DNA of 64,000 bases from Deltaproteobacteria bacterium (GTDB taxonomy: Bacteria > Desulfobacterota > GWC2-55-46 > UBA9637): contig JACRNJ010000006.1 in NCBI GenBank assembly GCA_016219285.1, forward strand, positions 4,988 to 68,987, given 5' to 3'. Under the pieces are notes generated by a model. That model had not been told where the DNA came from. It saw only the letters and a list, made by a program, of their open reading frames with translations, and ran no database searches. Below, piece by piece: positions 1 through 64,000 of the stretch (its first letter is position 1; each line of letters starts with the position of its first letter). Made by a program: the position numbers and the translations under genes.

Positions 1-787
1 AAGGGCAAGGGCTGTCGGCATGTGGCAGTTCATGAAGTGGACAGGAAAAAAATATGGCCTTAAGGTAGACTCGTGGGTAGATGAACGGCGGGACCCTGAA
101 AAGGCCACAAGGGCTGCTGCCAGATATCTAAAAGACCTATACGGCCTATTTAACTCCTGGCATCTTGCGGCAGCAAGCTATAATGCAGGAGAAGGCCGCA
201 TTATGAGGGCTGTAAAAAAGCATAAAACCGACGATTTCTGGGTTGTGGCCAAATATAAAAAAACATTAAAGAGAGAAACAAGGGATTATATACCAAAATA
301 TATAGCCGCTCTGCTCATTGCCAAAGAACCGGCAAAATATGGCTTTACGGATATAGAATATCACTCGCAGCTAGATTATGAGAAGGTAAGCATCCCTGGG
401 GCAACAGATTTGGCGATTATTGCAAAGGCATGTGAATGCCTTATTGATGATATAAAAGAACTCAACCCTCAGCTTTTAAGATGGTTCACACCACCGACTG
501 ATTCGCAATACGAGATAAAACTGCCAAAGGAAAAATTAGCTGTGTTTCAGGAAAATTTTGTTATGATTCCGCCTCAACAGCGTCTCACTTTTTTAATACA
601 CAAAGTAAAAAAGGGAGAGACGCTTTCGCTTATAGCAAAAAAATATGGCACACAAATTGAACCCATTCTGTATCTAAATAAACTAAAAAATGCAAAAAAT
701 GTGAGCATAGGCGCTGAACTGCTAGTTCCTGTACGGCCTAAAAAAGTGGCTGCGCCGGAACTCGCTTCATCTAATCAAAGAGGTTAG
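1..787 (+). CDS. Membrane-bound lytic murein transglycosylase (MltD-like), C-terminal part with LysM domain; the 5' end lies outside the window
   Basis: The open frame runs from the window edge. The translation has lytic-transglycosylase core motifs (AAASYNAGEGRIMRA) and a C-terminal LysM-like segment (KVKKGETLSLIAKKYG...LLVP). Confidence 0.7.
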   Translation, partial: RARAVGMWQFMKWTGKKYGLKVDSWVDERRDPEKATRAAARYLKDLYGLFNSWHLAAASYNAGEGRIMRAVKKHKTDDFWVVAKYKKTLKRETRDYIPKYIAALLIAKEPAKYGFTDIEYHSQLDYEKVSIPGATDLAIIAKACECLIDDIKELNPQLLRWFTPPTDSQYEIKLPKEKLAVFQENFVMIPPQQRLTFLIHKVKKGETLSLIAKKYGTQIEPILYLNKLKNAKNVSIGAELLVPVRPKKVAAPELASSNQRG

Positions 788-877
788 TTGATTAGAGATT
801 GATTAAGGATTAAAAATTCTTCTCCGTTCTGCCAATCCTTCTATTCTAATTTGTTTCATCTGAGGTAAACATATTTC

Positions 878-2151
878 ATGATTTCCGTTGAAGCGGCATT
901 AGAAATAATCTTAAATGAAATAAAAACCCTTGGTATGGAAAGGGTAGATATTCTTTCAGCCCTCGGAAGGGTTCTTGGTGAGGATATATCTGCCGCCGTA
1001 GATAATCCGCCCTGGGATAATTCTGCAATGGACGGCTATGCTGTAAGGATGGCAGATACTAAAAAAGCGTCAAAAAACAAACCAGTAATCCTCAGTATAA
1101 TAGAGGACCTGCCGGCCGGTTATACGGCAAAGAAAAGTGTTAAAAAGGGAGAGGCGATAAGGATAATGACCGGAGCACCAATGCCAATAGGCGCTGATGC
1201 AGTGGTGATGGTGGAGGAGACAGAGAGGCAAGAGGCAAGAGGCAAGAGGTCAGAATATTTAAAGAGGCAAAGATTGGCGATAATATCCGAAGGGCCGGCG
1301 AGGATTTCAAAAGTGGCGATATTGTCTTAACAAAAGGCGCAACCATACGGCCTGCTGAAATCAGCATGCTTGCGGCAGTTGGCAAGCCTAATGTTTATGT
1401 GCATCAAAGGCCAAAGATCGCTGTGCTCGCAACAGGGGATGAGTTGGTAGAGATAGAGGAAAAGCCTGCCAACGGCAAAATAATAAATAGCAACAGCTAT
1501 GCCATATCTGCCCAGATAAAGGCATGCGGCGCTATACCTGTTCAGCTCGGTATTGCCAGAGATAATAAAAAAGACCTTGAGAAAAAACTTGAGTTTGGTC
1601 TGACGGCAGACTGCATTGTATCATCCGGCGGCGTTTCCGTAGGAGATTTTGATTTTGTAAAGGATGTTTTAAAGGGGATGGGCTCTGATCCCCGCTTGGG
1701 ACATGCGGGGACAGGGATGCGTTTCTGGAAAGTGGCGATGAAACCCGGTAAACCCCTCGCCTTCGGCGTTATTGCAAACAAACCTGCATTTGGCCTGCCG
1801 GGAAATCCCATATCGTCAATGGTTGCATTTGAACAGTTTGTAAGGCCAGCCATCTTAAAGATGACAGGAAAAAAAGATATTTTCAAGAGGGCATTTGAAG
1901 CGCTGCTCACCAAACCTATAAAGAAAAAATCAGGCAGGATGCACTTTGTAAGGGCGGCCATTGAACAAAAGAATGGACAATTTTATGCCACACCTCTGGA
2001 GGGTCAAGGCTCCGGTATGTTGAGAAGTATGGTAAAGGCCGATTGTCTCATTATACTTCCAGAAAACATCCAGGACATAGAAAAGGACTGTAAGGTAAAG
2101 GTTCAGCCTCTGGGTGAGAGCCTTTTGTATCAGGATAAGCCGGGATATTAA
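878..2151 (+). CDS. moeA: Molybdopterin molybdotransferase MoeA, interrupted by a frameshift inside an (AGGCAAG)3 heptanucleotide repeat; ORFs 878-1330 and 1366-2151 are the N- and C-terminal parts
   Basis: The N-terminal ORF has the MoeA N-domain (PPWDNSAMDGYAV...GADAVVMVEETE). The shifted frame continues with the conserved VRIFKEAKIGDNIRRAGEDFKSGDIVL...GGVSVGDFDFVKDVL region. A fourth repeat copy (+7 nt) would restore one continuous frame. Confidence 0.8.
1226..1246. repeat. Perfect heptanucleotide tandem repeat (AGGCAAG)x3 inside moeA
   Basis: Read directly from the sequence: aggcaag aggcaag aggcaag followed by agg. Confidence 0.95.
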
Positions 2152-2237
2152 AGTAGTTCACGCTGAAAATTGCCTGACCCATGACTCTGTCGTGGGTGCC
2201 CGCTGCGTTGCCTTCGTCGCTGCACTGCTCACATACC

Positions 2238-2328
2238 TGTAGTTTGCCATTTATGGGCATTTTTTAAAAGCGCCGATAAATCGGCACACTACAATCGCCT
2301 TGCATCTGGGCAATTTTTGAGCGTGCAC
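2238..2328 (+). repeat. Copy A of a multi-copy palindromic intergenic element (TGTAGTTTGCC-ATTTATGGGC...GCCGATAAATCGGC...ATTTTTGAGCGTG)
   Basis: The sequence is near-identical to segments at 63668-63840 and, inverted, 62064-62132. It contains the palindromes GCCCATTTATGGGC-like and GCCGATAAATCGGC. Confidence 0.7.
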
Positions 2329-2408
2329 TATATAAAGATGTGGTTCTTCAGTGACAACAAAGTAAAAAGATTTCGGATTGTAAATTATTCTTAAAATGGA
2401 GAGTAGGG

Positions 2409-3458
2409 ATGTTTAAGACCATAGAATGGCAAAACAACAACGTTATCATGATAGACCAGAGGCTTTTACCAAACGAGGAGGTCTACCGAACATATAAAGA
2501 TTTCCTTGATGTTGCAGAGGCTATTCGTGAGATGGTTGTGAGGGGCGCGCCGGCAATAGGCGTTGCGGCAGCAATGGGAGTTGCATTGGGCGCTCTTAAA
2601 ATAAATGCAAAAGACCGCAAGGGGTTTGTAAAAGAATTTGAAAAGATTTGCAAGATTATGGCCGGCACCCGCCCAACAGCAGTAAATCTGTTTTGGGCCA
2701 TTGAAAGGATGAAACGGGTTGTAAAAAAAAACCATAAACTCAGCGTGGATGAATTAAAACAAACACTTATTCAAGAGGCACAAAATATTCACGAACAAGA
2801 TATTGAAATAAACAAGGAGATGGGTAGACATGGCAGCAAGTTGATAAAAAACAAGGCTACTATTCTTACGCATTGCAATGCAGGCGCATTGGCAACCGCA
2901 GGATATGGCACAGCCCTCGGAGTAATAAGGGCGGCGGTTGAACAAGGGAAAAAGATAAAGGTCTTTGCGGATGAGACAAGGCCATTTTTGCAGGGTTCAA
3001 GGCTTACAGCGTGGGAACTTATGAAGAACGGCATAGATACAACTCTTATCACGGACAATATGGCAGGCTACATGATGAAGAAGGGGCTGATAGATGTTGT
3101 TATTGTAGGCGCTGACAGGATTGCCGCCAATGGAGATACTGCGAATAAGATAGGAACGTATTCAGTTGCAGTTCTGGCAAAGGAGCATAAAATCCCCTTT
3201 TATGTTGCAGCTCCCATATCCACTATAGATTTAAACATAAAACATGGAGATAAAATTCCGATTGAGGAAAGGAATATAAGAGAAGTAACGCATATAAAGG
3301 ATATTCCCATAGCCCCTAAGAATATAAAGGTAAAAAATCCTGCCTTTGATGTAACACCCAATAGACTGATAACAGCCATCATCACAGAAAGAGGCATTGC
3401 CAGAAAATCATTTGAAAAGAGTTTGAAAAGGATGGTCAAAGCTGACAAGATTTTCTAA
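2409..3458 (+). CDS. mtnA: Methylthioribose-1-phosphate isomerase (eIF-2B alpha/beta/delta-like family)
   Basis: 349 aa. The sequence has family motifs ([55 protein letters not shown]). Confidence 0.8.
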
Positions 3459-3472
3459 GAGAACGACCAAGC

Positions 3473-3745
3473 TCAGCCGCGCCTCTTTTGGGCGTCGGCT
3501 GGAGCGTCTTGTTGGGCATTTTTGATGTCCCAGATAATGGTGTCCGCACTAAAGTCTTGTTCACGCGGCCATGCAATTCCATGATGCGCAGGGCGAACCA
3601 TGCGGAAATATGACTCATTCACAAGCTCTCTGAATGCACCGCCTCCCAAGTAGGGCTTAACATCAAAGATACCGGAAATACCGCTACTCGTCAGAATTTC
3701 AATCTGATAATTTTCGAGAGGAATAGCTTTTATAATCTTATCCAT
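3473..3745 (-). CDS. DUF2442-family small protein
   Basis: 90 aa. It resembles DUF2442 proteins that pair with DUF4160, and it is directly adjacent to a DUF4160-like gene. Confidence 0.55.
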   Translation of the reverse strand: MDKIIKAIPLENYQIEILTSSGISGIFDVKPYLGGGAFRELVNESYFRMVRPAHHGIAWPREQDFSADTIIWDIKNAQQDAPADAQKRRG

Positions 3746-3753
3746 AAAACCTC

Positions 3754-4023
3754 CTATCGTAATGGCTCAATTTTAAAGACCGGCTCCCCCGAAACTGCCA
3801 ATCTCCAATCCGCCACTAAATCTTCCCGATGTATTTCAATCCATGCCTGCACTAACTTCATCTTAGCTGGCGGCAAACTGCCGCCAAGTATAGAACCATC
3901 CTCAATGGCAATGGTTGATTCGTATTCTCCGTATTCTGCATGGATATGCGGGCAGCTATGTTTTTTGTTGTCATAGAAATACATTAAGATCAGAATGCCG
4001 TAGAACATTGATATTGTAGGCAC
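3754..4023 (-). CDS. DUF4160-family small protein
   Basis: 89 aa with a CPHIHAEYGEYE motif typical of DUF4160. It forms a two-gene cassette with 3473-3745. Confidence 0.55.
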   Translation of the reverse strand: MPTISMFYGILILMYFYDNKKHSCPHIHAEYGEYESTIAIEDGSILGGSLPPAKMKLVQAWIEIHREDLVADWRLAVSGEPVFKIEPLR

Positions 4024-4731
4024 TATAGACTCCTTTATTTATTTGCCCGCCAAAACTCACCATCCGCCGTTTTTTAGCGCTCAGGCGCAGCGCCTTGTTG
4101 GGCAAATATTACAGCACATTTACTTTGACCACATTACGAAGTTGCGGCCCAGCAACTTCAAGCGCCAGTTTGATAATTTATGGGTGATTTGGCGGGTGGC
4201 AAAGCGCATAATCTACCCGGAGGCCATCAACAGAAAACTCAGGGTTTACGATTGAAGTATCAAATACTGGCCAGCCAAGTTCATGCAAAGCGGGTAAGTA
4301 ATAGAATGCCTTGAGATACGGCGGCTTCGGAGGTAAATCTGTCTTCACGTAGACCTTGCCGCATTTTGGCAATGTGATTTGAGATTTCCATTTTGCTTTC
4401 TTCCTTCTTTATGCCATTCTTTTTTATGTCGCAGCATCATTTTTGTTGATTTTAGGTCAAATAAATAAACCTGTCAAGATTAAAGACCGGCTGCCATCAA
4501 TTTAACCCCTTGAAAAATAATAAGAATAATTTTTATTTGTAAATTATGCAGCGTGCTATATAATGTGCGGATTAATTATGCTTGCGGTATTTAAGACGTT
4601 TCTGACTGAAAAAGAAAGAACACCCGAAAAGAACATCCCCTATTATATAAAATGGGTTTTGGATTGCATCAACAGCCTTGATTACACAGAGTTTTTCGGA
4701 CTGTTTAGGGGAACAGCCCTATAGGACATTT

Positions 4732-5988
4732 TTACTCCCTCACCTGCCCTTCTCCATAAATTATAAACTTCTGCGTTGTAAGCTCAAGAAGCCCCATAGG
4801 GCCGAAGGCGTGAATCTTTGTTGTGGATATGCCTATCTCCGCGCCGAGACCAAGTTGGAAGCCGTCGGAAAATCTTGTGGAGGCATTGACCAATACGGTG
4901 GATGAATTCACCTCTCTTAAAAACCTCTGGCTATTGGAATAATCCTTTGTGATTATAGACTCTGTATGCAGCGAGCCGTATTTTGCAATGTGCGCTATCG
5001 CCTCATCCATATCTTTTACAATCTTTACCGCCAGAATCAAATCCAGATATTCTGCTGACCAATCCTCTTCTGTGGCGGGCTTGGCAAAAAGCAATATCTT
5101 TCTTGTCTCAGCACATCCTCTAAGCTCAACATTTGCCTTCTGATATTTTTTGCCCATCTCTGGCAAGAACCTTTTTCCTATTTTTTTGTGAACCAGAAGT
5201 GTCTCCATTGCATTGCATACACCGGGTCTTTGAACCTTTGCATTGAAGCAAATCTTCTCCGCCATATCCACATCCGCAGATTCATCAACAAATATATGGC
5301 ATACTCCCTTATAGTGTTTGATGACAGGAATCTTTGAGTTGTCTACAACAAACCTTATAAGCCCTTCTCCGCCCCTTGGAATAATAAGGTCAATGTATTC
5401 CTCAAGTTTCAGCATCTCCAAAACCGCTTCTCTGTCAGTTGTCGGAACAACCTGAATTGCCGTGTCCGGAATACCTTTTTTTTTACACGCATCCTGCAGA
5501 ACCTTTGCAATGGCAAGGTTTGAATTTATTGCCTCTGAGCCGCCTCTTAAGATTACCGCATTGCCTGATTTCAGACAAAGCACTGCCGCATCGGCAGTAA
5601 CATTGGGTCTTGCCTCATAAATTATGCCGATGACGCCGAGAGGTATTCTCATCTTTCCGACAACAAGTCCGTTCGGCCTTTTCCACATTTTAGAAATCTC
5701 GCCAACAGGGTCGGGCAGGGCTGCAACCTCTCTTATGCCGTCAGACATATTCTTTACAACCTTGTCGCTTACGGTGAGCCTGTCTATCATGGCCTTCGAT
5801 AAGCCTTTGTCTTCCGCAGCTTCAAGGTCTTTTTTATTTGCCTTTTTTATTTTATCCGCACTTTTTAAAAGCTCCTCTGCCATTGTTAATAGTGCTTTGT
5901 TTTTGATATTGGTATTCAGGTTGGCAAGTTTTAAAGACGCCTCTTTAGCAGATTGGGTAATTCGCTGAATATCAGATTTTATAGACAT
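4732..5988 (-). CDS. proA: Gamma-glutamyl phosphate reductase
   Basis: 418 aa, aldehyde-dehydrogenase fold, ProA motifs ([18 protein letters not shown]...ILRGGSEA...STRFSDG). Confidence 0.9.
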
Positions 5989-6239
5989 AAAAACACCTCT
6001 GACCTTAAAAGATTTAAGTTGTAAGTTATAAGATTAAAGTTAGAAGAGTTTTTTACTTAAATCTTTTACCCTTAATCTTAAATCTTATTTTTATAATGAG
6101 CAAAGGTTATTGTAACAATATGTCTGTTATTGTCAATATATTCTCCTAATCCGCTATAGCGATAGCGGGATTTACAAACTAAAATTACTGAAAGATTATT
6201 CTTGAACCGATGACGGCTCTTCTTGTAGAATGAGATGCA

Positions 6240-6851
6240 TTGACAGTTTTGGAGGGAGATATGCCAAGAAAGGCGCAAATAATCAGAAAGACCAAAGAAA
6301 CAGATATAACCGTTTCATTGAATCTGGACGGTGAAGGGACGTATGATATTAAAACATCTATACCTTTCCTTGACCACATGTTGTCTCTCTTTGCCAAACA
6401 CGGGCTGTTTGATTTAAAGATAAAGGCAAAGGGCGATATTGAAATAGATTACCACCATACCATTGAGGATGTTGGAATATGCCTCGGTGATGCTTTGAAA
6501 AAGGCGCTTGGCAACAAGGCAGGCATCAAAAGATACGGCAACGTCATTGTGCCCATGGACGAGGCCATTGCATCAGCGGCAGTTGATATAAGCGAGAGGC
6601 CTTATCTGGTTTATAACGTTGCGCTGCCTAAAAAGAGCAAAATAAAAAACTTTGATACCGACCTTATAGAAGATTTTCTCCAAGCCCTTGTAAGCAGAAG
6701 CGGGCTTACCCTGCATGTTTCTGTGCCGTATGGAAGAAACATCCACCACATCATAGAAGCTATTTTCAAGGCAGTTGGCAGGGCATTGAGCGATGCTGTA
6801 AGCATAGACAGAAGAATAAAAGGGGTAATGTCAACGAAAGGAAAGCTGTGA
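6240..6851 (+). CDS. hisB: Imidazoleglycerol-phosphate dehydratase
   Basis: 203 aa with the conserved IGPD motifs ([31 protein letters not shown]). Confidence 0.9.
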
Positions 6852-6933
6852 AAAAACTGGCAATTGGCCATGGGCAATAGGCTACAGGATTTTCCTATCA
6901 CCTCTTGCCTCGTGCCTATCGCCTATCTTTATT

Positions 6934-7599
6934 ATGATTGCAATTATTGATTATGACATGGGAAATTTGAGGAGTGTGCAGAAGGGTTTTGAAAGGGCCG
7001 GACACCCGTGCATTATCACCCGAGACTCAAAAGAGATTTCCAATGCAAGCCATGTGGTGCTGCCTGGGGTTGGCGCCTTCAAGGATTGCATGGACAATCT
7101 CAAAAACTACGAACTTGTAGACCCCATACTTCTTGCCATTAAATCAGGCAAGCCCTTTTTGGGCATCTGTCTTGGACTTCAGCTCTTATTCTCAGAGAGT
7201 GAAGAGTTTGGAAGGCATGAGGGGCTTGATGTTATCAAGGGAAAGGTAAAAAAGTTTCAAGTTTCAAGTTTCAAGTTTCAAGAAAATGAAACCAAAACTA
7301 CTTCAACTTGCAACCTGCAACCTACAACTCTAAAGATTCCCCACATGGGCTGGAACGATATAAAGATAAAAAATAGACCGCCTGTATTGAAAGATATTCC
7401 AGACGGTTCTTATCTATATTTTGTTCATTCATATTATGTTGTGCCAAAGGATGACAGTGTTATAGCAACAACAACATCCTACGGAATAGACTTTGCAAGT
7501 AGCATATGCAAGGACAATATCTTTGCCTGCCAGTTTCACCCTGAAAAAAGCCAGAAGATTGGGCTGCAGATATTAAAAAATTTTGGTGCTATGAAATAA
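6934..7599 (+). CDS. hisH: Imidazole glycerol phosphate synthase glutamine amidotransferase subunit HisH, with a ~27-aa internal insertion encoded by heptamer tandem repeats
   Basis: Class I GATase motifs are present (GVGAF, GICLGLQLL, HMGWN, CQFHPEKS). The segment KKFQVSSFKFQENETKTTSTCNLQPTTL is an insertion between conserved blocks. Confidence 0.85.
   Translation: MIAIIDYDMGNLRSVQKGFERAGHPCIITRDSKEISNASHVVLPGVGAFKDCMDNLKNYELVDPILLAIKSGKPFLGICLGLQLLFSESEEFGRHEGLDVIKGKVKKFQVSSFKFQENETKTTSTCNLQPTTLKIPHMGWNDIKIKNRPPVLKDIPDGSYLYFVHSYYVVPKDDSVIATTTSYGIDFASSICKDNIFACQFHPEKSQKIGLQILKNFGAMK
7254..7330. repeat. Two blocks of heptanucleotide tandem repeats inside hisH: (GTTTCAA)x4 at 7254-7281 and (CAACYTR)x4 at 7304-7330
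   Basis: Read directly from the sequence: gtttcaagtttcaagtttcaagtttcaag ... caacttgcaacctgcaacctacaactc. Confidence 0.9.
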
Positions 7600-7685
7600 A
7601 AATACCGTGAGTCGTAAATGGTGAGTAGCGCGTGCTAAAAAGCACATTAACTGCTTACAACTTACGACTTACAACTTACGACAAA

Positions 7686-8414
7686 ATGTTAATCATTCCT
7701 GCTATAGACATAAAAAACGGCAAATGCGTCCGTCTCACACAGGGGAGGATGGATGCGGAGACGGTTTATTCTGAAAACCCTGTTGAAATTGCCAGAAAAT
7801 GGGAAGCGCAGGGCGCACGGCTTATACATCTGGTTGACCTTGACGGTGCAATTGAAGGAACACCAAAAAATCAGGAAATTATTAAGAAGATAGTTGGTTC
7901 TATAAAAACGCCGGTGGAGATTGGCGGCGGAATCAGGGACTTGCAGGTTGTCAGAGACTACCTTGAAACAAAAGGCATTCAAAGAATCATAATCGGAACC
8001 GTGGCACAGGAAAACCCCAGCTTTGTTGAAAAGGCATGCAAGATGTTCCCCGGAAGCATAGCAGTCGGCATAGATGCCATAAACGGCGCAGTTGCAACAC
8101 GCGGCTGGGTAAAGGTTACCCAGGAGAGGGCTGTTGACCTGGCAAAGAGGCTGGAGGGCCTCGGCGTATGCTGCATCATCTATACTGACATAGCAAGAGA
8201 CGGTATGCTTACAGGCCCTAATGTTAAAGCCACTAAGGAAATGGCGCATGCGGTAAATATCCCGGTGGTTGCATCCGGCGGCATGAGTTCTGTTAAAGAC
8301 ATAGAAAGCCTTAAGGGTGTAAAACTGGAGGGCATAATAATTGGCAAGGCCCTCTATACAGGGGCGATAAACTTAAGAGAGGTTATAGCCGTGGCAGAGG
8401 CGGTGCATCGTTAG
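7686..8414 (+). CDS. hisA: 1-(5-phosphoribosyl)-5-[(5-phosphoribosylamino)methylideneamino]imidazole-4-carboxamide isomerase
   Basis: The HisA/HisF TIM-barrel N-terminus (MLIIPAIDIKNGKCVRL) begins at the ATG at 7686. The track ORF's upstream extension (from 7632) overlaps an intergenic repeat and is unlikely to be translated. Confidence 0.85.
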   Translation: MLIIPAIDIKNGKCVRLTQGRMDAETVYSENPVEIARKWEAQGARLIHLVDLDGAIEGTPKNQEIIKKIVGSIKTPVEIGGGIRDLQVVRDYLETKGIQRIIIGTVAQENPSFVEKACKMFPGSIAVGIDAINGAVATRGWVKVTQERAVDLAKRLEGLGVCCIIYTDIARDGMLTGPNVKATKEMAHAVNIPVVASGGMSSVKDIESLKGVKLEGIIIGKALYTGAINLREVIAVAEAVHR

Positions 8415-8500
8415 TGTAATATGTCTTTTTAACATAGAAAAAAATGCAACCGCATTCTTTGCACAATCTATTTACGGCAAAAGAAAATATTTCAAACCCC

Positions 8501-9370
8501 TCAATTGCCGGACTTGCGGTCTTGCCTGCGAAGGACAAGACATACCCACTCCCCTTTGGCATAAATCTTGAATGGCTTTAGCCCCAGCTTTTCATAGATA
8601 ATCTCAACCTCTTTAACCCTTTCCTGTAGTATACCGGACAATATCAAAAATCCATTATCCATCATCCTTGCCTTAAGAAGGCCGGCAATCTTTATCAGTT
8701 CTTCGGCAATTATATTAGCAAAGATTACAGAAAACCGGTTTTTTACCTTTTCCAGCGGTTTTGCAGTTATCGCAACCTTTTTACCCACATGATTAAGCCT
8801 CACATTCGCCCTTGCAACCTTTAAGGCCTCCGGGTCTGTGTCCAGGCCAACCACCTTTTTTGCGCCAAGCTTTGCAGCGGTGATGGCAAGGATTCCTGAG
8901 CCTGTCCCCACATCAAGGACGCTATTCCCCTTGACCACATTGGAAAGTTTATCCGCCGCCTTGAGACACATCATGGTCGATGCATGAGAACCTGTTCCAA
9001 ATGCCATGCCCGGATCTATTTCTATAATTATGCTTCCCGCTCTTGATGCAATCTTTCTCCATGTTGGTTTTATCAATATCCTTCCGGAAATTTTTATTGG
9101 TTTAATGTGTTTTTTCCAGTTGCTGATCCAATCCATATTTTCAAAGAAGCTGCCAGTATATGTCCATGCAAGTTTTTTTAGTCTCTGTTTTAGCAATATC
9201 CTGTTTTTGTCAAGAGATAAATCCGCCGGAATATACGCCTTTATAATATTTTCACCATCCCCTTCCTCTTCCAATATACCGGGGCTTCCGATTTCTATCA
9301 GACAGGCAGCTACCGATTCTGCTGTCTTTGCAGGCCCTTTAGCCGTTATTTCAAACCATTGTTTCATCAT
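8501..9370 (-). CDS. prmA: Ribosomal protein L11 methyltransferase
   Basis: 289 aa with a class I SAM MTase motif (VLDVGTGSGILAI) and PrmA architecture. Confidence 0.85.
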   Translation of the reverse strand: MMKQWFEITAKGPAKTAESVAACLIEIGSPGILEEEGDGENIIKAYIPADLSLDKNRILLKQRLKKLAWTYTGSFFENMDWISNWKKHIKPIKISGRILIKPTWRKIASRAGSIIIEIDPGMAFGTGSHASTMMCLKAADKLSNVVKGNSVLDVGTGSGILAITAAKLGAKKVVGLDTDPEALKVARANVRLNHVGKKVAITAKPLEKVKNRFSVIFANIIAEELIKIAGLLKARMMDNGFLILSGILQERVKEVEIIYEKLGLKPFKIYAKGEWVCLVLRRQDRKSGN

Positions 9371-9487
9371 GCTCTTATCAATACCAGATGGCAGCGCAAA
9401 AAATCAAAACAATTCTCTTGACAATTTTTAACGGGTATCTTTTAATCTTTTTACCCGCAACAAACCTTTTCAAAAAAGGCTGCCGCT

Positions 9488-10735
9488 ATGACCAACAACA
9501 ATTCATTTCAAGGGGTTCTGGACAGGCTTGAAGCTGTCAACAAGCATTTGAATATTCCTCCGGCAATCCATAACAGGCTGAGTTCGCCACGACGTTCACT
9601 TATTGTATCTCTGCCGGTAAGGATGGACAATGGAGAGGTAAAATGTTTTGAAGGCTACAGGGTGCATTATAATACCGCCAGAGGCCCTGCAAAAGGCGGG
9701 ATAAGGTATCATCCAAATGTCACTTTAAACGAGATAACAACCCTCGCCGCGCTCATGACCTGGAAATGCGCTATCGTAGATTTACCATTCGGCGGCGCCA
9801 AGGGCGGTGTTGCCTGCGACACAACCAAGATGAGCCGCGACGAGATAAAAAGGATGACCCGCAGGTATACCCACGAAATCGCCATGTTTATAGGTCCTGA
9901 GTCTGACATACTTGCGCCTGATATGTACACAGACGAGCAGGTAATGGCATGGATAATGGACACCTACTCTACAATCAAGGGTTACTCTGTGCCGGGCGTT
10001 GTTACCGGAAAACCTGTGTGCCTAGGGGGTTCGTTGGGCAGAAAGACAGCCACATCTCATGGCCTTGTAACTGTCCTGCTGGAGGCTGTTAAACATCTTG
10101 GGCTTTCCTATAAAGACCTCGCGGTTTCAATCATCGGCTTTGGCAATGTTGGCGCAAATGCCGCAGATATACTTCATGAAAAAGGAATGCGCATAGTCGG
10201 CCTGGCAGATTCCAAGGCTGCTATTTACAATGCAAAAGGTTTGGATATCAAGGCTGTTAAAAAGTATAAGGCTGACAAAAAATCACTTGCCGGCTTCAAA
10301 GAGGCGGAACAAGTTTCTATAGATGAACTGGTTGGCCTCAAGTGCGATGTGCTTATCCCCGCTGCTGTAGAAAGCCAGATAAATTTAAAAAATGCAAAGA
10401 GTGTTCAGGCTAGAATAATTGCAGAAGGCGCCAATGCTCCAACAACCAGAGAAGCAGATGCAATACTCAATGATAAAGAGGTGTTTATACTGCCCGACAT
10501 CGTGGCAAATGCCGGAGGTGTTGTGGTTTCGTATTTTGAGTGGGTGCAGGATATTCAGAGATATTTCTGGCATGAAGATGAAATACAAAAAAGATTAGAA
10601 AGCATTATGGTTAAAGCCTTTAAACATGTTCTAACAGTATCTCAGGATAAAAAGGTTGACATGCGGACAGCCGCAATGATTCTGGGGGTTGGTCGCGTAG
10701 CTGAGGCCAGTGCGGTAAGAGGTTTGTATCCTTGA
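9488..10735 (+). CDS. gdhA: Glu/Leu/Phe/Val-family amino acid dehydrogenase (glutamate dehydrogenase-like)
   Basis: 415 aa, GGAKGG motif and Rossmann GFGNVG motif. Confidence 0.8.
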   Translation: MTNNNSFQGVLDRLEAVNKHLNIPPAIHNRLSSPRRSLIVSLPVRMDNGEVKCFEGYRVHYNTARGPAKGGIRYHPNVTLNEITTLAALMTWKCAIVDLPFGGAKGGVACDTTKMSRDEIKRMTRRYTHEIAMFIGPESDILAPDMYTDEQVMAWIMDTYSTIKGYSVPGVVTGKPVCLGGSLGRKTATSHGLVTVLLEAVKHLGLSYKDLAVSIIGFGNVGANAADILHEKGMRIVGLADSKAAIYNAKGLDIKAVKKYKADKKSLAGFKEAEQVSIDELVGLKCDVLIPAAVESQINLKNAKSVQARIIAEGANAPTTREADAILNDKEVFILPDIVANAGGVVVSYFEWVQDIQRYFWHEDEIQKRLESIMVKAFKHVLTVSQDKKVDMRTAAMILGVGRVAEASAVRGLYP

Positions 10736-10835
10736 TACAGTTGTCTTGAGTATCGTGTTATGGATTGTTAACTGCTTACTACCTAATCATTTACCACTGA
10801 CCCTAAAATACTTCTGTCAATACAAAGTGAAAATG

Positions 10836-12110
10836 TCATCCCCTTTGCAAAGTGAAAATGTCACTTTTCTGTTTTTGAACAGGGTATTTTTGCAGCAATC
10901 TTGTTATTGGTTCCGGTAAAGTATTTAACATCCTATCCGGTTTGGAAACTGTTTTCAGCTCTTTGACATTCAGATAGTACTCCTTATATTTGATATAGAC
11001 TGTAGAATCCAGTCTTACCTCTACAGTTACTTTAGCCTTTGCATAAGAATATCTTCTACCATCCGGAAGTATCTGGAATATACGGTTCTTAAAAGAAAGG
11101 GTATTGTCAGCCATTACCGTTCTTTCCTCCCTGACAGAAAAGACCGCATCCATATCTACATGATTTGGGAGTGGTCTATAGGCTGGGGCTGCCTCTTTAG
11201 GAGATATTGCAAACTTTGAATTATATTTAGGCAGGAATGTTTTATGGAGGTATTTATTGGCATCTTTGATATTTGATATGCCCATGACCCTCATCTCCTT
11301 AAGAAGCCTGTCCTGAAAGGTTTTAAAGAGCCTTTCTATGCGGCCTTTTGCCTGAGGGGAGTTTGCCAGAATAAGATTTATCCCTATCTCAGAGAGCGCC
11401 ATTTCAATCTGTGTAGGCTCGTAAATACCTGTTAGATTGACACTGTAAGAAGAGTGGCGGGTAGTCTTAAAATGGCTTGCCCTATCTACATAAAAGGCAG
11501 CAGGCAAGCCCTTGTTCAGGATAAGTTCCCTCATAACCTGCATATTGTTAACGGTAGAGTCGGAATCTACGAATAGGGCATATGGGACTTCACCTGTAGC
11601 ATCATCTATGGCAGCAATAAGGGAGGCAACAGGGGCTCTGCCAAAAAACCAGTCATGTTCAGATGTGTCCATCTGGATTAAGAGCCCTTCCCTCGGCATT
11701 CTATCCCTCCTGGCGCGGTGTTTGGGGCGCTTTCTTGATTTGGTTCTTAGATTTGCATTGAGAAGGAGTGTCCTTATAAACTCTCTGGACACAGAGATGC
11801 CATGTTCCTCTTCGAGGGTCTCTTTAAAGTGGGAGCAATTATAGTCCTTATATGTGTTGGAATAGAGGTTTAAGATGGTTTTCTTTACAGGGGCAAGAAT
11901 AGCGATGCAAGGGACATTCCCCTTATTCCCATGGACAACTCCCTTTATGCCGTCTCTCTTGACTTTCTTTCTAAGCCTTATTACTTGTCTTACAGAAAGG
12001 TTTAACAACCGGGCTGCCTCCTTATTCTTTAATTTACCATCTAACAAATCCTTAATAATAGAATGTTTTGTTATCTCTTTCTGACTCAAAGTGATTACCT
12101 CCTCCTTCAT
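10836..12110 (-). CDS. ISNCY-family transposase (N-terminal HTH, integrase/rve catalytic core)
   Basis: 424 aa. The N-terminus matches IS1202/ISNCY transposases (MKEEVITLSQKEITK...AARLLNLSVRQVIRLRKK). A DDE-type integrase core is implied by the family. Confidence 0.8.
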   Translation of the reverse strand: MKEEVITLSQKEITKHSIIKDLLDGKLKNKEAARLLNLSVRQVIRLRKKVKRDGIKGVVHGNKGNVPCIAILAPVKKTILNLYSNTYKDYNCSHFKETLEEEHGISVSREFIRTLLLNANLRTKSRKRPKHRARRDRMPREGLLIQMDTSEHDWFFGRAPVASLIAAIDDATGEVPYALFVDSDSTVNNMQVMRELILNKGLPAAFYVDRASHFKTTRHSSYSVNLTGIYEPTQIEMALSEIGINLILANSPQAKGRIERLFKTFQDRLLKEMRVMGISNIKDANKYLHKTFLPKYNSKFAISPKEAAPAYRPLPNHVDMDAVFSVREERTVMADNTLSFKNRIFQILPDGRRYSYAKAKVTVEVRLDSTVYIKYKEYYLNVKELKTVSKPDRMLNTLPEPITRLLQKYPVQKQKSDIFTLQRG

Positions 12111-12188
12111 ATATCCCTCATGGTTATTTGATTATTATTTGATTACCTCCTCCTTCATATATCCCTCATGGTTATTTGATTATTATTT
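12093..12188. repeat. Perfect 48-bp tandem duplication covering the transposase start codon and RBS
   Basis: gattacctcctccttcatatatccctcatggttatttgattattattt is repeated twice back to back. Its reverse complement contains aaggaggaggtaatc, which is the transposase RBS plus ATG. Confidence 0.9.
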
Positions 12189-12336
12189 GACCCAGGAAGG
12201 ATACCTTAAATCTTACGGAGGTGACATTATCACTTTGCAATAAAAGGTGACATTATCACTTTGCAACTACATAAGATAAAACAAGCCTTGACAAAAGCGT
12301 AATATTTTTTTAATATTATTTTTTAATATTTTAATA

Positions 12337-12412
12337 GGGCCCATAGCTCAGTTGGAAGAGCCACCGGCTCATAACCGGTCGGTCCCTGGTTCGAGTCCAG
12401 GTGGGCCCACCA
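12337..12412 (+). tRNA. tRNA-Met (anticodon CAT; elongator-type or tRNA-Ile2 lysidine type)
   Basis: 76-nt cloverleaf: acceptor gggccca/tgggccc, anticodon loop ctCATaa, T-loop ggttcgagtcc, 3' CCA encoded. Confidence 0.85.
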
Positions 12413-12434
12413 AAAATATATCTGGGGAATTTTT

Positions 12435-13154
12435 TTGGAAAACCAACTATTATTGCTTAAGAAGATTCAGGATATTGATATTCAAATAGGCTTAATAGAG
12501 CAGGAAACCAGGGATACAAATACTGATGTGGAAAGACTTTCTGCAGAGGTTAAGAAATATGAAGATGAGTTAAAGGCAATTAACGGCGAACTTGCCGAAA
12601 TAGAAAATACGAAACTATCATTAGAGGATGAGCTTGCCGAATGCGCGGAAAGGGTAAAGAAAAATGATGAGAGGCTGAAGAATATAAAAAACGATAAGGA
12701 ATTCAAAGCCGTTACAAAGGAGATAAATTCAGCTAAAAAAGGGAAACTGACAAAAGAAGGCGAAATTAATAAATTAAACGAAAAGATAAGCGAAAAACTG
12801 ACGGCTGTAAAAGAAAAAGAAGATAAATTAAATAATAAGAAGGCAGAGCTCAAAGCAAAGGAATCAAACATTGAAACAAATAATGAGAATTGGGAAAAGG
12901 TGATAAAAGAAAGGAAAGAGGAAAAAACGGAAATTACAAAAGATATTTCTCCTTCCATTTTGAAAAAATATGAAACAATAAGAGAAAAGAGGCAGGGTAT
13001 AGCTATTGTATCCGCAGCAGGCGGCACCTGCCATGGCTGCCATATGAATATACCTCCTCAGGCATATATACAGCTCCAAAAAGGTTCTTCAGACCTTATT
13101 TTTTGCCCCCACTGTCACCGTATACTCTATTGGAATTCAATAGCTACTGTATAG
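12435..13154 (+). CDS. C4-type zinc-ribbon coiled-coil protein (COG1579/DUF164-like)
   Basis: 239 aa with a long coiled-coil and a C-terminal CHGCHMNIP...CPHCHRIL zinc ribbon. Confidence 0.7.
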   Translation: MENQLLLLKKIQDIDIQIGLIEQETRDTNTDVERLSAEVKKYEDELKAINGELAEIENTKLSLEDELAECAERVKKNDERLKNIKNDKEFKAVTKEINSAKKGKLTKEGEINKLNEKISEKLTAVKEKEDKLNNKKAELKAKESNIETNNENWEKVIKERKEEKTEITKDISPSILKKYETIREKRQGIAIVSAAGGTCHGCHMNIPPQAYIQLQKGSSDLIFCPHCHRILYWNSIATV

Positions 13155-13205
13155 CAGCAAGAAAAAGGGCAGCCTGCTTAAAACATCCAGCGACATTAAC
13201 CTGCA

Positions 13206-13814
13206 TTGGAAAACGACCTCGCATATAGATTCCTCAAGAGATTAGCAGAGACTCTTGATATTTCCAAGACAATGAAAGATTTTCCGGAAATGAGGAGCCA
13301 GGATATACAACCTTTTCTTCTTAAGCTTGCGGATATTTTCAAGATAAGCGAATATACATCAGCAGATAGCCATTTGAGGGTTGATAGTAAAATGTTCAAT
13401 ATCTATGTAGATGGGGCATCAAGAGGAAATCCTGGTGATGCAGGGGTTGGAGTTGTTATAGCAACTGGGAGTGGCAAGGTATTGAAGGAAATAGAAAAAT
13501 ATCTTGGTAAGGCTACAAATAATGTGGCAGAATATCAAGCCCTCATTCTTGCGCTAAAAGAAGCAAAAGCACTTGGTGTGGAAGCAATTAACATATTTGC
13601 AGATTCAGAACTTATGGTTAAGCAGATAAAAGGCGAATACAAGGTGAAAAGCGCTGGCCTTTTGCCGCTTTATCGAGAGGCAAAAGCCTTATTGATAGAA
13701 TTCAGCAGATATGATATTATTCATATAAACAGAGAAAGGAATACAGAAGCAGATAGGCTTGCAAATCAGGCAATAGATGCAAAGATTCGTCCTGTTTTAA
13801 AAGGTGCTGGTTAA
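13206..13814 (+). CDS. RNase H-family protein (RNase HI-like); the first ~60 codons may be an N-terminal extension or untranslated, with alternative ATG starts at 13392 and 13419
   Basis: RNase H motifs VDGASRGNPGDAGVG...AEYQALILALK...ADSELMV...NTEADRLAN. The track ORF starts at a TTG. Confidence 0.7.
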   Translation: MENDLAYRFLKRLAETLDISKTMKDFPEMRSQDIQPFLLKLADIFKISEYTSADSHLRVDSKMFNIYVDGASRGNPGDAGVGVVIATGSGKVLKEIEKYLGKATNNVAEYQALILALKEAKALGVEAINIFADSELMVKQIKGEYKVKSAGLLPLYREAKALLIEFSRYDIIHINRERNTEADRLANQAIDAKIRPVLKGAG

Positions 13815-13848
13815 AAGTAATAATGGAAAATTAAATAATGACACTGTT

Positions 13849-14334
13849 GAAGAGGGATTCGCTGAAGTGAGACGAGATGGCCGCTGCCCCGGTGTTATAT
13901 CGGGATAGAGGAAAGTCCGGACTCCACAGGGCAGGGAGGTCGCTAACGGCGACCTGGATAATCCAAGGGAAAGGGCCACAGAAAATAAACCGCCCCGCGC
14001 CTTACGGTGCGAGTTATCAGTCAAAAGCCAAAAGCCATTAGTATTTTTTTTACTGGTGACTGATGGCTAATGACTCCTGACTCCGAGGCGTCAGCCTCGG
14101 TGGGTAAGGGTGAAACGGCGGGGTAAGAGCCCACCGCCCCGATGGCGACATCGGGGGCTTGGCAACCCCCTCTCGGAGCAAGACCAAATAGGAAGGCATT
14201 TAAGGACTGCCCGTCCGCGCCTTCGGGTTGGTTGCTTGAGGTGCTGAGCAATCAGCATCCCAGATGAATGGCCATCGTTCCAATGCAATATCGGAAAGAC
14301 AGAATCCGGCTTATTGTTTCACTTCAGCGAATAA
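13849..14334 (+). ncRNA. rnpB: RNase P RNA (bacterial type A)
   Basis: The P1 helix pairs gaagagggattcgctgaagtga with tcacttcagcgaat. Conserved GGAAAGTCCGGACTCCACAGGGCAGGG, AGGGTGAAACGGCGGGGTAAGAGCCCACC and ACAGAATCCGGCTTA blocks are present. The six-frame ORFs overlapping it are spurious. Confidence 0.85.
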
Positions 14335-14404
14335 TTTTTCAGTGTATCAATTTGGGAGAGCGATTATATACATTATGGCAGTAAAATGATATCTGTTTCA
14401 ACCA

Positions 14405-15298
14405 TTATCTAATTGCTAACTTCTTTAAGGATATGCTGCTTCCTAAAATGCCTAGGATAACCCCTGTGGCGATAAGCCCCGAAGTAAAGTAGATTGTAAA
14501 AACAGGCAGGTCAACAAATTGGGCAAATGCAGACGGCGTCTTTAACATCAAAAAATACCTACCCATATACAACAGGCCAATAGATATAACTGCACCTAAA
14601 AAGCCTTCCAGTATAGCTTCTATAAAAAAAGGTGCCTTTATAAATATATTGGTTGCCCCTATTAAACCTAATATCTCTATTTCTTCTCTTCTGGAATATA
14701 AAGTAAGCCTTATGGTGTTTGACACGATAAAAACTGTGGCGACAAGGAGAAAACTGCCTATGATTAAGGCAAAACCCTCTACAAATTTGATAAAAACAAA
14801 GAATCTCTCCACCCATTCCTGGCCATATTGGACATCCTCAATACCGCCAATCATCTTCAGTCTTGAGGTAAGCCCTTTGACACCTTGAGGGTTTCTGAAT
14901 AAACCTTTTACTCTAATCTCCAGCGATGCTGGAAACGGGTTTATACCCAACCCATCTAATATTCCTTTTTGCCCCTTCAACTCTTCTTTAAATATAGAAA
15001 ATGCCTTTTCCTTAGAAAGATATTCCGAATCCTCTACCTCAGGCATACCTGCTATTTCTTTCCTGATATTTAAAATAGTGTCTTGCGGCAAATCATCTTT
15101 CAGATAAGCTACAACCTGAATACGTTTGCCAATACTGCTTAGTATGTTGTTCAAATTTATAAAAAAACCCAGAAATAATCCGCATATGGCCAGAGATATC
15201 GCAATGGTTGCAATTGTTACAAGGGATGTCGCAAGATTACTCCTTATATTTTGGAACGATTCGGAAATGAAATGTGCAAACCATCTAAAGTAATTCAA
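14405..15298 (-). CDS. ftsX: Cell division ABC transporter permease FtsX
   Basis: 297 aa with FtsX topology and family similarity (MNYFRWFAHFISESFQNIRSNLATSL...). Confidence 0.85.
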   Translation of the reverse strand: MNYFRWFAHFISESFQNIRSNLATSLVTIATIAISLAICGLFLGFFINLNNILSSIGKRIQVVAYLKDDLPQDTILNIRKEIAGMPEVEDSEYLSKEKAFSIFKEELKGQKGILDGLGINPFPASLEIRVKGLFRNPQGVKGLTSRLKMIGGIEDVQYGQEWVERFFVFIKFVEGFALIIGSFLLVATVFIVSNTIRLTLYSRREEIEILGLIGATNIFIKAPFFIEAILEGFLGAVISIGLLYMGRYFLMLKTPSAFAQFVDLPVFTIYFTSGLIATGVILGILGSSISLKKLAIR

Positions 15299-15317
15299 GT
15301 TACATCCACTTTAAGCA

Positions 15318-15995
15318 TTAGTTTACTATCCTGCCTCTATCAAGAAGAATGGCCCGTTTGTTAAATCTGTCTATTATGGATTTATCATGGGTAGCAACAA
15401 CAACAGTTGTTCCCCTGAGGTTTATATCATTAAAAAGATTGATTATATCTACAGCCCTCTCAGGGTCAAGATTTCCTGTAGGTTCATCAGCAAGAAGAAT
15501 AGTTGGTTCCTTTGCCAATGCCCGCGCAATAGCCACCCTCTGCTGCTCTCCGCCTGAAAGCGTTAATGGCTTAAAATTTGCTTTATGCTGAAGCCCCAAA
15601 TAAGAGAGCACCTTAAGGATCTTTTTACTTATGTCGTTGTTGTCCATACCTGTAATTCTGAGAGCCAGGGCAATATTATCAAAAACTGTTTTGTTGTTTA
15701 AAAGCTTAAAATCCTGAAAAACAAAACCTATCTTTCTTCTAAAAAATGGGATATCTTTTTTCCTAAATCTTGATATATTTTTTCCGCCCATTATAATTTG
15801 CCCTTGTGTAGGTTTCTCCATATAGAACATAAGCCTTAATAGTGTTGACTTGCCAGCCCCGCTTGCCCCGGTTATAAAAACAAACTCCCCTTTATCAATC
15901 TTAAAGGTTACATCTGTTAATGCAGACATGCCGTCATAATTCTTATATACATGAAACATGTTTATCATATTCGGCCCAGACAATGTCCCCGCCAT
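15318..15995 (-). CDS. ftsE: Cell division ATP-binding protein FtsE; the true start is probably a few codons internal
   Basis: Walker [13 protein letters not shown] signature [15 protein letters not shown], Walker [13 protein letters not shown]. Confidence 0.85.
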
Positions 15996-16016
15996 TTATA
16001 TATAGCTTGGATGCTC

Positions 16017-17162
16017 CTAAAATAGTTTTTTTATTTTCTCCTCTGCAAATATCTGTGTAATTTTTTCTTGCTCTAGTCTGATATTATTTTGTCGCAAATG
16101 GTTGTAAAGCTTCACCTCTGATTCTGAAAGTCGTTGCAAAGTTTGATTTGTTGCCAGCCTTCCTTCTCCGCTTTTGAAATTTGTCAAAGTTTCTTCATCC
16201 ATCATTACAGCAATCGTGTTCGTGAAATATGTCCTGAACTGATTGAGAATTTGAAAGCCTTGCGCATCTAAATCTCCCCAGTAGTAAAACTGTTTACTCT
16301 TTAACCAGTCAATGTCTTTAAGGTAACTCACACTAAAACCGCCGCCGCTCCAAATTGCAATTGTTTTTGTCAAGCAGGGAAGGGTAAGAAAATTCATTAT
16401 ATTCTCCGCAACAAAGATGTTGTCGCAATGAGAATGGAAGTTGCTGAACTCAGAAAGTGTCAATGAAATGTCAGTTGCCGTTTTTATTGGAGAGAACCGG
16501 TTATCCAAAAATCTAATTCTGATTAACGGCTCTGCATATTTCAAATTGAATCGCTTTTCAAATTTTCTTTCGTTTTGATTTATACTGTCTGGAATCAAAA
16601 ATTCTAAAAGTGATTGAATGATACTTTCGTTTTCGGAAATGTATTTCGTATGGATGTCAATAGGCAATTGTCTGATGTATAAATCAGGTTTTGGATTTTC
16701 TAAGAAATACCTGCAAACTTTCAAGGTGTCAAACCATGTGTCGTGTTCAATCAACCTTATCGGGTTTGCTTTTATCCATTTGTGAAGCGCAGGCAATTCC
16801 TGAATTATCATTGAATGATTTTTCAAAAATATTCCATACCCTTGTTCCTTTCCCACAATCCGCAAGTAATCATCAATGCTTTCTACAATAATTTTTTCAG
16901 GAACCTGCTGCTTGCCGATTTTATCAAACTGTCTTTCTGCCAAAATTAATTTGTAACCAAGTTTTTTATTTTCTTTTGAATGGCTTTGCAATAAGCAAAC
17001 AGAATCTCTGTAGGCAGAAAGATTTTTTAAAATATCTTTTGAATTTATTTTTCCGATTCTATTTATCTCTTTGGGGAAATATGAAAGAGAATTAGATGCA
17101 GAAAGCAAAACATCTTTCCACCATCTTAAACACTGCCCTTGTATTTCCTTCGGAGTTATCAT
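16017..17162 (-). CDS. jetD: Wadjet system protein JetD (DUF3322 + DUF2220/Toprim-like)
   Basis: 381 aa. The C-terminal YWGDLDAQGFQILNQFR toprim-like motif is characteristic of JetD/MksG. It is the last gene of the four-gene jet operon. Confidence 0.7.
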   Translation of the reverse strand: MITPKEIQGQCLRWWKDVLLSASNSLSYFPKEINRIGKINSKDILKNLSAYRDSVCLLQSHSKENKKLGYKLILAERQFDKIGKQQVPEKIIVESIDDYLRIVGKEQGYGIFLKNHSMIIQELPALHKWIKANPIRLIEHDTWFDTLKVCRYFLENPKPDLYIRQLPIDIHTKYISENESIIQSLLEFLIPDSINQNERKFEKRFNLKYAEPLIRIRFLDNRFSPIKTATDISLTLSEFSNFHSHCDNIFVAENIMNFLTLPCLTKTIAIWSGGGFSVSYLKDIDWLKSKQFYYWGDLDAQGFQILNQFRTYFTNTIAVMMDEETLTNFKSGEGRLATNQTLQRLSESEVKLYNHLRQNNIRLEQEKITQIFAEEKIKKLF

Positions 17163-20100
17163 CAGTTCGTTTCCGTTATTTCAATCCTATTGATGAGCGC
17201 ATTGTGTAAATATTTTTGTTCTTTGTATTCCTCAACTGTCAGGTTCTGCAATTGGGAATTGTTCCCGTCTGTGTTGGATACATAATGAACAGAATTTATG
17301 TAATTCTCAATCACATGAATTTTTTGTAACGGAGTTACAATCAATAATTGCAAATTCAGTTTTTTGAAAAGTCCTAACCCGAATTGGGTGCTTTCGTCAT
17401 CACCCCTGCCAAATGCTTCATCAATAACTACAAAACGGAATGATTTGCTTCTCGGTTCTCCATAGGACAAACCAAACTGATACGCTAATGCAGAAGCTAA
17501 AATTGTGTATGCTAACTTTTCTTTCTGTCCGCCCGACTTTCCAGATGTGCCTGCGTAAAACTCCTTTTCTGAATCATCTTCCAAATATTTTTCGCTTGCA
17601 TTAAAGATGAACCAGTTTCTTACATCAGTAACTTTATTCGTCCATTCAATTTGTTTGCTGTCATTGCTGCTGAAACGGTCTAAAATATTTTTCACTTGTG
17701 TAAATCGGTCTTCCGTGTAGGCATCGCTTGTTCCCAAAATGTTGCTGTAACATTCTTTCAACTCTTGTCTGAACTGTTTTATTTCTTGGTCAGAGTTTCT
17801 ATCGTCCAATAATTTTATGTAAGTGCCTTTGTTGAATTCAATTTCTTTCAAGTGCTTATTTATTTCTTCAATTTTCTTTTTGATTGATTTGAAATGATTA
17901 TCCAACTTACTGTCAAAAGCAACAATATCGTTGATGGTATTTTCATTTAACATTTTTTTGAATCGCGCTTCATGTGTTGGCAAACCATCCTTAAGAATTT
18001 TATTCAGCTTATCTAAGTATTCTGCTCTGCTTTCAATTTCATCAGATAACTCCATTGAATCGGAAGGAAACTGATTTTTGTATTCCTTCATTTGCTTAAT
18101 GATTTTATCTCTAACACTGCTTTGTTTTTCAGTAACAGATTTTCTTTCCTCATTTTTTAATTTCAAAAAATTGTCTTCGGCCTTGTCAATGTTTTTAACA
18201 GTAAGTGAAGTGTCTTTAAGTTCTTCAGCAATTTTAGGGTAGAAGGATTCTCTTTCGTTTTGCAGCAGAGTTGCTGCTATTTGTTTGCATTCCTCAATTT
18301 CTTCCCTGTTCTCTTTTGTTTTTTCATCAAACTTTCCTTTATCTTCCAATCCTTGTGTTTGTTGCTTTTCTAATTCACCAATTTCATTCTGAACAATTTT
18401 TAATTGTTCTTGCAGCGTTTTTAAAATATCATTGCTGCTTTCTAAATTCTTTTTCTCCATCTCCAATTTAGAAATTTCCTTTGCTTCATCTTGCCAATTC
18501 AACTCATTCCAGTTGGTATAAGCAGTTACTAAATTGAGTTTGGTGTTTAAAGTTGTGTTCTTGCCGATTTCTGTTTTCAGTTTTCCTAATGCTTCATCAA
18601 TTTCCTTTTTCTCTTTTCGTAATTCATTCAAGTGTTTTTCAACTGCAAGTATTTTTTCCTTGTTCGTCCAACCTAAAACAAAATTTCTTCTATCCCATAA
18701 TTCCCTGCGGTCGTCCTTTGTGTGTCGTTGGCTTCCTGTCTTAAATTGTCCTTCTTTTGTAATTACATCACTCTGTCTTTGAAATTCTTCTAATGGAACA
18801 CATCTTAAATTGAATCGCCTTTGTAGTTCTGCCTGCAACCATTCTTCAAAAGGGGTGTCGGTTTTAATATCAATTTTATTAACGACTGAATCAGTGTCAA
18901 TATCATTTTGAAAATTATTCAGTTTGAAATTGTGAGACGCTTTAAAATATTCAAACCTCATTCCCCTGTTCTTATTATCTTTCAACTTCCGTGCATTAAC
19001 ATATTCACTTATCTGCCTGTAATGTTTTTCAGGAACTAACATACTAATGCCAAATCCTCGCAGCAATCTCTCTAAAGCGCCTTCCCAATCTTTTTCACTT
19101 TCATTTACTTTTAGCAATTCACCCGCAAAAGGAATTTCTTCTTCTTTAATTTCTAAATCGTTTGCTAACTGCTCACGGATGTTTAATATCTCCAAAGGAA
19201 TTTGATTTACTCTGTTTTTAAGAGACTCTAATTCTTTATTTTCCGATTCAATATTTTCATCAATCAAAGATATTTTACCAATTAATTTTCCGTGTTCTCC
19301 TAAAATTATTTGTTGTCTGTTTTCCAGCTCGCCGATTTTTTGCTTAGCTGATTTCAAATTTGAATAAAAAGTTTTCTCGGCATTTGCCGTTGGCAAACCA
19401 CAAACAGAAGTGAGTTCGGAATATAACTCATATTTTCCTTTTTTTGATTTCTTATCCTTTCCCCTCTGCTCAATTTCATAGGCAATTTGTTTTAACCTTG
19501 CCCCTCCATTGTTATCAATGTCCTGGCTGATTTGATTCTCTGCCTTTCTTTTTATTTTTAATCCTTCTTTTATTAGAGAAAGTTGGGTTGCGAGTTGATT
19601 TAATTTTCCTTCGCACAATTTTATTTCTTCTTGCAGCAAGTCAACTTTCTTTGAAGCAAACCAGCTCGGAATAGATTGAACAATATTATCAATCTCTTGA
19701 ATTAGCCTTTCAAAATTTCCGAAACTTTCACCCAATTCCACTAATGGTTTTAAAATATCCCTTTGCCTCCGCGCCTCTTGTACGGCTGCATATGCCTTAT
19801 TCAAATCATCAAAGCGTTTTTTGAGTTCATCAATTTGTGTTTTTATTTCAGTTCGCTCCAACATTTGCTCTCTAACAAATGCTGTCAGACTGCTGACTGA
19901 TTTCATTGAAACAGTTTGATAAAACAGGTCAATTGCTTTATCGGAATTCATTCCGAATAAATGACGAAACCTTTGACTGTATTGAGAAAAATTATCGTCA
20001 AACAATTCAATGAAAGAATGTGCTTTTAATTTCTTTCTTAACCCTCTGGCATCTTCAATGTCGGTGAAATATTCTTTTATCGTAAGCGGGCTGCTGCTGA

Positions 20101-20558
20101 TAATTAAAAGTTTTTGCGGTTTGTCATTTTCAATCCAAAACACTTGTCCTAAGGTGATGTTGGTATTGTATCCGATATTATTAAAGTTCGCCAAGATGAC
20201 TGTGAAAGTTGAATCAGTTGAGTTGGTATAACGAAGTGAAACGGCTTTGCCTTTCAAATCAAATTCATCCCTTTCAAATTTGTAATAACCTTTGATATTA
20301 AGAAATAAAATTACGCTCTTTCTTTTCTGCGTTTGCAGCTTTATTGAAATTGATAGTATGGTGTGGAACTATTAAGCAGGTAAGCGCATCAACAAGAGTG
20401 GATTTACCCGAACCAATAGAACCTGTGAGTAAGGAATTATTTCCGTTTGGCTCAATTCTCCAAATTTTGTCATGAAAAGTTCCCCAGTTTAGCAGCTCCA
20501 TATATTGCAAGCGGAAACCTATTTGTGAGTTATCTCTATTGAATTCAAGTTCTCTCAT
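17162..20558 (-). CDS. jetC: Wadjet SMC-like ATPase JetC, interrupted by a +1 frameshift; the 86-aa N-terminal Walker A fragment is 20298-20558 and the main body is 17162-20257
   Basis: The N-terminal fragment carries TGSIGSGKSTLVDAL. The body frame stays open upstream of its nominal start and reads ...KGYYKFERDEFDLKGKAVSLRY, contiguous with the fragment after a 1-nt slip in the T-run tttatttctt. The body is a long coiled-coil with C-terminal ABC signature and Walker B-like motifs. Confidence 0.75.
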
Positions 20559-21124
20559 TCGGCTGTTTGACTTGCATAATTTTTTAGTTTCTCCAATGAA
20601 TCTTTTACTACATCAGCATTTATAAACGCCTTTATGATTCGGTTGATTTCGTATTGCTCATCATCTGTTTTCATCTTGCGTAAAAAACCCTCATCAATCA
20701 CTCGTTTAATTGCCGCTTCAATTTGTTTTACTTGGTTTGCTTCGTTAGTTGATTCTTTGTAAAATGGTTTTATCATATTCAGAATTTCATCTCTGGTCAA
20801 AACCGCTTTTGTTGATTCGCCTTCGCTGTCGTTTTCTATCAAATGTTTCCTAAGCAGCAAACACAAAAGCGAAACATGAAAATTAAGCTGCCTTTTCTCA
20901 ATAAGTTTTGGTGTTTCATCTTCGCCGTCTTCGCTTACTCGTTGTTTCAAATAAGCATATCCTTCGGGTTTGTCAATAATTACATCAAGATAAATGTCGG
21001 TAAAATATTTCTTGATGTCAGATTCATACAATAAAAGTTCATCCCAAATTTTTTCATTGTGATTGTAAACGATGCCTTTCAGCAAGGCAATTAATATGTT
21101 TGTATACGGTTTGTTCATCGGCAA
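20555..21124 (-). CDS. jetB: Wadjet system protein JetB (DUF4194-like)
   Basis: 189 aa, acidic small protein. It sits between JetA and JetC with ATGA-type overlaps, which matches the size and operon position of JetB/MksE. Confidence 0.65.
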   Translation of the reverse strand: MPMNKPYTNILIALLKGIVYNHNEKIWDELLLYESDIKKYFTDIYLDVIIDKPEGYAYLKQRVSEDGEDETPKLIEKRQLNFHVSLLCLLLRKHLIENDSEGESTKAVLTRDEILNMIKPFYKESTNEANQVKQIEAAIKRVIDEGFLRKMKTDDEQYEINRIIKAFINADVVKDSLEKLKNYASQTAE

Positions 21125-22545
21125 AATATAATTTGAGGAATTTTTACTTTGAAGTTTTTATTTGTTTTTGAATTTTTGATGTCAATAAAATCATATGAAC
21201 TTTCATCAACTATATGTTTGTTCTTTTCCTTTGACGCAATTTCAAGATAAGCCACAACTTCTACAACGCCTTTTTGTATTTCAAACTCTCTCACAAATTC
21301 AGAAAAAGAAATTTGCGACTTGTGTTTCAAGGCGGTTTTTATTTTGTCTTTCAATTCTGCAATATCTATTTCAAATTGCTCAAATAGTAAATCATTGTTG
21401 CTTGTTGATTTTCCTTCTTCGGGATTGTTGTTTGCGAATTTTATTTTCTGCGGTGGATTGAAAAGAGGTCTGTCAACAATCAAGTTAATGTCTATCGTTT
21501 CGTCCAACTCTAACAAAGAAAGTTTGCTGAAATCCATTTCAGTATTTTCGCTGATAATTTTTAAGGCCTCGGTAATGTTGTCGTGAATACGTTTGTTGTC
21601 AAGAAAAGATTTATGCTCTAAATATTTTCGGAGTTGTTCCAATAATGAATTTGTTGTCTTGTTGGTTTTGTCTCCTGCATCAATCAAGTTGTTTCTGATG
21701 TTGTCAATGCTGAAATTTTCTTTTTGAAGTTGTTGAACCACCGGTATGCCCAACACCTCATCAATAAGTTTTTCAAATTCGTCTTGCTTGGATTGCGATA
21801 AAAGAAACTCCCAAAAGGCAATGAAACTTTTTCCCTGGTCTGTTTCTAATAAAAAATCCTGCTGCTGAAAAAGTTCTTCCAGCACCTTTCCTTTTGCCTG
21901 ACTTGTTGTAATAATTTTCTTTCTGAAATTTCTGTCTAAGTCACGGAAGTTTTGTTCTACTTGCCTGAAATCAGCCAATAAATATTTTGCTGTTTCTTCA
22001 ATGAGGAAATACTGCTCTTTAATTTGCCTGTCGTCAAGCAACTCCATTTTGCCGCGCTTAACATCTTCAATTTCCTGTTCAATGCCTTTCTTCTTTGTTT
22101 CCAATTCCTTAATCCTCGCTGCAAAATCTCTTTTTGTTTTGGAAGATAGCTCTTTTAGTTGTTCAAAAAGGTTTTTCAATCGTGATTCCGTTCCTACAAA
22201 TTCGGGTTTGTCTAAATCGTCAATCCACTTCAAAACGTTTTCAGCCGCAGGTGTTAATTCGTAAATCGGTTCGTCATTAGTGTAAAAATACTTTCGCAGG
22301 AACCCAGAGTTTGTCCAGTCAGTTAAATATTCCTTTGGCTGCCTTGAATATCTATTTTCACCTTGGTTGGTAATGTAAAGATGATCGGTTAAGAGCGATA
22401 TGAGGTCTTTCTCTGAAAAGGTGATAAGGTTACTCTGTTTGTATGACTTGAAAAGAAAACTAATAATCAACGGGGCATTGTCGGCAGTTATGAGTTTAAT
22501 TGTCGTATTGGCTTTGAGTAGTTGATATATTTTTTCAAAAGTCAT
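21115..22545 (-). CDS. jetA: Wadjet system protein JetA (DUF3375-like)
   Basis: 476 aa. It is the first gene of the operon, and its size and position match JetA/MksB. Confidence 0.7.
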   Translation of the reverse strand: MTFEKIYQLLKANTTIKLITADNAPLIISFLFKSYKQSNLITFSEKDLISLLTDHLYITNQGENRYSRQPKEYLTDWTNSGFLRKYFYTNDEPIYELTPAAENVLKWIDDLDKPEFVGTESRLKNLFEQLKELSSKTKRDFAARIKELETKKKGIEQEIEDVKRGKMELLDDRQIKEQYFLIEETAKYLLADFRQVEQNFRDLDRNFRKKIITTSQAKGKVLEELFQQQDFLLETDQGKSFIAFWEFLLSQSKQDEFEKLIDEVLGIPVVQQLQKENFSIDNIRNNLIDAGDKTNKTTNSLLEQLRKYLEHKSFLDNKRIHDNITEALKIISENTEMDFSKLSLLELDETIDINLIVDRPLFNPPQKIKFANNNPEEGKSTSNNDLLFEQFEIDIAELKDKIKTALKHKSQISFSEFVREFEIQKGVVEVVAYLEIASKEKNKHIVDESSYDFIDIKNSKTNKNFKVKIPQIIFCR

Positions 22546-22872
22546 TTTGTTTTACATATAGTAACAAATTTAGGAATAAATGTCCGCCTTTGTGCGTTGG
22601 GGCAAAAGCAAATGCGGCGCATACCAAAATCAAAATAATAAACTAATGAGCCTCTTTTGCTTTTGTAAAAACGGTAATCAAACGGCTTTGCCGAAATTGT
22701 TTTTGTCGTCTGTGTCCGCTTGTCAAATTTGATGTTTGCATTGTCGTCAAAAAATTATTTATATTATACTATCCGGCGCAAAACAAATAGTCCGATAAAC
22801 AATAGTTTGATAAACAAAAGCCCCTCTCCTCTCATTCCAAAATTTAAAATGAGAAAAGAAGGGCAACGAGTA

Positions 22873-22949
22873 TGGCGGGGCCGACGGGGCTCGAACCCGC
22901 AACTTCCGCCGTGACAGGGCGGTGCTCTAACCAATTGAACTACGGCCCC
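22873..22949 (-). tRNA. tRNA-Asp (GTC)
   Basis: The reverse complement gives GGGGCCGTAGTTCAATTGGTTAGAGCACCGCCCTGTCACGGCGG...TTCGAGCCCCGTCGGCCCCGCCA. The anticodon loop is CTGTCAC. Confidence 0.85.
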
Positions 22950-23058
22950 AGTTTGATCATGATACGGAGAAACAGAGCGGGGGAGAAGCGGAGCCTCTTT
23001 TTGTTGTATTGCTCCGATTCACCGATTCTCCATTTCACCGGTTCAATCACACTTTAAA

Positions 23059-23134
23059 TGGTAGGCGGAACAGGGATCGAACCTGCGACATCAGCCTTGT
23101 AAGGGCTGCGCTCTACCAACTGAGCTATCCGCCC
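23059..23134 (-). tRNA. tRNA-Val (TAC)
   Basis: The reverse complement gives GGGCGGATAGCTCAGTTGGTAGAGCGCAGCCCTTACAAGGCTG...GGTTCGATCCCTGTTCCGCCTACCA. The anticodon loop is CTTACAA. Confidence 0.85.
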
Positions 23135-23279
23135 GCAACCAAGTAAATAAAACAAACACATGAAATAGAAATCAGGAAAGAGGAAAACAAATTCCTAATT
23201 CCTGATTTCTAAATTGTTTAATGCCGGTTTAAATCTTAACTATATAGGATTGCACTTTTGCCTTACGTCATATTACACA

Positions 23280-23555
23280 TTACTTTTTTACTGCATCTTT
23301 CAAACCTTTTCCAGCTTTAAACTTTGGGACCTTTCTTGCGGGGATATTGATCTCTTTTCCAGTCTGCGGATTCCGTCCTTTTCTTGCTTTTCTTTTGGAA
23401 ACGGAAAATGTCCCGAAACCAACGAGGCTGACTGTCTCCAATTTTTTCAAAGATTTGGTCACAGCTGTCGTAAAGGCATTCAATGCCTTTTCAGCAGCAA
23501 CCTTGGTAATTTCAGCCGCTTCTGCGATTACATCAACAAGTTCGCCTTTTGTCAT
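23280..23555 (-). CDS. hup: DNA-binding protein HU
   Basis: 91 aa with the HU/IHF signature ([38 protein letters not shown]). Confidence 0.85.
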
Positions 23556-23723
23556 ACTTTATTCTCCTTCCTTAATGAATTAAATTCTAAATTCTGTAAA
23601 TGCTATAGCAACTTTCCTTAGCCCTGTCAAGCAAATTATACCATTACAAAATAGAAAGGTTAGCCTTTGGATAAACTTTCTTCCTGATTTTATCAAAGGT
23701 AAAATCAACTATCTTGTTAAGGG

Positions 23724-24281
23724 TTATACTTCCATTATTTCCTTTTCCTTATGTTTCAGAATATCATCAATTTTGATTATATATTTATCTGTTATTTCTT
23801 GGATCTGAGCTTGGGCCTTCTTTAAATCGTCTTGCGAAATCGCCTTGTCTTTTTCCAGTTTTTTTACTTCCTCATTGGCATCTCTTCTGTTATTTCTGAC
23901 AGCAACTTTACATTCTTCTGATGTCTTCTTTGCTATCTTGACTATATCTTTCCTCCGTTCCTCTGTAAGTTGTGGAATGGAAATACGGATAAGCTTTCCA
24001 TCATTGGTAGGAGTAAGCCCTAAATCCGAGCTCATGATGGCCTTCTCTATGCCTGACAGGACGCTTGCATCCCACGGTTGAATTGTAATAAGTCTGCTTT
24101 CTGGAACCGACATGCTGGCAAGCTGGTTTATCGGCGTAAGCGTTCCATAATAGTCAACCCTTACCCCTTCAAGAATGGAAAGGGATGCCCGCCCTGTCCT
24201 AAGCTTTGCAAGCTCGCGATGCAATACGTCAATTGCCTTCTCCATCTTATCTTTCATTTCTTTAAAAATAGCATCCATCAT
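23724..24281 (-). CDS. frr: Ribosome recycling factor
   Basis: Conserved RRF sequence ([19 protein letters not shown]...PWDAS...[23 protein letters not shown]). The likely start is the MMDAIF methionine; the track ORF extends further upstream. Confidence 0.85.
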
Positions 24282-24337
24282 ATTGCTGCCATTATTATGT
24301 AGTCTGTCCATCCCCAATTAAAACACTTGGGAACAAG

Positions 24338-24384
24338 TTTATGGGCGTATTTAGAAACAACGATGAATCGGCAAACTATAAAAT
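24338..24384 (+). repeat. Copy B (partial) of the palindromic intergenic element family
   Basis: tttatgggcgtatttagaaacaacgatgaatcggcaaactataaaa matches the core of the 2238 and 63668 copies. Confidence 0.6.
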
Positions 24385-25116
<732 letters not shown>

Positions 25117-25181
25117 TTACGATTTACAAATTACGATTTAACATTCCCAAATCGCAAATTTAAAATCGTAAATCTAAAATT

Positions 25182-25790
25182 TTAGTTCTTAACCGTTCCT
25201 TCCCCTACCTTAAATCTTGCAAACCGCCTGATTGACATATTCTCGCCTAGTTTTGCTATAGTGGCTGTCAAAAGTTCTTTGACCATCACATCAGGGTTTT
25301 TAACAAAGGATTGTTCCAATAAACAGGCTTCTTGAAAAAACTTTTCTATCTTGCCATCAACCATTTTTTCTATAACCTTTTCCGGTTTGCCCGAAAGAAG
25401 CGCCTGTGTTTTATATATAGCTCTTTCCTTGTCAATTACATCCTGAGGCACATCCTCTCTCTTCACATAGAGCGGGTTTAGGGCAGCTATATGCATTGCG
25501 ACATCTTTTGCAAGTGATTGAAATTCTTCTGTCTTTGCAACAAAATCTGTCTCGCAGTTTATCTCAACCATTACGCCGACCTTTCCGCCTGCATGTATAT
25601 AGAATCCCACCGTACCTTCTGATGTAGCCTTATCAGCCCTCTTTGCTGCAGATGCAAGACCTTTCTCCCTGAGATAAGTAATGGCTGCCTCAAAATCCAA
25701 CTTTGCTTCTGCAAGGGCCTTTTTACAGTCCATAATCCCTGCCCCTGTCTTTTCCCTTAAATCTCTGACCAGGTTTGCCGATATTTCCAT
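25182..25790 (-). CDS. tsf: Elongation factor Ts
   Basis: UBA-like N-terminus ([20 protein letters not shown]) and EF-Ts core. The likely start is MEISANLV. Confidence 0.85.
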
Positions 25791-25853
25791 AAAACCCCCA
25801 TTAAAGAAAATACAAATTTTGAATATCAAAACACAAAATTAAGAAATATTCCT

Positions 25854-26615
25854 TTAAGAAGCTGCTGCTTCAACCTGAGCGCTCACAACAGCGCTTTTTG
25901 CTTTATCAGTTGCTGCCTGAAGGTTTTCTTCACAAAGTTGTTTGCCTTCCAGACAGGCATCTGCAACAGACGAAACAAACAGCTGGATGGCCCTGATAGC
26001 ATCGTCATTTCCTGGAATAATATAGTCAACATTGTCGGGGCTGCAATTCGTATCAACAACTGCAACTACAGGGATTCCGAGTTTATTAGCCTCTTTTACG
26101 GCAATAGCCTCTTTCCTTACATCTATGATAAATATTGCGCCAGGCAACTTCTCCATATCCTTTATGCCCCTCATATATTTATCCAGTTTAATTCTCTCTC
26201 TTTCTATCAATAGCGCCTCTTTTTTTGTTATAGCCTCCATCTTGCCTTCTGTCTTCATGGCTTCCAGATCATTGAGCCTGAGTATGCCTTTTTTTACAGT
26301 AGAAAAATTTGTCAACATTCCTCCAAGCCATCTTTGATTGACATACAGCATTCCGCACCTTTTGGCCTCCTCCTCAATTGATGATTGAGATTGCTTTTTT
26401 GTGCCAATAAATAGTACTTTTTTACCGCTGGATGTAACCCCCTTGAGAAAATCGTATGCTGCCCTGAACATCTTCACGGTCTGCTGAAGGTCTACAATGT
26501 AGATGCCGTTCCTTGCTCCAAAGATATATGGTTTCATCTTTGGATCCCACCTCTTTGTCTGGTGTCCAAAATGCACGCCAGCCTCTAAAAGCTGCTTCAT
26601 TGTTAAATAAGCCAT
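25854..26615 (-). CDS. rpsB: 30S ribosomal protein S2
   Basis: The sequence [27 protein letters not shown]... is preceded by an aaggagg RBS. The track ORF extends upstream in frame. Confidence 0.9.
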
Positions 26616-26855
26616 ACTGCCTCCTTTTTGGTTTTTTTCCCTCCACCATTTTCCTTTTGCCACAGAGTCCCTCTCGGAGACACCGCTATAGCAATCCAAT
26701 GGTGTGCGAATTTATTGTGAAGCGTTATTTTTTAGCATAATATTTTTTTATTTGCAAGCTGAAAAAATATCCCAAAAATAAACATTGATTTTGGGGTAAA
26801 CTGGCAAGTCCTTGACAGACGTTTCACCTGTCAAGGGCAAGTTGTCTACCATACA

Positions 26856-26959
26856 ACACACCCCTTTAGTCCCCTCTCGAGAGGGGATTTAGGGGTGTGT
26901 TCTTTGCGACGAGCCGTAACCCATCCCTTCCCCTCCTTGGAGGGGACTAATGGGTGGGT
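26856..26959. repeat. Two adjacent GC-rich nested palindromes (hairpins)
   Basis: acacacccctttagtCCCCTCTCGAGAGGGGatttaggggtgtgt at 26856-26900. acccatcccttCCCCTCCTTGGAGGGGActaatgggtgggt at 26919-26959. They lie downstream of the minus-strand glycan operon and upstream of rpsB. Confidence 0.6.
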
Positions 26960-27167
26960 TGTGAGGAGAAAAAATGCGCCGAATAATCTTTGACGAAAAG
27001 ACATCTTACGGATGCGTTACACATGCCCAAGCATTATTATAGCCAACTTATAAGAAAAAGAAGGAATTAAGGACAACCAACCCTATAGAGAGAGACAATT
27101 CAGAGAGGTAAGGAGAATAATAAGGCCAATGAGCTGCTTTCAGAACAAAAACCACATCCTATCTCCT

Positions 27168-28328
27168 TTAGGGCAAGGTTTTACGCCATATCATATCAAC
27201 TTTTTCAATCATGCGCTTAAGGTCAAAACTCTCTCTTACAAATCTTCTCCCTGCTTCACCTACCGCAATCCTCATATCCCTGCTTTTTAATAAGAGGCTG
27301 ATGTTTTGTGAAAACTCCTCCGCCGTATCTGCAACAAGGATATCTCGTCCAGGAACGGCCTCTATCCCTTCATTGCCGATGGATGTAGTAACTACAGGGA
27401 GGGAGTGCGCCATGGCCTCTATATTCTTCGCTATGATGCCGCCGCCTCTGAGAATAGGGGAGACAAATATCGTAGCCTTCTGATAGTATGGCGCTATATC
27501 ATCTACATATCCTGTAACAACAATATTCCTGTCATAAGACGACAGATCTTTAATATGCTGAGGGGGATTATTTCCCACCACATAAAATTGAATACCCGGC
27601 ATCCCCTGTTTTACCCGAGGAAGGATATTTTTAAAAAAATAGATTACGGCTTCCTGATTGACATCCCTGTGCATTGCTCCGGCAAAGAGTATGATGTTTT
27701 CTTCTCCGGCACAATGGGGTGGATATTCGGAAGTTTCAACCGCATGTGGTATTACATGAATATTCAGATTAGGGTTAAACGAGAGAAGGATATTTTTATC
27801 CATGCGAGAGCGTGTAAATATCGTGTCAAATTTACCGGCTATGGAGAGTTCTATGCTTTTGCTTATACGCCACCGCAGCCAGTTGATAGTTTTTTGCAAC
27901 ACCCCTTGAGAAGCGCGATACTGTCTTTCAGCAGGCTTTGATATTACATCATGGGCATCCAGGATCATCCTTGCCTTTTTATGCCTCTTTATGAATAATC
28001 CTGCTTCCGTGTGTTCCACCTGCACGATATCAAAATTTCTTTTCCGTATGATTCGGTTTGCCCTGATGGCAAGATTAAGGTAAGAGGCAATAATAAAAAA
28101 AACCCGCAGAGGGTTATCAGCATCCGGGGTCTTAAACTTATAGAGTTCAACCTCTTTACAAAAACCCCCCATTTCCTGAACAAAACCTATCTCGTGCGGC
28201 TCTATTCTGGAAAAAAGATATATCTCATGTTGTGCGTACAATCCCTTTATTATTTCATAAACAGTTTTTCCGCCTGCATGGGGAACCCCAACATAAGGGA
28301 AAAACGGGGTAACAATCAAAACCTTCAC
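27168..28328 (-). CDS. Glycosyltransferase, GT4 (GT-B, family 1-like)
   Basis: 386 aa with GT4 features (MKVLIVTPFFPYVGVPHAGG; C-terminal E-x7-E-like region). Confidence 0.75.
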   Translation of the reverse strand: MKVLIVTPFFPYVGVPHAGGKTVYEIIKGLYAQHEIYLFSRIEPHEIGFVQEMGGFCKEVELYKFKTPDADNPLRVFFIIASYLNLAIRANRIIRKRNFDIVQVEHTEAGLFIKRHKKARMILDAHDVISKPAERQYRASQGVLQKTINWLRWRISKSIELSIAGKFDTIFTRSRMDKNILLSFNPNLNIHVIPHAVETSEYPPHCAGEENIILFAGAMHRDVNQEAVIYFFKNILPRVKQGMPGIQFYVVGNNPPQHIKDLSSYDRNIVVTGYVDDIAPYYQKATIFVSPILRGGGIIAKNIEAMAHSLPVVTTSIGNEGIEAVPGRDILVADTAEEFSQNISLLLKSRDMRIAVGEAGRRFVRESFDLKRMIEKVDMIWRKTLP

Positions 28329-29441
28329 CTACAGCAACCCCTTTACCGCGTTGAATACCATCTCTGCAGTTATCTGTTCCATACAGCTCGGACTAATATC
28401 ACAGGTCTGCTTATAGCAGCATAAGCAGTTGATATCCGCATAAATCTTCCTGCCTCGGCCATACAGGTCTATCTCTGCATGAGATGTCGGGCCGAATAGC
28501 GCCACAACCTTTTTCCTGAGCGCCGTCACTGCATGCAATGCCAGAGTATCGCCGGTAACAAATATATCGGCAAGGTCAACCAGTGAAAAGAACTCTCTGA
28601 TTGTATTTTCACAACCCGTATCAATGAGTGGCCCGCCGTGTTTTTTCTTTAATCTTGCATTTCGCTCTTTTTCCTCCGGGCCGCCGTAAAGCAGTATTCT
28701 GGAGTTTGGAATATTTTTATTCATCAGTTCAATAAGCCTGGAAAATCCCTCCTCTGTCCACTGTTTCTTTTCCCATCTTCTTCCTGCCCCCGTATTCAAA
28801 CCTATCCTCATCTCACCAGACTGAAGAGCGTTTTTTCTTGCAAACTCTTGGGCAAATCTTTTTTCTTTGTCGCTGAGATTCAGTATTATTTCGCGGTTTT
28901 TGGTTTTCAATCCCAGTATGGCAAATACTATTTCCTGGTAGGTTCTGGTATTGGCCTTTTTCATATCATCAAATAAACCCATCTCAAACCATCTTGCCGC
29001 TTCCTTATTCAGAGGATAAACGTATCCCCTTGCATCATAGCCAAAGCCGATTCTTGACCTTGCTTTAGCGCTCTCCGCAATAATTGCGCTTTTCGGGTCC
29101 GCGTCAGGATTTATCACAATATCGTAGCTCTCACTTTGAACCCTTAAGAAAGATTCGGCAGAATAGTCAAGCACGCAATCTACCAGGTCATTATTTTCAA
29201 ACAGGGGAACTGATTCTTTTCGGGTAAACCAGAGGATGTATGAGTCGGGATGTTGTTCCTTGAGTCCGTGCAGTATAGAGGTTGTTCGAAGGACATCTCC
29301 GACAGCATCAAGCTTTATAATAAGGATTCTCTTTTTCACCCTTTGATAAAAACGACATCCCTTGCAGTGAACCCATTTTTCTTTATGCGGCTTGCAGGGA
29401 ATGTTGCCCTTAAAGTATCTGCAATCCTTGTGTATTATCAT
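28329..29441 (-). CDS. Glycosyltransferase family 9 (heptosyltransferase-like) with a Cys-rich N-terminal extension
   Basis: 370 aa with GT9 motifs (ILIIKLDAVGDVLRTT...GDTLALHAVTAL). The N-terminal ~35 aa contain CxnC...CxxC. Confidence 0.7.
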   Translation of the reverse strand: MIIHKDCRYFKGNIPCKPHKEKWVHCKGCRFYQRVKKRILIIKLDAVGDVLRTTSILHGLKEQHPDSYILWFTRKESVPLFENNDLVDCVLDYSAESFLRVQSESYDIVINPDADPKSAIIAESAKARSRIGFGYDARGYVYPLNKEAARWFEMGLFDDMKKANTRTYQEIVFAILGLKTKNREIILNLSDKEKRFAQEFARKNALQSGEMRIGLNTGAGRRWEKKQWTEEGFSRLIELMNKNIPNSRILLYGGPEEKERNARLKKKHGGPLIDTGCENTIREFFSLVDLADIFVTGDTLALHAVTALRKKVVALFGPTSHAEIDLYGRGRKIYADINCLCCYKQTCDISPSCMEQITAEMVFNAVKGLL

Positions 29442-30988
29442 TGGTATCCCTGCGTCAGTTTTTTATAAACAAAACCTATAAAAGGATTTTTCCGGAAGAT
29501 ACCTGTAATGCCCTTTAAACATGCATATGCAGCCCTATACAATAACTTCTTCGCTGCACAAGGGGAGCGGCCTGTGATGAAAAAATCATCTTTCGCCAGG
29601 TGCTTGAGCCTTCCTGTCAGGAGATGTCCAATCCAGAGTTTAAACAGTGTCTTCTTTATGCCAAAATCAATGCCTGATGCAAGAATGTTTTTAAAGAAAT
29701 ACATGGGTCTTGAATAATAAAAAGATTCCATTTGGCTTGCCAGCACAACCAGATCCTTTTCCGGCACCGCGGAAATAGATATAGGATAAGCCCCGAAGTC
29801 TCTGTAACTGTTGAACCTCTCCCAATCGTATTTAATATTTTCTGGCACATACTGATATATAGGACTCCCTGGAAGAGGGGAACAAATAAAAACTGGAGCA
29901 AAGGTCGGATTCACTTCACACATAAGGTTATAGGTGTCTCTTATAGTAGCAACTGTGTCCAGTCTGTGATTAATCATGTTAAAGGCATAGGTCATAATAC
30001 CTGCTCTCTTTGCAAGGTCAAAGGTATTCTTTATTTCCTCATTAGTCATCTTCCTGCTTATATCTTCTCGCACTTTAGCATTTCCTGACTCCAATCCAAA
30101 TGCGATAATATAACAACCACTCTCTTGCATGGCAGAGAGAAGTTCATAATCAACAGTACCTACTTTGCCTAAGCATCGCCAGGGAAATCTTAAACCCCTC
30201 TTTTTAAACTCTTCAAACAGTTCGTAAAGCCATGCCCGCTTAGCCGTAAAAAGCTCATCATGAAACATGACCTCATCATAGCCAAATCTCTCAAACATAT
30301 ATTTGATCTCATCCACCACATTCTTTGGACTTCTCCTCCTGAAGACAGAGCCGTAAACAGCCTTATTGCAATAGGCGCAGCTGAAAGGACAGCCCCGTGA
30401 CGCCGTCAGATTCAATATTTTTTTGCCGACCTCTATCCCTTCTGATGGATATGTGTACTTTTCTATGAGATCGTTGGCAGGAAAAGGTAGAATATCCAGA
30501 TTCTCTATATAAGGTCTCGACCCTGTATGGACAATAGTCCCGTTATTCCGGTAGTAGATGCCCTGAACTTGATCCAGATTCGATCCCTTTTCAATAGCCT
30601 TGATAAGCTCAATAATGGTTACATCCCCTTCTCCGCATACGAGAACATCTGCCTCTGGACAGTCCAACATTGTCCTTTCCGGCAAGGCTGTAGCATGATG
30701 CCCTCCAACTATAATTTTAATATGGGGAAATTCTTCCTTAAGACCTTTTATATACTGCAAGGTTTGAGGTAGACCAAAGGTATAAAGGCTGAAACCGACA
30801 ACATCCGGGGAAAAGTTTTTCATATAATCAATTGAAGGATAGTTAAGTTTATTCTCCTTCGCCCCCTGATCATAGATATCCACCTCATAATTTGCTTTTC
30901 TTAATGAGGCGGCAAGGTAAAGGATGCCAAGAGGCGGGTTCTGATTAAAGTCTATGCCATTGGATTGATTGATAAGGAGTATCTTCAT
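29438..30988 (-). CDS. B12-binding (class B) radical SAM protein
   Basis: N-terminal cobalamin-binding domain followed by a radical SAM core (SRGCPFSCAYC). Confidence 0.8.
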   Translation of the reverse strand: MKILLINQSNGIDFNQNPPLGILYLAASLRKANYEVDIYDQGAKENKLNYPSIDYMKNFSPDVVGFSLYTFGLPQTLQYIKGLKEEFPHIKIIVGGHHATALPERTMLDCPEADVLVCGEGDVTIIELIKAIEKGSNLDQVQGIYYRNNGTIVHTGSRPYIENLDILPFPANDLIEKYTYPSEGIEVGKKILNLTASRGCPFSCAYCNKAVYGSVFRRRSPKNVVDEIKYMFERFGYDEVMFHDELFTAKRAWLYELFEEFKKRGLRFPWRCLGKVGTVDYELLSAMQESGCYIIAFGLESGNAKVREDISRKMTNEEIKNTFDLAKRAGIMTYAFNMINHRLDTVATIRDTYNLMCEVNPTFAPVFICSPLPGSPIYQYVPENIKYDWERFNSYRDFGAYPISISAVPEKDLVVLASQMESFYYSRPMYFFKNILASGIDFGIKKTLFKLWIGHLLTGRLKHLAKDDFFITGRSPCAAKKLLYRAAYACLKGITGIFRKNPFIGFVYKKLTQGYQ

Positions 30989-31095
30989 TTTACAGATCTT
31001 CCCTTTCTAAATTTTACACCAATCTTTTCTGGCAACCCCATAAGAACCTTCTCGGAATTCCAAAGCAGCCATATTTTTTCATTAAGCCATAGCAT

Positions 31096-32826
31096 TTAAT
31101 TTTTGGGAACAAGTTCATAACAATGGTTTAGTTTCTCTATTTTTTCTTTGGTCTCCGACTCTTTTTCTATGGACTCTTTATAATACGGTATCGCCTTCCC
31201 GTATTCACCGATATGATAATAATAATCGGCAATCAATTCACTGTGATTTAAGAGTCTCGGATAAGGATATACACAGGGTATTTTAAGCCTCTGTACCTCC
31301 GACACAAACCTCTCAAACCGTTCCAGCCTTTTCAAGTAATTGTTTTTGCCATCGCTGGATTCCCAGTAGGAAGCGCCTTTTGAGATATCTATCCTGTAAT
31401 TTTCTGGCTCCGCATATGCAGCAGTCCCCGGATGTATAAGACAGAATGCGGAACTCGGGTTTATGGCATATATATATTTTGCGTTACGTCTTATGAAGTT
31501 GATGTTTTCTTCCGCATCATCATCGGTTTCACCAGGCAGGCCAAACATAAAATTCAAGCCGCACCCGACCCCTGCCCTGTAAGAATCCCTTACAAGTCTG
31601 TCTATATCGGATGCTGCGGTAAAAATCTTTCCCACCTTTTTTAAAAGCGGTTTGGAAGTTGATTCAAGCCCATAGGCCAGGGACACACACCCGGCTTTCT
31701 TAAACTTTACCAGAAGCTCATAGGTCATTTCTTTTCTGACCACCGCCTGCCCGCCCCAGAACACATTCAGCCTGTCTCTTATAATATTGTCGCAGAGACG
31801 TTCGATCTCAGTAATATTGCCGTTAATGAGGCTGTCATGAAACTCAAAGTACGAAATATGCGGGTGCTTTTCAATCTGATAACGCATCTCGTCATACAGG
31901 GAATTTCCGCTACGAAAGCGATATCCACCCCAGAACGCTCGCTCATTACAAAAAACGCATTTATTTATACAGCCGCGGCACGATTCTATGGGACATTTAA
32001 AAGGCTCTCTGTATCTGAAAAAATTAAAATCGGTAAAGTCCGGAAATGGTAAGGTATCCAAATTCTTTATGAATGCCCTCGGCGCCACAGGAACTATAGC
32101 ATTGCCACATTTAAACGTAGCGCCCTTACATTCTACAATATCTTTTCCATCATTGACGAGTTTGACAATCTCAAGAAACGTTTCCTCGCCCTCGCCTTCC
32201 ACGACGAAATCAATACTATCGTTTTCTTTGATAATGCTTCTGCCGGTTATCCGCCCGCTTGCGCCGGCGCCCCCAAAAACCACGGTAAGAGCCGGGTTTC
32301 TCTTTTTTATCTCCCTCGCCATATAGGCGCTCATCCGATAGGAGCTGTCAAAAATAGTAAACCCGATTATACGCGCCCCGCTATTGGCTATAAGTTCTAT
32401 ATATTGTTCCAGCGCCTCTTTATTGTCGTTGATAAACGCATCCAGTGTCGAAGGGTTGTCCCAAAACCAGAATACATTATTAGACCACCCGTCGGGGTAT
32501 TGGTGTTTGTTTTTGTTATACATCTCCACATTAATATCAACCGGCATTACCTTTATACCATTTGCCCTTAGAAATGCCGTAAGGCAGGCTATTGCAAGCG
32601 GCGGGGTATCAACACCCCAGCCGGGGGCCTGCACCAGCACCACATGAGGGCTTTTGTATCTAATGGAGGAAAGATGTTTAAGATAATCGCCGGCAGGCCT
32701 TTTATAAAGAAGGCGCGTAACAACAGCTCTTACCGGCACCATCCAGCGCCTTAAAAAAGGAAATACCCCTGCAACCCAAAGTCCGGTGGTAATAACAATC
32801 CTCGCTATGTAATCAAGTAACTTCAT
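31096..32826 (-). CDS. B12-binding radical SAM protein with an N-terminal hydrophobic segment and a TPR-like C-terminus
   Basis: 576 aa with a B12-binding-like domain and a Cys cluster (CPIESCRGCINKCVFCNE). Confidence 0.7.
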   Translation of the reverse strand: MKLLDYIARIVITTGLWVAGVFPFLRRWMVPVRAVVTRLLYKRPAGDYLKHLSSIRYKSPHVVLVQAPGWGVDTPPLAIACLTAFLRANGIKVMPVDINVEMYNKNKHQYPDGWSNNVFWFWDNPSTLDAFINDNKEALEQYIELIANSGARIIGFTIFDSSYRMSAYMAREIKKRNPALTVVFGGAGASGRITGRSIIKENDSIDFVVEGEGEETFLEIVKLVNDGKDIVECKGATFKCGNAIVPVAPRAFIKNLDTLPFPDFTDFNFFRYREPFKCPIESCRGCINKCVFCNERAFWGGYRFRSGNSLYDEMRYQIEKHPHISYFEFHDSLINGNITEIERLCDNIIRDRLNVFWGGQAVVRKEMTYELLVKFKKAGCVSLAYGLESTSKPLLKKVGKIFTAASDIDRLVRDSYRAGVGCGLNFMFGLPGETDDDAEENINFIRRNAKYIYAINPSSAFCLIHPGTAAYAEPENYRIDISKGASYWESSDGKNNYLKRLERFERFVSEVQRLKIPCVYPYPRLLNHSELIADYYYHIGEYGKAIPYYKESIEKESETKEKIEKLNHCYELVPKN

Positions 32827-33947
32827 TGTTTTTTTAAAGACTTTAATATCCTCTTTGCCCTCAAGTTCGCATCAAGCAACTTAAAATTACAGTTCAACAA
32901 TTTACATGCCTTCCGGCAATCCCTTATCAGTTCCCTCTGTATCTTCGCTTTATCAGAGCTCCATATACTCTCGGGCACATCATCCTTTATGCTGCCTATT
33001 GGCTCCATGATTGAACATATTCTCACATTGCCAAACGGGTCTAAGAAAAAATTCTTCGGGCCTATATTACAGGGAAGATTTACAAATTCCGAATCATTGT
33101 GGTTTTTAAGATACACCGATATAAGGCTTAAATGTTTAAAAGAGTTATTGATAGGGTAACCCTTTTCCTTCATAGATATAATCTCATCAAATATGCCGGT
33201 TATATCAAGTGTTTCCCTGCCTGGTTTTTTATATAATTTGCCTTCAGGAAATTCTTTATGTCCGCCGGTCGCATCAAATACCGGAAATGTCCCTGCCTCC
33301 ATGAGCGGCTGAAAATTAATCCCATCAAGCCCCTCTGATACAACAAATTCCACTATCTTTGGAAGTTCTCTGATGTTTTCTTCCATGATAGTAGCACTTA
33401 TAGTAAGCCTCATCTTGCCCCTTTTGCGTAAATTCGTTATTGCCCGCATAACATCATCAAAACTTGCCTCACTGCCTCTGGTGGCATTGTGGACGTTGGG
33501 GTTCAAGCTATTAAGCGAAAGGCTCAGCGAATCGAGACCTGATGAAATTATCTTCTTCGCAAATATTTCGTCTATCAACGAGCCATTTGACACAGCGGAA
33601 GTGATTATGCCATGCGCTGATGCAAACCTTACGATGTCAACAAATCCATCCTTTAAAAAAGGCTCTCCACCTCCAAATGAAAGACTAAAAGTCCCGAGCC
33701 ATTTTTTTAGTTTTACTATAACGGCATTCCACTCATCCACGGTCAGCTCGTTTTCATCAGGCGCAGATGTCCACCTGAAACATGTTGGGCATTTGAGGTT
33801 GCATCTATAGGTTATCTCGCAGAGTATATCCACAGGTTTTAAAGGCGAGCGATTGGGTCTATGAGCGCCAAGCAAATCGTCAAATGTATACTTTACGAGG
33901 TATTTAAGCCCCAATGCTATTCTTTGCCTTGCCCTGCTGTTATACAT
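32823..33947 (-). CDS. Radical SAM protein with a SPASM-like C-terminal Cys cluster
   Basis: CEITYRCNLKCPTCF (CxxxCxxC) near the N-terminus and C-terminal Cys motifs (CSIMEP...CRKACKLLNC). Confidence 0.7.
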   Translation of the reverse strand: MYNSRARQRIALGLKYLVKYTFDDLLGAHRPNRSPLKPVDILCEITYRCNLKCPTCFRWTSAPDENELTVDEWNAVIVKLKKWLGTFSLSFGGGEPFLKDGFVDIVRFASAHGIITSAVSNGSLIDEIFAKKIISSGLDSLSLSLNSLNPNVHNATRGSEASFDDVMRAITNLRKRGKMRLTISATIMEENIRELPKIVEFVVSEGLDGINFQPLMEAGTFPVFDATGGHKEFPEGKLYKKPGRETLDITGIFDEIISMKEKGYPINNSFKHLSLISVYLKNHNDSEFVNLPCNIGPKNFFLDPFGNVRICSIMEPIGSIKDDVPESIWSSDKAKIQRELIRDCRKACKLLNCNFKLLDANLRAKRILKSLKKQ

Positions 33948-34033
33948 ATTACCCCTTACCTTTGTCCCGTCAACTCTCTATAAAAAAAATATGAATCTTT
34001 TTAAGCCTATTATTTTATTGAGAGAGCGCTGTG

Positions 34034-35116
34034 TTATTTATTATTGTTGTAAAATAACTTTTTGATATATTTAGGCGATAGTTTGTATTGTTTATGAAGA
34101 AGTTTTTTTGTATGAAAGACTTTGATTCGCTTCCGGATTTCAAAAAGGGTCGAGGCCGCCCATTTGCAAAAAACAGAATATTCTCCCAACCTTGCAATAA
34201 ATAATAATATTGAAAGCAGAGAAGATGAACCGAATTCTTGCCTGTAAAGCATAGCAGCTTCAACAGCTTTTACCGGTTCTTTTTTAAACAAACGTTCTCC
34301 CATATAACCCAATAAGTATCTTTTCATATTAGTCTCCCACGCATGATAAATACGTTTGTTTGTTTCTTCAGATAAATCTTTATCTCTTATAAAATATTCC
34401 ATGACAATCCTCCAACCGCACAACACATCATTATATAAATTCATATTTGTTGAATAAGAGTTGGGATGAAATACGAACACACCGCAAGGTTTTTTAAATA
34501 TATAAAAAGGATATGATTTAGCAATTTGCATTTCAAAATGAGCATCTAAATGTGCTTTGACATCATAGTTTGGCGTCCACATTTTTAAAACCTTGCTTCT
34601 GAACAATATAGTAGTCCATGTAGGATGGCCTTTCTCCCACATATATAAAAGTCCTTCAGGCGGATAAATTATTCCGTCTTGCCAATCTGTTAAAGTCAAG
34701 GCAATTATCTCAGCGTTTTCATTGGCAACAATTGTTGAGCCTGCGCAAAAGACAGCCTCAGGGTAATTTTCCATGTTAGTCATGGCATCCTCATAAAAAT
34801 TTGGCAGAAGGAAATCGTCGTCAGAAAGTATTGAAAAGAAAGGGGTTTGAACCTGTGACATCCCATACTCCAAATTAGCCAATCCGCCGATATTTTCAGA
34901 ATGGCAAAAATACTTGACTCTGTTATCCTGCTTTGCCAGGCTTAATACAACTTCTTTCGTTCCGTCGCCTGAGGCATTATCGTAAACACATGCATGGAGA
35001 TATGGATGGGTTTGGTTTAATACGCTCAGGATGGCGCGTCTAAGCATTTTGGGCCTTTGGTACGTAGTAATAATCGTAGTTATCTGCGGCAGGTTAGCTT
35101 CCATGATTTTCTTCAT
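34034..35116 (-). CDS. Glycosyltransferase family 2
   Basis: GT-A motifs (ITTIITTYQRPKMLRRAILSVLNQT...YDNASGDGT...SDDD). The start is taken at MKKIMEANLP; the track ORF extends upstream in frame into the flippase gene. Confidence 0.75.
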   Translation of the reverse strand: MKKIMEANLPQITTIITTYQRPKMLRRAILSVLNQTHPYLHACVYDNASGDGTKEVVLSLAKQDNRVKYFCHSENIGGLANLEYGMSQVQTPFFSILSDDDFLLPNFYEDAMTNMENYPEAVFCAGSTIVANENAEIIALTLTDWQDGIIYPPEGLLYMWEKGHPTWTTILFRSKVLKMWTPNYDVKAHLDAHFEMQIAKSYPFYIFKKPCGVFVFHPNSYSTNMNLYNDVLCGWRIVMEYFIRDKDLSEETNKRIYHAWETNMKRYLLGYMGERLFKKEPVKAVEAAMLYRQEFGSSSLLSILLFIARLGEYSVFCKWAASTLFEIRKRIKVFHTKKLLHKQYKLSPKYIKKLFYNNNK

Positions 35117-36621
35117 TTGGATACGGCTCTGTATATATGAATCTGCCTGATAATGGATTTGCGCAACCCAGGGGCAGCGAAGGCGGCGACTCCTATTGTG
35201 ATAAGACCAGCCGCAATGAGATAGAGCAGTTTCGACGGCATGGAAACTACTTCTGGTTGCAAATACCAAAAGACCCAGACGATAAGAACCGCTGCAGAGA
35301 GCGGTAGGCCGAGGTCCGTGCCATACCAGCGCCATTTTTCACCGGGCAGCAAACGGCGGTGTATGAAGTGCATGCCGATAATTACGTAACCAACATTCAG
35401 CGCAACCCATATCCATGCCGCCCCGATGGCTCCGTAGCGCGGGGTTACCCAAAGGATGGCCGGCACCACCACAGCAACCGCCACAATATTCATCCACACG
35501 GAAAAACCGGTCCAACCGTATGCAAGTATGAGCATGTAAGGAATGTGCGTTAAATCGTTGAGCATGGCGCCTAATGCCAGCAAAACCAATAATGGAGCAA
35601 CATTATCCGAAAGCCCCGCGTTGCCTGTCCATAAAACAAGCAGGTTTTTCCCGAAAAACATCATCATGAACGCGGCCGGCGCCACGAACGCGCTGATAAG
35701 CTGCGCGCCCTGATGGTAGGCGCTGATAAGAGCCGACGTATCTCCCCGTGTAACCAACTCGGTAAAGCGGGGATAATATGCTTGCGTAATCGGGCTGGTT
35801 ATTTGGTACAGCGCACCGGCCACAGTCCATGCGAGCATGTAATAGCCGAACATCTCCAAAGTTAACAGACGGGAAAGTATCACCTTATCTATCTGCGTCA
35901 ACAACAACGCCAACAAGGTCGTTGCCATCATCCCGCTTGCGAATCGCCAAACGCTTCGCAGTTGAAACAATGAAAACTTGGCCGAATGTTCCGAAGGCGG
36001 CAAGCGCCGATACACGGCAAAGACGAAAACTGTAACAGTGACAACCGATGCGGAGCACTGCCAGAGAAAAAACGCCTTAATAGTCGGCGATATCCACACC
36101 AATACAATAACCGCCCCTGCCCAGCGCAAAGTGGCGAGTCCGGACACGGCGACATTTAACAATACTTGTTTTTGCAAACCCGCTATCGCGCCATGGTAGA
36201 GACTTTCGACGAAACGCAGAGCGACTACGAATCCCATGATTGATATTGCCTCTGCGACCGTTTCAACGGGCAGTTTTCCCGAGCGTAACCAGTTAGCACC
36301 GAGCCATGTTGACAGGAGCCAAACTCCAACCCCGATCAAAATAGCGATTGCGAAGCAGATCACTTCCAGACTGCGCAGCAAATCACGTATGGATTTATCC
36401 GTATGAGCACCCGCCGTATAGCGCGCCATCTCCCGGTTGAGCGTCGGCGTCATGCCCATATCCAGAAGCGCAAGCCATGCCTGTAACATGATAAACACGC
36501 CTATCAGCCCATACGCCTCCATGCCCAGATATTTGATGTAAACGGGCGCAAACGCAATCCCCATCAGGGCTGTCCAGCCATGACCAAGATAGTTGGCGAA
36601 AATGTTTTTCTTTAGCGACAT
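35113..36621 (-). CDS. wzx: Polysaccharide/O-antigen flippase Wzx (PST/MOP family, multi-pass membrane)
   Basis: 502 aa, highly hydrophobic, with the PST-family N-terminus MSLKKNIFANYLGHGWTAL. This is the most GC-rich gene in the cluster. Confidence 0.75.
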   Translation of the reverse strand: MSLKKNIFANYLGHGWTALMGIAFAPVYIKYLGMEAYGLIGVFIMLQAWLALLDMGMTPTLNREMARYTAGAHTDKSIRDLLRSLEVICFAIAILIGVGVWLLSTWLGANWLRSGKLPVETVAEAISIMGFVVALRFVESLYHGAIAGLQKQVLLNVAVSGLATLRWAGAVIVLVWISPTIKAFFLWQCSASVVTVTVFVFAVYRRLPPSEHSAKFSLFQLRSVWRFASGMMATTLLALLLTQIDKVILSRLLTLEMFGYYMLAWTVAGALYQITSPITQAYYPRFTELVTRGDTSALISAYHQGAQLISAFVAPAAFMMMFFGKNLLVLWTGNAGLSDNVAPLLVLLALGAMLNDLTHIPYMLILAYGWTGFSVWMNIVAVAVVVPAILWVTPRYGAIGAAWIWVALNVGYVIIGMHFIHRRLLPGEKWRWYGTDLGLPLSAAVLIVWVFWYLQPEVVSMPSKLLYLIAAGLITIGVAAFAAPGLRKSIIRQIHIYRAVSK

Positions 36622-36626
36622 TCAAA
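36550..36626. repeat. Direct repeat copy 1 (~76 bp): the 5' end of wzx including its start codon
   Basis: It is near-identical (3-4 mismatches) to 37515-37591. Confidence 0.85.
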
Positions 36627-37064
36627 TTTCCTGCAATATCTCTTGATGTTCCCAGCAATTTCAAAGAGTTTTCCCGTCCATAATAGAACTTCTTCAAATT
36701 TCTTCACATAGTCTTCTTCAAGATACTCGTGAACCAGCTCATTTCTCAAGTCTTTCATCGCCCTCAACAAATCAACACTCTCAACAATGCCTTTCTTTTC
36801 AGCACGATTTGCCACATCGAGCGTTGTGCCTGGTTCTTCAAGCTCAACAAAATCAATATTTCTCAAGACCTTCATTACAATCATATCAACCGCCCTGCCG
36901 AATCTGCCGCACAAAGTCTCAAATGCCTCAAGCTCGGCCTCGTCATAATTTCCCTTTATCCCAATTATTCTGCATTTCTGGTAAGACCTTTTCAGCCAAG
37001 CTAACGACTGATCCAAATCTCGTAAACTTTTGATGAGGATTTCAAGATAATCTTTTTGTGTCAT
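36612..37064 (-). CDS. HEPN-domain protein (HI0074-like nucleotidyltransferase substrate-binding protein), putative toxin
   Basis: 150 aa with an Rx4H HEPN motif (LRNELVHEY). Its stop overlaps the wzx start, and it is paired with the upstream MNT gene. Confidence 0.7.
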   Translation of the reverse strand: MTQKDYLEILIKSLRDLDQSLAWLKRSYQKCRIIGIKGNYDEAELEAFETLCGRFGRAVDMIVMKVLRNIDFVELEEPGTTLDVANRAEKKGIVESVDLLRAMKDLRNELVHEYLEEDYVKKFEEVLLWTGKLFEIAGNIKRYCRKFECR

Positions 37065-37378
37065 AACTTTACTCCTGTCTGAATGGCCATTTTCAGAAAA
37101 GGAGAATCTATTCCCTCTCTTACAATGATATCTATCTTTTGTTCACCTAATGCCTTATACATGTTTATCTTTATAAATCGCCTCTGAATCGGTAATATCC
37201 TCTTGGAAATTACGAGGATATCCAAATCGCCTCCCTTTTTATTCAAATCCGCCCTTGAGCCGAAAATATAGATTCCGGCATCCTTGTCATATTCATATAC
37301 AGCGTCCTTTATCTTTTTAATCTCGTCTGGTTTTAACCTGACAACCTGTGGCGATATGGAAGTATTATTTCCCATCAC
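37061..37378 (-). CDS. Minimal nucleotidyltransferase (MNT, pol-beta superfamily), putative antitoxin
   Basis: GSRAD...GGDLDILV motif. It has a 4-nt overlap with the HEPN gene. Confidence 0.75.
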   Translation of the reverse strand: MMGNNTSISPQVVRLKPDEIKKIKDAVYEYDKDAGIYIFGSRADLNKKGGDLDILVISKRILPIQRRFIKINMYKALGEQKIDIIVREGIDSPFLKMAIQTGVKL

Positions 37379-37514
37379 TTAATTCCTTAATCAAACGACT
37401 GGCAGGCCGATTCCTAATTTCTTTTCCCATAAAGTTGTCCCCTTCATCCCTTCTTTGCCTCTATCAGCATATACTTCCCCATATAAATATTATCGTAAAA
37501 CATAATAAGGGAAT

Positions 37515-37591
37515 AAACGCAATCCCCATCAGGGCTGTCCAGCCCTGACCAAGATAGTTCGCGAAGATGTTTTTCTTTAGCGACATTCAAA
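37515..37591. repeat. Direct repeat copy 2 (~76 bp): a duplicated wzx 5' end encoding only a truncated 40-aa peptide
   Basis: aaacgcaatccccatcagggctgtccagccctgaccaagatagttcgcgaagatgtttttctttagcgacattcaaa. The minus strand reads MSLKKNIFANYLGQGWTALMGIAFIP... then a stop. Confidence 0.85.
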
Positions 37592-37610
37592 AATCCAAGG
37601 GGCGCGCCTC

Positions 37611-38408
37611 TTAGCGAACCCGTTTCAAATACCCGTCCGAGGCCGCGGTTATGAGGAGTTTATGCTCCATTACCTTATCAATCTCAAATTCGGGATGAGT
37701 TTTCAGGTACTCCCACACCGCCGTCTTCGGATTATTTCCTTTGCCCCACGGCCGGTTGGCGCAAAAACCCTCGGGCAAGTCTTCAATGCCCGTATCCCAT
37801 ACAACGCAATAGCTTCCCACGGACGTCAACGGCGCGTAAGCTTTCAACTCGGCCAAGACATGGTTGTGCGTGTGGTCCGAATCTAAAGAGACGAGGATTT
37901 TCTTGTAACTTTTTGCCATTGTCTTCACCCGCTCAATAACGTCCGGAGCAACGGAAGAGCCTTCTATCATCTCGATAAGATGCGCCATCGGATGCGCTTC
38001 AATCGCCTCGCGATTGTGCGGCCGAATCTCGATGTCAAGACCAAGCACCCGCTTTTTCGACGCCTTGGGGTCAAGGGTTTTGCCGGCCTGAACCGCCTCG
38101 CAATAATCCAACAACGCCAACATGGAAGCGCTCATGATTAAAGAACCGCCGTGCGCTATTCCTGTTTCAATTACCAAATCAGGCTTAATATTCCATATTA
38201 ATTCCTGCATGGCATAAATATCTTGAGGAACCTGCATTACCGGGCGGCCAAGCCATGAGAAATTATGCGCGTAATTATACGGAATAATTCCCTTTATCCA
38301 TAGCTGAGTTAATGCATATAAATCCTTATCCTGTCCCATTTGCTCGATATTAGATGCAACTTCTTGCATAAACTTCCTGTCGGCTTCATTCATATACAAC
38401 TCCTCCAA
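37611..38408 (-). CDS. Class I SAM-dependent methyltransferase, cephalosporin-hydroxylase (CmcI)/rhamnosyl O-methyltransferase-like
   Basis: 265 aa. The IETGIAHGGS motif and overall similarity match the CmcI family (PF04989-like). The gene is GC-rich. Confidence 0.6.
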   Translation of the reverse strand: MEELYMNEADRKFMQEVASNIEQMGQDKDLYALTQLWIKGIIPYNYAHNFSWLGRPVMQVPQDIYAMQELIWNIKPDLVIETGIAHGGSLIMSASMLALLDYCEAVQAGKTLDPKASKKRVLGLDIEIRPHNREAIEAHPMAHLIEMIEGSSVAPDVIERVKTMAKSYKKILVSLDSDHTHNHVLAELKAYAPLTSVGSYCVVWDTGIEDLPEGFCANRPWGKGNNPKTAVWEYLKTHPEFEIDKVMEHKLLITAASDGYLKRVR

Positions 38409-38543
38409 AATTTTTATATATTTTCACATGCTTACAACAAGCTTAAGGCGATTGAAATATAAAGAGCCAATTGTTTTTATAGCACTTGCTCCTCTCGTTT
38501 GCGTTTTATGTAATTAACAAAAACCTAAACTCACTCACATTTT

Positions 38544-40166
38544 TCACACAGGATTCAGATTGAAATATTCAGCATATTCTTTCCAAACAATATCTCTTTT
38601 TATTAGTTCATTAAATTTATCCTTATTGAGCTTTATTAGTTCAGGATTCTCATTCATAGCTTCTTGTGCCCTCGCGAGATAATAATACGCAAAAGCATGA
38701 TTTGCGTATCTTCTTATAACGTCTTGAAAACTTTTTGCAGCTATCTGATAATCACCAATTTTCATTCTGTAGTTATTTACAAAGTTAACATCTAAATTCA
38801 TCAAGTATGTCTTCCTTGCAACATCCTCTGCCGTATACTCTGGTGTGTTTATAGCGTCCATCTCACCAATCCTTAGATTTTTTATATATCCTTTCTCTAT
38901 ACATATTCTATATAATTCACTACCCCTAGATGGCGTGGCAATACTAAATCCAGCCCAATCAAGTTCAACATCCTTGATGAACCTTATTGTTTCTTTCCTG
39001 TGTTCATCTCTTTCTCCAGGCATACCAGACACAAAATAGCCTTGAATCCAGAACCCATATTTTCTAAGACTTTGAACAACCGGTCTTACCATTTCAAGCC
39101 TTAATGGTTTTTTTATAATATCATAAAGCACATATGGCGAACCGGATTCAATGGCAAGACATACTGTATGCATCCCTGCCTTTTCCATTAATTCGGTCAT
39201 CTCTTCATCAACAAACGCGACTGTCAGACCATTTGGACACTCAATTCTAAGATTAAATTTAGCCAGTTCTCTGAACAATTGCTTTGCTCTATTTTTGTTT
39301 AAGAGTAGTTGGTCATCGTAAAACGTTAAAATATTCATGCCGTAATTCGACACAAGAAACTCAACATGCTCTATAATTTTTTCCACACTGGCATAACGCA
39401 TGCTTTTGTCGTCATCGGAAGAACGCATACAGAAGGTGCATTTAAAAGGGCAGCCGCGAGATGAAACTAGAAAAAACTGCTTTGGGTTTTCTATCTCGCC
39501 GGCAAATGGCGAAAAAGACTCTTGCATTGTCGAGTATTCGGAAATATTGACGAGGCTGTAATCAATATTTATCACTTCGTCTAAGTTATTAAGTAGTGAT
39601 CTCTCGGGAGTCTTTCCTGCCTTAATAGATTTTTTAGTAACCCAAGACCGGTCATTTTCTAAAAATTCCGGCATGTTTTCACTGTTAATCAATCTTAAAA
39701 ACGGAAGCTCGCCTTCACCAAAACAGATGCCGTCTATATTATCCTGCTCTTCAATTATAACCCTATACGACGGTGTTGTAACGGCCCCGCCTAATACGAT
39801 AATGGCATCGCGATTATACTCTTTTATCGCGTTGGTGATATCACTGACATATTTATAAGAATCATCGAACATCAGTGATAGCCCCACGATATCCGGCTTG
39901 CACTTCAACAACTTTTGATTTATAGTATCAAGATAACTTTCCTCGTCATTATCGTTGCAGTCGAATATTTTTATCTCTACTTTATCTTTGCCGTGCACTT
40001 TTAAATAAGTAGAGAGAGAAAGAACACCGTACGGAAAAGCTTTAAAACTTCTTATTTTGGAATGTTTTGCTTCCACATTTTTTACTAAATATGGCAGTAC
40101 AATTATTAAGATATTCAGACATTTAGTATTCATTTTAATCGCCTTCATATTTTTTGAAGTTTTCAC
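38544..40166 (-). CDS. B12-binding radical SAM protein
   Basis: 540 aa with an N-terminal B12-binding-like domain and SSRGCPFKCTFC. Confidence 0.8.
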   Translation of the reverse strand: MKTSKNMKAIKMNTKCLNILIIVLPYLVKNVEAKHSKIRSFKAFPYGVLSLSTYLKVHGKDKVEIKIFDCNDNDEESYLDTINQKLLKCKPDIVGLSLMFDDSYKYVSDITNAIKEYNRDAIIVLGGAVTTPSYRVIIEEQDNIDGICFGEGELPFLRLINSENMPEFLENDRSWVTKKSIKAGKTPERSLLNNLDEVINIDYSLVNISEYSTMQESFSPFAGEIENPKQFFLVSSRGCPFKCTFCMRSSDDDKSMRYASVEKIIEHVEFLVSNYGMNILTFYDDQLLLNKNRAKQLFRELAKFNLRIECPNGLTVAFVDEEMTELMEKAGMHTVCLAIESGSPYVLYDIIKKPLRLEMVRPVVQSLRKYGFWIQGYFVSGMPGERDEHRKETIRFIKDVELDWAGFSIATPSRGSELYRICIEKGYIKNLRIGEMDAINTPEYTAEDVARKTYLMNLDVNFVNNYRMKIGDYQIAAKSFQDVIRRYANHAFAYYYLARAQEAMNENPELIKLNKDKFNELIKRDIVWKEYAEYFNLNPV

Positions 40167-41773
40167 TCCTTATTCGAGGAGCATCTGTCTTTTAGGAAAT
40201 CTTTTATTTCTGTCACATTATGGCTTTTCTGAAATGATGAGATGGAAATCAACGGCATATCACTGCCAAACTTACCTTTTACATAACGTTCAACTATTTT
40301 GTAATCCGAACCTAAAAAGGAGTATGTTACGCTCCAGAATGGAATCCTGCCGATCTTGACATTATACCCAGGCAATGAGATAGTTTTATCATCCAACTGA
40401 AAACCGGCCTCAATATCCATATTAATATACCCTAAACAATTCTTCCAACTATAAGCGGATAATTTCTTCATTAGAGTTATAAAGTAATAATGCCGAGTTG
40501 TTCCCACCAATACCCATGGATGCAAATCAATTATTCTCATTCTCTCAAATAAAACCTCGTCACGCCCCACCGCTTGATTTATTTTCTCCATATATTGATT
40601 AGCCAATTCATAATCCACTTTGTTTAATCTTAGTTGTACATCTGTAGTACCTCCAATCTCAGGTTTAAACCAGTCGAATCTATCGCGAGCAAACGATTCC
40701 GGAAGATACCCGTTGTCAAAACAGTAATCATATAATTCAGTGCCGGGATAAGGAGAATAAAAAAAACAATTCACGCTATCCGGTTTCGCCTTCTCCACAA
40801 ACTCTAATGTCTGTTTGTAATCGTCTTCATCCTGCGTGGGAATTCCAAACATCAGATTAATAACACAATTTAAACCAAACTCATGACACACCTGCACGGC
40901 CCTGTAAGAATCTTCTACGGTTTGCTTTTTGTTCATAAACTTCAAAAGCTTAGGAGAGGCTGTTTCTATGCCGAAATTTATTGTTTCTACACCCAATTTA
41001 ACAAGTTCGGCCGCAACATCGGCGTTAAAAGAACTCGCTCTGCCTGTAACCTGACTGCTAAATACTATGCTTTTCCCGGATTGCTCGATAGTTTTCCGGA
41101 ATCGTTCTAATTTTTTTGAATCACTGGCAAACAGGTCGTCTAAAAAATGGAAACTCCGTACTCCATATTTATCGTGCAATTCCAGTACATATTCTATAAG
41201 GCTGTCAAAGGGAAAAGATAGAAACTTTTTGCTTCCGGAATGGCAAAAAGTACATTTATACGGGCATCCCATGGCGGTCAATACACTGGCCATTTCCGTT
41301 ACTTTCATTCTTTCAATCTGGCTTTCGGAATGGAAGTGCCGGTTATATAAATGTTTATTCGGGTGTTGTTTGCCGCATATAATCTCTCCATTAAGATTCT
41401 TATATTCATCAAGAATGTTTTCCAATACCCCCATCCCGTCACCCACGACGACTGCGTCAAAAAAACCGGTCTGAATAATTTCATCCGGCATTAAAGTCGG
41501 GTGAATACCGCCGGCTATAATTTTTGCGCTTACCGTATCCCTTATAGCTCCGGCTAAAGACAAAGCCTGATTCCTCTCCCAAGATTTAAATGAAAACCCA
41601 AGTAAATCAGGTTTGTATCGCTCGACAAACAGTTTAAGCTGAGAACCATCTCTGTCTTGCGGTGAAGCAAAGCAGATATCAACTTCCCATCCGTGTTCGC
41701 GAGCAAGAGAACATAACATCGAGGCAGCGAGAGAGGAATTTTCTGTAAATATTACCATTAATAATTTCTTCAT
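40163..41773 (-). CDS. B12-binding radical SAM protein
   Basis: 536 aa with an N-terminal B12-binding-like domain and AMGCPYKCTFC. It overlaps the previous radical SAM gene by 4 nt. Confidence 0.8.
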   Translation of the reverse strand: MKKLLMVIFTENSSLAASMLCSLAREHGWEVDICFASPQDRDGSQLKLFVERYKPDLLGFSFKSWERNQALSLAGAIRDTVSAKIIAGGIHPTLMPDEIIQTGFFDAVVVGDGMGVLENILDEYKNLNGEIICGKQHPNKHLYNRHFHSESQIERMKVTEMASVLTAMGCPYKCTFCHSGSKKFLSFPFDSLIEYVLELHDKYGVRSFHFLDDLFASDSKKLERFRKTIEQSGKSIVFSSQVTGRASSFNADVAAELVKLGVETINFGIETASPKLLKFMNKKQTVEDSYRAVQVCHEFGLNCVINLMFGIPTQDEDDYKQTLEFVEKAKPDSVNCFFYSPYPGTELYDYCFDNGYLPESFARDRFDWFKPEIGGTTDVQLRLNKVDYELANQYMEKINQAVGRDEVLFERMRIIDLHPWVLVGTTRHYYFITLMKKLSAYSWKNCLGYINMDIEAGFQLDDKTISLPGYNVKIGRIPFWSVTYSFLGSDYKIVERYVKGKFGSDMPLISISSFQKSHNVTEIKDFLKDRCSSNKE

Positions 41774-41874
41774 ATAACTACCCCTTAATTTCTGATTTTA
41801 GATCATGAACACGCAAGAATTGAATACTAACTTCTCGAAAATACACTCCTATCATTGCAATGTCCCGCCGTAAT

Positions 41875-43071
41875 TTACAGATTAATTCTTTCTCTCGGAA
41901 TCGCATATATAACAGCGCCGGTTCCAAGCCAACTATGCACTCGAAAATAGTAAATGTAGTTATCAAGATGAGACATTATTTCATCGGGAAGTTTCCACAA
42001 TCCGTCCCTATTATGATACGCGGTTACCGTAAGTATCGGACGATTTGTCATAATTGTCTCCAATCCCCCGCTAATAGCGCTACGCTCCCAACCTTCAATG
42101 TGAATCTTGATGAATGTTGCGGGAATCGACATATCATCAAGGGCTTTAACGTTAACATCTGTTTGCCCTAATTCACTGAATTGAGACGCATATCCTAATC
42201 CGCGATAAAAAGGTTTATGATTCTCCATGGATCCAACAGCGCACTCCAGCAAATGGATTTTTCCTTTTTCCCCTGGCATGTTTTTCTCCAAACAATTACG
42301 AAGCTTACTGAAATTTTCACCGTCAGGTTCGATAGCATAAATTTCTTTAAACTTGTTTTTCACTGCCTCCATGAATAGAATAATTACTTCTCCATGATGC
42401 GCGCCAATATCAACGAACACTTCATTGTCGCGTAATGCCCGCAACACTTGCGGTATGAAATATCGATCAGATGTCGTTACCGGCGCATCATCGAAGAACC
42501 ATTCTTCTCGCAAACTATGCCACGCAATAAACTGTAAATGATGGGCGCGAGAAATGTCATCTTCCCACCGGGATAAAACCGATTCAATGCCGCAGATATC
42601 TCCTTCGCTCAGTGTGCCAGAGTACCATCCATTGCTTAAAGGGTGGAGGCCACGATAAGCCTCGGCAATATCATAGAACGGCACCACGTCACGCCAACCT
42701 TGCTCCCTTAAAGGCGTAGTCACCTGGGAAAAAGGTACTAGTGCAACGCAAATAGCCAGTAGTGAAGATTCCCTTATATGAAGAGGTACATCTTGAATGC
42801 CGAAAATATCGACTCCCGCCCAGAAGGGATCTTTTCTATACAAATCAGGATATTTATCCACCACACATAAAAACGGGATGCAAAGCCGCTCAAGATATTC
42901 CTTAGCCAGTTTTCCAAAATTACTAGCGCCATACAATACCAGTGGCTTATCTACCTTACGCGCCGTAAAGAGAACCGGCCTCTTTGCGATAACGCGCAAC
43001 AACCGGCACGCCGTCTTTAGGTCAGGGGCTTTCTCGTATTTCACCGGAGCAATTGTATATTCTTCGCCCAT
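41875..43071 (-). CDS. FkbM-family methyltransferase
   Basis: 398 aa with an FkbM domain (VFVDIGAHHGEVIILF...EPDGENFSKL). Confidence 0.7.
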   Translation of the reverse strand: MGEEYTIAPVKYEKAPDLKTACRLLRVIAKRPVLFTARKVDKPLVLYGASNFGKLAKEYLERLCIPFLCVVDKYPDLYRKDPFWAGVDIFGIQDVPLHIRESSLLAICVALVPFSQVTTPLREQGWRDVVPFYDIAEAYRGLHPLSNGWYSGTLSEGDICGIESVLSRWEDDISRAHHLQFIAWHSLREEWFFDDAPVTTSDRYFIPQVLRALRDNEVFVDIGAHHGEVIILFMEAVKNKFKEIYAIEPDGENFSKLRNCLEKNMPGEKGKIHLLECAVGSMENHKPFYRGLGYASQFSELGQTDVNVKALDDMSIPATFIKIHIEGWERSAISGGLETIMTNRPILTVTAYHNRDGLWKLPDEIMSHLDNYIYYFRVHSWLGTGAVIYAIPRERINL

Positions 43072-44330
43072 AATCTCAGTTTCAAATTATCCGGAAAATG
43101 CCCGCTGAAATGAAACACCGTTCCTTTGCTTTTTTCAAACATCCCGTAACCAAGACGCTTGCCCTTATCCAGGTTGATACTGCCGTCTTCGGCAAAAATA
43201 GTTTTATCGCGTTGGCAGGAGAGAAACCACTCAGCCGGATCGGCGCCGAAAATTTCCGAAAAAACAATCTTTCTTTTTTCCATGGACATTACTGATTGAT
43301 AGTGCCCGTTGAGCGCGGCTTCCATCTTTTCCGCGGAAAATCTTTCTCTAACCGATTCGGATGCCTGTCTTCCCATCTTTTGCCTGTCCGCGGGGTTTTC
43401 GGATAACCACTTAATCGCCTCCGCGAATTCATCGGGCGAGCGGACAATTAATCCTGTCTTGCGGTCATCTACAATCCTGCGCTCCGCCGGATTACCCAGC
43501 ACGACTGGCACAATCCCCATGGCCATCGCTTCAAGGAGCGCGTTTTCGGTCGTCCCGTAGTGTTCCGGATTCAGAAGATACGCAAGCACGTTAATCGAGG
43601 CAAGCTCGGAAACTATATCCGTCGCGTACCCTCTGAAATCCAGCATTCCCGTCCTGCCTAAACTATCGCATTGTTGGTTCAGAATATCTTGATTCGCCGC
43701 ATCCCCGATCATTTTGACTCTGAACCCGGGTATATCCACCGCTGTCAAATAATCAACATAATCCGGATGAAGTTTTGCAAAATTCAGACTGCCGATATAC
43801 CCCGCTGAAATTTCTTTATTTGGTTTTTCAACAGGTTCGGGCAACCCGGAAAATCCTCCGCTACTAAATACTACGTCTAACCTGTCTCCGAGTTCGGGCA
43901 TCAAGCCTATTACCTCCTTGCTTTCAAACGAACAGGGGGACGTGAATAAAAATCTGTGCGAAGCCGACATCAACCCTTGAGGTATTATCGGGTTATGTAT
44001 TCCGGAAACATGGCTCCACGTAAGAAGCCGGATAGGCGGAATGGCCAAGGTGCAGAGCTGTTTAATCGTTTCCGGATGGTTCCACCACTCCAACTGAACG
44101 ATGTCCGAATCTCTTAATAATTTCTCCGTGCCATCCTTGCCCGGCCGTACAATTACCTCGCCTCCGCATTCGCGAATCCTGTCTACGAATTGCCCCTTTT
44201 CTGGTTCTTCCAGACAAACGATAAGGTGCCGCGCTCCTGAGCCCGATACGCTCGCCCGGGCAACGAGCCCGCTCAAAGCCTTGCCGACTCCGCCTCCGAC
44301 GTGAGCGGTTATATGGAGTACCTTAATCAA
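43041..44330 (-). CDS. Glycosyltransferase, GT4-like (GT-B)
   Basis: 429 aa. The C-terminal GT-B donor-binding region (EAMAMGIVPVVLGN...TGLIV) supports the call. Confidence 0.7.
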   Translation of the reverse strand: MIKVLHITAHVGGGVGKALSGLVARASVSGSGARHLIVCLEEPEKGQFVDRIRECGGEVIVRPGKDGTEKLLRDSDIVQLEWWNHPETIKQLCTLAIPPIRLLTWSHVSGIHNPIIPQGLMSASHRFLFTSPCSFESKEVIGLMPELGDRLDVVFSSGGFSGLPEPVEKPNKEISAGYIGSLNFAKLHPDYVDYLTAVDIPGFRVKMIGDAANQDILNQQCDSLGRTGMLDFRGYATDIVSELASINVLAYLLNPEHYGTTENALLEAMAMGIVPVVLGNPAERRIVDDRKTGLIVRSPDEFAEAIKWLSENPADRQKMGRQASESVRERFSAEKMEAALNGHYQSVMSMEKRKIVFSEIFGADPAEWFLSCQRDKTIFAEDGSINLDKGKRLGYGMFEKSKGTVFHFSGHFPDNLKLRLWAKNIQLLR

Positions 44331-45352
44331 CGTTGCTCCCTGCGGGAAACAATCAGCTTCTCAAAAAGTCTGTCCGCATATTGATCAATATCATCCGGTT
44401 GCCCGTGCGACATCTGCCCGCAATTGCCGCAAACCGGATGGGTTTTTCGTTTTTTCATCAAGAACATTTTCTGATATTCTTTTAATCTTTGCCCCATCCA
44501 AATATCTTTCACGCTTTCGGTTTTAACGTCCCCGATGATAAGTTTCCTGGACCAATCAAGAAAGCAGGCGCTTGCCGAACCGTCCGAATTGATTGAAAAA
44601 GAGTAGAAAACATAAGGACAGACCTGTACTTCTTTAATCTTTTGCCCGTAAATACCGAACTCTTTGTTTACTTCAACCCCCTTAATCTCAAATTCCGGCC
44701 AGCAGGACATTACATGTTCAATATAGACGCCGTCCGCGATATCGCCGAATATCTCATAAAACCTCTCTTTGTCTTCCTCTGTCAAGATATCCCCGTTTAC
44801 CTTTACGATAATTTCACATTGTTTTTTATTCTCGTAAAGATGTCGAATATTTTCAACAAGCTTTTCAAAATCTATTCTGCTCTTACAAAATTCCCAATAT
44901 TGCTTTGCGTCAATACCCTCGATAGAGATATTGATCCTGTCAAGGCCGGCCTCGACGAGCTCCATGTTTTTTCGGGGGGTCAATAAGACGGCATTGGTTG
45001 TCGTATCTATTCTTTCGGCGCATCTTTTCTCTTTCGCATACCTGATCATGTCGGCCAGTCCGGAGTTAAGAAGCGGCTCGCCATCTTTGTAAAGCCGTAA
45101 AACCTTAATAGGTTTTTCAAACTCGCAGATATCATCAATAATCTTTTTATAGAGTTCAAAACTCATTATTCCGTGGTTTCTCCCGGGCGTTTTTTTTATG
45201 AGCTCTTTATTGCCGGTCGGGCAGAATTTGCACTGAAAATTACAAATATCCGCAGGGTCTACGTTGATTATGAATGGAACACTTAGCGGAATAACAGTTT
45301 CCAGTTTTGTTCTATTTTCAAGATCAATACGTGGCTTTATTTTCGCTTTCAT
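44327..45352 (-). CDS. Radical SAM protein with SPASM/twitch-like C-terminal Cys motifs
   Basis: ICNFQCKFCPTGN (CxxxCxxC) plus C-terminal Cys motifs (CPYVF...ACFLDW...CGNCGQ). Confidence 0.7.
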   Translation of the reverse strand: MKAKIKPRIDLENRTKLETVIPLSVPFIINVDPADICNFQCKFCPTGNKELIKKTPGRNHGIMSFELYKKIIDDICEFEKPIKVLRLYKDGEPLLNSGLADMIRYAKEKRCAERIDTTTNAVLLTPRKNMELVEAGLDRINISIEGIDAKQYWEFCKSRIDFEKLVENIRHLYENKKQCEIIVKVNGDILTEEDKERFYEIFGDIADGVYIEHVMSCWPEFEIKGVEVNKEFGIYGQKIKEVQVCPYVFYSFSINSDGSASACFLDWSRKLIIGDVKTESVKDIWMGQRLKEYQKMFLMKKRKTHPVCGNCGQMSHGQPDDIDQYADRLFEKLIVSRREQR

Positions 45353-46285
45353 TTACCTTTCCTTGTGTTTTTTCCACCAATCTATAGTCCGTTCCAATCC
45401 TTGATCCAAGTCATAGCTTGGCATCCAACCTACTTCGCCGGTTAAACGTTCCACATCTGCAACTAACAATTTTGGCTCATTTATAGAAGAAGGATTGTCT
45501 CCAAACCGCACCAATTCTCTTTTATTCAATTTGTCAGCAATTGTATTAACAACGTCTTTCAGAGTTATTGGGTTACCTGAAGCAATATTAACCGGACCCG
45601 TAACACCGCTCTCTAAAAGAGACACGAATGCGGAGGCCACATCCTGAACATGGAGAAAGTCACGAATCAGATTGCCGTGTAAACAATGTGCAACCTGGTT
45701 TTTCAACAAAGAACAAATAATAGATGCTACTAACTTCTCGGGATATTCATAAGGGCCATACACAAAAAACACCCTTCCCCACGCGTAACTAAGGCCTATT
45801 TGATTTGCAAACTGTCTTGTCATTTCATGCAGACTGTTTTTACATGTGCCATAAAGGGTAGACGGCCGAAGGGGCGTAACTTTCTCGGAGCAATATCCGT
45901 ATGACCAATCATATTCGGCGGAAGTGCCCGCAATCACGGCGCGACGGCCGCCGTGTTCAACAAAATTCGCCATAACTTCCAAACTTGCCTGAACCCACCT
46001 AAAATTTTCAATAGACATCCAATACTTTCCCGGCACAGCGTACCAGGCAAAGTGAAGAAGATGCGTTGGTTTTATCTTGGCAAACAGTTGCTTCTGCTCC
46101 AAAGGATTCAAAAGGTCGCACCGGTGCCAGAACAAATTTTCCTTTCGAGCAAAGACCGGCTCTTTGGCATGGGAAACAGCATGAACTTCATACCCCATGT
46201 CTATGAGAAATGGAATTGCATGTCTTCCTATGAAACCGGACGCGCCGGTTAATAAAACTTTTTTGCCACTAAAGTAGTTGCTCAT
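45353..46285 (-). CDS. NAD(P)-dependent sugar epimerase/reductase (SDR family)
   Basis: TGASGFIGRH Rossmann motif and YxxxK-containing SDR core. Confidence 0.7.
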   Translation of the reverse strand: MSNYFSGKKVLLTGASGFIGRHAIPFLIDMGYEVHAVSHAKEPVFARKENLFWHRCDLLNPLEQKQLFAKIKPTHLLHFAWYAVPGKYWMSIENFRWVQASLEVMANFVEHGGRRAVIAGTSAEYDWSYGYCSEKVTPLRPSTLYGTCKNSLHEMTRQFANQIGLSYAWGRVFFVYGPYEYPEKLVASIICSLLKNQVAHCLHGNLIRDFLHVQDVASAFVSLLESGVTGPVNIASGNPITLKDVVNTIADKLNKRELVRFGDNPSSINEPKLLVADVERLTGEVGWMPSYDLDQGLERTIDWWKKHKER

Positions 46286-46311
46286 ATAATCCTGTAACGT
46301 CTCGTAAAATA

Positions 46312-47538
46312 TTACAGCACCTGCACGTCAGGCACTGCAATGACGAACTTGCCTCCCCACTCTCTTATGAAAGACATCTGCTCCATTACCTCTTCTTTAA
46401 TATTCCATGGAAGGATAAAGACATATTCGGGTTTGGTCTGTCTTATTTTATCAGGATGCTCAATGGGTATCCTGCTCCCTGGCAGAAAGAGACCCTGTTT
46501 TGCAGGATTTCTATCCACTACATATGGAATCAAATCGCATTTCACACCGGCAAAATTTAGCAAAGTGTTGCCTTTCGCTGCCGCACCATAACCTATAACT
46601 TGCTTACCGGAACTCCATGCCTGGATAAGAAACACAAGAAAGTCGTTTTTAATTTGGTTGGCTTTTGTCTGGAACACTTGATAGTAATCTGCTGAACTTA
46701 TACCGGCATCTGCTTCATCAAATAACACCCCTGCTACACGGTTGTGTATCGGATTCTTACCCGTAGCCTTTCGCTGTGCATATACACGAAGACTGCCGCC
46801 GTGGGTCGGAATTTCCTCGACATCAAAGACCTCAATACCATTAGCCCTTAAAATACTGTCAACAGCAGTAAGGGACAAATAGGAATAATGCTCGTGGTAG
46901 ATGGTGTCAAACTGGCTCTCTGCAACCATCCGCAAGAGATGCGGGAATTCAAAGGTTGCTACCCCGCGCGGTTTGAGCAGACGGGCGAAGCCCGAAACAA
47001 AGCCGTTGATATCCGGCACATGGGCAAGGACATTGTTTGCAATAATCAAGTCTGCCTGCCTGCCATCCTTCGCAAGACGTTCTGCGAGAGAAACACCAAA
47101 GAACTCCTCAATGATGTATATTCCTTTGGCTCTTGCCGCAACCGCAGTGCTTGCCGTCGGCTCAACACCGTAACAGGGGATGCCGCGTTCTTTGACATAT
47201 TGGAGCAGGTATCCGTCATTGGCAGCGATTTCAACCACCATGCTGTTTCGATTAAGATTGAAGCGTTCCGCTATCTTGGCAACATATTCTTTCGCATGCG
47301 CGAGCCATGTTGTTGAATAAGAGCTGAAATACGCATAGTCGGGGGCAAAAAGCTCTTCAGCGCCTGCATAATCCTCTGTTTGCGCAAGCCAGCAGTTGGT
47401 GCAGACAAGCACGCGCAAAGGGAACCATTTTTCCAGCGCCTTAAGTTGTTCTAGGGAAAGATATGCGTTTGAAGGCGGGGCAGTTCCAAGGTCTATGAAT
47501 CGCAGAGTTAACTCTGCTTTGCAGTGACGGCACTTCAT
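46312..47538 (-). CDS. NDP-hexose C-methyltransferase (TylCIII/EvaC-like; zinc-ribbon + Methyltransf_13/14)
   Basis: N-terminal CRHCKAELTL...C zinc-binding motif, a class I MTase core, and a C-terminal C-methyltransferase domain. Confidence 0.7.
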   Translation of the reverse strand: MKCRHCKAELTLRFIDLGTAPPSNAYLSLEQLKALEKWFPLRVLVCTNCWLAQTEDYAGAEELFAPDYAYFSSYSTTWLAHAKEYVAKIAERFNLNRNSMVVEIAANDGYLLQYVKERGIPCYGVEPTASTAVAARAKGIYIIEEFFGVSLAERLAKDGRQADLIIANNVLAHVPDINGFVSGFARLLKPRGVATFEFPHLLRMVAESQFDTIYHEHYSYLSLTAVDSILRANGIEVFDVEEIPTHGGSLRVYAQRKATGKNPIHNRVAGVLFDEADAGISSADYYQVFQTKANQIKNDFLVFLIQAWSSGKQVIGYGAAAKGNTLLNFAGVKCDLIPYVVDRNPAKQGLFLPGSRIPIEHPDKIRQTKPEYVFILPWNIKEEVMEQMSFIREWGGKFVIAVPDVQVL

Positions 47539-48104
47539 ACCGTTACCCCGTTGAATTGCATGTCAATAAAAGGATGGGCGCGGTCCCTGTCGGAAAGTTC
47601 AGTTATGGGAAGAGGCCATGCTATCCCGACACGCGGGTCTTGCACATTGAGAGCGCCTTCAGCGCTTGGGACATATCGCTCCGTATGCAGATAGAGCAGT
47701 TCGCAATCATCCGTCATGGTTTGAAAGCCGTGCGCAAATCCTTCGGGGATCAACAGACTTTTCCGATTTTCCGCGGAAAGTATTTCGGCATGCCATTTGA
47801 GAAAAGTAGGCGAATTTTTCCTGATGTCAACGGCGACATCATACGCTTCGCCCCGGATACAGGACACGACTTTTGTTTCCGAATGCGGGGGATATTGAAA
47901 ATGCAGGCCTCGCACCACCCCCTTTTTTGTCGTGAGGGTATGATTTATTTGCGCTATTGGTTTTTGCATGCCAAACTTTTTATATTCATCGGCGCAGTAA
48001 AACCTCGCGAAAAACCCCCTGACATCTCTTATCGGCTTACGTTGTACGACAACGAGGCCTTGCAAGCGTGTTAGTGTGCAATCAAAACGAGACGCCTTTG
48101 TCAT
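47535..48104 (-). CDS. NDP-4-keto-6-deoxyhexose 3,5-epimerase (RmlC-like cupin)
   Basis: 189 aa with the RmlC motifs (RGLHFQ...IRGEAYDVAVDIR...PEGFAHGF). Confidence 0.75.
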   Translation of the reverse strand: MTKASRFDCTLTRLQGLVVVQRKPIRDVRGFFARFYCADEYKKFGMQKPIAQINHTLTTKKGVVRGLHFQYPPHSETKVVSCIRGEAYDVAVDIRKNSPTFLKWHAEILSAENRKSLLIPEGFAHGFQTMTDDCELLYLHTERYVPSAEGALNVQDPRVGIAWPLPITELSDRDRAHPFIDMQFNGVTV

Positions 48105-49159
48105 ACGCTCTCCTCGTATGATTCAATTTGCTTAAGCGAGAATCGATGCATGTCGTCGGTTTTTCCATACCATGCCTTGTACCATGAAATCGTTTCCTTA
48201 ACAGCCCTGTCAATCGGCCAACTGGGGCGCCAGTCGAGATTGGTTCGCGCTTTAGTGATGTCAAGCCGCAGTATTCCTGCTTCGTGCAGCTTGTCCGATT
48301 TCTCTTGCGATACAACGGCGCCGCCGCCCCAGTAATCCGCCGCCTTTTGCGCTATTTCTCCTACCGTGGCATCGCCCGCCGCATCAGGGCCGAAATTCCA
48401 CGAATCTGAAAACGCTGCCGCCTCTGAGCCGAGCAGTTTTTCCGCAAGCAAAATGTAACCGCGTAAAGGTTCCAGCACATGCTGCCAGGGGCGTATCGCG
48501 TGCGGATACCGCAGTTCAACCTGCCGTTTTCCCGTAAAAGCGCGAATGCAATCGGGCAGCAATCTGTCCTCTGCCCAATCGCCGCCTCCGATGACATTGC
48601 CGGCGCGGGCAGACGCAACGGCAACATTGGCATCGGAAAAAAAACTGCTGCGGTAGGAAGCGGTTACAATTTCCGCGCACGCCTTGCTGGCGCTATAAGG
48701 GTCGTACCCGCCAAGCGCTTCGGTTTCACGGTAAGGATATACCCATCCTTTGTTTTCATAGCATTTGTCCGTAGTGACAACAACAACGGCGCGCACGCTT
48801 CGGGTGTTTCTCGCGGCTTCAAGAAGATTTACCGTGCCAAGTATATTCGTGTTTAATGTCTCAACCGGTTTTTTGTATGAAGGCCGAACAAGAGACTGCG
48901 CAGCAAGATGAAACACAATTTCAGGCCGTGCGTCGGCAAATGCGGCAGACAAGTCATCGAGATTTGTTACGTTTCCTTTTACGGTTCTTACAACCTTTTC
49001 AAGTCCGCACACTTCGAATAGGCTTGGTTTGGTGGGAGGCTCAAGCGAATATCCCGTAACATCAGCGCCCAAGCGCTTTAACCACATACTAAGCCATCCT
49101 CCCTTGAAACCGGTATGGCCTGTGATAAATACTTTTTTCCCTTTGAAGAAATCGTGCAT
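48101..49159 (-). CDS. rfbG: CDP-glucose 4,6-dehydratase
   Basis: 352 aa with the characteristic N-terminus (FKGKKVFITGHTGFKGGWLSMWL) and SDR core. Confidence 0.8.
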   Translation of the reverse strand: MHDFFKGKKVFITGHTGFKGGWLSMWLKRLGADVTGYSLEPPTKPSLFEVCGLEKVVRTVKGNVTNLDDLSAAFADARPEIVFHLAAQSLVRPSYKKPVETLNTNILGTVNLLEAARNTRSVRAVVVVTTDKCYENKGWVYPYRETEALGGYDPYSASKACAEIVTASYRSSFFSDANVAVASARAGNVIGGGDWAEDRLLPDCIRAFTGKRQVELRYPHAIRPWQHVLEPLRGYILLAEKLLGSEAAAFSDSWNFGPDAAGDATVGEIAQKAADYWGGGAVVSQEKSDKLHEAGILRLDITKARTNLDWRPSWPIDRAVKETISWYKAWYGKTDDMHRFSLKQIESYEESV

Positions 49160-49181
49160 ATGCTTAATTCACCTTATCCGC

Positions 49182-49958
49182 CTACCAGACCTTCCATTTT
49201 GCGGAGTTATTGTTCCACACATTGTTTAAGTAGTCCGTATCTCTGATTGTATCCATACACGCCCAAAACCCATTGTGTTTATAGACCATCAACTGCCCTT
49301 CTTCGGCAATCTTCTCAAGAGGGCCTATTTCAAGATCGCAAGAATCGTCTACTGTAAAGTAATCGAAAATCTCTCTGTTAAAGACAAAAAAACCGCCATT
49401 GACAAATCCTCTTCCGGTCTCCGGCTTTTCTTTCAACGTTTTGACGCGATTATCATCTATATTAAGTTCTCCAAAGCGCGACGCGGGGTTTATTCCTGTT
49501 AAGGTCGCAATCTTACCGTGTTTTTTATGAAAATCCAAAAGGTCGTTTATGTTGACATCGCAAAGCCCGTCTCCATAAGTAACCATAAAAATGTCTCCGT
49601 CAATATATGGCTCAAGTTTTTTAAGTCTTGCACCCTTAAGGGTCCTCTCTCCCGTGTCCACCATTGTAATTTGCCAGCCAGCCTCTTCGTGGCATTCATG
49701 TATGCGGAGTTCTCTCGGGTGACCCAGTTTGATACTAACAGCGCTATTCATAAGTTCGTAATGATAAAAATAATCTTTTATCATTTCTCCTTTGTATCCC
49801 AAGGCTAAGACAAAGTCATTATAGCCGTAATGCTCGTAACTTTTCATGATATGCCAAAGTATGGGCCGATGACCGATATGAACCATGGGCTTTGGACGGA
49901 ATTCCGTTTCTTCACGAAGACGAGCCCCTAATCCGCCGCAGAGAATAACTATTTTCAT
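49182..49958 (-). CDS. rfbF: Glucose-1-phosphate cytidylyltransferase
   Basis: 258 aa; the sequence MKIVILCGGLGARLREETEFRPKPMVHIGHRPILWHIM is a near-canonical RfbF start. Confidence 0.85.
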   Translation of the reverse strand: MKIVILCGGLGARLREETEFRPKPMVHIGHRPILWHIMKSYEHYGYNDFVLALGYKGEMIKDYFYHYELMNSAVSIKLGHPRELRIHECHEEAGWQITMVDTGERTLKGARLKKLEPYIDGDIFMVTYGDGLCDVNINDLLDFHKKHGKIATLTGINPASRFGELNIDDNRVKTLKEKPETGRGFVNGGFFVFNREIFDYFTVDDSCDLEIGPLEKIAEEGQLMVYKHNGFWACMDTIRDTDYLNNVWNNNSAKWKVW

Positions 49959-50347
49959 ATCACCCCTCCTTAATTTTCACTTCGTCAGGCATTCTCTGAA
50001 GAACAAAATTCATAACGACTTCTGCCAACTTGATCGCTTCCTCAACATCGGATGGATCCGGTTCCAACACATATAAGCCATTGCTGGATATCATGGATTT
50101 TAGCTTCATTCATAAAGCACCTTGCTTTTTTAAGGACGACCGTTGCCAATGATGCCGCCACATTTTTACTCCTCTCAACCTCATCGTGTATCTGCACAAT
50201 AACATCCACTGGCGTTCCTATACCGCGAAGACACCTATGTATCTGTCTGGCATGGCGATAAGAAGGCTCTTTGGAATGAGGCGCTATGATAAACAGATCA
50301 ATGTCGCTTGATTTCATAGGCTCACCACAGTCATGGGAGCCAGGGGG
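49959..50347 (-). pseudogene. Degraded minimal nucleotidyltransferase (MNT) gene: an in-frame stop immediately upstream of the conserved GS...DIDLFII core and a frameshifted C-terminus
   Basis: The upstream in-frame sequence reads *PPGSHDCGEPMKSSDIDLFII, with the stop cutting the family N-terminus. The C-terminal segment EAIKLAEVVMNFVLQRMPDE is encoded in another frame downstream of the ORF stop. Confidence 0.5.
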
Positions 50348-50434
50348 CTACGGCCTCAGTTATACGTTTTGTGATTTAGTTGAGTATTTGAGGTGCTATT
50401 TGTTTCATAAGCTTTTAATCTTAAACCAGTATTT

Positions 50435-51448
50435 TCATGCCAATTTAAAATATTTTTTATACCACTCCACAAACTTCTTAATCCCTTCCTCAATCGACGT
50501 GGCCGGTTTAAATCCCACATCATTTATCAAATCATCCACATCAGCATAAGTGGCAGGGACATCTCCTGGCTGTATGGGCAGCAGGTTTTTCTCTGCCTTT
50601 TTACCTATGGCATCCTCCAGAACCTCTATAAACCTCATAAGTTCAACCGGGTTGTTGTTGCCTATATTGTATAATTTATATGGCGCATAGCTTGTGGCCG
50701 AATCAGGATTATCTCCGCTCCAGGCTGGATTGGGCTTGGGTATTTTATCCATTACCCTGACCACCCCTTCTATAATATCATCTATGTAAGTAAAATCCCT
50801 TTTCATCTTTCCGTAATTGAATACATCTATTGTCTTTCCTTGCAATATGGCCTTTGTGAAGAGAAATAACGCCATGTCAGGCCTGCCCCAGGGTCCGTAA
50901 ACTGTAAAAAATCTTAGGCCTGTGCATGGGATATTGTAGAGGCTTGCGTATGTATGCGCCATAAGCTCATTTGCCTTTTTTGTGGCAGCATAAAGAGATA
51001 CAGGATGGTCGACATTGTGATGAACGGAAAATGGCATGTTTGTATTAGCCCCGTAAACAGAGCTTGATGAGGCAAAGACAAGGTGTTTGACTTTATTATG
51101 TCTGCATCCTTCGAGGATATTTAAGAATCCGTTTATATTGCTCTCAATGTAGGCATAAGGATTTATCAGAGAATATCTCACCCCTGCCTGCGCTGCCAGA
51201 TTAACCGCTGCATCAAAAGATTCTTCGGAAAAAAGGGAGGCTATGGATTTTCTATCTGCTATATCCATTTTGATGAATTTAAAATTCTTCATCCCATCAA
51301 TCTGTTTTAACCTGTCTTTTTTGAGATTGACATCATAGTAATCATTGAGGTTGTCAATCCCGAATACTTTATCTCCGCGATTAAGCAGTCTTTTGCAGAG
51401 GTGAAAACCTATAAAACCTGCCGCGCCGGTAACTAGTATCTTTTTCAT
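50435..51448 (-). CDS. NAD-dependent nucleotide-sugar epimerase (UDP-glucuronate 4-epimerase / Cap1J-like)
   Basis: 337 aa, extended SDR ([10 protein letters not shown]...YxxxK), paired with the upstream nucleotide-sugar dehydrogenase. Confidence 0.8.
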
Positions 51449-52779
51449 GCCCTATATACCTTTCTGCTGTTTATTTTATTTTTTCTGAATGCATTTCTTG
51501 TGTCCAGGATGCACTGAGCGTGTCTTTCTATGAAGGCATAGTCATACGATGTGTGGTCTGTTGCCAGAAGCGCCATATCGGCGCCTTTCAATGCCTCTTC
51601 GGTAAGTTCGACGGATTTCATATTTATATCAGGATAGTGGCGATGTCCCTCGCATACAGGGACACAGGGGTCATTGTATGAAACATACGCTCCAAGTTTT
51701 TTCAAAAGCTGGATGATTTTTAACGAGGGCGACTCTCTCTGGTCGTCCACATCTTTTTTATAAGCTACCCCCAGAACAATTATCTTGGCGCCTTTTAGAG
51801 ATTTTCCCATTTCATTTAAGAGCCGCCCTGCCTTTTCTACAACATAATAGGGCATGGAGGTGTTTATCTCTCCTGCAAGCTCAATAAATCTGGTGGAAAA
51901 GTCGTATTCTCGGGCCTTCCATGTGAGATAAAATGGGTCTATGGGGATACAGTGTCCGCCAAGGCCGGGGCCTGGATAGAATGCCTCAAAGCCAAAAGGT
52001 TTTGTCTTGGCAGCTTCTATTACCTCCCATATATCAATTCCCATTTTGTCAAAAAGTATCTTGAGCTCATTAACAAGGGCTATATTTACCGCCCTGTAGA
52101 TATTTTCAAGCAATTTTGCAGCCTCTGCAGCCTTTGTGGAAGATACAGGCACTGTCTTCACAACTACGCAGTCGTATAGCGCTTTGGCAGCTTTGAGACA
52201 ATTCCCGGTATAACCGCCAACAACCTTTGGAATCGTATGCGTTGTAAAATCTTTTCTGACAGGGTCTTCTCTCTCAGGCGAAAAGGCCAGGTAAAAATCC
52301 TCTCCTGCCTTTAATCCTGTCTCTTCCAGTATCATCTTCATGTCTTGGTCTGTTGTGCCTGGATAAGTGGTGGATTCAAGAACAACTAGCTGCCATTTAC
52401 GGAGATATTTTGCAATAGTTCTGGTTGTATCAAACACATAGGATAAATCAGGCTCTCTATGCTCATTGAGCGGCGTGGGAACACAGATGATTATGCAATC
52501 CATATCTTTAAGATTAGAAAAAATTGTTGTTGCATTGAATCTCCCATCTTTAATAAAGTCTTTTATACTTTCAGATGGAATATGTTTTATATAGCTTTCG
52601 CCGTTATTAAGCATAGCCACTTTTTGCTGGTCAATGTCGAAACCTGTGACATTAAAACCAGCCCTGTGAAATTCTTTGATAAGCGGAAGGCCCACATAAC
52701 CAAGACCTATAATGCCAACAGTTGCATTTTTGTCTTTAACTTTTTTTAATAAGAACTCAACAGCATTTTCTTTATTCAT
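51445..52779 (-). CDS. Nucleotide-sugar dehydrogenase (UDP-glucose/GDP-mannose dehydrogenase family)
   Basis: [12 protein letters not shown] Rossmann motif and a catalytic Cys region (GGHCIPID). The likely start is MNKENAVEF. Confidence 0.8.
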
Positions 52780-52795
52780 GTTGCCTCCTTGTGAA

Positions 52796-53410
52796 TTATA
52801 CCTTGCCTCTTGACAGTATCTTTTCAAACAGCACCCCTGCCTCTACCAGTTTGATATACAATTCTTCCTCTTTTGAAAAACTCGTGATAATTACACGGTC
52901 ATAGTCTATGATGTTTAAATCTTCTATAGGTCTGATACTTTGGCCTAAAAAACTTTTGCTTTCGTTTTCAGTATCCACCACTGCAATAAGTTCTATCTCA
53001 AACTCCTGCAGTGTAATATAGGCAATCTCCGCCACCTCATCAGAGCCGCAAAACACAACTCTTTTAATATTATCTTTACGCAGATTATAAAATAATTTTT
53101 GAAAATCGTGCCCTGCAACTCTGTAAAGGCTTGTAAAGTTTTGCAGGTGGTGGTAGGTCATACGGGTTTTTTCTATAAAACCCTGTGGGGTAAGGTAATA
53201 CTTATATCGCTTTTTGGGTATGGCGGCTACGGTTATATAGCCCTTTGAGGCAAGATTTTTGATGTATGAATTGATAAGCCCCAGCGCAATACCCAACCTC
53301 TTGCTTAAATCCCGCTGAGTTATTTCATTATTTCTTGATATTTCGTCTAAAAGAAGAAGGGAGTGATAATCATCAGACGACTGTGTGGTACGGCTGTCTT
53401 TGATGTTCAT
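52796..53410 (-). CDS. Putative transcriptional regulator (winged-helix N-terminus plus Rossmann/CoA-binding-like C-terminus; Rex-like architecture)
   Basis: An N-terminal wHTH-like segment (ITQRDLSKRLGIALGLINSYIKNLASKGYI) and a C-terminal nucleotide-binding-like segment (VVFCGSDEVAEIAYI). It lies at the head of the glycan locus. Confidence 0.45.
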   Translation of the reverse strand: MNIKDSRTTQSSDDYHSLLLLDEISRNNEITQRDLSKRLGIALGLINSYIKNLASKGYITVAAIPKKRYKYYLTPQGFIEKTRMTYHHLQNFTSLYRVAGHDFQKLFYNLRKDNIKRVVFCGSDEVAEIAYITLQEFEIELIAVVDTENESKSFLGQSIRPIEDLNIIDYDRVIITSFSKEEELYIKLVEAGVLFEKILSRGKV

Positions 53411-53620
53411 ATAGTGAACACTAACACAACCAGGCAAACCATGTCAAGAAGTTTGTTCATAATATGAACAATATGTTTTGGTAAATGACAAGCTCGCTAT
53501 TTTACGGTGTGACATTATGGTTGATGTATTCTTCAAAATGTGCTAACAAGTTTTACGGTTTAAGAAATCTAAATATCAACACTGATATAAATTTTAACCT
53601 TTTTACGAATAGGAGATATT

Positions 53621-55012
53621 ATGCAACTCATCAAAGATTTTGACCCATTCAAGATCCTCAAGACGGCTCTGAAGAGAGGCGGTGACTTTGCAGATATATA
53701 TATGGAGGAGACTGTTAACACATCCATAATCTGTGAAGAGAATAGGATTGAGAAGGTAATATCGGGAAGAGACAGGGGGTTAGGATTAAGGGTTATCTTT
53801 GATTTCAAGACAGCTTATGCCTATACAAATGATACAACCGAGAACGGGCTTCTGGAATTGGCAGATATAGTGAGTAAGGCGGTAAAAGAGGGCAGGACAA
53901 AAAAGGATGTATTTCTTGTTAAGAAAGATATTACCCAAGGTTTTTTAATAAAAACCCCGCCTTCCAGTGTCGACCTGTTAAAAAAGGTAGAGCTGGTTAA
54001 AAACGGAAATTCCTTTGCAAGAGGTTTTGACAAAAGGATTGCCCAGGTAAAGGTGGTCTATGGCGACGGATTCAGGAAAATGGCTGTTGTAAATTCTCTT
54101 GGCCAGTGGATTGAGGAAAACAGGACAGGTATTTTATTTTTAGTTCAGGCGGTTGCAAGACAAGGAGATGTTGTGCAGACAGGTTATGAGCCAATAGGCG
54201 GCGTTATGGGTTTGGAGATATTTGAGCAAAACCCTCCTGAAAAGATTGCCGAGACAGCAGCAAAAAGGGCCATACTTATGCTAAAGGCACGCAAGGCATC
54301 CGGAGGTAAGATGCCTGTTGTTTTGTCCAGCGAGGCTGGCGGCACCATGATTCACGAGGCAATAGGCCATGGGCTTGAGGCAGACCTGGCTCAGCAGGGC
54401 CTTTCAGTATATTCAGGGAAGATTGGTGAAGAGATTGCGTCACCGCTTATAACCGTTATAGACGACGCAACTATTCCGTACAAGAGAGGCTCGTTTTTCT
54501 TTGATGATGAGGGAAGCCCAGGCCAAAAAACAATCCTTGTAGAAAACGGGATTTTAAAAAACTATATGTACGACCGTCTTACGGCAATGAAGGATAATAC
54601 GGTATCCACTGGAAATGGCAGACGAGAATCTTACCACCACAGGCCTATCCCGCGGATGACAAATACCATGATTGCCGCCGGCAAATCAAATCCTCATGAA
54701 ATTGTCAAATCCCTTGAAAAAGGGCTTTTTGTAAAAAAGATGGGCGGTGGGCAGGTAAATACCGTGAACGGTGATTTTGTGTTTGAGGTTACAGAAGGTT
54801 ATTTAATAGAAAAAGGTAAAATAGGGGAGATTGTAAGGGGCGCAACGCTTACAGGCAATGGCCCTCAAGTTTTGAAAAATATAGATATGCTCGGCTCTGA
54901 TATTGGTTTTGGAATAGGCACGTGCGGAAAGGATGCCCAGGGAGTGCCTGTTTCAGATGCCCAGCCGACATTACGGATACCTGAAATAGTGGTTGGGGGA
55001 GAGGTGCGATAA
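53621..55012 (+). CDS. tldD: TldD/PmbA-family metalloprotease
   Basis: 463 aa with TldD family similarity (GGDFADIYMEE...HEAIGHGLEAD...). Confidence 0.85.
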   Translation: MQLIKDFDPFKILKTALKRGGDFADIYMEETVNTSIICEENRIEKVISGRDRGLGLRVIFDFKTAYAYTNDTTENGLLELADIVSKAVKEGRTKKDVFLVKKDITQGFLIKTPPSSVDLLKKVELVKNGNSFARGFDKRIAQVKVVYGDGFRKMAVVNSLGQWIEENRTGILFLVQAVARQGDVVQTGYEPIGGVMGLEIFEQNPPEKIAETAAKRAILMLKARKASGGKMPVVLSSEAGGTMIHEAIGHGLEADLAQQGLSVYSGKIGEEIASPLITVIDDATIPYKRGSFFFDDEGSPGQKTILVENGILKNYMYDRLTAMKDNTVSTGNGRRESYHHRPIPRMTNTMIAAGKSNPHEIVKSLEKGLFVKKMGGGQVNTVNGDFVFEVTEGYLIEKGKIGEIVRGATLTGNGPQVLKNIDMLGSDIGFGIGTCGKDAQGVPVSDAQPTLRIPEIVVGGEVR

Positions 55013-55030
55013 TGAGCGTGTTGTTTTTAT

Positions 55031-55055
55031 AGTAGTTGCCAATTTATGGGCGCTC
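55031..55055 (+). repeat. Copy E (partial) of the palindromic intergenic element family, followed by a hairpin
   Basis: tagttgccaatttatgggcgc matches the 5' part of the 2238 copy. An adjacent hairpin ggagcgc/gcgctcc lies at 55051-55076. Confidence 0.45.
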
Positions 55056-55110
55056 CGATGTTTTGTTAGGAGCGCTTGTCAAAAAATGCAACTGTATTTT
55101 TTGGGTTAAT

Positions 55111-55509
55111 TTATTCAACAGCAAGAGTGGTTTGTTCAATAATGACTTCGTATTTGTATTGGCCTCCAAATTCCCTGTTTATGGCCATTACGCCGGTTGC
55201 AACGACTGTATCACCTACCTTTGCATTCTGATTTGTAGTGATTGTAATATCGTTAGTGCCTTGTTTGCCGCTGCCGTCCTGCAGATGAATCCAGTTTCTC
55301 CCCATTATGCCGCCGTTGAATTTTACAACCTTGCCGCGAACAACAACCTTTTTGCCGTTTAGTTTGTCTTTCTTGGCATACAGCTCTTCAACTGCTTGTA
55401 CGCCTTTCACCTTTTTAGCTGCGCCTTTTTCAGCAGCTTGCGAAGTATTATTCCAGCCAATAATCAAAATGGCAAGAAGCGCTGCGGTAATGCCTGCGTA
55501 AAATTTCAT
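55111..55509 (-). CDS. Hypothetical secreted protein (signal peptide; possible OB-fold/BOF-like)
   Basis: 132 aa with an N-terminal signal peptide (MKFYAGITAALLAILIIGWNNTSQA). No confident family assignment. Confidence 0.5.
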   Translation of the reverse strand: MKFYAGITAALLAILIIGWNNTSQAAEKGAAKKVKGVQAVEELYAKKDKLNGKKVVVRGKVVKFNGGIMGRNWIHLQDGSGKQGTNDITITTNQNAKVGDTVVATGVMAINREFGGQYKYEVIIEQTTLAVE

Positions 55510-55699
55510 TGAGTTCTCCTCCTTGTTTTTATGCAGCGTAGCGTAACATGTATCAGTCAGCCAAGCAATATATTTTTTTGAGAAGGAATGTCAGATGGTG
55601 TCAGACTTACTTATTGATATTTGTTTACTCTCATTTAATGAACTGAAAATAAAGGACATTGATTTTTGGGATATTTCTCATTTGCTATTTTCTGTCTCT

Positions 55700-56185
55700 T
55701 TATAATGTTTTCAATACAGCCTCTAATTCCGCAGCGTGCATCTTTTCCTCGTCGGCAAGCTCTGTATACATTGCAGCGCCTTCTTTGGTAGAGGCCTTTT
55801 TAGCCATGCCTTTAAAGTATTCTGATGCATATCTCTCTGTGTGGATGGCCAGTATCACAGCCTTTTTTATGCTGTCTATAGCGCGAACAAGTTTTTCTAT
55901 GTTTATCTCTTCAGTAAATATTTTAGGGTCTGCGGTTCTTGAAATATAATCCTCAATGGCAAGCTCCTCATCTGTAATCTGCTCCCCAAAACCTGCTTCA
56001 GGGTAATATTTCTTTTCCAATATCTTCATATGTCTTTTCTCTTCTTGTGCAAGGTTTTTAAATACAGTCTTTATTGTTTTATCCTCTATCCTATCTGCAA
56101 GTATAGAATAAAATGCAAACCCATTTTTTTCTATTAAAGAGGCTATCTCCACAGCCTCCTTCTCTTCAAGGTGTTCAAAAGTCAT
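55700..56185 (-). CDS. Ferritin-like/rubrerythrin-like diiron protein
   Basis: Paired ExxH motifs (EEKRHM, EEKMHAAE). The start is taken at MTFEHLEEKE, which is preceded by a ggaggt RBS. Confidence 0.6.
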   Translation of the reverse strand: MTFEHLEEKEAVEIASLIEKNGFAFYSILADRIEDKTIKTVFKNLAQEEKRHMKILEKKYYPEAGFGEQITDEELAIEDYISRTADPKIFTEEINIEKLVRAIDSIKKAVILAIHTERYASEYFKGMAKKASTKEGAAMYTELADEEKMHAAELEAVLKTL

Positions 56186-56347
56186 AGTAACCTCCGGTTC
56201 ATATTCTGCTATAAATTTAGCAGAGATGGACTTAAGTGGCAAGACAAATAAATCATTGAATAGGTTGTTAAATAGTGGTAGAAATGTTTGAAATAGGGTT
56301 AATATCAAGGCTTAGGTTGAGCCTGAAATAATTTAAGGAGGTTTTGC

Positions 56348-57118
56348 ATGGGATTGCTGAATAATAAAAAGGGGATTATTTTCGGCGTTGCCAATGAAAA
56401 GAGCATTGCATGGGCCATTGCACAGGCGCTGCATAAGGAAGGGGCAGAGCTCGCATTCACCTATGTTGGCGATGCGCTCAAAGAAAGGGTTATGCCTCTC
56501 GCACAAAGTGTGGGTTCGAAACTTATTCTGCCATGCGATGTTGCAAAGGATGGAGAAATAGATGCTGTGTTTAACAAAGTAAAAGAGGTGTGGGGCGGAT
56601 TGGATATTTTGGTTCATTCCGTTGCATTTGCAAACAAAGAAGAGTTGAAAGGGCTTTATGCTGATACTTCAAGGGAAGGATTCCGGCTGGCAATGGATGT
56701 AAGCGCCTACTCACTGGTTGCTTTAGCAAAACGGGCATATCCGTTAATGGAAGACAGAAATGGAAGCATCATAACCTTGACCTATTACGGCAGTGAAAAG
56801 GTTATACCAAACTATAATGTCATGGGTGTTGCAAAGGCAGCGCTTGAAGCAAGCGTCAAATATCTTGCGGCAGATCTGGGACAGAAAGGGATTAAGGTTA
56901 ATGCCATTTCTGCAGGGCCGATAAGGACACTGGCGGCTATGGGCATAGCAGGCTTTAGAGATATACTCGCCGTTGTGGAAAAAAAGGCGCCCTTGAAAAG
57001 AAATGTTACAACAGATGATGTGGCAAAGACAGCCATCTACCTTTGCAGCGACCTTTCCAGCGGGGTTACAGGCGAGATTATATATGTGGACGCCGGATAT
57101 AATATTGTGGGGCTGTAA
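56348..57118 (+). CDS. fabI: Enoyl-[acyl-carrier-protein] reductase (NADH)
   Basis: 256 aa; the sequence [25 protein letters not shown]...YxxxxxxK-containing SDR core is typical of FabI. Confidence 0.9.
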
Positions 57119-57161
57119 GCAATGCGCTAAAAACCGCTGAAGATTATAAAGAAAGACAGTT

Positions 57162-59393
57162 ATGCCACAAAAACCCTTAAATATTTCCGACAAACAATCC
57201 CTTCTCCAATTCATGCGGGACAAGGCATACAGGCCGCTGTCGTTTAAAGAACTAACCCGCCGAATGCAGGTTCCTAAGGAACAAAGAGACATTTTTAAAA
57301 AACTGCTGAGAGATTTGATTAAGGACGGTCATATTGTAAAGATTAGAGGCGAGCGGTATGGCGTTCCGGCAAAGATGAATCTCACTGTTGGCGAGCTTTC
57401 GTGCCATCCCAATGGCTTTGGCTTTGTTGCGCCTGAAGCCGGCGGAGAGGATATATTTATCAATCCCAGAAATATGAAAGGCGCCATGCACAGGGACAAG
57501 GTTGTGGCAAGGGTTGAAGGCCGCAGCAAAGGCAATGGCAAGAGAGAGGGAAGGATTATAAGAGTCCTTGAACGGGCGCATAAAACCATAGTTGGGAGGT
57601 TTGAGAAGAGCAAGGAAGTTGGGATTGTTATCCCGTCTGATGAAAGGGTTCTGCAGGAGATTATAATCCCTTTGAAAGACATAAACACGATTCAACCTGT
57701 CCTGAAAGGTTTTAATTCAGGAACCGCGCCTGCAAGCAGGCACGAACTTATTCGCGCTATGGAAGGTAAGATTGTTGAGGCAGAGATAACAAGGTGGCCT
57801 GAGGAAAATATTGCCCCTGCCGGAAGGATTATTGGAATTATTGGAGAGCCTGATGACACTGAGGTAGAGATTGAGGTTATCGTAAAAAAATACGGCCTGC
57901 CGCACCGGTTCCCTCATCATGTAATTGCTGAGGCAAAGGGAACGCCGCAGGAGGTTGCGGAGCAGGATATTGCCGGGAGGGTGGATTTACGAAAAAGGAC
58001 TACGGTTACGATTGACGGTGAGACAGCAAAGGATTTTGATGATGCGGTTTCCATAGAAAGAACAAGCAGAGGGTATAAATTGTGGGTATCTATTGCAGAT
58101 GTAGCTCATTATGTGAAAAAGGGAAGTATCTTGGATGAGGAGGCATATAAAAGAGGGACAAGCGTATATTTTCCGGACCGGTGCATCCCCATGCTGCCGG
58201 AGGCTTTGAGCAACGGCATCTGTAGTTTAAACCCAAATGTTGACCGGCTCACCCTTACGGCAGAGATGGATTTTGACCACCACGGCAATATTCTACACAG
58301 TAAATTTTACGAGAGCGTTATCAACAGTTGCGAGAGGCTGACTTATACAAATGTGAAAAACATTCTTGATTCAAAATTAAAGATTCAAGATTCAAAAATA
58401 GAGGCAGACCTTTTATTAATGCAGGAGCTTTGCCTAAAACTCAGGCAAAGACGGGCAGAACTTGGCAGCATTGACTTTGACCTTCCTGAGCCGCAGATTA
58501 TTATTGATATAGAAGGAAGGGTTGAGGATATTGTAAAATCTGAGAGAAATATTGCCCACCAAATAATAGAAGAATTTATGCTTGCGGCAAACCAATCAGC
58601 AGCAGCCTATATTGCCAGATTAAAACTCCCCTTTTTATACAGGATACATGAAAAACCGGATGAAGAGAGCATAAATGAGTTCAAGGAGTTTATCCAAAAC
58701 TTTGGATATCATCTCAAAGGGAAAAAACTAAGTTCTAAGGTTCTTCAGGATTTATTATCGGAGGCAGCAGGCAAACCTGAAGAAAAACTAATCAATCACA
58801 TACTCCTCCGTTCCATGAAACAGGCAAGATATTCTGAAAAAAACATCGGCCACTTTGGACTTGCCTTTGAATATTACACCCACTTTACATCTCCCATCCG
58901 CAGATACCCGGACCTCATAGTGCACAGAATTTTAAAAACAATGATAAAAACAAGATATTCTGAAAAAGATAAAGCATATTGGGAAAAAAACCTGCCTGAA
59001 ATTGCAGCCCACACATCTCAAAGAGAGAGAAATGCCATGGGGGCTGAAAGGGAGATAGTTGATTTGAAAAAGACCCAGTTTATGAAAGATAAAATCGGCG
59101 AGGTGTATAACGGCATTATATCAGGTGTTACCAGTTTTGGCCTCTTTGCAGAGCTTGAGGAATATTTTGTAGAAGGGCTGGCGCATGTTACGAATATGAA
59201 AGACGACTATTATATGTTTATGGAAAAAGAGCATTCCCTTATTGGGGAACATACCAACAAGAGATACCGAATAGGGGATAAGGTAAAGGTAAAAATAGAA
59301 AATGTAAATATTGAGCGGCGGCAGATAGATTTGGCGCTGGAAGGGCAGATTAAAACAGGCAAAAGGCACGAGGCAGGAGGCTATAGAAAATGA
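57162..59393 (+). CDS. rnr: Ribonuclease R
   Basis: 743 aa with N-terminal HTH/cold-shock domains, an RNB catalytic domain (DFDDAVS...) and a C-terminal S1 domain. Confidence 0.9.
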   Translation: MPQKPLNISDKQSLLQFMRDKAYRPLSFKELTRRMQVPKEQRDIFKKLLRDLIKDGHIVKIRGERYGVPAKMNLTVGELSCHPNGFGFVAPEAGGEDIFINPRNMKGAMHRDKVVARVEGRSKGNGKREGRIIRVLERAHKTIVGRFEKSKEVGIVIPSDERVLQEIIIPLKDINTIQPVLKGFNSGTAPASRHELIRAMEGKIVEAEITRWPEENIAPAGRIIGIIGEPDDTEVEIEVIVKKYGLPHRFPHHVIAEAKGTPQEVAEQDIAGRVDLRKRTTVTIDGETAKDFDDAVSIERTSRGYKLWVSIADVAHYVKKGSILDEEAYKRGTSVYFPDRCIPMLPEALSNGICSLNPNVDRLTLTAEMDFDHHGNILHSKFYESVINSCERLTYTNVKNILDSKLKIQDSKIEADLLLMQELCLKLRQRRAELGSIDFDLPEPQIIIDIEGRVEDIVKSERNIAHQIIEEFMLAANQSAAAYIARLKLPFLYRIHEKPDEESINEFKEFIQNFGYHLKGKKLSSKVLQDLLSEAAGKPEEKLINHILLRSMKQARYSEKNIGHFGLAFEYYTHFTSPIRRYPDLIVHRILKTMIKTRYSEKDKAYWEKNLPEIAAHTSQRERNAMGAEREIVDLKKTQFMKDKIGEVYNGIISGVTSFGLFAELEEYFVEGLAHVTNMKDDYYMFMEKEHSLIGEHTNKRYRIGDKVKVKIENVNIERRQIDLALEGQIKTGKRHEAGGYRK

Positions 59394-61075
59394 CCTTCTT
59401 ACGAATCCATCTCACATATAAGAATATCCAGCGGCTCCGCCAGATTATTACCATACTAATCAAGCATGGATTTTACCCAATCATAGAGAGTATACATCTG
59501 ACAAAACTCATATCTCTCCCTAAAAGGCTCGCAGGGAAAAAAGCAACTGCAGCGCAGGATGCCTTATCCCTTGCTGTCAGAACAAGGCTTGCCTTTGAAG
59601 AACTAGGCCCGACATTCATCAAATTTGGCCAGATACTATCCACAAGACCTGACTTACTGTCTGAAGAATTTATAAGAGAATTTCTAAAACTGCAGGATGA
59701 AGTCCCGCCATTCCCTTTTCAGGACATTATCAAAGTAATAGAGCAGGAATTCAAGAGACCCGCAAAAGAGTTGTTTAAGGAGATAGAAGAAAAACCTGTT
59801 GCCGCTGCGTCCATTGCGCAGGTTCACAAGGCAGTTACCATGGATGGGAAAGATGTGGTGATAAAAGTACAGCGCCCGGATATAGAGGCAATAATAGATA
59901 ACGATATATCCATCCTGCAATACCTTGCAAAACTCATTGTAAAATACATGCCTGAGAGCAGGTCATACGACCCTGTGGGCATGGTGGAGGAATTTGCCCT
60001 GACCATAAAAAAGGAGATGGATTTTACCCTGGAGGCAAGCTATACGGAAAGATTTAAGAAAAATCATTCTGACGACCCAAGGGTTTTTATTCCAGGGATT
60101 TACTGGGAACTGACCGGTAAAAGAGCCCTTACCATGGAAAGGATAGATGGGATAAAGATAGACAATATAGAAAAACTCAAAGCAGCCGGTATAGATACAG
60201 AAAAAATAAGCCATATCGTGGCAGAGGTTTTGTTCAGGCAGGTTTTTGAATTCGGGGTTTTTCATGGAGACCTTCACTCAGGAAATATATTTGTTGCAGG
60301 GCCTGAACAGATTGTATTTGTTGATTTTGGGATTGTCGGAAGGATAGACAAAGAGATGCAGGAAAATCTGGCAGATATCTTTGTCGGCCTTGTAAGCGAA
60401 GACTACGAGCTTCTTACACGAGTTTATTTGCGGATGGGCATACTGCCTGAGGATATAGACGAGGTGTCGTTTAAAAGGGAATATCAGGACATGCTCTTTT
60501 CTTATTTTGGAAAGCCTTTTAAAAGGACAAGTGTTGGTGAACTGTTCATGGACTACCTAAGGCTTGCCCGAAGACATAAGATAAAAATGCCGAGAGAGCT
60601 TCTGCTTCTGGACAAATGCATACTTGAATTAGAGGGGCTGGGAAGGCTTTTGCATCCTGATGTGAATGTCCTTGTAGAAAGCCAGCAGTTTGCCAGGAAG
60701 CTTATAGCAAAGCGCTTCGGTCCGGAAACCGTGGCAAAGGGCGCCATTGATACCGTAAGAGAATACCAGACATTTATCCATTCCTTTCCGCATCAGATGA
60801 GCCAGATATTAAAAAAGATGATGAGCGATAAATTTACCATAGACTTTGTGCACAAGGGGCTTGAAGACCTGATGGGAGAAATGGACAGGTCGTCTAACAG
60901 ACTTACATTCGGCGTAATTGTGGCTGCCCTTATTATCGGCTCCTCTCTGGTGCTGGCCTTTGGCAGCGGACCAAAATTATTCGGATTTCCGTTTCTGGGG
61001 ATACTGGGCTTTGCAGTAGCAGGTATACTTGGATTGTGGCTGGCGTTTTTGATACTGAGGTCTGGGAAGTTTTGA
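59390..61075 (+). CDS. ubiB: UbiB/ABC1-family atypical kinase
   Basis: 561 aa with ABC1 motifs (AAASIAQVHKA...HGDLHSGNI...) and C-terminal transmembrane helices. Confidence 0.85.
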   Translation: MTFLRIHLTYKNIQRLRQIITILIKHGFYPIIESIHLTKLISLPKRLAGKKATAAQDALSLAVRTRLAFEELGPTFIKFGQILSTRPDLLSEEFIREFLKLQDEVPPFPFQDIIKVIEQEFKRPAKELFKEIEEKPVAAASIAQVHKAVTMDGKDVVIKVQRPDIEAIIDNDISILQYLAKLIVKYMPESRSYDPVGMVEEFALTIKKEMDFTLEASYTERFKKNHSDDPRVFIPGIYWELTGKRALTMERIDGIKIDNIEKLKAAGIDTEKISHIVAEVLFRQVFEFGVFHGDLHSGNIFVAGPEQIVFVDFGIVGRIDKEMQENLADIFVGLVSEDYELLTRVYLRMGILPEDIDEVSFKREYQDMLFSYFGKPFKRTSVGELFMDYLRLARRHKIKMPRELLLLDKCILELEGLGRLLHPDVNVLVESQQFARKLIAKRFGPETVAKGAIDTVREYQTFIHSFPHQMSQILKKMMSDKFTIDFVHKGLEDLMGEMDRSSNRLTFGVIVAALIIGSSLVLAFGSGPKLFGFPFLGILGFAVAGILGLWLAFLILRSGKF

Positions 61076-61185
61076 AGAGCATATGCAACGCAATCCCCTG
61101 ATAAAAACCTTCTTTGTGACGATGGGATGGTTGTAATTGTTGCATTTTCCATATAATACCTTCTGTAAAAAGAAAGGAGATTATT

Positions 61186-62037
61186 TTGTTTGAGATAGCA
61201 GAAAAAAAACAGCTTTCACATACAGTCGCCCTTTTCAAGATAAAGGCGCCGATGATTGCAAAAAAAAGGAAGGCAGGTCAGTTTATCATAATCCGCCTGA
61301 ATGAGCATGGCGAAAGAATACCGCTTACCATTGTGGATTCTGACAACTCAGAAGGCACAATCACCATAATATCTCAGGAGGTTGGAAAAACCACTTCCAT
61401 GCTCGGCGCCCTTGGGAAAGGCGACACCATCATGGATGTTGTAGGCCCTTTGGGCAAGGCGACACACATAGAGAACTTCGGCACAGCTGTTTGTGTTGGA
61501 GGGGGCATAGGCATCGCCCCTGTCTATCCCATTGCAAAGGCGCTGAAGGCTGCCGGCAATAAGGTTATCTCAATAATAGGCGCAAGAACAAAAGAGCTTT
61601 TAATCCTTGAACATGAAATGCGAAAGACAAGCGATGAACTGATTGTAACAACAGACGACGGCAGTTACGGCCATCACGGATTTGTGACTCAGATACTTCA
61701 AAAGCTGATAGATGAACAGACGAAGATTGGTCTGGTGGTCGGCATAGGTCCGGTGCCCATGATGAGGGCGGTGTGCAATGTGACGCGGCCTTATAAAATT
61801 CATACAGTTGTAAGTTTAAATCCTATAATGGTGGACGGGACAGGCATGTGCGGCTCATGCAGGGTAACCATAGGCGGAAAGAATAAATTTGTCTGTGTTG
61901 ACGGACCTGAATTTGACGGCCACGAAGTTGATTTTGATGAACTAATAAGGAGAAACAGAAGCTATCTCAAAGAGGAAAAGATAGCCATGGAAGAGGCCAC
62001 TTATCATGAAGGCACAAGGTGTTATGAGAGGAGATAA
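61186..62037 (+). CDS. FAD/NAD-binding oxidoreductase subunit with a [2Fe-2S] C-terminus (NfnA/SudB/PyrK-like)
   Basis: 283 aa with a ferredoxin-reductase-like fold and C-terminal CGSCRV...C. It is paired with the GltD-like gene downstream. Confidence 0.75.
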   Translation: MFEIAEKKQLSHTVALFKIKAPMIAKKRKAGQFIIIRLNEHGERIPLTIVDSDNSEGTITIISQEVGKTTSMLGALGKGDTIMDVVGPLGKATHIENFGTAVCVGGGIGIAPVYPIAKALKAAGNKVISIIGARTKELLILEHEMRKTSDELIVTTDDGSYGHHGFVTQILQKLIDEQTKIGLVVGIGPVPMMRAVCNVTRPYKIHTVVSLNPIMVDGTGMCGSCRVTIGGKNKFVCVDGPEFDGHEVDFDELIRRNRSYLKEEKIAMEEATYHEGTRCYERR

Positions 62038-62063
62038 CATGACTATAGGCAGCGACATAAATT

Positions 62064-62132
62064 TGTAGTCTGCCGATTTATCGGCGATTTTAAAATACGC
62101 CCATGGGGCACCAAACAGAAGGTTGGGTCGGG
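62064..62132 (-). repeat. Copy C (inverted orientation) of the palindromic intergenic element family
   Basis: tgtagtctgccgatttatcggcgattttaaaatacgcccatggggc...gggcaaactacag is the reverse complement of the 63668 copy. Confidence 0.65.
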
Positions 62133-62244
62133 CAAACTACAGCTACTTATTTTTGTCGTTCATTATATGCAGATTACAATGGCAGATTAAGGCAAAAATA
62201 ATAGCTTAACTCTGTGTAATCGTTTATAAAAAGGAGTTGGATTA

Positions 62245-63663
62245 ATGGACCCAAAAGAAATAAAAGAACGGATGAAAATACCCAGACAGGCAATGTCCGA
62301 ACAGGACCCAAAGGAGCGGGTAAAAAATTTCTATGAAGTGCCGCAAGGCTATACCCCTGAACTGGCAATGCAAGAGGCAAAAAGGTGCATTCAATGCAAA
62401 AACCCGTTGTGTGTTGGCGGATGTCCTGTAAATATAGATATACCGTGGTTTGTAAGGCTTATTGCGGAAGGCAAGTTTGTTGATGCTGCAAAAAAGCTCA
62501 AAGAAACCAATGCCCTTCCGGCAGTTTGCGGCAGGGTCTGCCCTCAGGAAGACCAGTGCGAAAAGGTGTGCCTGGTAGGTAAAAAAGGACAGCCTGTATC
62601 CATCGGAAGATTAGAGAGGTTTGCGGCAGACTATGAAAGGGAACATGCGGAGGTTACTATCCCCAATATACCAAAATGGACAGGCAAAAAAGTGGCTGTG
62701 GTCGGCGCAGGACCTGCAGGCCTGACTGTGGCAGGCGATTTGGTAAAAAGGGGGCACAAGGTTACTATATTTGAGGCGCTTCATGTTGCAGGCGGTGTTT
62801 TGATGTACGGCATCCCGGAGTTCAGGCTGCCTAAGAAGATAGTTGAGTCAGAGGTTGAGTATGTAAAAAAGATGGGTGTTGAGATTGTCTGCAATGCTGT
62901 TATCGGCAAACTTGAGACCATAGATGAGCTTCTATTAAATGGTTATAATGCAGTATTTATTGGCACAGGCGCTGGTCTACCTGTGTTTATGAACATCCCC
63001 GGAGAGAATCTTATAGGCGTATATTCTGCCAACGAGTATCTTACAAGATTAAACCTGATGCGCGCATACCAATTCCCTGAATATGATACACCTGTTTTGC
63101 GTGGTAAAAAGGTGGCTGTTGTCGGCGGCGGCAACACGGCAATGGATGCTGCGCGGACAGCGCTGCGGCTTTGCCCTGAAGAGGTAACGATTATCTACCG
63201 CCGTTCCAGAGAAGAGATGCCTGCGAGGATTGAGGAGGTTCATCATGGTGAAGAAGAAGGCTTGAAGTTTATGCTCCTTACCAATCCTACAAGATTTATC
63301 GGCGATGATGAAGCAAGGCTCAAGAAGGTTGAATGTATAAAAATGGAGCTCGGAGAACCTGATGAATCAGGCAGAAGAAGGCCGGTTCCTGTAAAGGGCT
63401 CTGAATTTCAGATAGATGTGGATGTGGCAATCGTTGCCATCGGCAACGGCGCAAATCCGCTTATTCCGCAGACAAGCCCTGACATAAAAGTTAACAAATG
63501 GGGCAATATTACAGTGAATCAGGATACAGGAAGAACCAGTAAAAAAGGCGTGTTCTCTGGCGGCGATATTGTGAGGGGCGGCGCAACTGTTATCCTCGCA
63601 ATGGGCGACGGCAGGAAGGCGGCGGATTCTATACATGAGTATTTGGCAACAGGGGTGTGGTAA
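62245..63663 (+). CDS. Glutamate synthase small-subunit-like NAD(P)H oxidoreductase (GltD/NfnB/SudA family)
   Basis: 472 aa with N-terminal 4Fe-4S Cys clusters (CIQCKNPLCVGGCP; CGRVCPQEDQCEKVC) and FAD/NAD Rossmann motifs (VAVVGAGPAGL, VAVVGGGNTAMD). Confidence 0.8.
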   Translation: MDPKEIKERMKIPRQAMSEQDPKERVKNFYEVPQGYTPELAMQEAKRCIQCKNPLCVGGCPVNIDIPWFVRLIAEGKFVDAAKKLKETNALPAVCGRVCPQEDQCEKVCLVGKKGQPVSIGRLERFAADYEREHAEVTIPNIPKWTGKKVAVVGAGPAGLTVAGDLVKRGHKVTIFEALHVAGGVLMYGIPEFRLPKKIVESEVEYVKKMGVEIVCNAVIGKLETIDELLLNGYNAVFIGTGAGLPVFMNIPGENLIGVYSANEYLTRLNLMRAYQFPEYDTPVLRGKKVAVVGGGNTAMDAARTALRLCPEEVTIIYRRSREEMPARIEEVHHGEEEGLKFMLLTNPTRFIGDDEARLKKVECIKMELGEPDESGRRRPVPVKGSEFQIDVDVAIVAIGNGANPLIPQTSPDIKVNKWGNITVNQDTGRTSKKGVFSGGDIVRGGATVILAMGDGRKAADSIHEYLATGVW

Positions 63664-63667
63664 AGTA

Positions 63668-63840
63668 GATTGCCCATTTATGGGCGTATTTAAAAACGCT
63701 GATAAATCGGCAAACTACAGCGCCTTGCCCTTGACAAACTATCTCCTTTGCCAAAGGCAAAAGAGTTTTGTGTTTTGCTTCGGCAAAACACATAATTTGT
63801 AAAGGGCTTGCATCTTGGAAATTTTTGAGCGTGAACTGCA
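63668..63840 (+). repeat. Copy D of the palindromic intergenic element family, with a ~75-bp internal insertion
   Basis: tgcccatttatgggcgtatttaaaaacgctgataaatcggcaaactacagcgccttgcc ... gcttgcatcttggaaatttttgagcgtgaact matches 2238-2328 across both ends. Confidence 0.7.
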
Positions 63841-64000
63841 CCTTGCCCAGCCAGCTTTTCTTTGTCCCCTGATAGAAACTTTCAGGGGCAGGCTTTGGCT
63901 CAAACATTACGTTTGTATAAAAATATAAAACGGTAATCTACGGACTCATCTTGTTATACTGCTCCCTTGTCTTATCCAGCAAAAGCGCCATGCTAATTTC

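Follow-up and report, generated by a model that had tools for sequence, protein, structure and literature searches.

How a toxin-antitoxin (TA) gene pair came to lie between two copies of the start of a flippase gene, inside a cluster of glycan genes, is the question raised by this locus. In a BLAST self-comparison of the window (the whole 64,000-nucleotide stretch of DNA that was analysed) one pair of direct repeats was recovered with E = 6e-29, the only repeat of such strength across the 64 kb. The preliminary description had put this duplication at about 76 bp with 3-4 differences, flanking the cassette; alignment of the two copies gives 77 nt, 74 of which are identical, at a spacing of 965, and the repeat stretches to 82 nt at 94% identity. 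Both copies carry TTTGA followed by the ATG and first 24 codons of wzx. Between them are 888 bp of low-GC DNA, made up of 70 nt of filler and an 823-bp cassette with an MNT and a HEPN gene. The intact wzx, HEPN, MNT, the remnant of the wzx start and the adjoining CmcI-type methyltransferase gene (MT) all lie on the minus strand (Table 1).

Table 1. Coordinates of the features at the wzx start, numbered from the first nucleotide of the window.
Feature	Position	Strand	Details
wzx-type (MOP/Polysacc_synt) flippase gene	35113..36621	-	intact, 502 aa; Pfam Polysacc_synt 61.7 bits
Downstream repeat copy	36550..36626	-	regenerated 5' end of functional wzx; ATT/GCC/CAT at the 3 variable sites
HEPN (HepT-like) toxin gene	36612..37064	-	150 aa; Rx4H at R107-H112
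TTTGA microhomology at the cassette/wzx junction	36622..36626	-	8/10 if extended: GGAAATTTGA vs GGATTTTTGA
Mobile MNT-HEPN cassette	36622..37444	-	823 bp; ~65 nt 5' leader and both genes, HEPN lacking its native last 3-4 codons
MNT antitoxin gene	37061..37378	-	104 aa from ATG 37375, or 105 aa from GTG 37378
Filler DNA	37445..37514	-	70 nt, between remnant and cassette
Remnant ORF	37464..37586	-	40 aa; 24 wzx residues and 16 hydrophobic junction-encoded residues
Upstream repeat copy	37515..37591	-	wzx start remnant; 5 nt leader, ATG at 37586, 24 codons
CmcI-type (rhamnosyl) O-methyltransferase gene (MT)	37611..38408	-	Pfam RMNT_CmcI 316.6 bits

The gene headed by the downstream copy encodes a multi-pass flippase of the MOP type, whose Polysacc_synt score is well above the cut-off of 28.2 bits and which aligns colinearly over its full length with two 502-aa homologues (P0022 and P0023, 86% amino acid identity); the NCBIfam Wzx models score it below threshold. 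Its neighbours are glycosyltransferases, sugar-modifying enzymes and methyltransferases, as in a glycan gene cluster. On gene order, the MT gene (which gene callers start at 38393) is the ancestral upstream neighbour of wzx. The 40-aa ORF opened by the upstream copy matches no Pfam family at a meaningful E-value and is probably a by-product.

Comparison with relatives shows the site without the insert. The uninterrupted MT-wzx site is present in four relatives (L105, L106, L108 and L107) whose wzx genes are 87-90% identical in nucleotides to that of the window and differ from one another by 8-13%. In L105, L106 and L108 the MT stop is followed by 24 nt and then by the wzx ATG, and the upstream repeat copy of the window lies at this same native distance from the MT stop; the upstream copy therefore represents the ancestral wzx start. 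MT-wzx adjacency is also kept in distant relatives (L006, L008 and L005; 45-52% amino acid identity). The proposal in the preliminary description that a cassette had been inserted and the wzx 5' end regenerated is thus upheld by the empty sites in relatives.

The insert is foreign to its surroundings. The cassette has a GC content of about 38%, the flanks one of about 52%. A copy from another metagenome, in a different context (L020/L021), matches it at 97.4% identity, whereas the MT gene next to the window cassette is only 86% identical to its L020 counterpart. Further copies are 93% (L103) and 86-88% (L104, L023 and L024) identical, each again in a different context, so that five or more contexts are known. 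Since near-identical copies sit in different contexts, the cassette is, on these comparisons, horizontally mobile as well as foreign to its flanks. The upstream border of homology varies among copies (37444, 37434, 37384, 37379 and 37353), and the other copies compared (L020, L103, L104, L023 and L024) lack a flank derived from wzx. Searches with the cassette of PLSDB plasmids, INPHARED phages and IMG/VR gave no match. The 70-nt filler likewise has no match elsewhere in the window, in 104 fetched loci or in plasmids, phages and viral contigs; one of its reading frames stops at 37444-37446, exactly where the L020 homology begins, and it is presumably donor sequence from upstream of the cassette.

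The two cassette genes are predicted to form a divergent MntA/HepT-like, type VII TA pair. MNT scores above the Pfam cut-offs for NTP_transf_2 (34 bits against 21) and Polbeta (30.6 against 26.9) and has the catalytic motif GSx(9-11)[DE]x[DE] as G39-S40 ... D50-L-D52 of the translation; against the NCBIfam MntA_antitoxin equivalog it reaches 23.9 bits, below the threshold of 60. HEPN falls just under the Pfam HepT-like cut-off (21.3 bits against 23.5) and is also sub-threshold in NCBIfam. Its Rx4H motif (R107-NELV-H112) is invariant in 15 homologues, as is the adjoining Tyr114 (RNELVHEY), which is compatible with, though not evidence for, the AMPylation mechanism described for such systems (PMC7641770). 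PDB sequence searches with the HEPN profile and with MNT gave no match, and therefore a fold search was needed for HEPN. That search, run with the AF2 model (pLDDT 92), placed HEPN toxins from HEPN-MNT systems first among its PDB matches (8yuf, 8xdj, 8xeh, 7ae6-9, 7bxo and 5yep; TM 0.72, prob 1.0). MNT lies upstream and overlaps HEPN by a 4-nt ATGA (37061-37064), a bicistronic arrangement whose order is kept in L020, L103, L104 and L109.

Known type VII examples are SO_3165/3166 of Shewanella oneidensis, HEPN/MNT of Aphanizomenon flos-aquae and HEPN-MNT of Legionella pneumophila, from which the mechanism is taken (PMC7641770, PMC11586414). The window pair resembles these in its small upstream MNT with a GS...DxD motif, in the 4-nt overlap, in the Rx4H with adjacent invariant Tyr and in a predicted HEPN fold that matches the solved toxins. 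It differs in that HEPN has only 11-20% sequence identity to those toxins, and in that its native C-terminus has been swapped for three codons of wzx leader. By analogy with the family, AMPylation by MNT would neutralise the HEPN RNase, and the pair would act as an addiction or abortive-infection module. The locus adds a sequence-divergent branch to the MNT/HEPN family.

The junctions bear on how insert and gene were joined. On the wzx side (AAATTTGA/ATG) the junction shows the TTTGA microhomology, which occurs both in the native leader of wzx (GGATTTTTGAATG) and at the native 3' end of HEPN (AAATTTGAGACTATAAAATGA in L020, L103, L024 and L104); the HEPN/wzx junction reads GCAGGAAATTTGAATGTCGC. 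This junction falls inside the last HEPN codons, so that the window toxin ends in RKFECR, its last three codons and stop coming from the duplicated wzx leader and start. Among 14 complete close relatives of HEPN (at least 84% amino acid identity), 11 end in RKFETI(K/E) and the others in RKFDTN..., RKFEDIG or RKLESIA; neither an RKFECR end nor a donor-type HEPN-wzx junction occurs in any of the 14. Compared to all of these relatives HEPN is cut short at its end, and so the window state is the derived one. The remnant/filler boundary, GCGTTT/ATTCCC, is a non-homologous join. No terminal inverted repeats (TIR) were found around the insert, no attC-like structure or palindrome follows HEPN, which is fused straight to wzx with no sequence between, and the 136 nt upstream show no significant structure (z = -0.5). 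The only ORFs of the cassette are the two TA genes; no transposase, integrase or relaxase gene is present in the insert or within 10 kb on either side, where all genes are for glycan biosynthesis.

The three differences between the repeat copies were compared to the states seen in relatives. The 72 coding nucleotides of the upstream copy are identical to L106, and its ATC, GCG and CAG are the states of L105, L106 and L107. Of the states in the downstream copy, ATT and GCC are found in the window only; CAT also occurs in L108, which makes the CAT/CAG site a shared polymorphism. All the derived states are therefore in the functional copy and none in the remnant. All three differences are at third codon positions (p = 1/27 under neutral decay), although with only three substitutions separating the copies there is little statistical power for tests of allelic origin. 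On this pattern, the differences look allelic and not like decay of the remnant. Window-specific substitutions are equally dense in the first 72 nt and in the rest of wzx (2.8%), with no step at the repeat border (+72), and no phylogenetic discordance or recombination breakpoint was detectable across the cassette: over the upstream 219 nt the window matches L106 at 94.5% and L108 at 94.1%, and identity to the relatives in the first 219 nt of wzx is 93-95%. The 5' end of wzx is itself unusually conserved in nucleotides across lineages, at 95-100% compared to about 88% for the gene. The preliminary description had called the insertion recent; the insertion stands, and its recency needs qualifying, as the copies already differ by 3.9%.

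A TA cassette has clearly been inserted into the wzx start, probably without a recombinase, which is a fairly ordinary event in itself. The cassette and 70 nt of presumed donor DNA now follow codon 24 of wzx within the glycan operon, and the first 77 bp of the gene (5 nt of leader and 24 codons) are present twice. The original start of wzx is stranded upstream, and the downstream copy, which is fused to the end of HEPN, opens the intact flippase gene. The most likely form of such illegitimate recombination would be the homology-facilitated one, or a template switch, with DNA of a related strain; one junction would have formed where the 3' end of HEPN and the leader of wzx share TTTGA, and the other by non-homologous joining at GCGTTT/ATTCCC. 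The functional wzx 5' end would probably derive from the incoming allele, with the remnant being the resident one. Taken whole, with the predicted type VII identity of the pair, this explanation appears somewhat more probable than improbable. The donor arrangement (a HEPN-wzx junction lacking the remnant, or the filler in another context) was not found in the loci examined.

Alternatively, a single event in situ, by a staggered break or an MMBIR-like template switch, could have inserted the 888 bp and duplicated the 77 bp, with the differences arising later. This is the most parsimonious account in number of events, and the microhomology at one junction, the lack of a donor with a HEPN-wzx junction among the loci seen and the lack of phylogenetic discordance across the cassette are consistent with it. 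However, the presumably neutral remnant is unchanged and the constrained functional copy has two or three changes, all at third positions; to explain the CAT/CAG site, a parallel or reverse mutation has to be assumed; and if the event were old, a rough estimate gives about 3-4 changes to be expected in the remnant. It is a possible reading, though a doubtful one. That the insert is instead the relic of a site-specific or Campbell-type element, which used the wzx 5' end as its att or homology site, brought in a substitute 5' end (as SXT does at prfC, or islands at tRNA genes) and was reduced to the TA pair by later deletions, would fit direct repeats that contain a gene end, a functional copy that carries "foreign" variants, a 5' end conserved enough to suit portable homology and TA arrays that hold repeated gene-5' fragments (L020 and L035). 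It seems improbable, since the insert is only 0.9 kb with no integrase or relaxase in or near it, other cassette copies have no wzx fragment and no substitution-density step is seen at +72; furthermore, the left border of the repeat is at a junction inside HEPN coding sequence, which would call for an extra, precisely placed deletion. With no recombinase and no wzx flank on other copies, the insert was not classed as an integrase-mediated element with gene-end regeneration.

The direct repeats had been interpreted in the preliminary description as a possible target duplication, and distant HEPN family members are indeed found in arrays in which conserved repeats lie between small cassettes, as might be expected of a transposon or of an integron gene cassette at a secondary site. 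In the transposition sense this interpretation is not supported: a 77-bp duplication far exceeds known target-site duplications, the 10 kb on either side contain neither a transposase nor an integrase gene, and both TIR and an attC-like palindrome behind HEPN are lacking. Copies of the cassette differ in their ends, one of which falls inside coding sequence where the last HEPN codons are cut, the other junction carries 70 nt of filler, and the window does not contain the 35-nt array repeat. Such an origin is very improbable. Nor could the insert be assigned to either class, having only two TA ORFs, variable ends and a long duplication in the one case and, in the other, a HEPN fused to wzx with no integrase among the neighbouring genes. 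The TA arrangement could conversely be ancestral, with the empty sites arising by precise deletion between the 77-bp repeats; such a deletion poses no mechanistic difficulty and would leave wzx clean. We give this scant credence, because empty sites occur in four lineages 8-13% apart and in distant relatives (45-52% amino acid identity), the cassette has a foreign GC content and a 97.4% match to L020 against 86% for the flanks, and the truncated HEPN end marks the window state as derived. Finally, the source is a metagenome-assembled genome, in which an assembly artefact might join two strain variants. Three independent Logan assemblies from different runs (SRR12113407, SRR12113393 and SRR12113397) each span both copies at 100% identity, and therefore the structure is not an artefact of assembly; the 3 differing sites also let k-mers resolve the copies, and an artefact is hardly credible.

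Homology-facilitated illegitimate recombination, or microhomology-mediated insertion, is known from natural transformation in Acinetobacter and Streptococcus pneumoniae. Context is given in a review (PMC6382021). The window is like these cases in being joined at a microhomology, with adjoining homology to the resident gene, filler and no recombinase, but it shows a 77-bp duplication where the classic events usually delete recipient DNA. Some integrating elements restore the end of the gene that they target, among them SXT/R391 at the prfC 5' end, tRNA-targeting islands and tycheposon arrays. As with such elements, the window repeats contain a gene end, the gene is intact with an end supplied by the element, and stranded gene-end remnants can accumulate in arrays; unlike them, the window has no integrase or conserved core site, is 0.9 kb long and has a junction inside toxin coding sequence. 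The TA cassettes of chromosomal integrons build up in arrays, which they are thought to stabilise; like them, the window cassette is small, mobile and same-strand, but it lacks attC, attI/intI and a conserved cassette boundary.

Related TA arrays contain fragments of other gene starts. The L020 array has two copies of the first ~27 codons of one gene, which share 85% identity and of whose 12 differences 9 fall at third positions, and a GT2 N-terminal fragment; in L035 a 59-aa UDP-sugar dehydrogenase N-terminal fragment lies inside the TA array. The repeated L020 fragments, which we tentatively take to be DegT-like from the DegT N-terminal motif and a weak tblastn match, have no match in Pfam and are too short for such a call. 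A literature search with the 35-nt array repeat string returned no paper. As a qualitative observation, glycan genes were seen repeatedly near members of this HEPN family.

A more speculative reading, to which we attach little probability, is that in these uncultivated bacteria small TA cassettes may spread through glycan clusters without a recombinase, the conserved first ~25 codons of a gene serving as portable homology. Recombination between the repeats may then free a circle of ~1 kb, consisting of the cassette and one gene-5' copy, and one crossover at the conserved start of the gene may be enough for the circle to enter any strain again. With every such entry the resident 5' end may be stranded, so that TA arrays come to be punctuated by gene-5' fragments, as in L020 and L035. 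More generally, this locus and the related ones hint that TA arrays land repeatedly in surface-polysaccharide clusters, which bears on the co-evolution of variable glycan loci and defence genes under phage pressure. Filled and empty sites side by side show that a selfish or defensive TA pair can enter a packed operon, with a 24-nt gap, without destroying its target. Current understanding is not challenged by these findings. Exchange between the 77-bp repeats could precisely delete the cassette and restore wzx, but the toxin would select against its loss.

For the flippase, the insertion brings a new ribosome-binding context. HEPN ends at a stop codon (36614-36612) that is found 5 nt beyond the start codon of wzx (36621-36619); the two ORFs thus share 10 nt, and the junction puts AGGA 7 nt upstream of the wzx ATG. 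The overlap of toxin stop and flippase start noted in the preliminary description is thus correct, while co-transcription and translational coupling of HEPN and wzx, through this overlap and the AGGA as a new Shine-Dalgarno, are plausible as judged from sequence. Wzx would be transcribed both by operon read-through and from the cassette. It had also been suggested that the downstream operon might be under TA autoregulation. The cassette is part of a long operon of co-oriented genes, and upstream of it terminator signals do not exceed background, which makes read-through from upstream promoters at least as likely. Neither promoter nor terminator signals around the insert rise above background; a weak hairpin-plus-T-run is present at the remnant/filler junction (37527-37509), in a region where the count of such sites is below the shuffle mean.

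The CmcI-type O-methyltransferase gene (MT), the sugar flippase gene wzx, the MNT and HEPN genes and both repeat copies are all encoded on the minus strand, within a long co-oriented glycan-biosynthesis cluster (~23.7-53.4 kb of the window) that also contains a MarR-like regulator, UDP-sugar dehydrogenase, epimerases, dTDP-sugar isomerase, glycosyltransferases, several B12-binding radical-SAM enzymes and methyltransferases. BLAST self-comparison of the 64-kb window aligned the two copies of the wzx 5' end over 77 nt with 74 matches, at a spacing of 965 (E = 6e-29); bar a dispersed REP-like element elsewhere, it returned no second repeat of comparable strength. An ORF of 40 aa opens in the upstream copy B, and the HEPN/wzx and MNT/HEPN ORFs overlap by 10 and 4 nt respectively. 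The preliminary description, which placed the cassette between two wzx-5' copies with a 40-aa peptide and a HEPN/wzx overlap, was correct in every detail. The source, a metagenome-assembled genome, is labelled Deltaproteobacteria bacterium at NCBI (HEPN, MBI5326876.1; wzx, MBI5326875.1), and the region is chromosomal, with RNase P RNA and three tRNAs present. The entire structure was reproduced at 100% identity in three Logan assemblies from different runs, each spanning both copies; it is not an artefact.

Features of the wzx locus and its surroundings (window coordinates)
Feature	Position	Strand	Remarks
MT gene, CmcI-type O-methyltransferase	38408/38393-37611	-	
Spacer between MT and copy B		-	24 nt
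Repeat copy B	37591-37515	-	TTTGA, ATG at 37586, 24 wzx codons
Filler	37514-37445	-	70 nt, unrelated sequence
MNT gene	37378/37375-37061	-	
HEPN gene	37064-36612	-	
Repeat copy A	36626-36550	-	start of intact wzx
wzx	36621-35113	-	intact, 502 aa
Palindrome in wzx 5' repeat	37529-37548; 36564-36583		9-bp arms
B12-binding radical-SAM genes	29438-30988; 31096-32826; 38544-40166; 40163-41773		
SPASM-type radical-SAM genes	32823-33947; 44327-45352		
REP-like element	2239-2303; 24338-24378; 62063-62104 (-); 63665-63728		~45-65 nt

For comparison, contigs were read that carry the wzx genes closest to that of the window (86% aa, 87-90% nt identity). Three of these loci (L105, L106 and L108) show the same 24-nt spacer between the MT stop codon and an uninterrupted wzx; a fourth, L107, has the same leader and wzx with a different gene upstream. 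Furthermore, MT-wzx adjacency is kept in the far more distant genomes L006, L008 and L005 (45-52% aa identity). Copy B therefore lies exactly at the ancestral wzx start, and copy A is a regenerated start. The suggested search for a single wzx start without the toxin-antitoxin (TA) pair thus found it in four relatives, establishing insertion with regeneration of the wzx 5' end. The insert is compositionally foreign, at ~37-42% GC against ~50-54% for MT and wzx.

A copy in L020/L021, from two JGI metagenomes, matches the cassette (window 37444-36622, 823 bp) at 97.4% identity, whereas the CmcI fragment adjoining that copy shares only 86% with the window MT. Identity is 93% in L103 and 86-88% in L104, L023 and L024. 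Every copy lies in a different context, as does P0148, a relative of at least 90% aa identity in L109, and the cassette is mobile but has no defined ends. Searches of plasmid, phage and viral collections gave no match to it. How far homology extends upstream varies among copies. The downstream limit is always window 36622, because the other DNA copies that reach this point (L020/L021, L103, L104, L023 and L024) continue into the native HEPN terminus (GAGACTATAAAATGA, in some a variant of it). A native C-terminus is also present in all 14 complete close protein relatives (at least 84% aa), as RKFETI(K/E) in 11 and otherwise as RKFDTN..., RKFEDIG or RKLESIA; only the window protein ends RKFECR, reading into the wzx start. 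In L103 (826-1182; Logan SRR15505517) the HEPN gene has a premature TAA directly after the HEYLEED motif (118 aa) and MNT is intact, an example of toxin decay within the same cassette lineage.

The cassette meets wzx at the pentamer TTTGA, which the HEPN 3' end (GGAAATTTGA) shares with the native wzx leader (GGATTTTTGA); these two sequences agree at 8/10 positions. The second junction, GCGTTT/ATTCCC, leads into the filler, for which there was no match in the window, 104 comparison loci, plasmids, phages or viral contigs. The insert has neither terminal inverted repeats nor an attC-like structure, and no recombinase gene is found in it or within 10 kb on each side; each of transposition, integron recombination and integrase-mediated integration thereby lacks a defining feature. 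The target duplication originally proposed finds no support; illegitimate or homology-facilitated recombination takes its place.

The differences between the two copies bear on how the duplication arose. They are ATC/ATT, GCG/GCC and CAG/CAT (B/A), and each falls on a third codon position, for which random placement gives a probability of 1/27. Polarisation against the four relatives assigns the common state to the remnant, copy B, at every site, and its 72 coding nt equal those of L106. The functional copy A has derived states, of which ATT and GCC are found only in the window and CAT (His14) is common to the closest relative, L108, and protein P0023. Window-specific substitutions number 2 in the first 72 nt of wzx and 43 in its whole 1509 (2.8%), an equal density, and none in the remnant. 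A neutral remnant that is unchanged, beside a constrained copy with 2-3 changes and one site that would need homoplasy, fits a two-allele origin better than a one-step duplication and insertion in situ followed by decay, on evidence that is thin, resting on three sites. The resident wzx start would then have been stranded as the remnant, and the incoming start would have arrived together with the cassette. We rank such recombination with related DNA, homology-facilitated or illegitimate, as the first candidate, with about an even chance of being right. In-situ duplication comes second and is rather unlikely; in its favour over allelic import, no phylogenetic discordance was found across the insert, and no donor arrangement among close HEPN relatives.

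The wzx 5' repeat contains a palindrome (TCAGGGCTG GA CAGCCCTGA) whose arms pair perfectly in the remnant, L105 and L106; the CAT variant disrupts it in the functional copy and L108. Nucleotide conservation is 95-100% over the first ~100 nt of wzx and ~88% over the remaining gene.

Stranded gene-5' fragments recur, as individual examples, in glycan-locus TA arrays of separate lineages, and are what repeated recombination of the inferred kind would leave; they also leave room for a recombinase-free cassette mechanism, though at low probability. In L020 (1-7590; JGI 3300076124), and also L021, the nearest cassette copy ends an array of at least 7 TA pairs (MNT/HepT x3, PIN, DUF7718/DUF5647, RelB/ParE and UPF0175/DUF3368) interleaved with glycan-gene debris. 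This includes the first ~27 codons of one gene twice (1022-1107 and 2969-3054; 85% identical, 9/12 differences at third positions), as allelic copies, a CmcI 3' fragment (6565-6659) immediately beyond the HEPN stop, and, from about 6725, an N-terminal piece of a GT2 gene joined to one half of a methyltransferase. A 20-nt motif, CAATGTCATTGAATTAAGGG, is present four times, in both orientations, and its 4171/4351 pair resembles the inverted termini of a miniature transposable element (MITE). A TA array in L035 (1763-1942 and 6089-6463) encloses 59 N-terminal codons of a UDP-sugar dehydrogenase gene, adjoining a MarR-like regulator similar in kind to the one at the head of the glycan cluster in the window. 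A Wza-like exporter and GDP-mannose dehydratase (L040, 324-4629, with a TA array), or a NusG paralogue and HTH_24 regulator (L109, 5735-8453), are found just upstream of other MNT-HEPN pairs, in L109 likewise with a TA array. As a descriptive observation, the family is repeatedly seen at or inside polysaccharide gene clusters (also L024 1038-1223, L089 2010-2120 and L046 5710-6258).

More distant homologues of the window HEPN (40-55% aa) occur in arrays of small same-strand cassettes at 13 loci, including L028 780-2890, L034/L035/L037 600-7650, L039/L040 and L062 800-4490. Between the cassettes lies a direct repeat of ~35 nt that is conserved and non-palindromic (core ACGCTAAAATGCAAGACCTGACCCC followed by CAAAA). 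All 47 copies have the orientation of the genes and end 5-30 nt 5' of the next start codon, and many come after AACTNAA heptamer runs. An attC-like site was ruled out and a literature string search did not find the repeat, which could be an undescribed cassette-array repeat.

MNT scores above Pfam cut-offs and has the GS...DLD motif. HEPN has a Pfam HepT-like score slightly under the cut-off, and a sequence search of the PDB gave no match to it; R107-x4-H112 and Tyr114 are invariant in its family alignment. The AlphaFold model built on this alignment (pLDDT 92) best matches solved HEPN toxins of HEPN-MNT systems, from Legionella (8yuf/8xdj/8xeh; TM 0.72), then Aphanizomenon (7ae6-9) and Shewanella (7bxo/5yep). 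The pair adds a divergent member to the type VII MNT/HEPN family, and its genomic setting is instructive yet unsurprising. In model systems MNT AMPylates HEPN (PMC7641770, PMC11586414); by analogy the window MNT is predicted to do so near the active site, thereby blocking RNase activity. The last helix of the model spans H123-147 and the three altered C-terminal residues lie beyond its end, so that they are unlikely to matter. In contrast to the synonymous pattern of wzx, codon changes between the cassette and L020 5718-6540 are nonsynonymous in 15 cases and synonymous in 3 (MNT 4:0, HEPN 11:3), 7 of them within HEPN residues 9-25 (first helix), which suggests relaxed or diversifying selection, notably on the toxin N-terminal helix.

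The intact wzx is colinear with its homologues. The new junction puts AGGA 7 nt 5' of its ATG, a spot at which only GGA occurs in the native leader, and the HEPN stop lies 5 nt within wzx, making translational coupling to HEPN plausible. No promoter or terminator signal above background was detected around the insert. The cassette occupies the middle of a co-oriented operon; TA autoregulation, once suggested to govern everything downstream, is judged unlikely to be its sole control.

The glycan cluster is compositionally mosaic over 28329-46285, with MT and wzx at ~52% GC and their neighbours at 31-45%. This region is unusually rich in radical-SAM genes (four B12-binding, with two of SPASM type in the same cluster), which, beside several methyltransferases, suggests heavily C- and O-methylated sugars. 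The REP-like element is intergenic (consensus TTTATGGGCGTATTTAAAAACGCCGATAAATCGGCAAACTACA) and carries an internal hairpin (CGCCGAT AAATCGGC).
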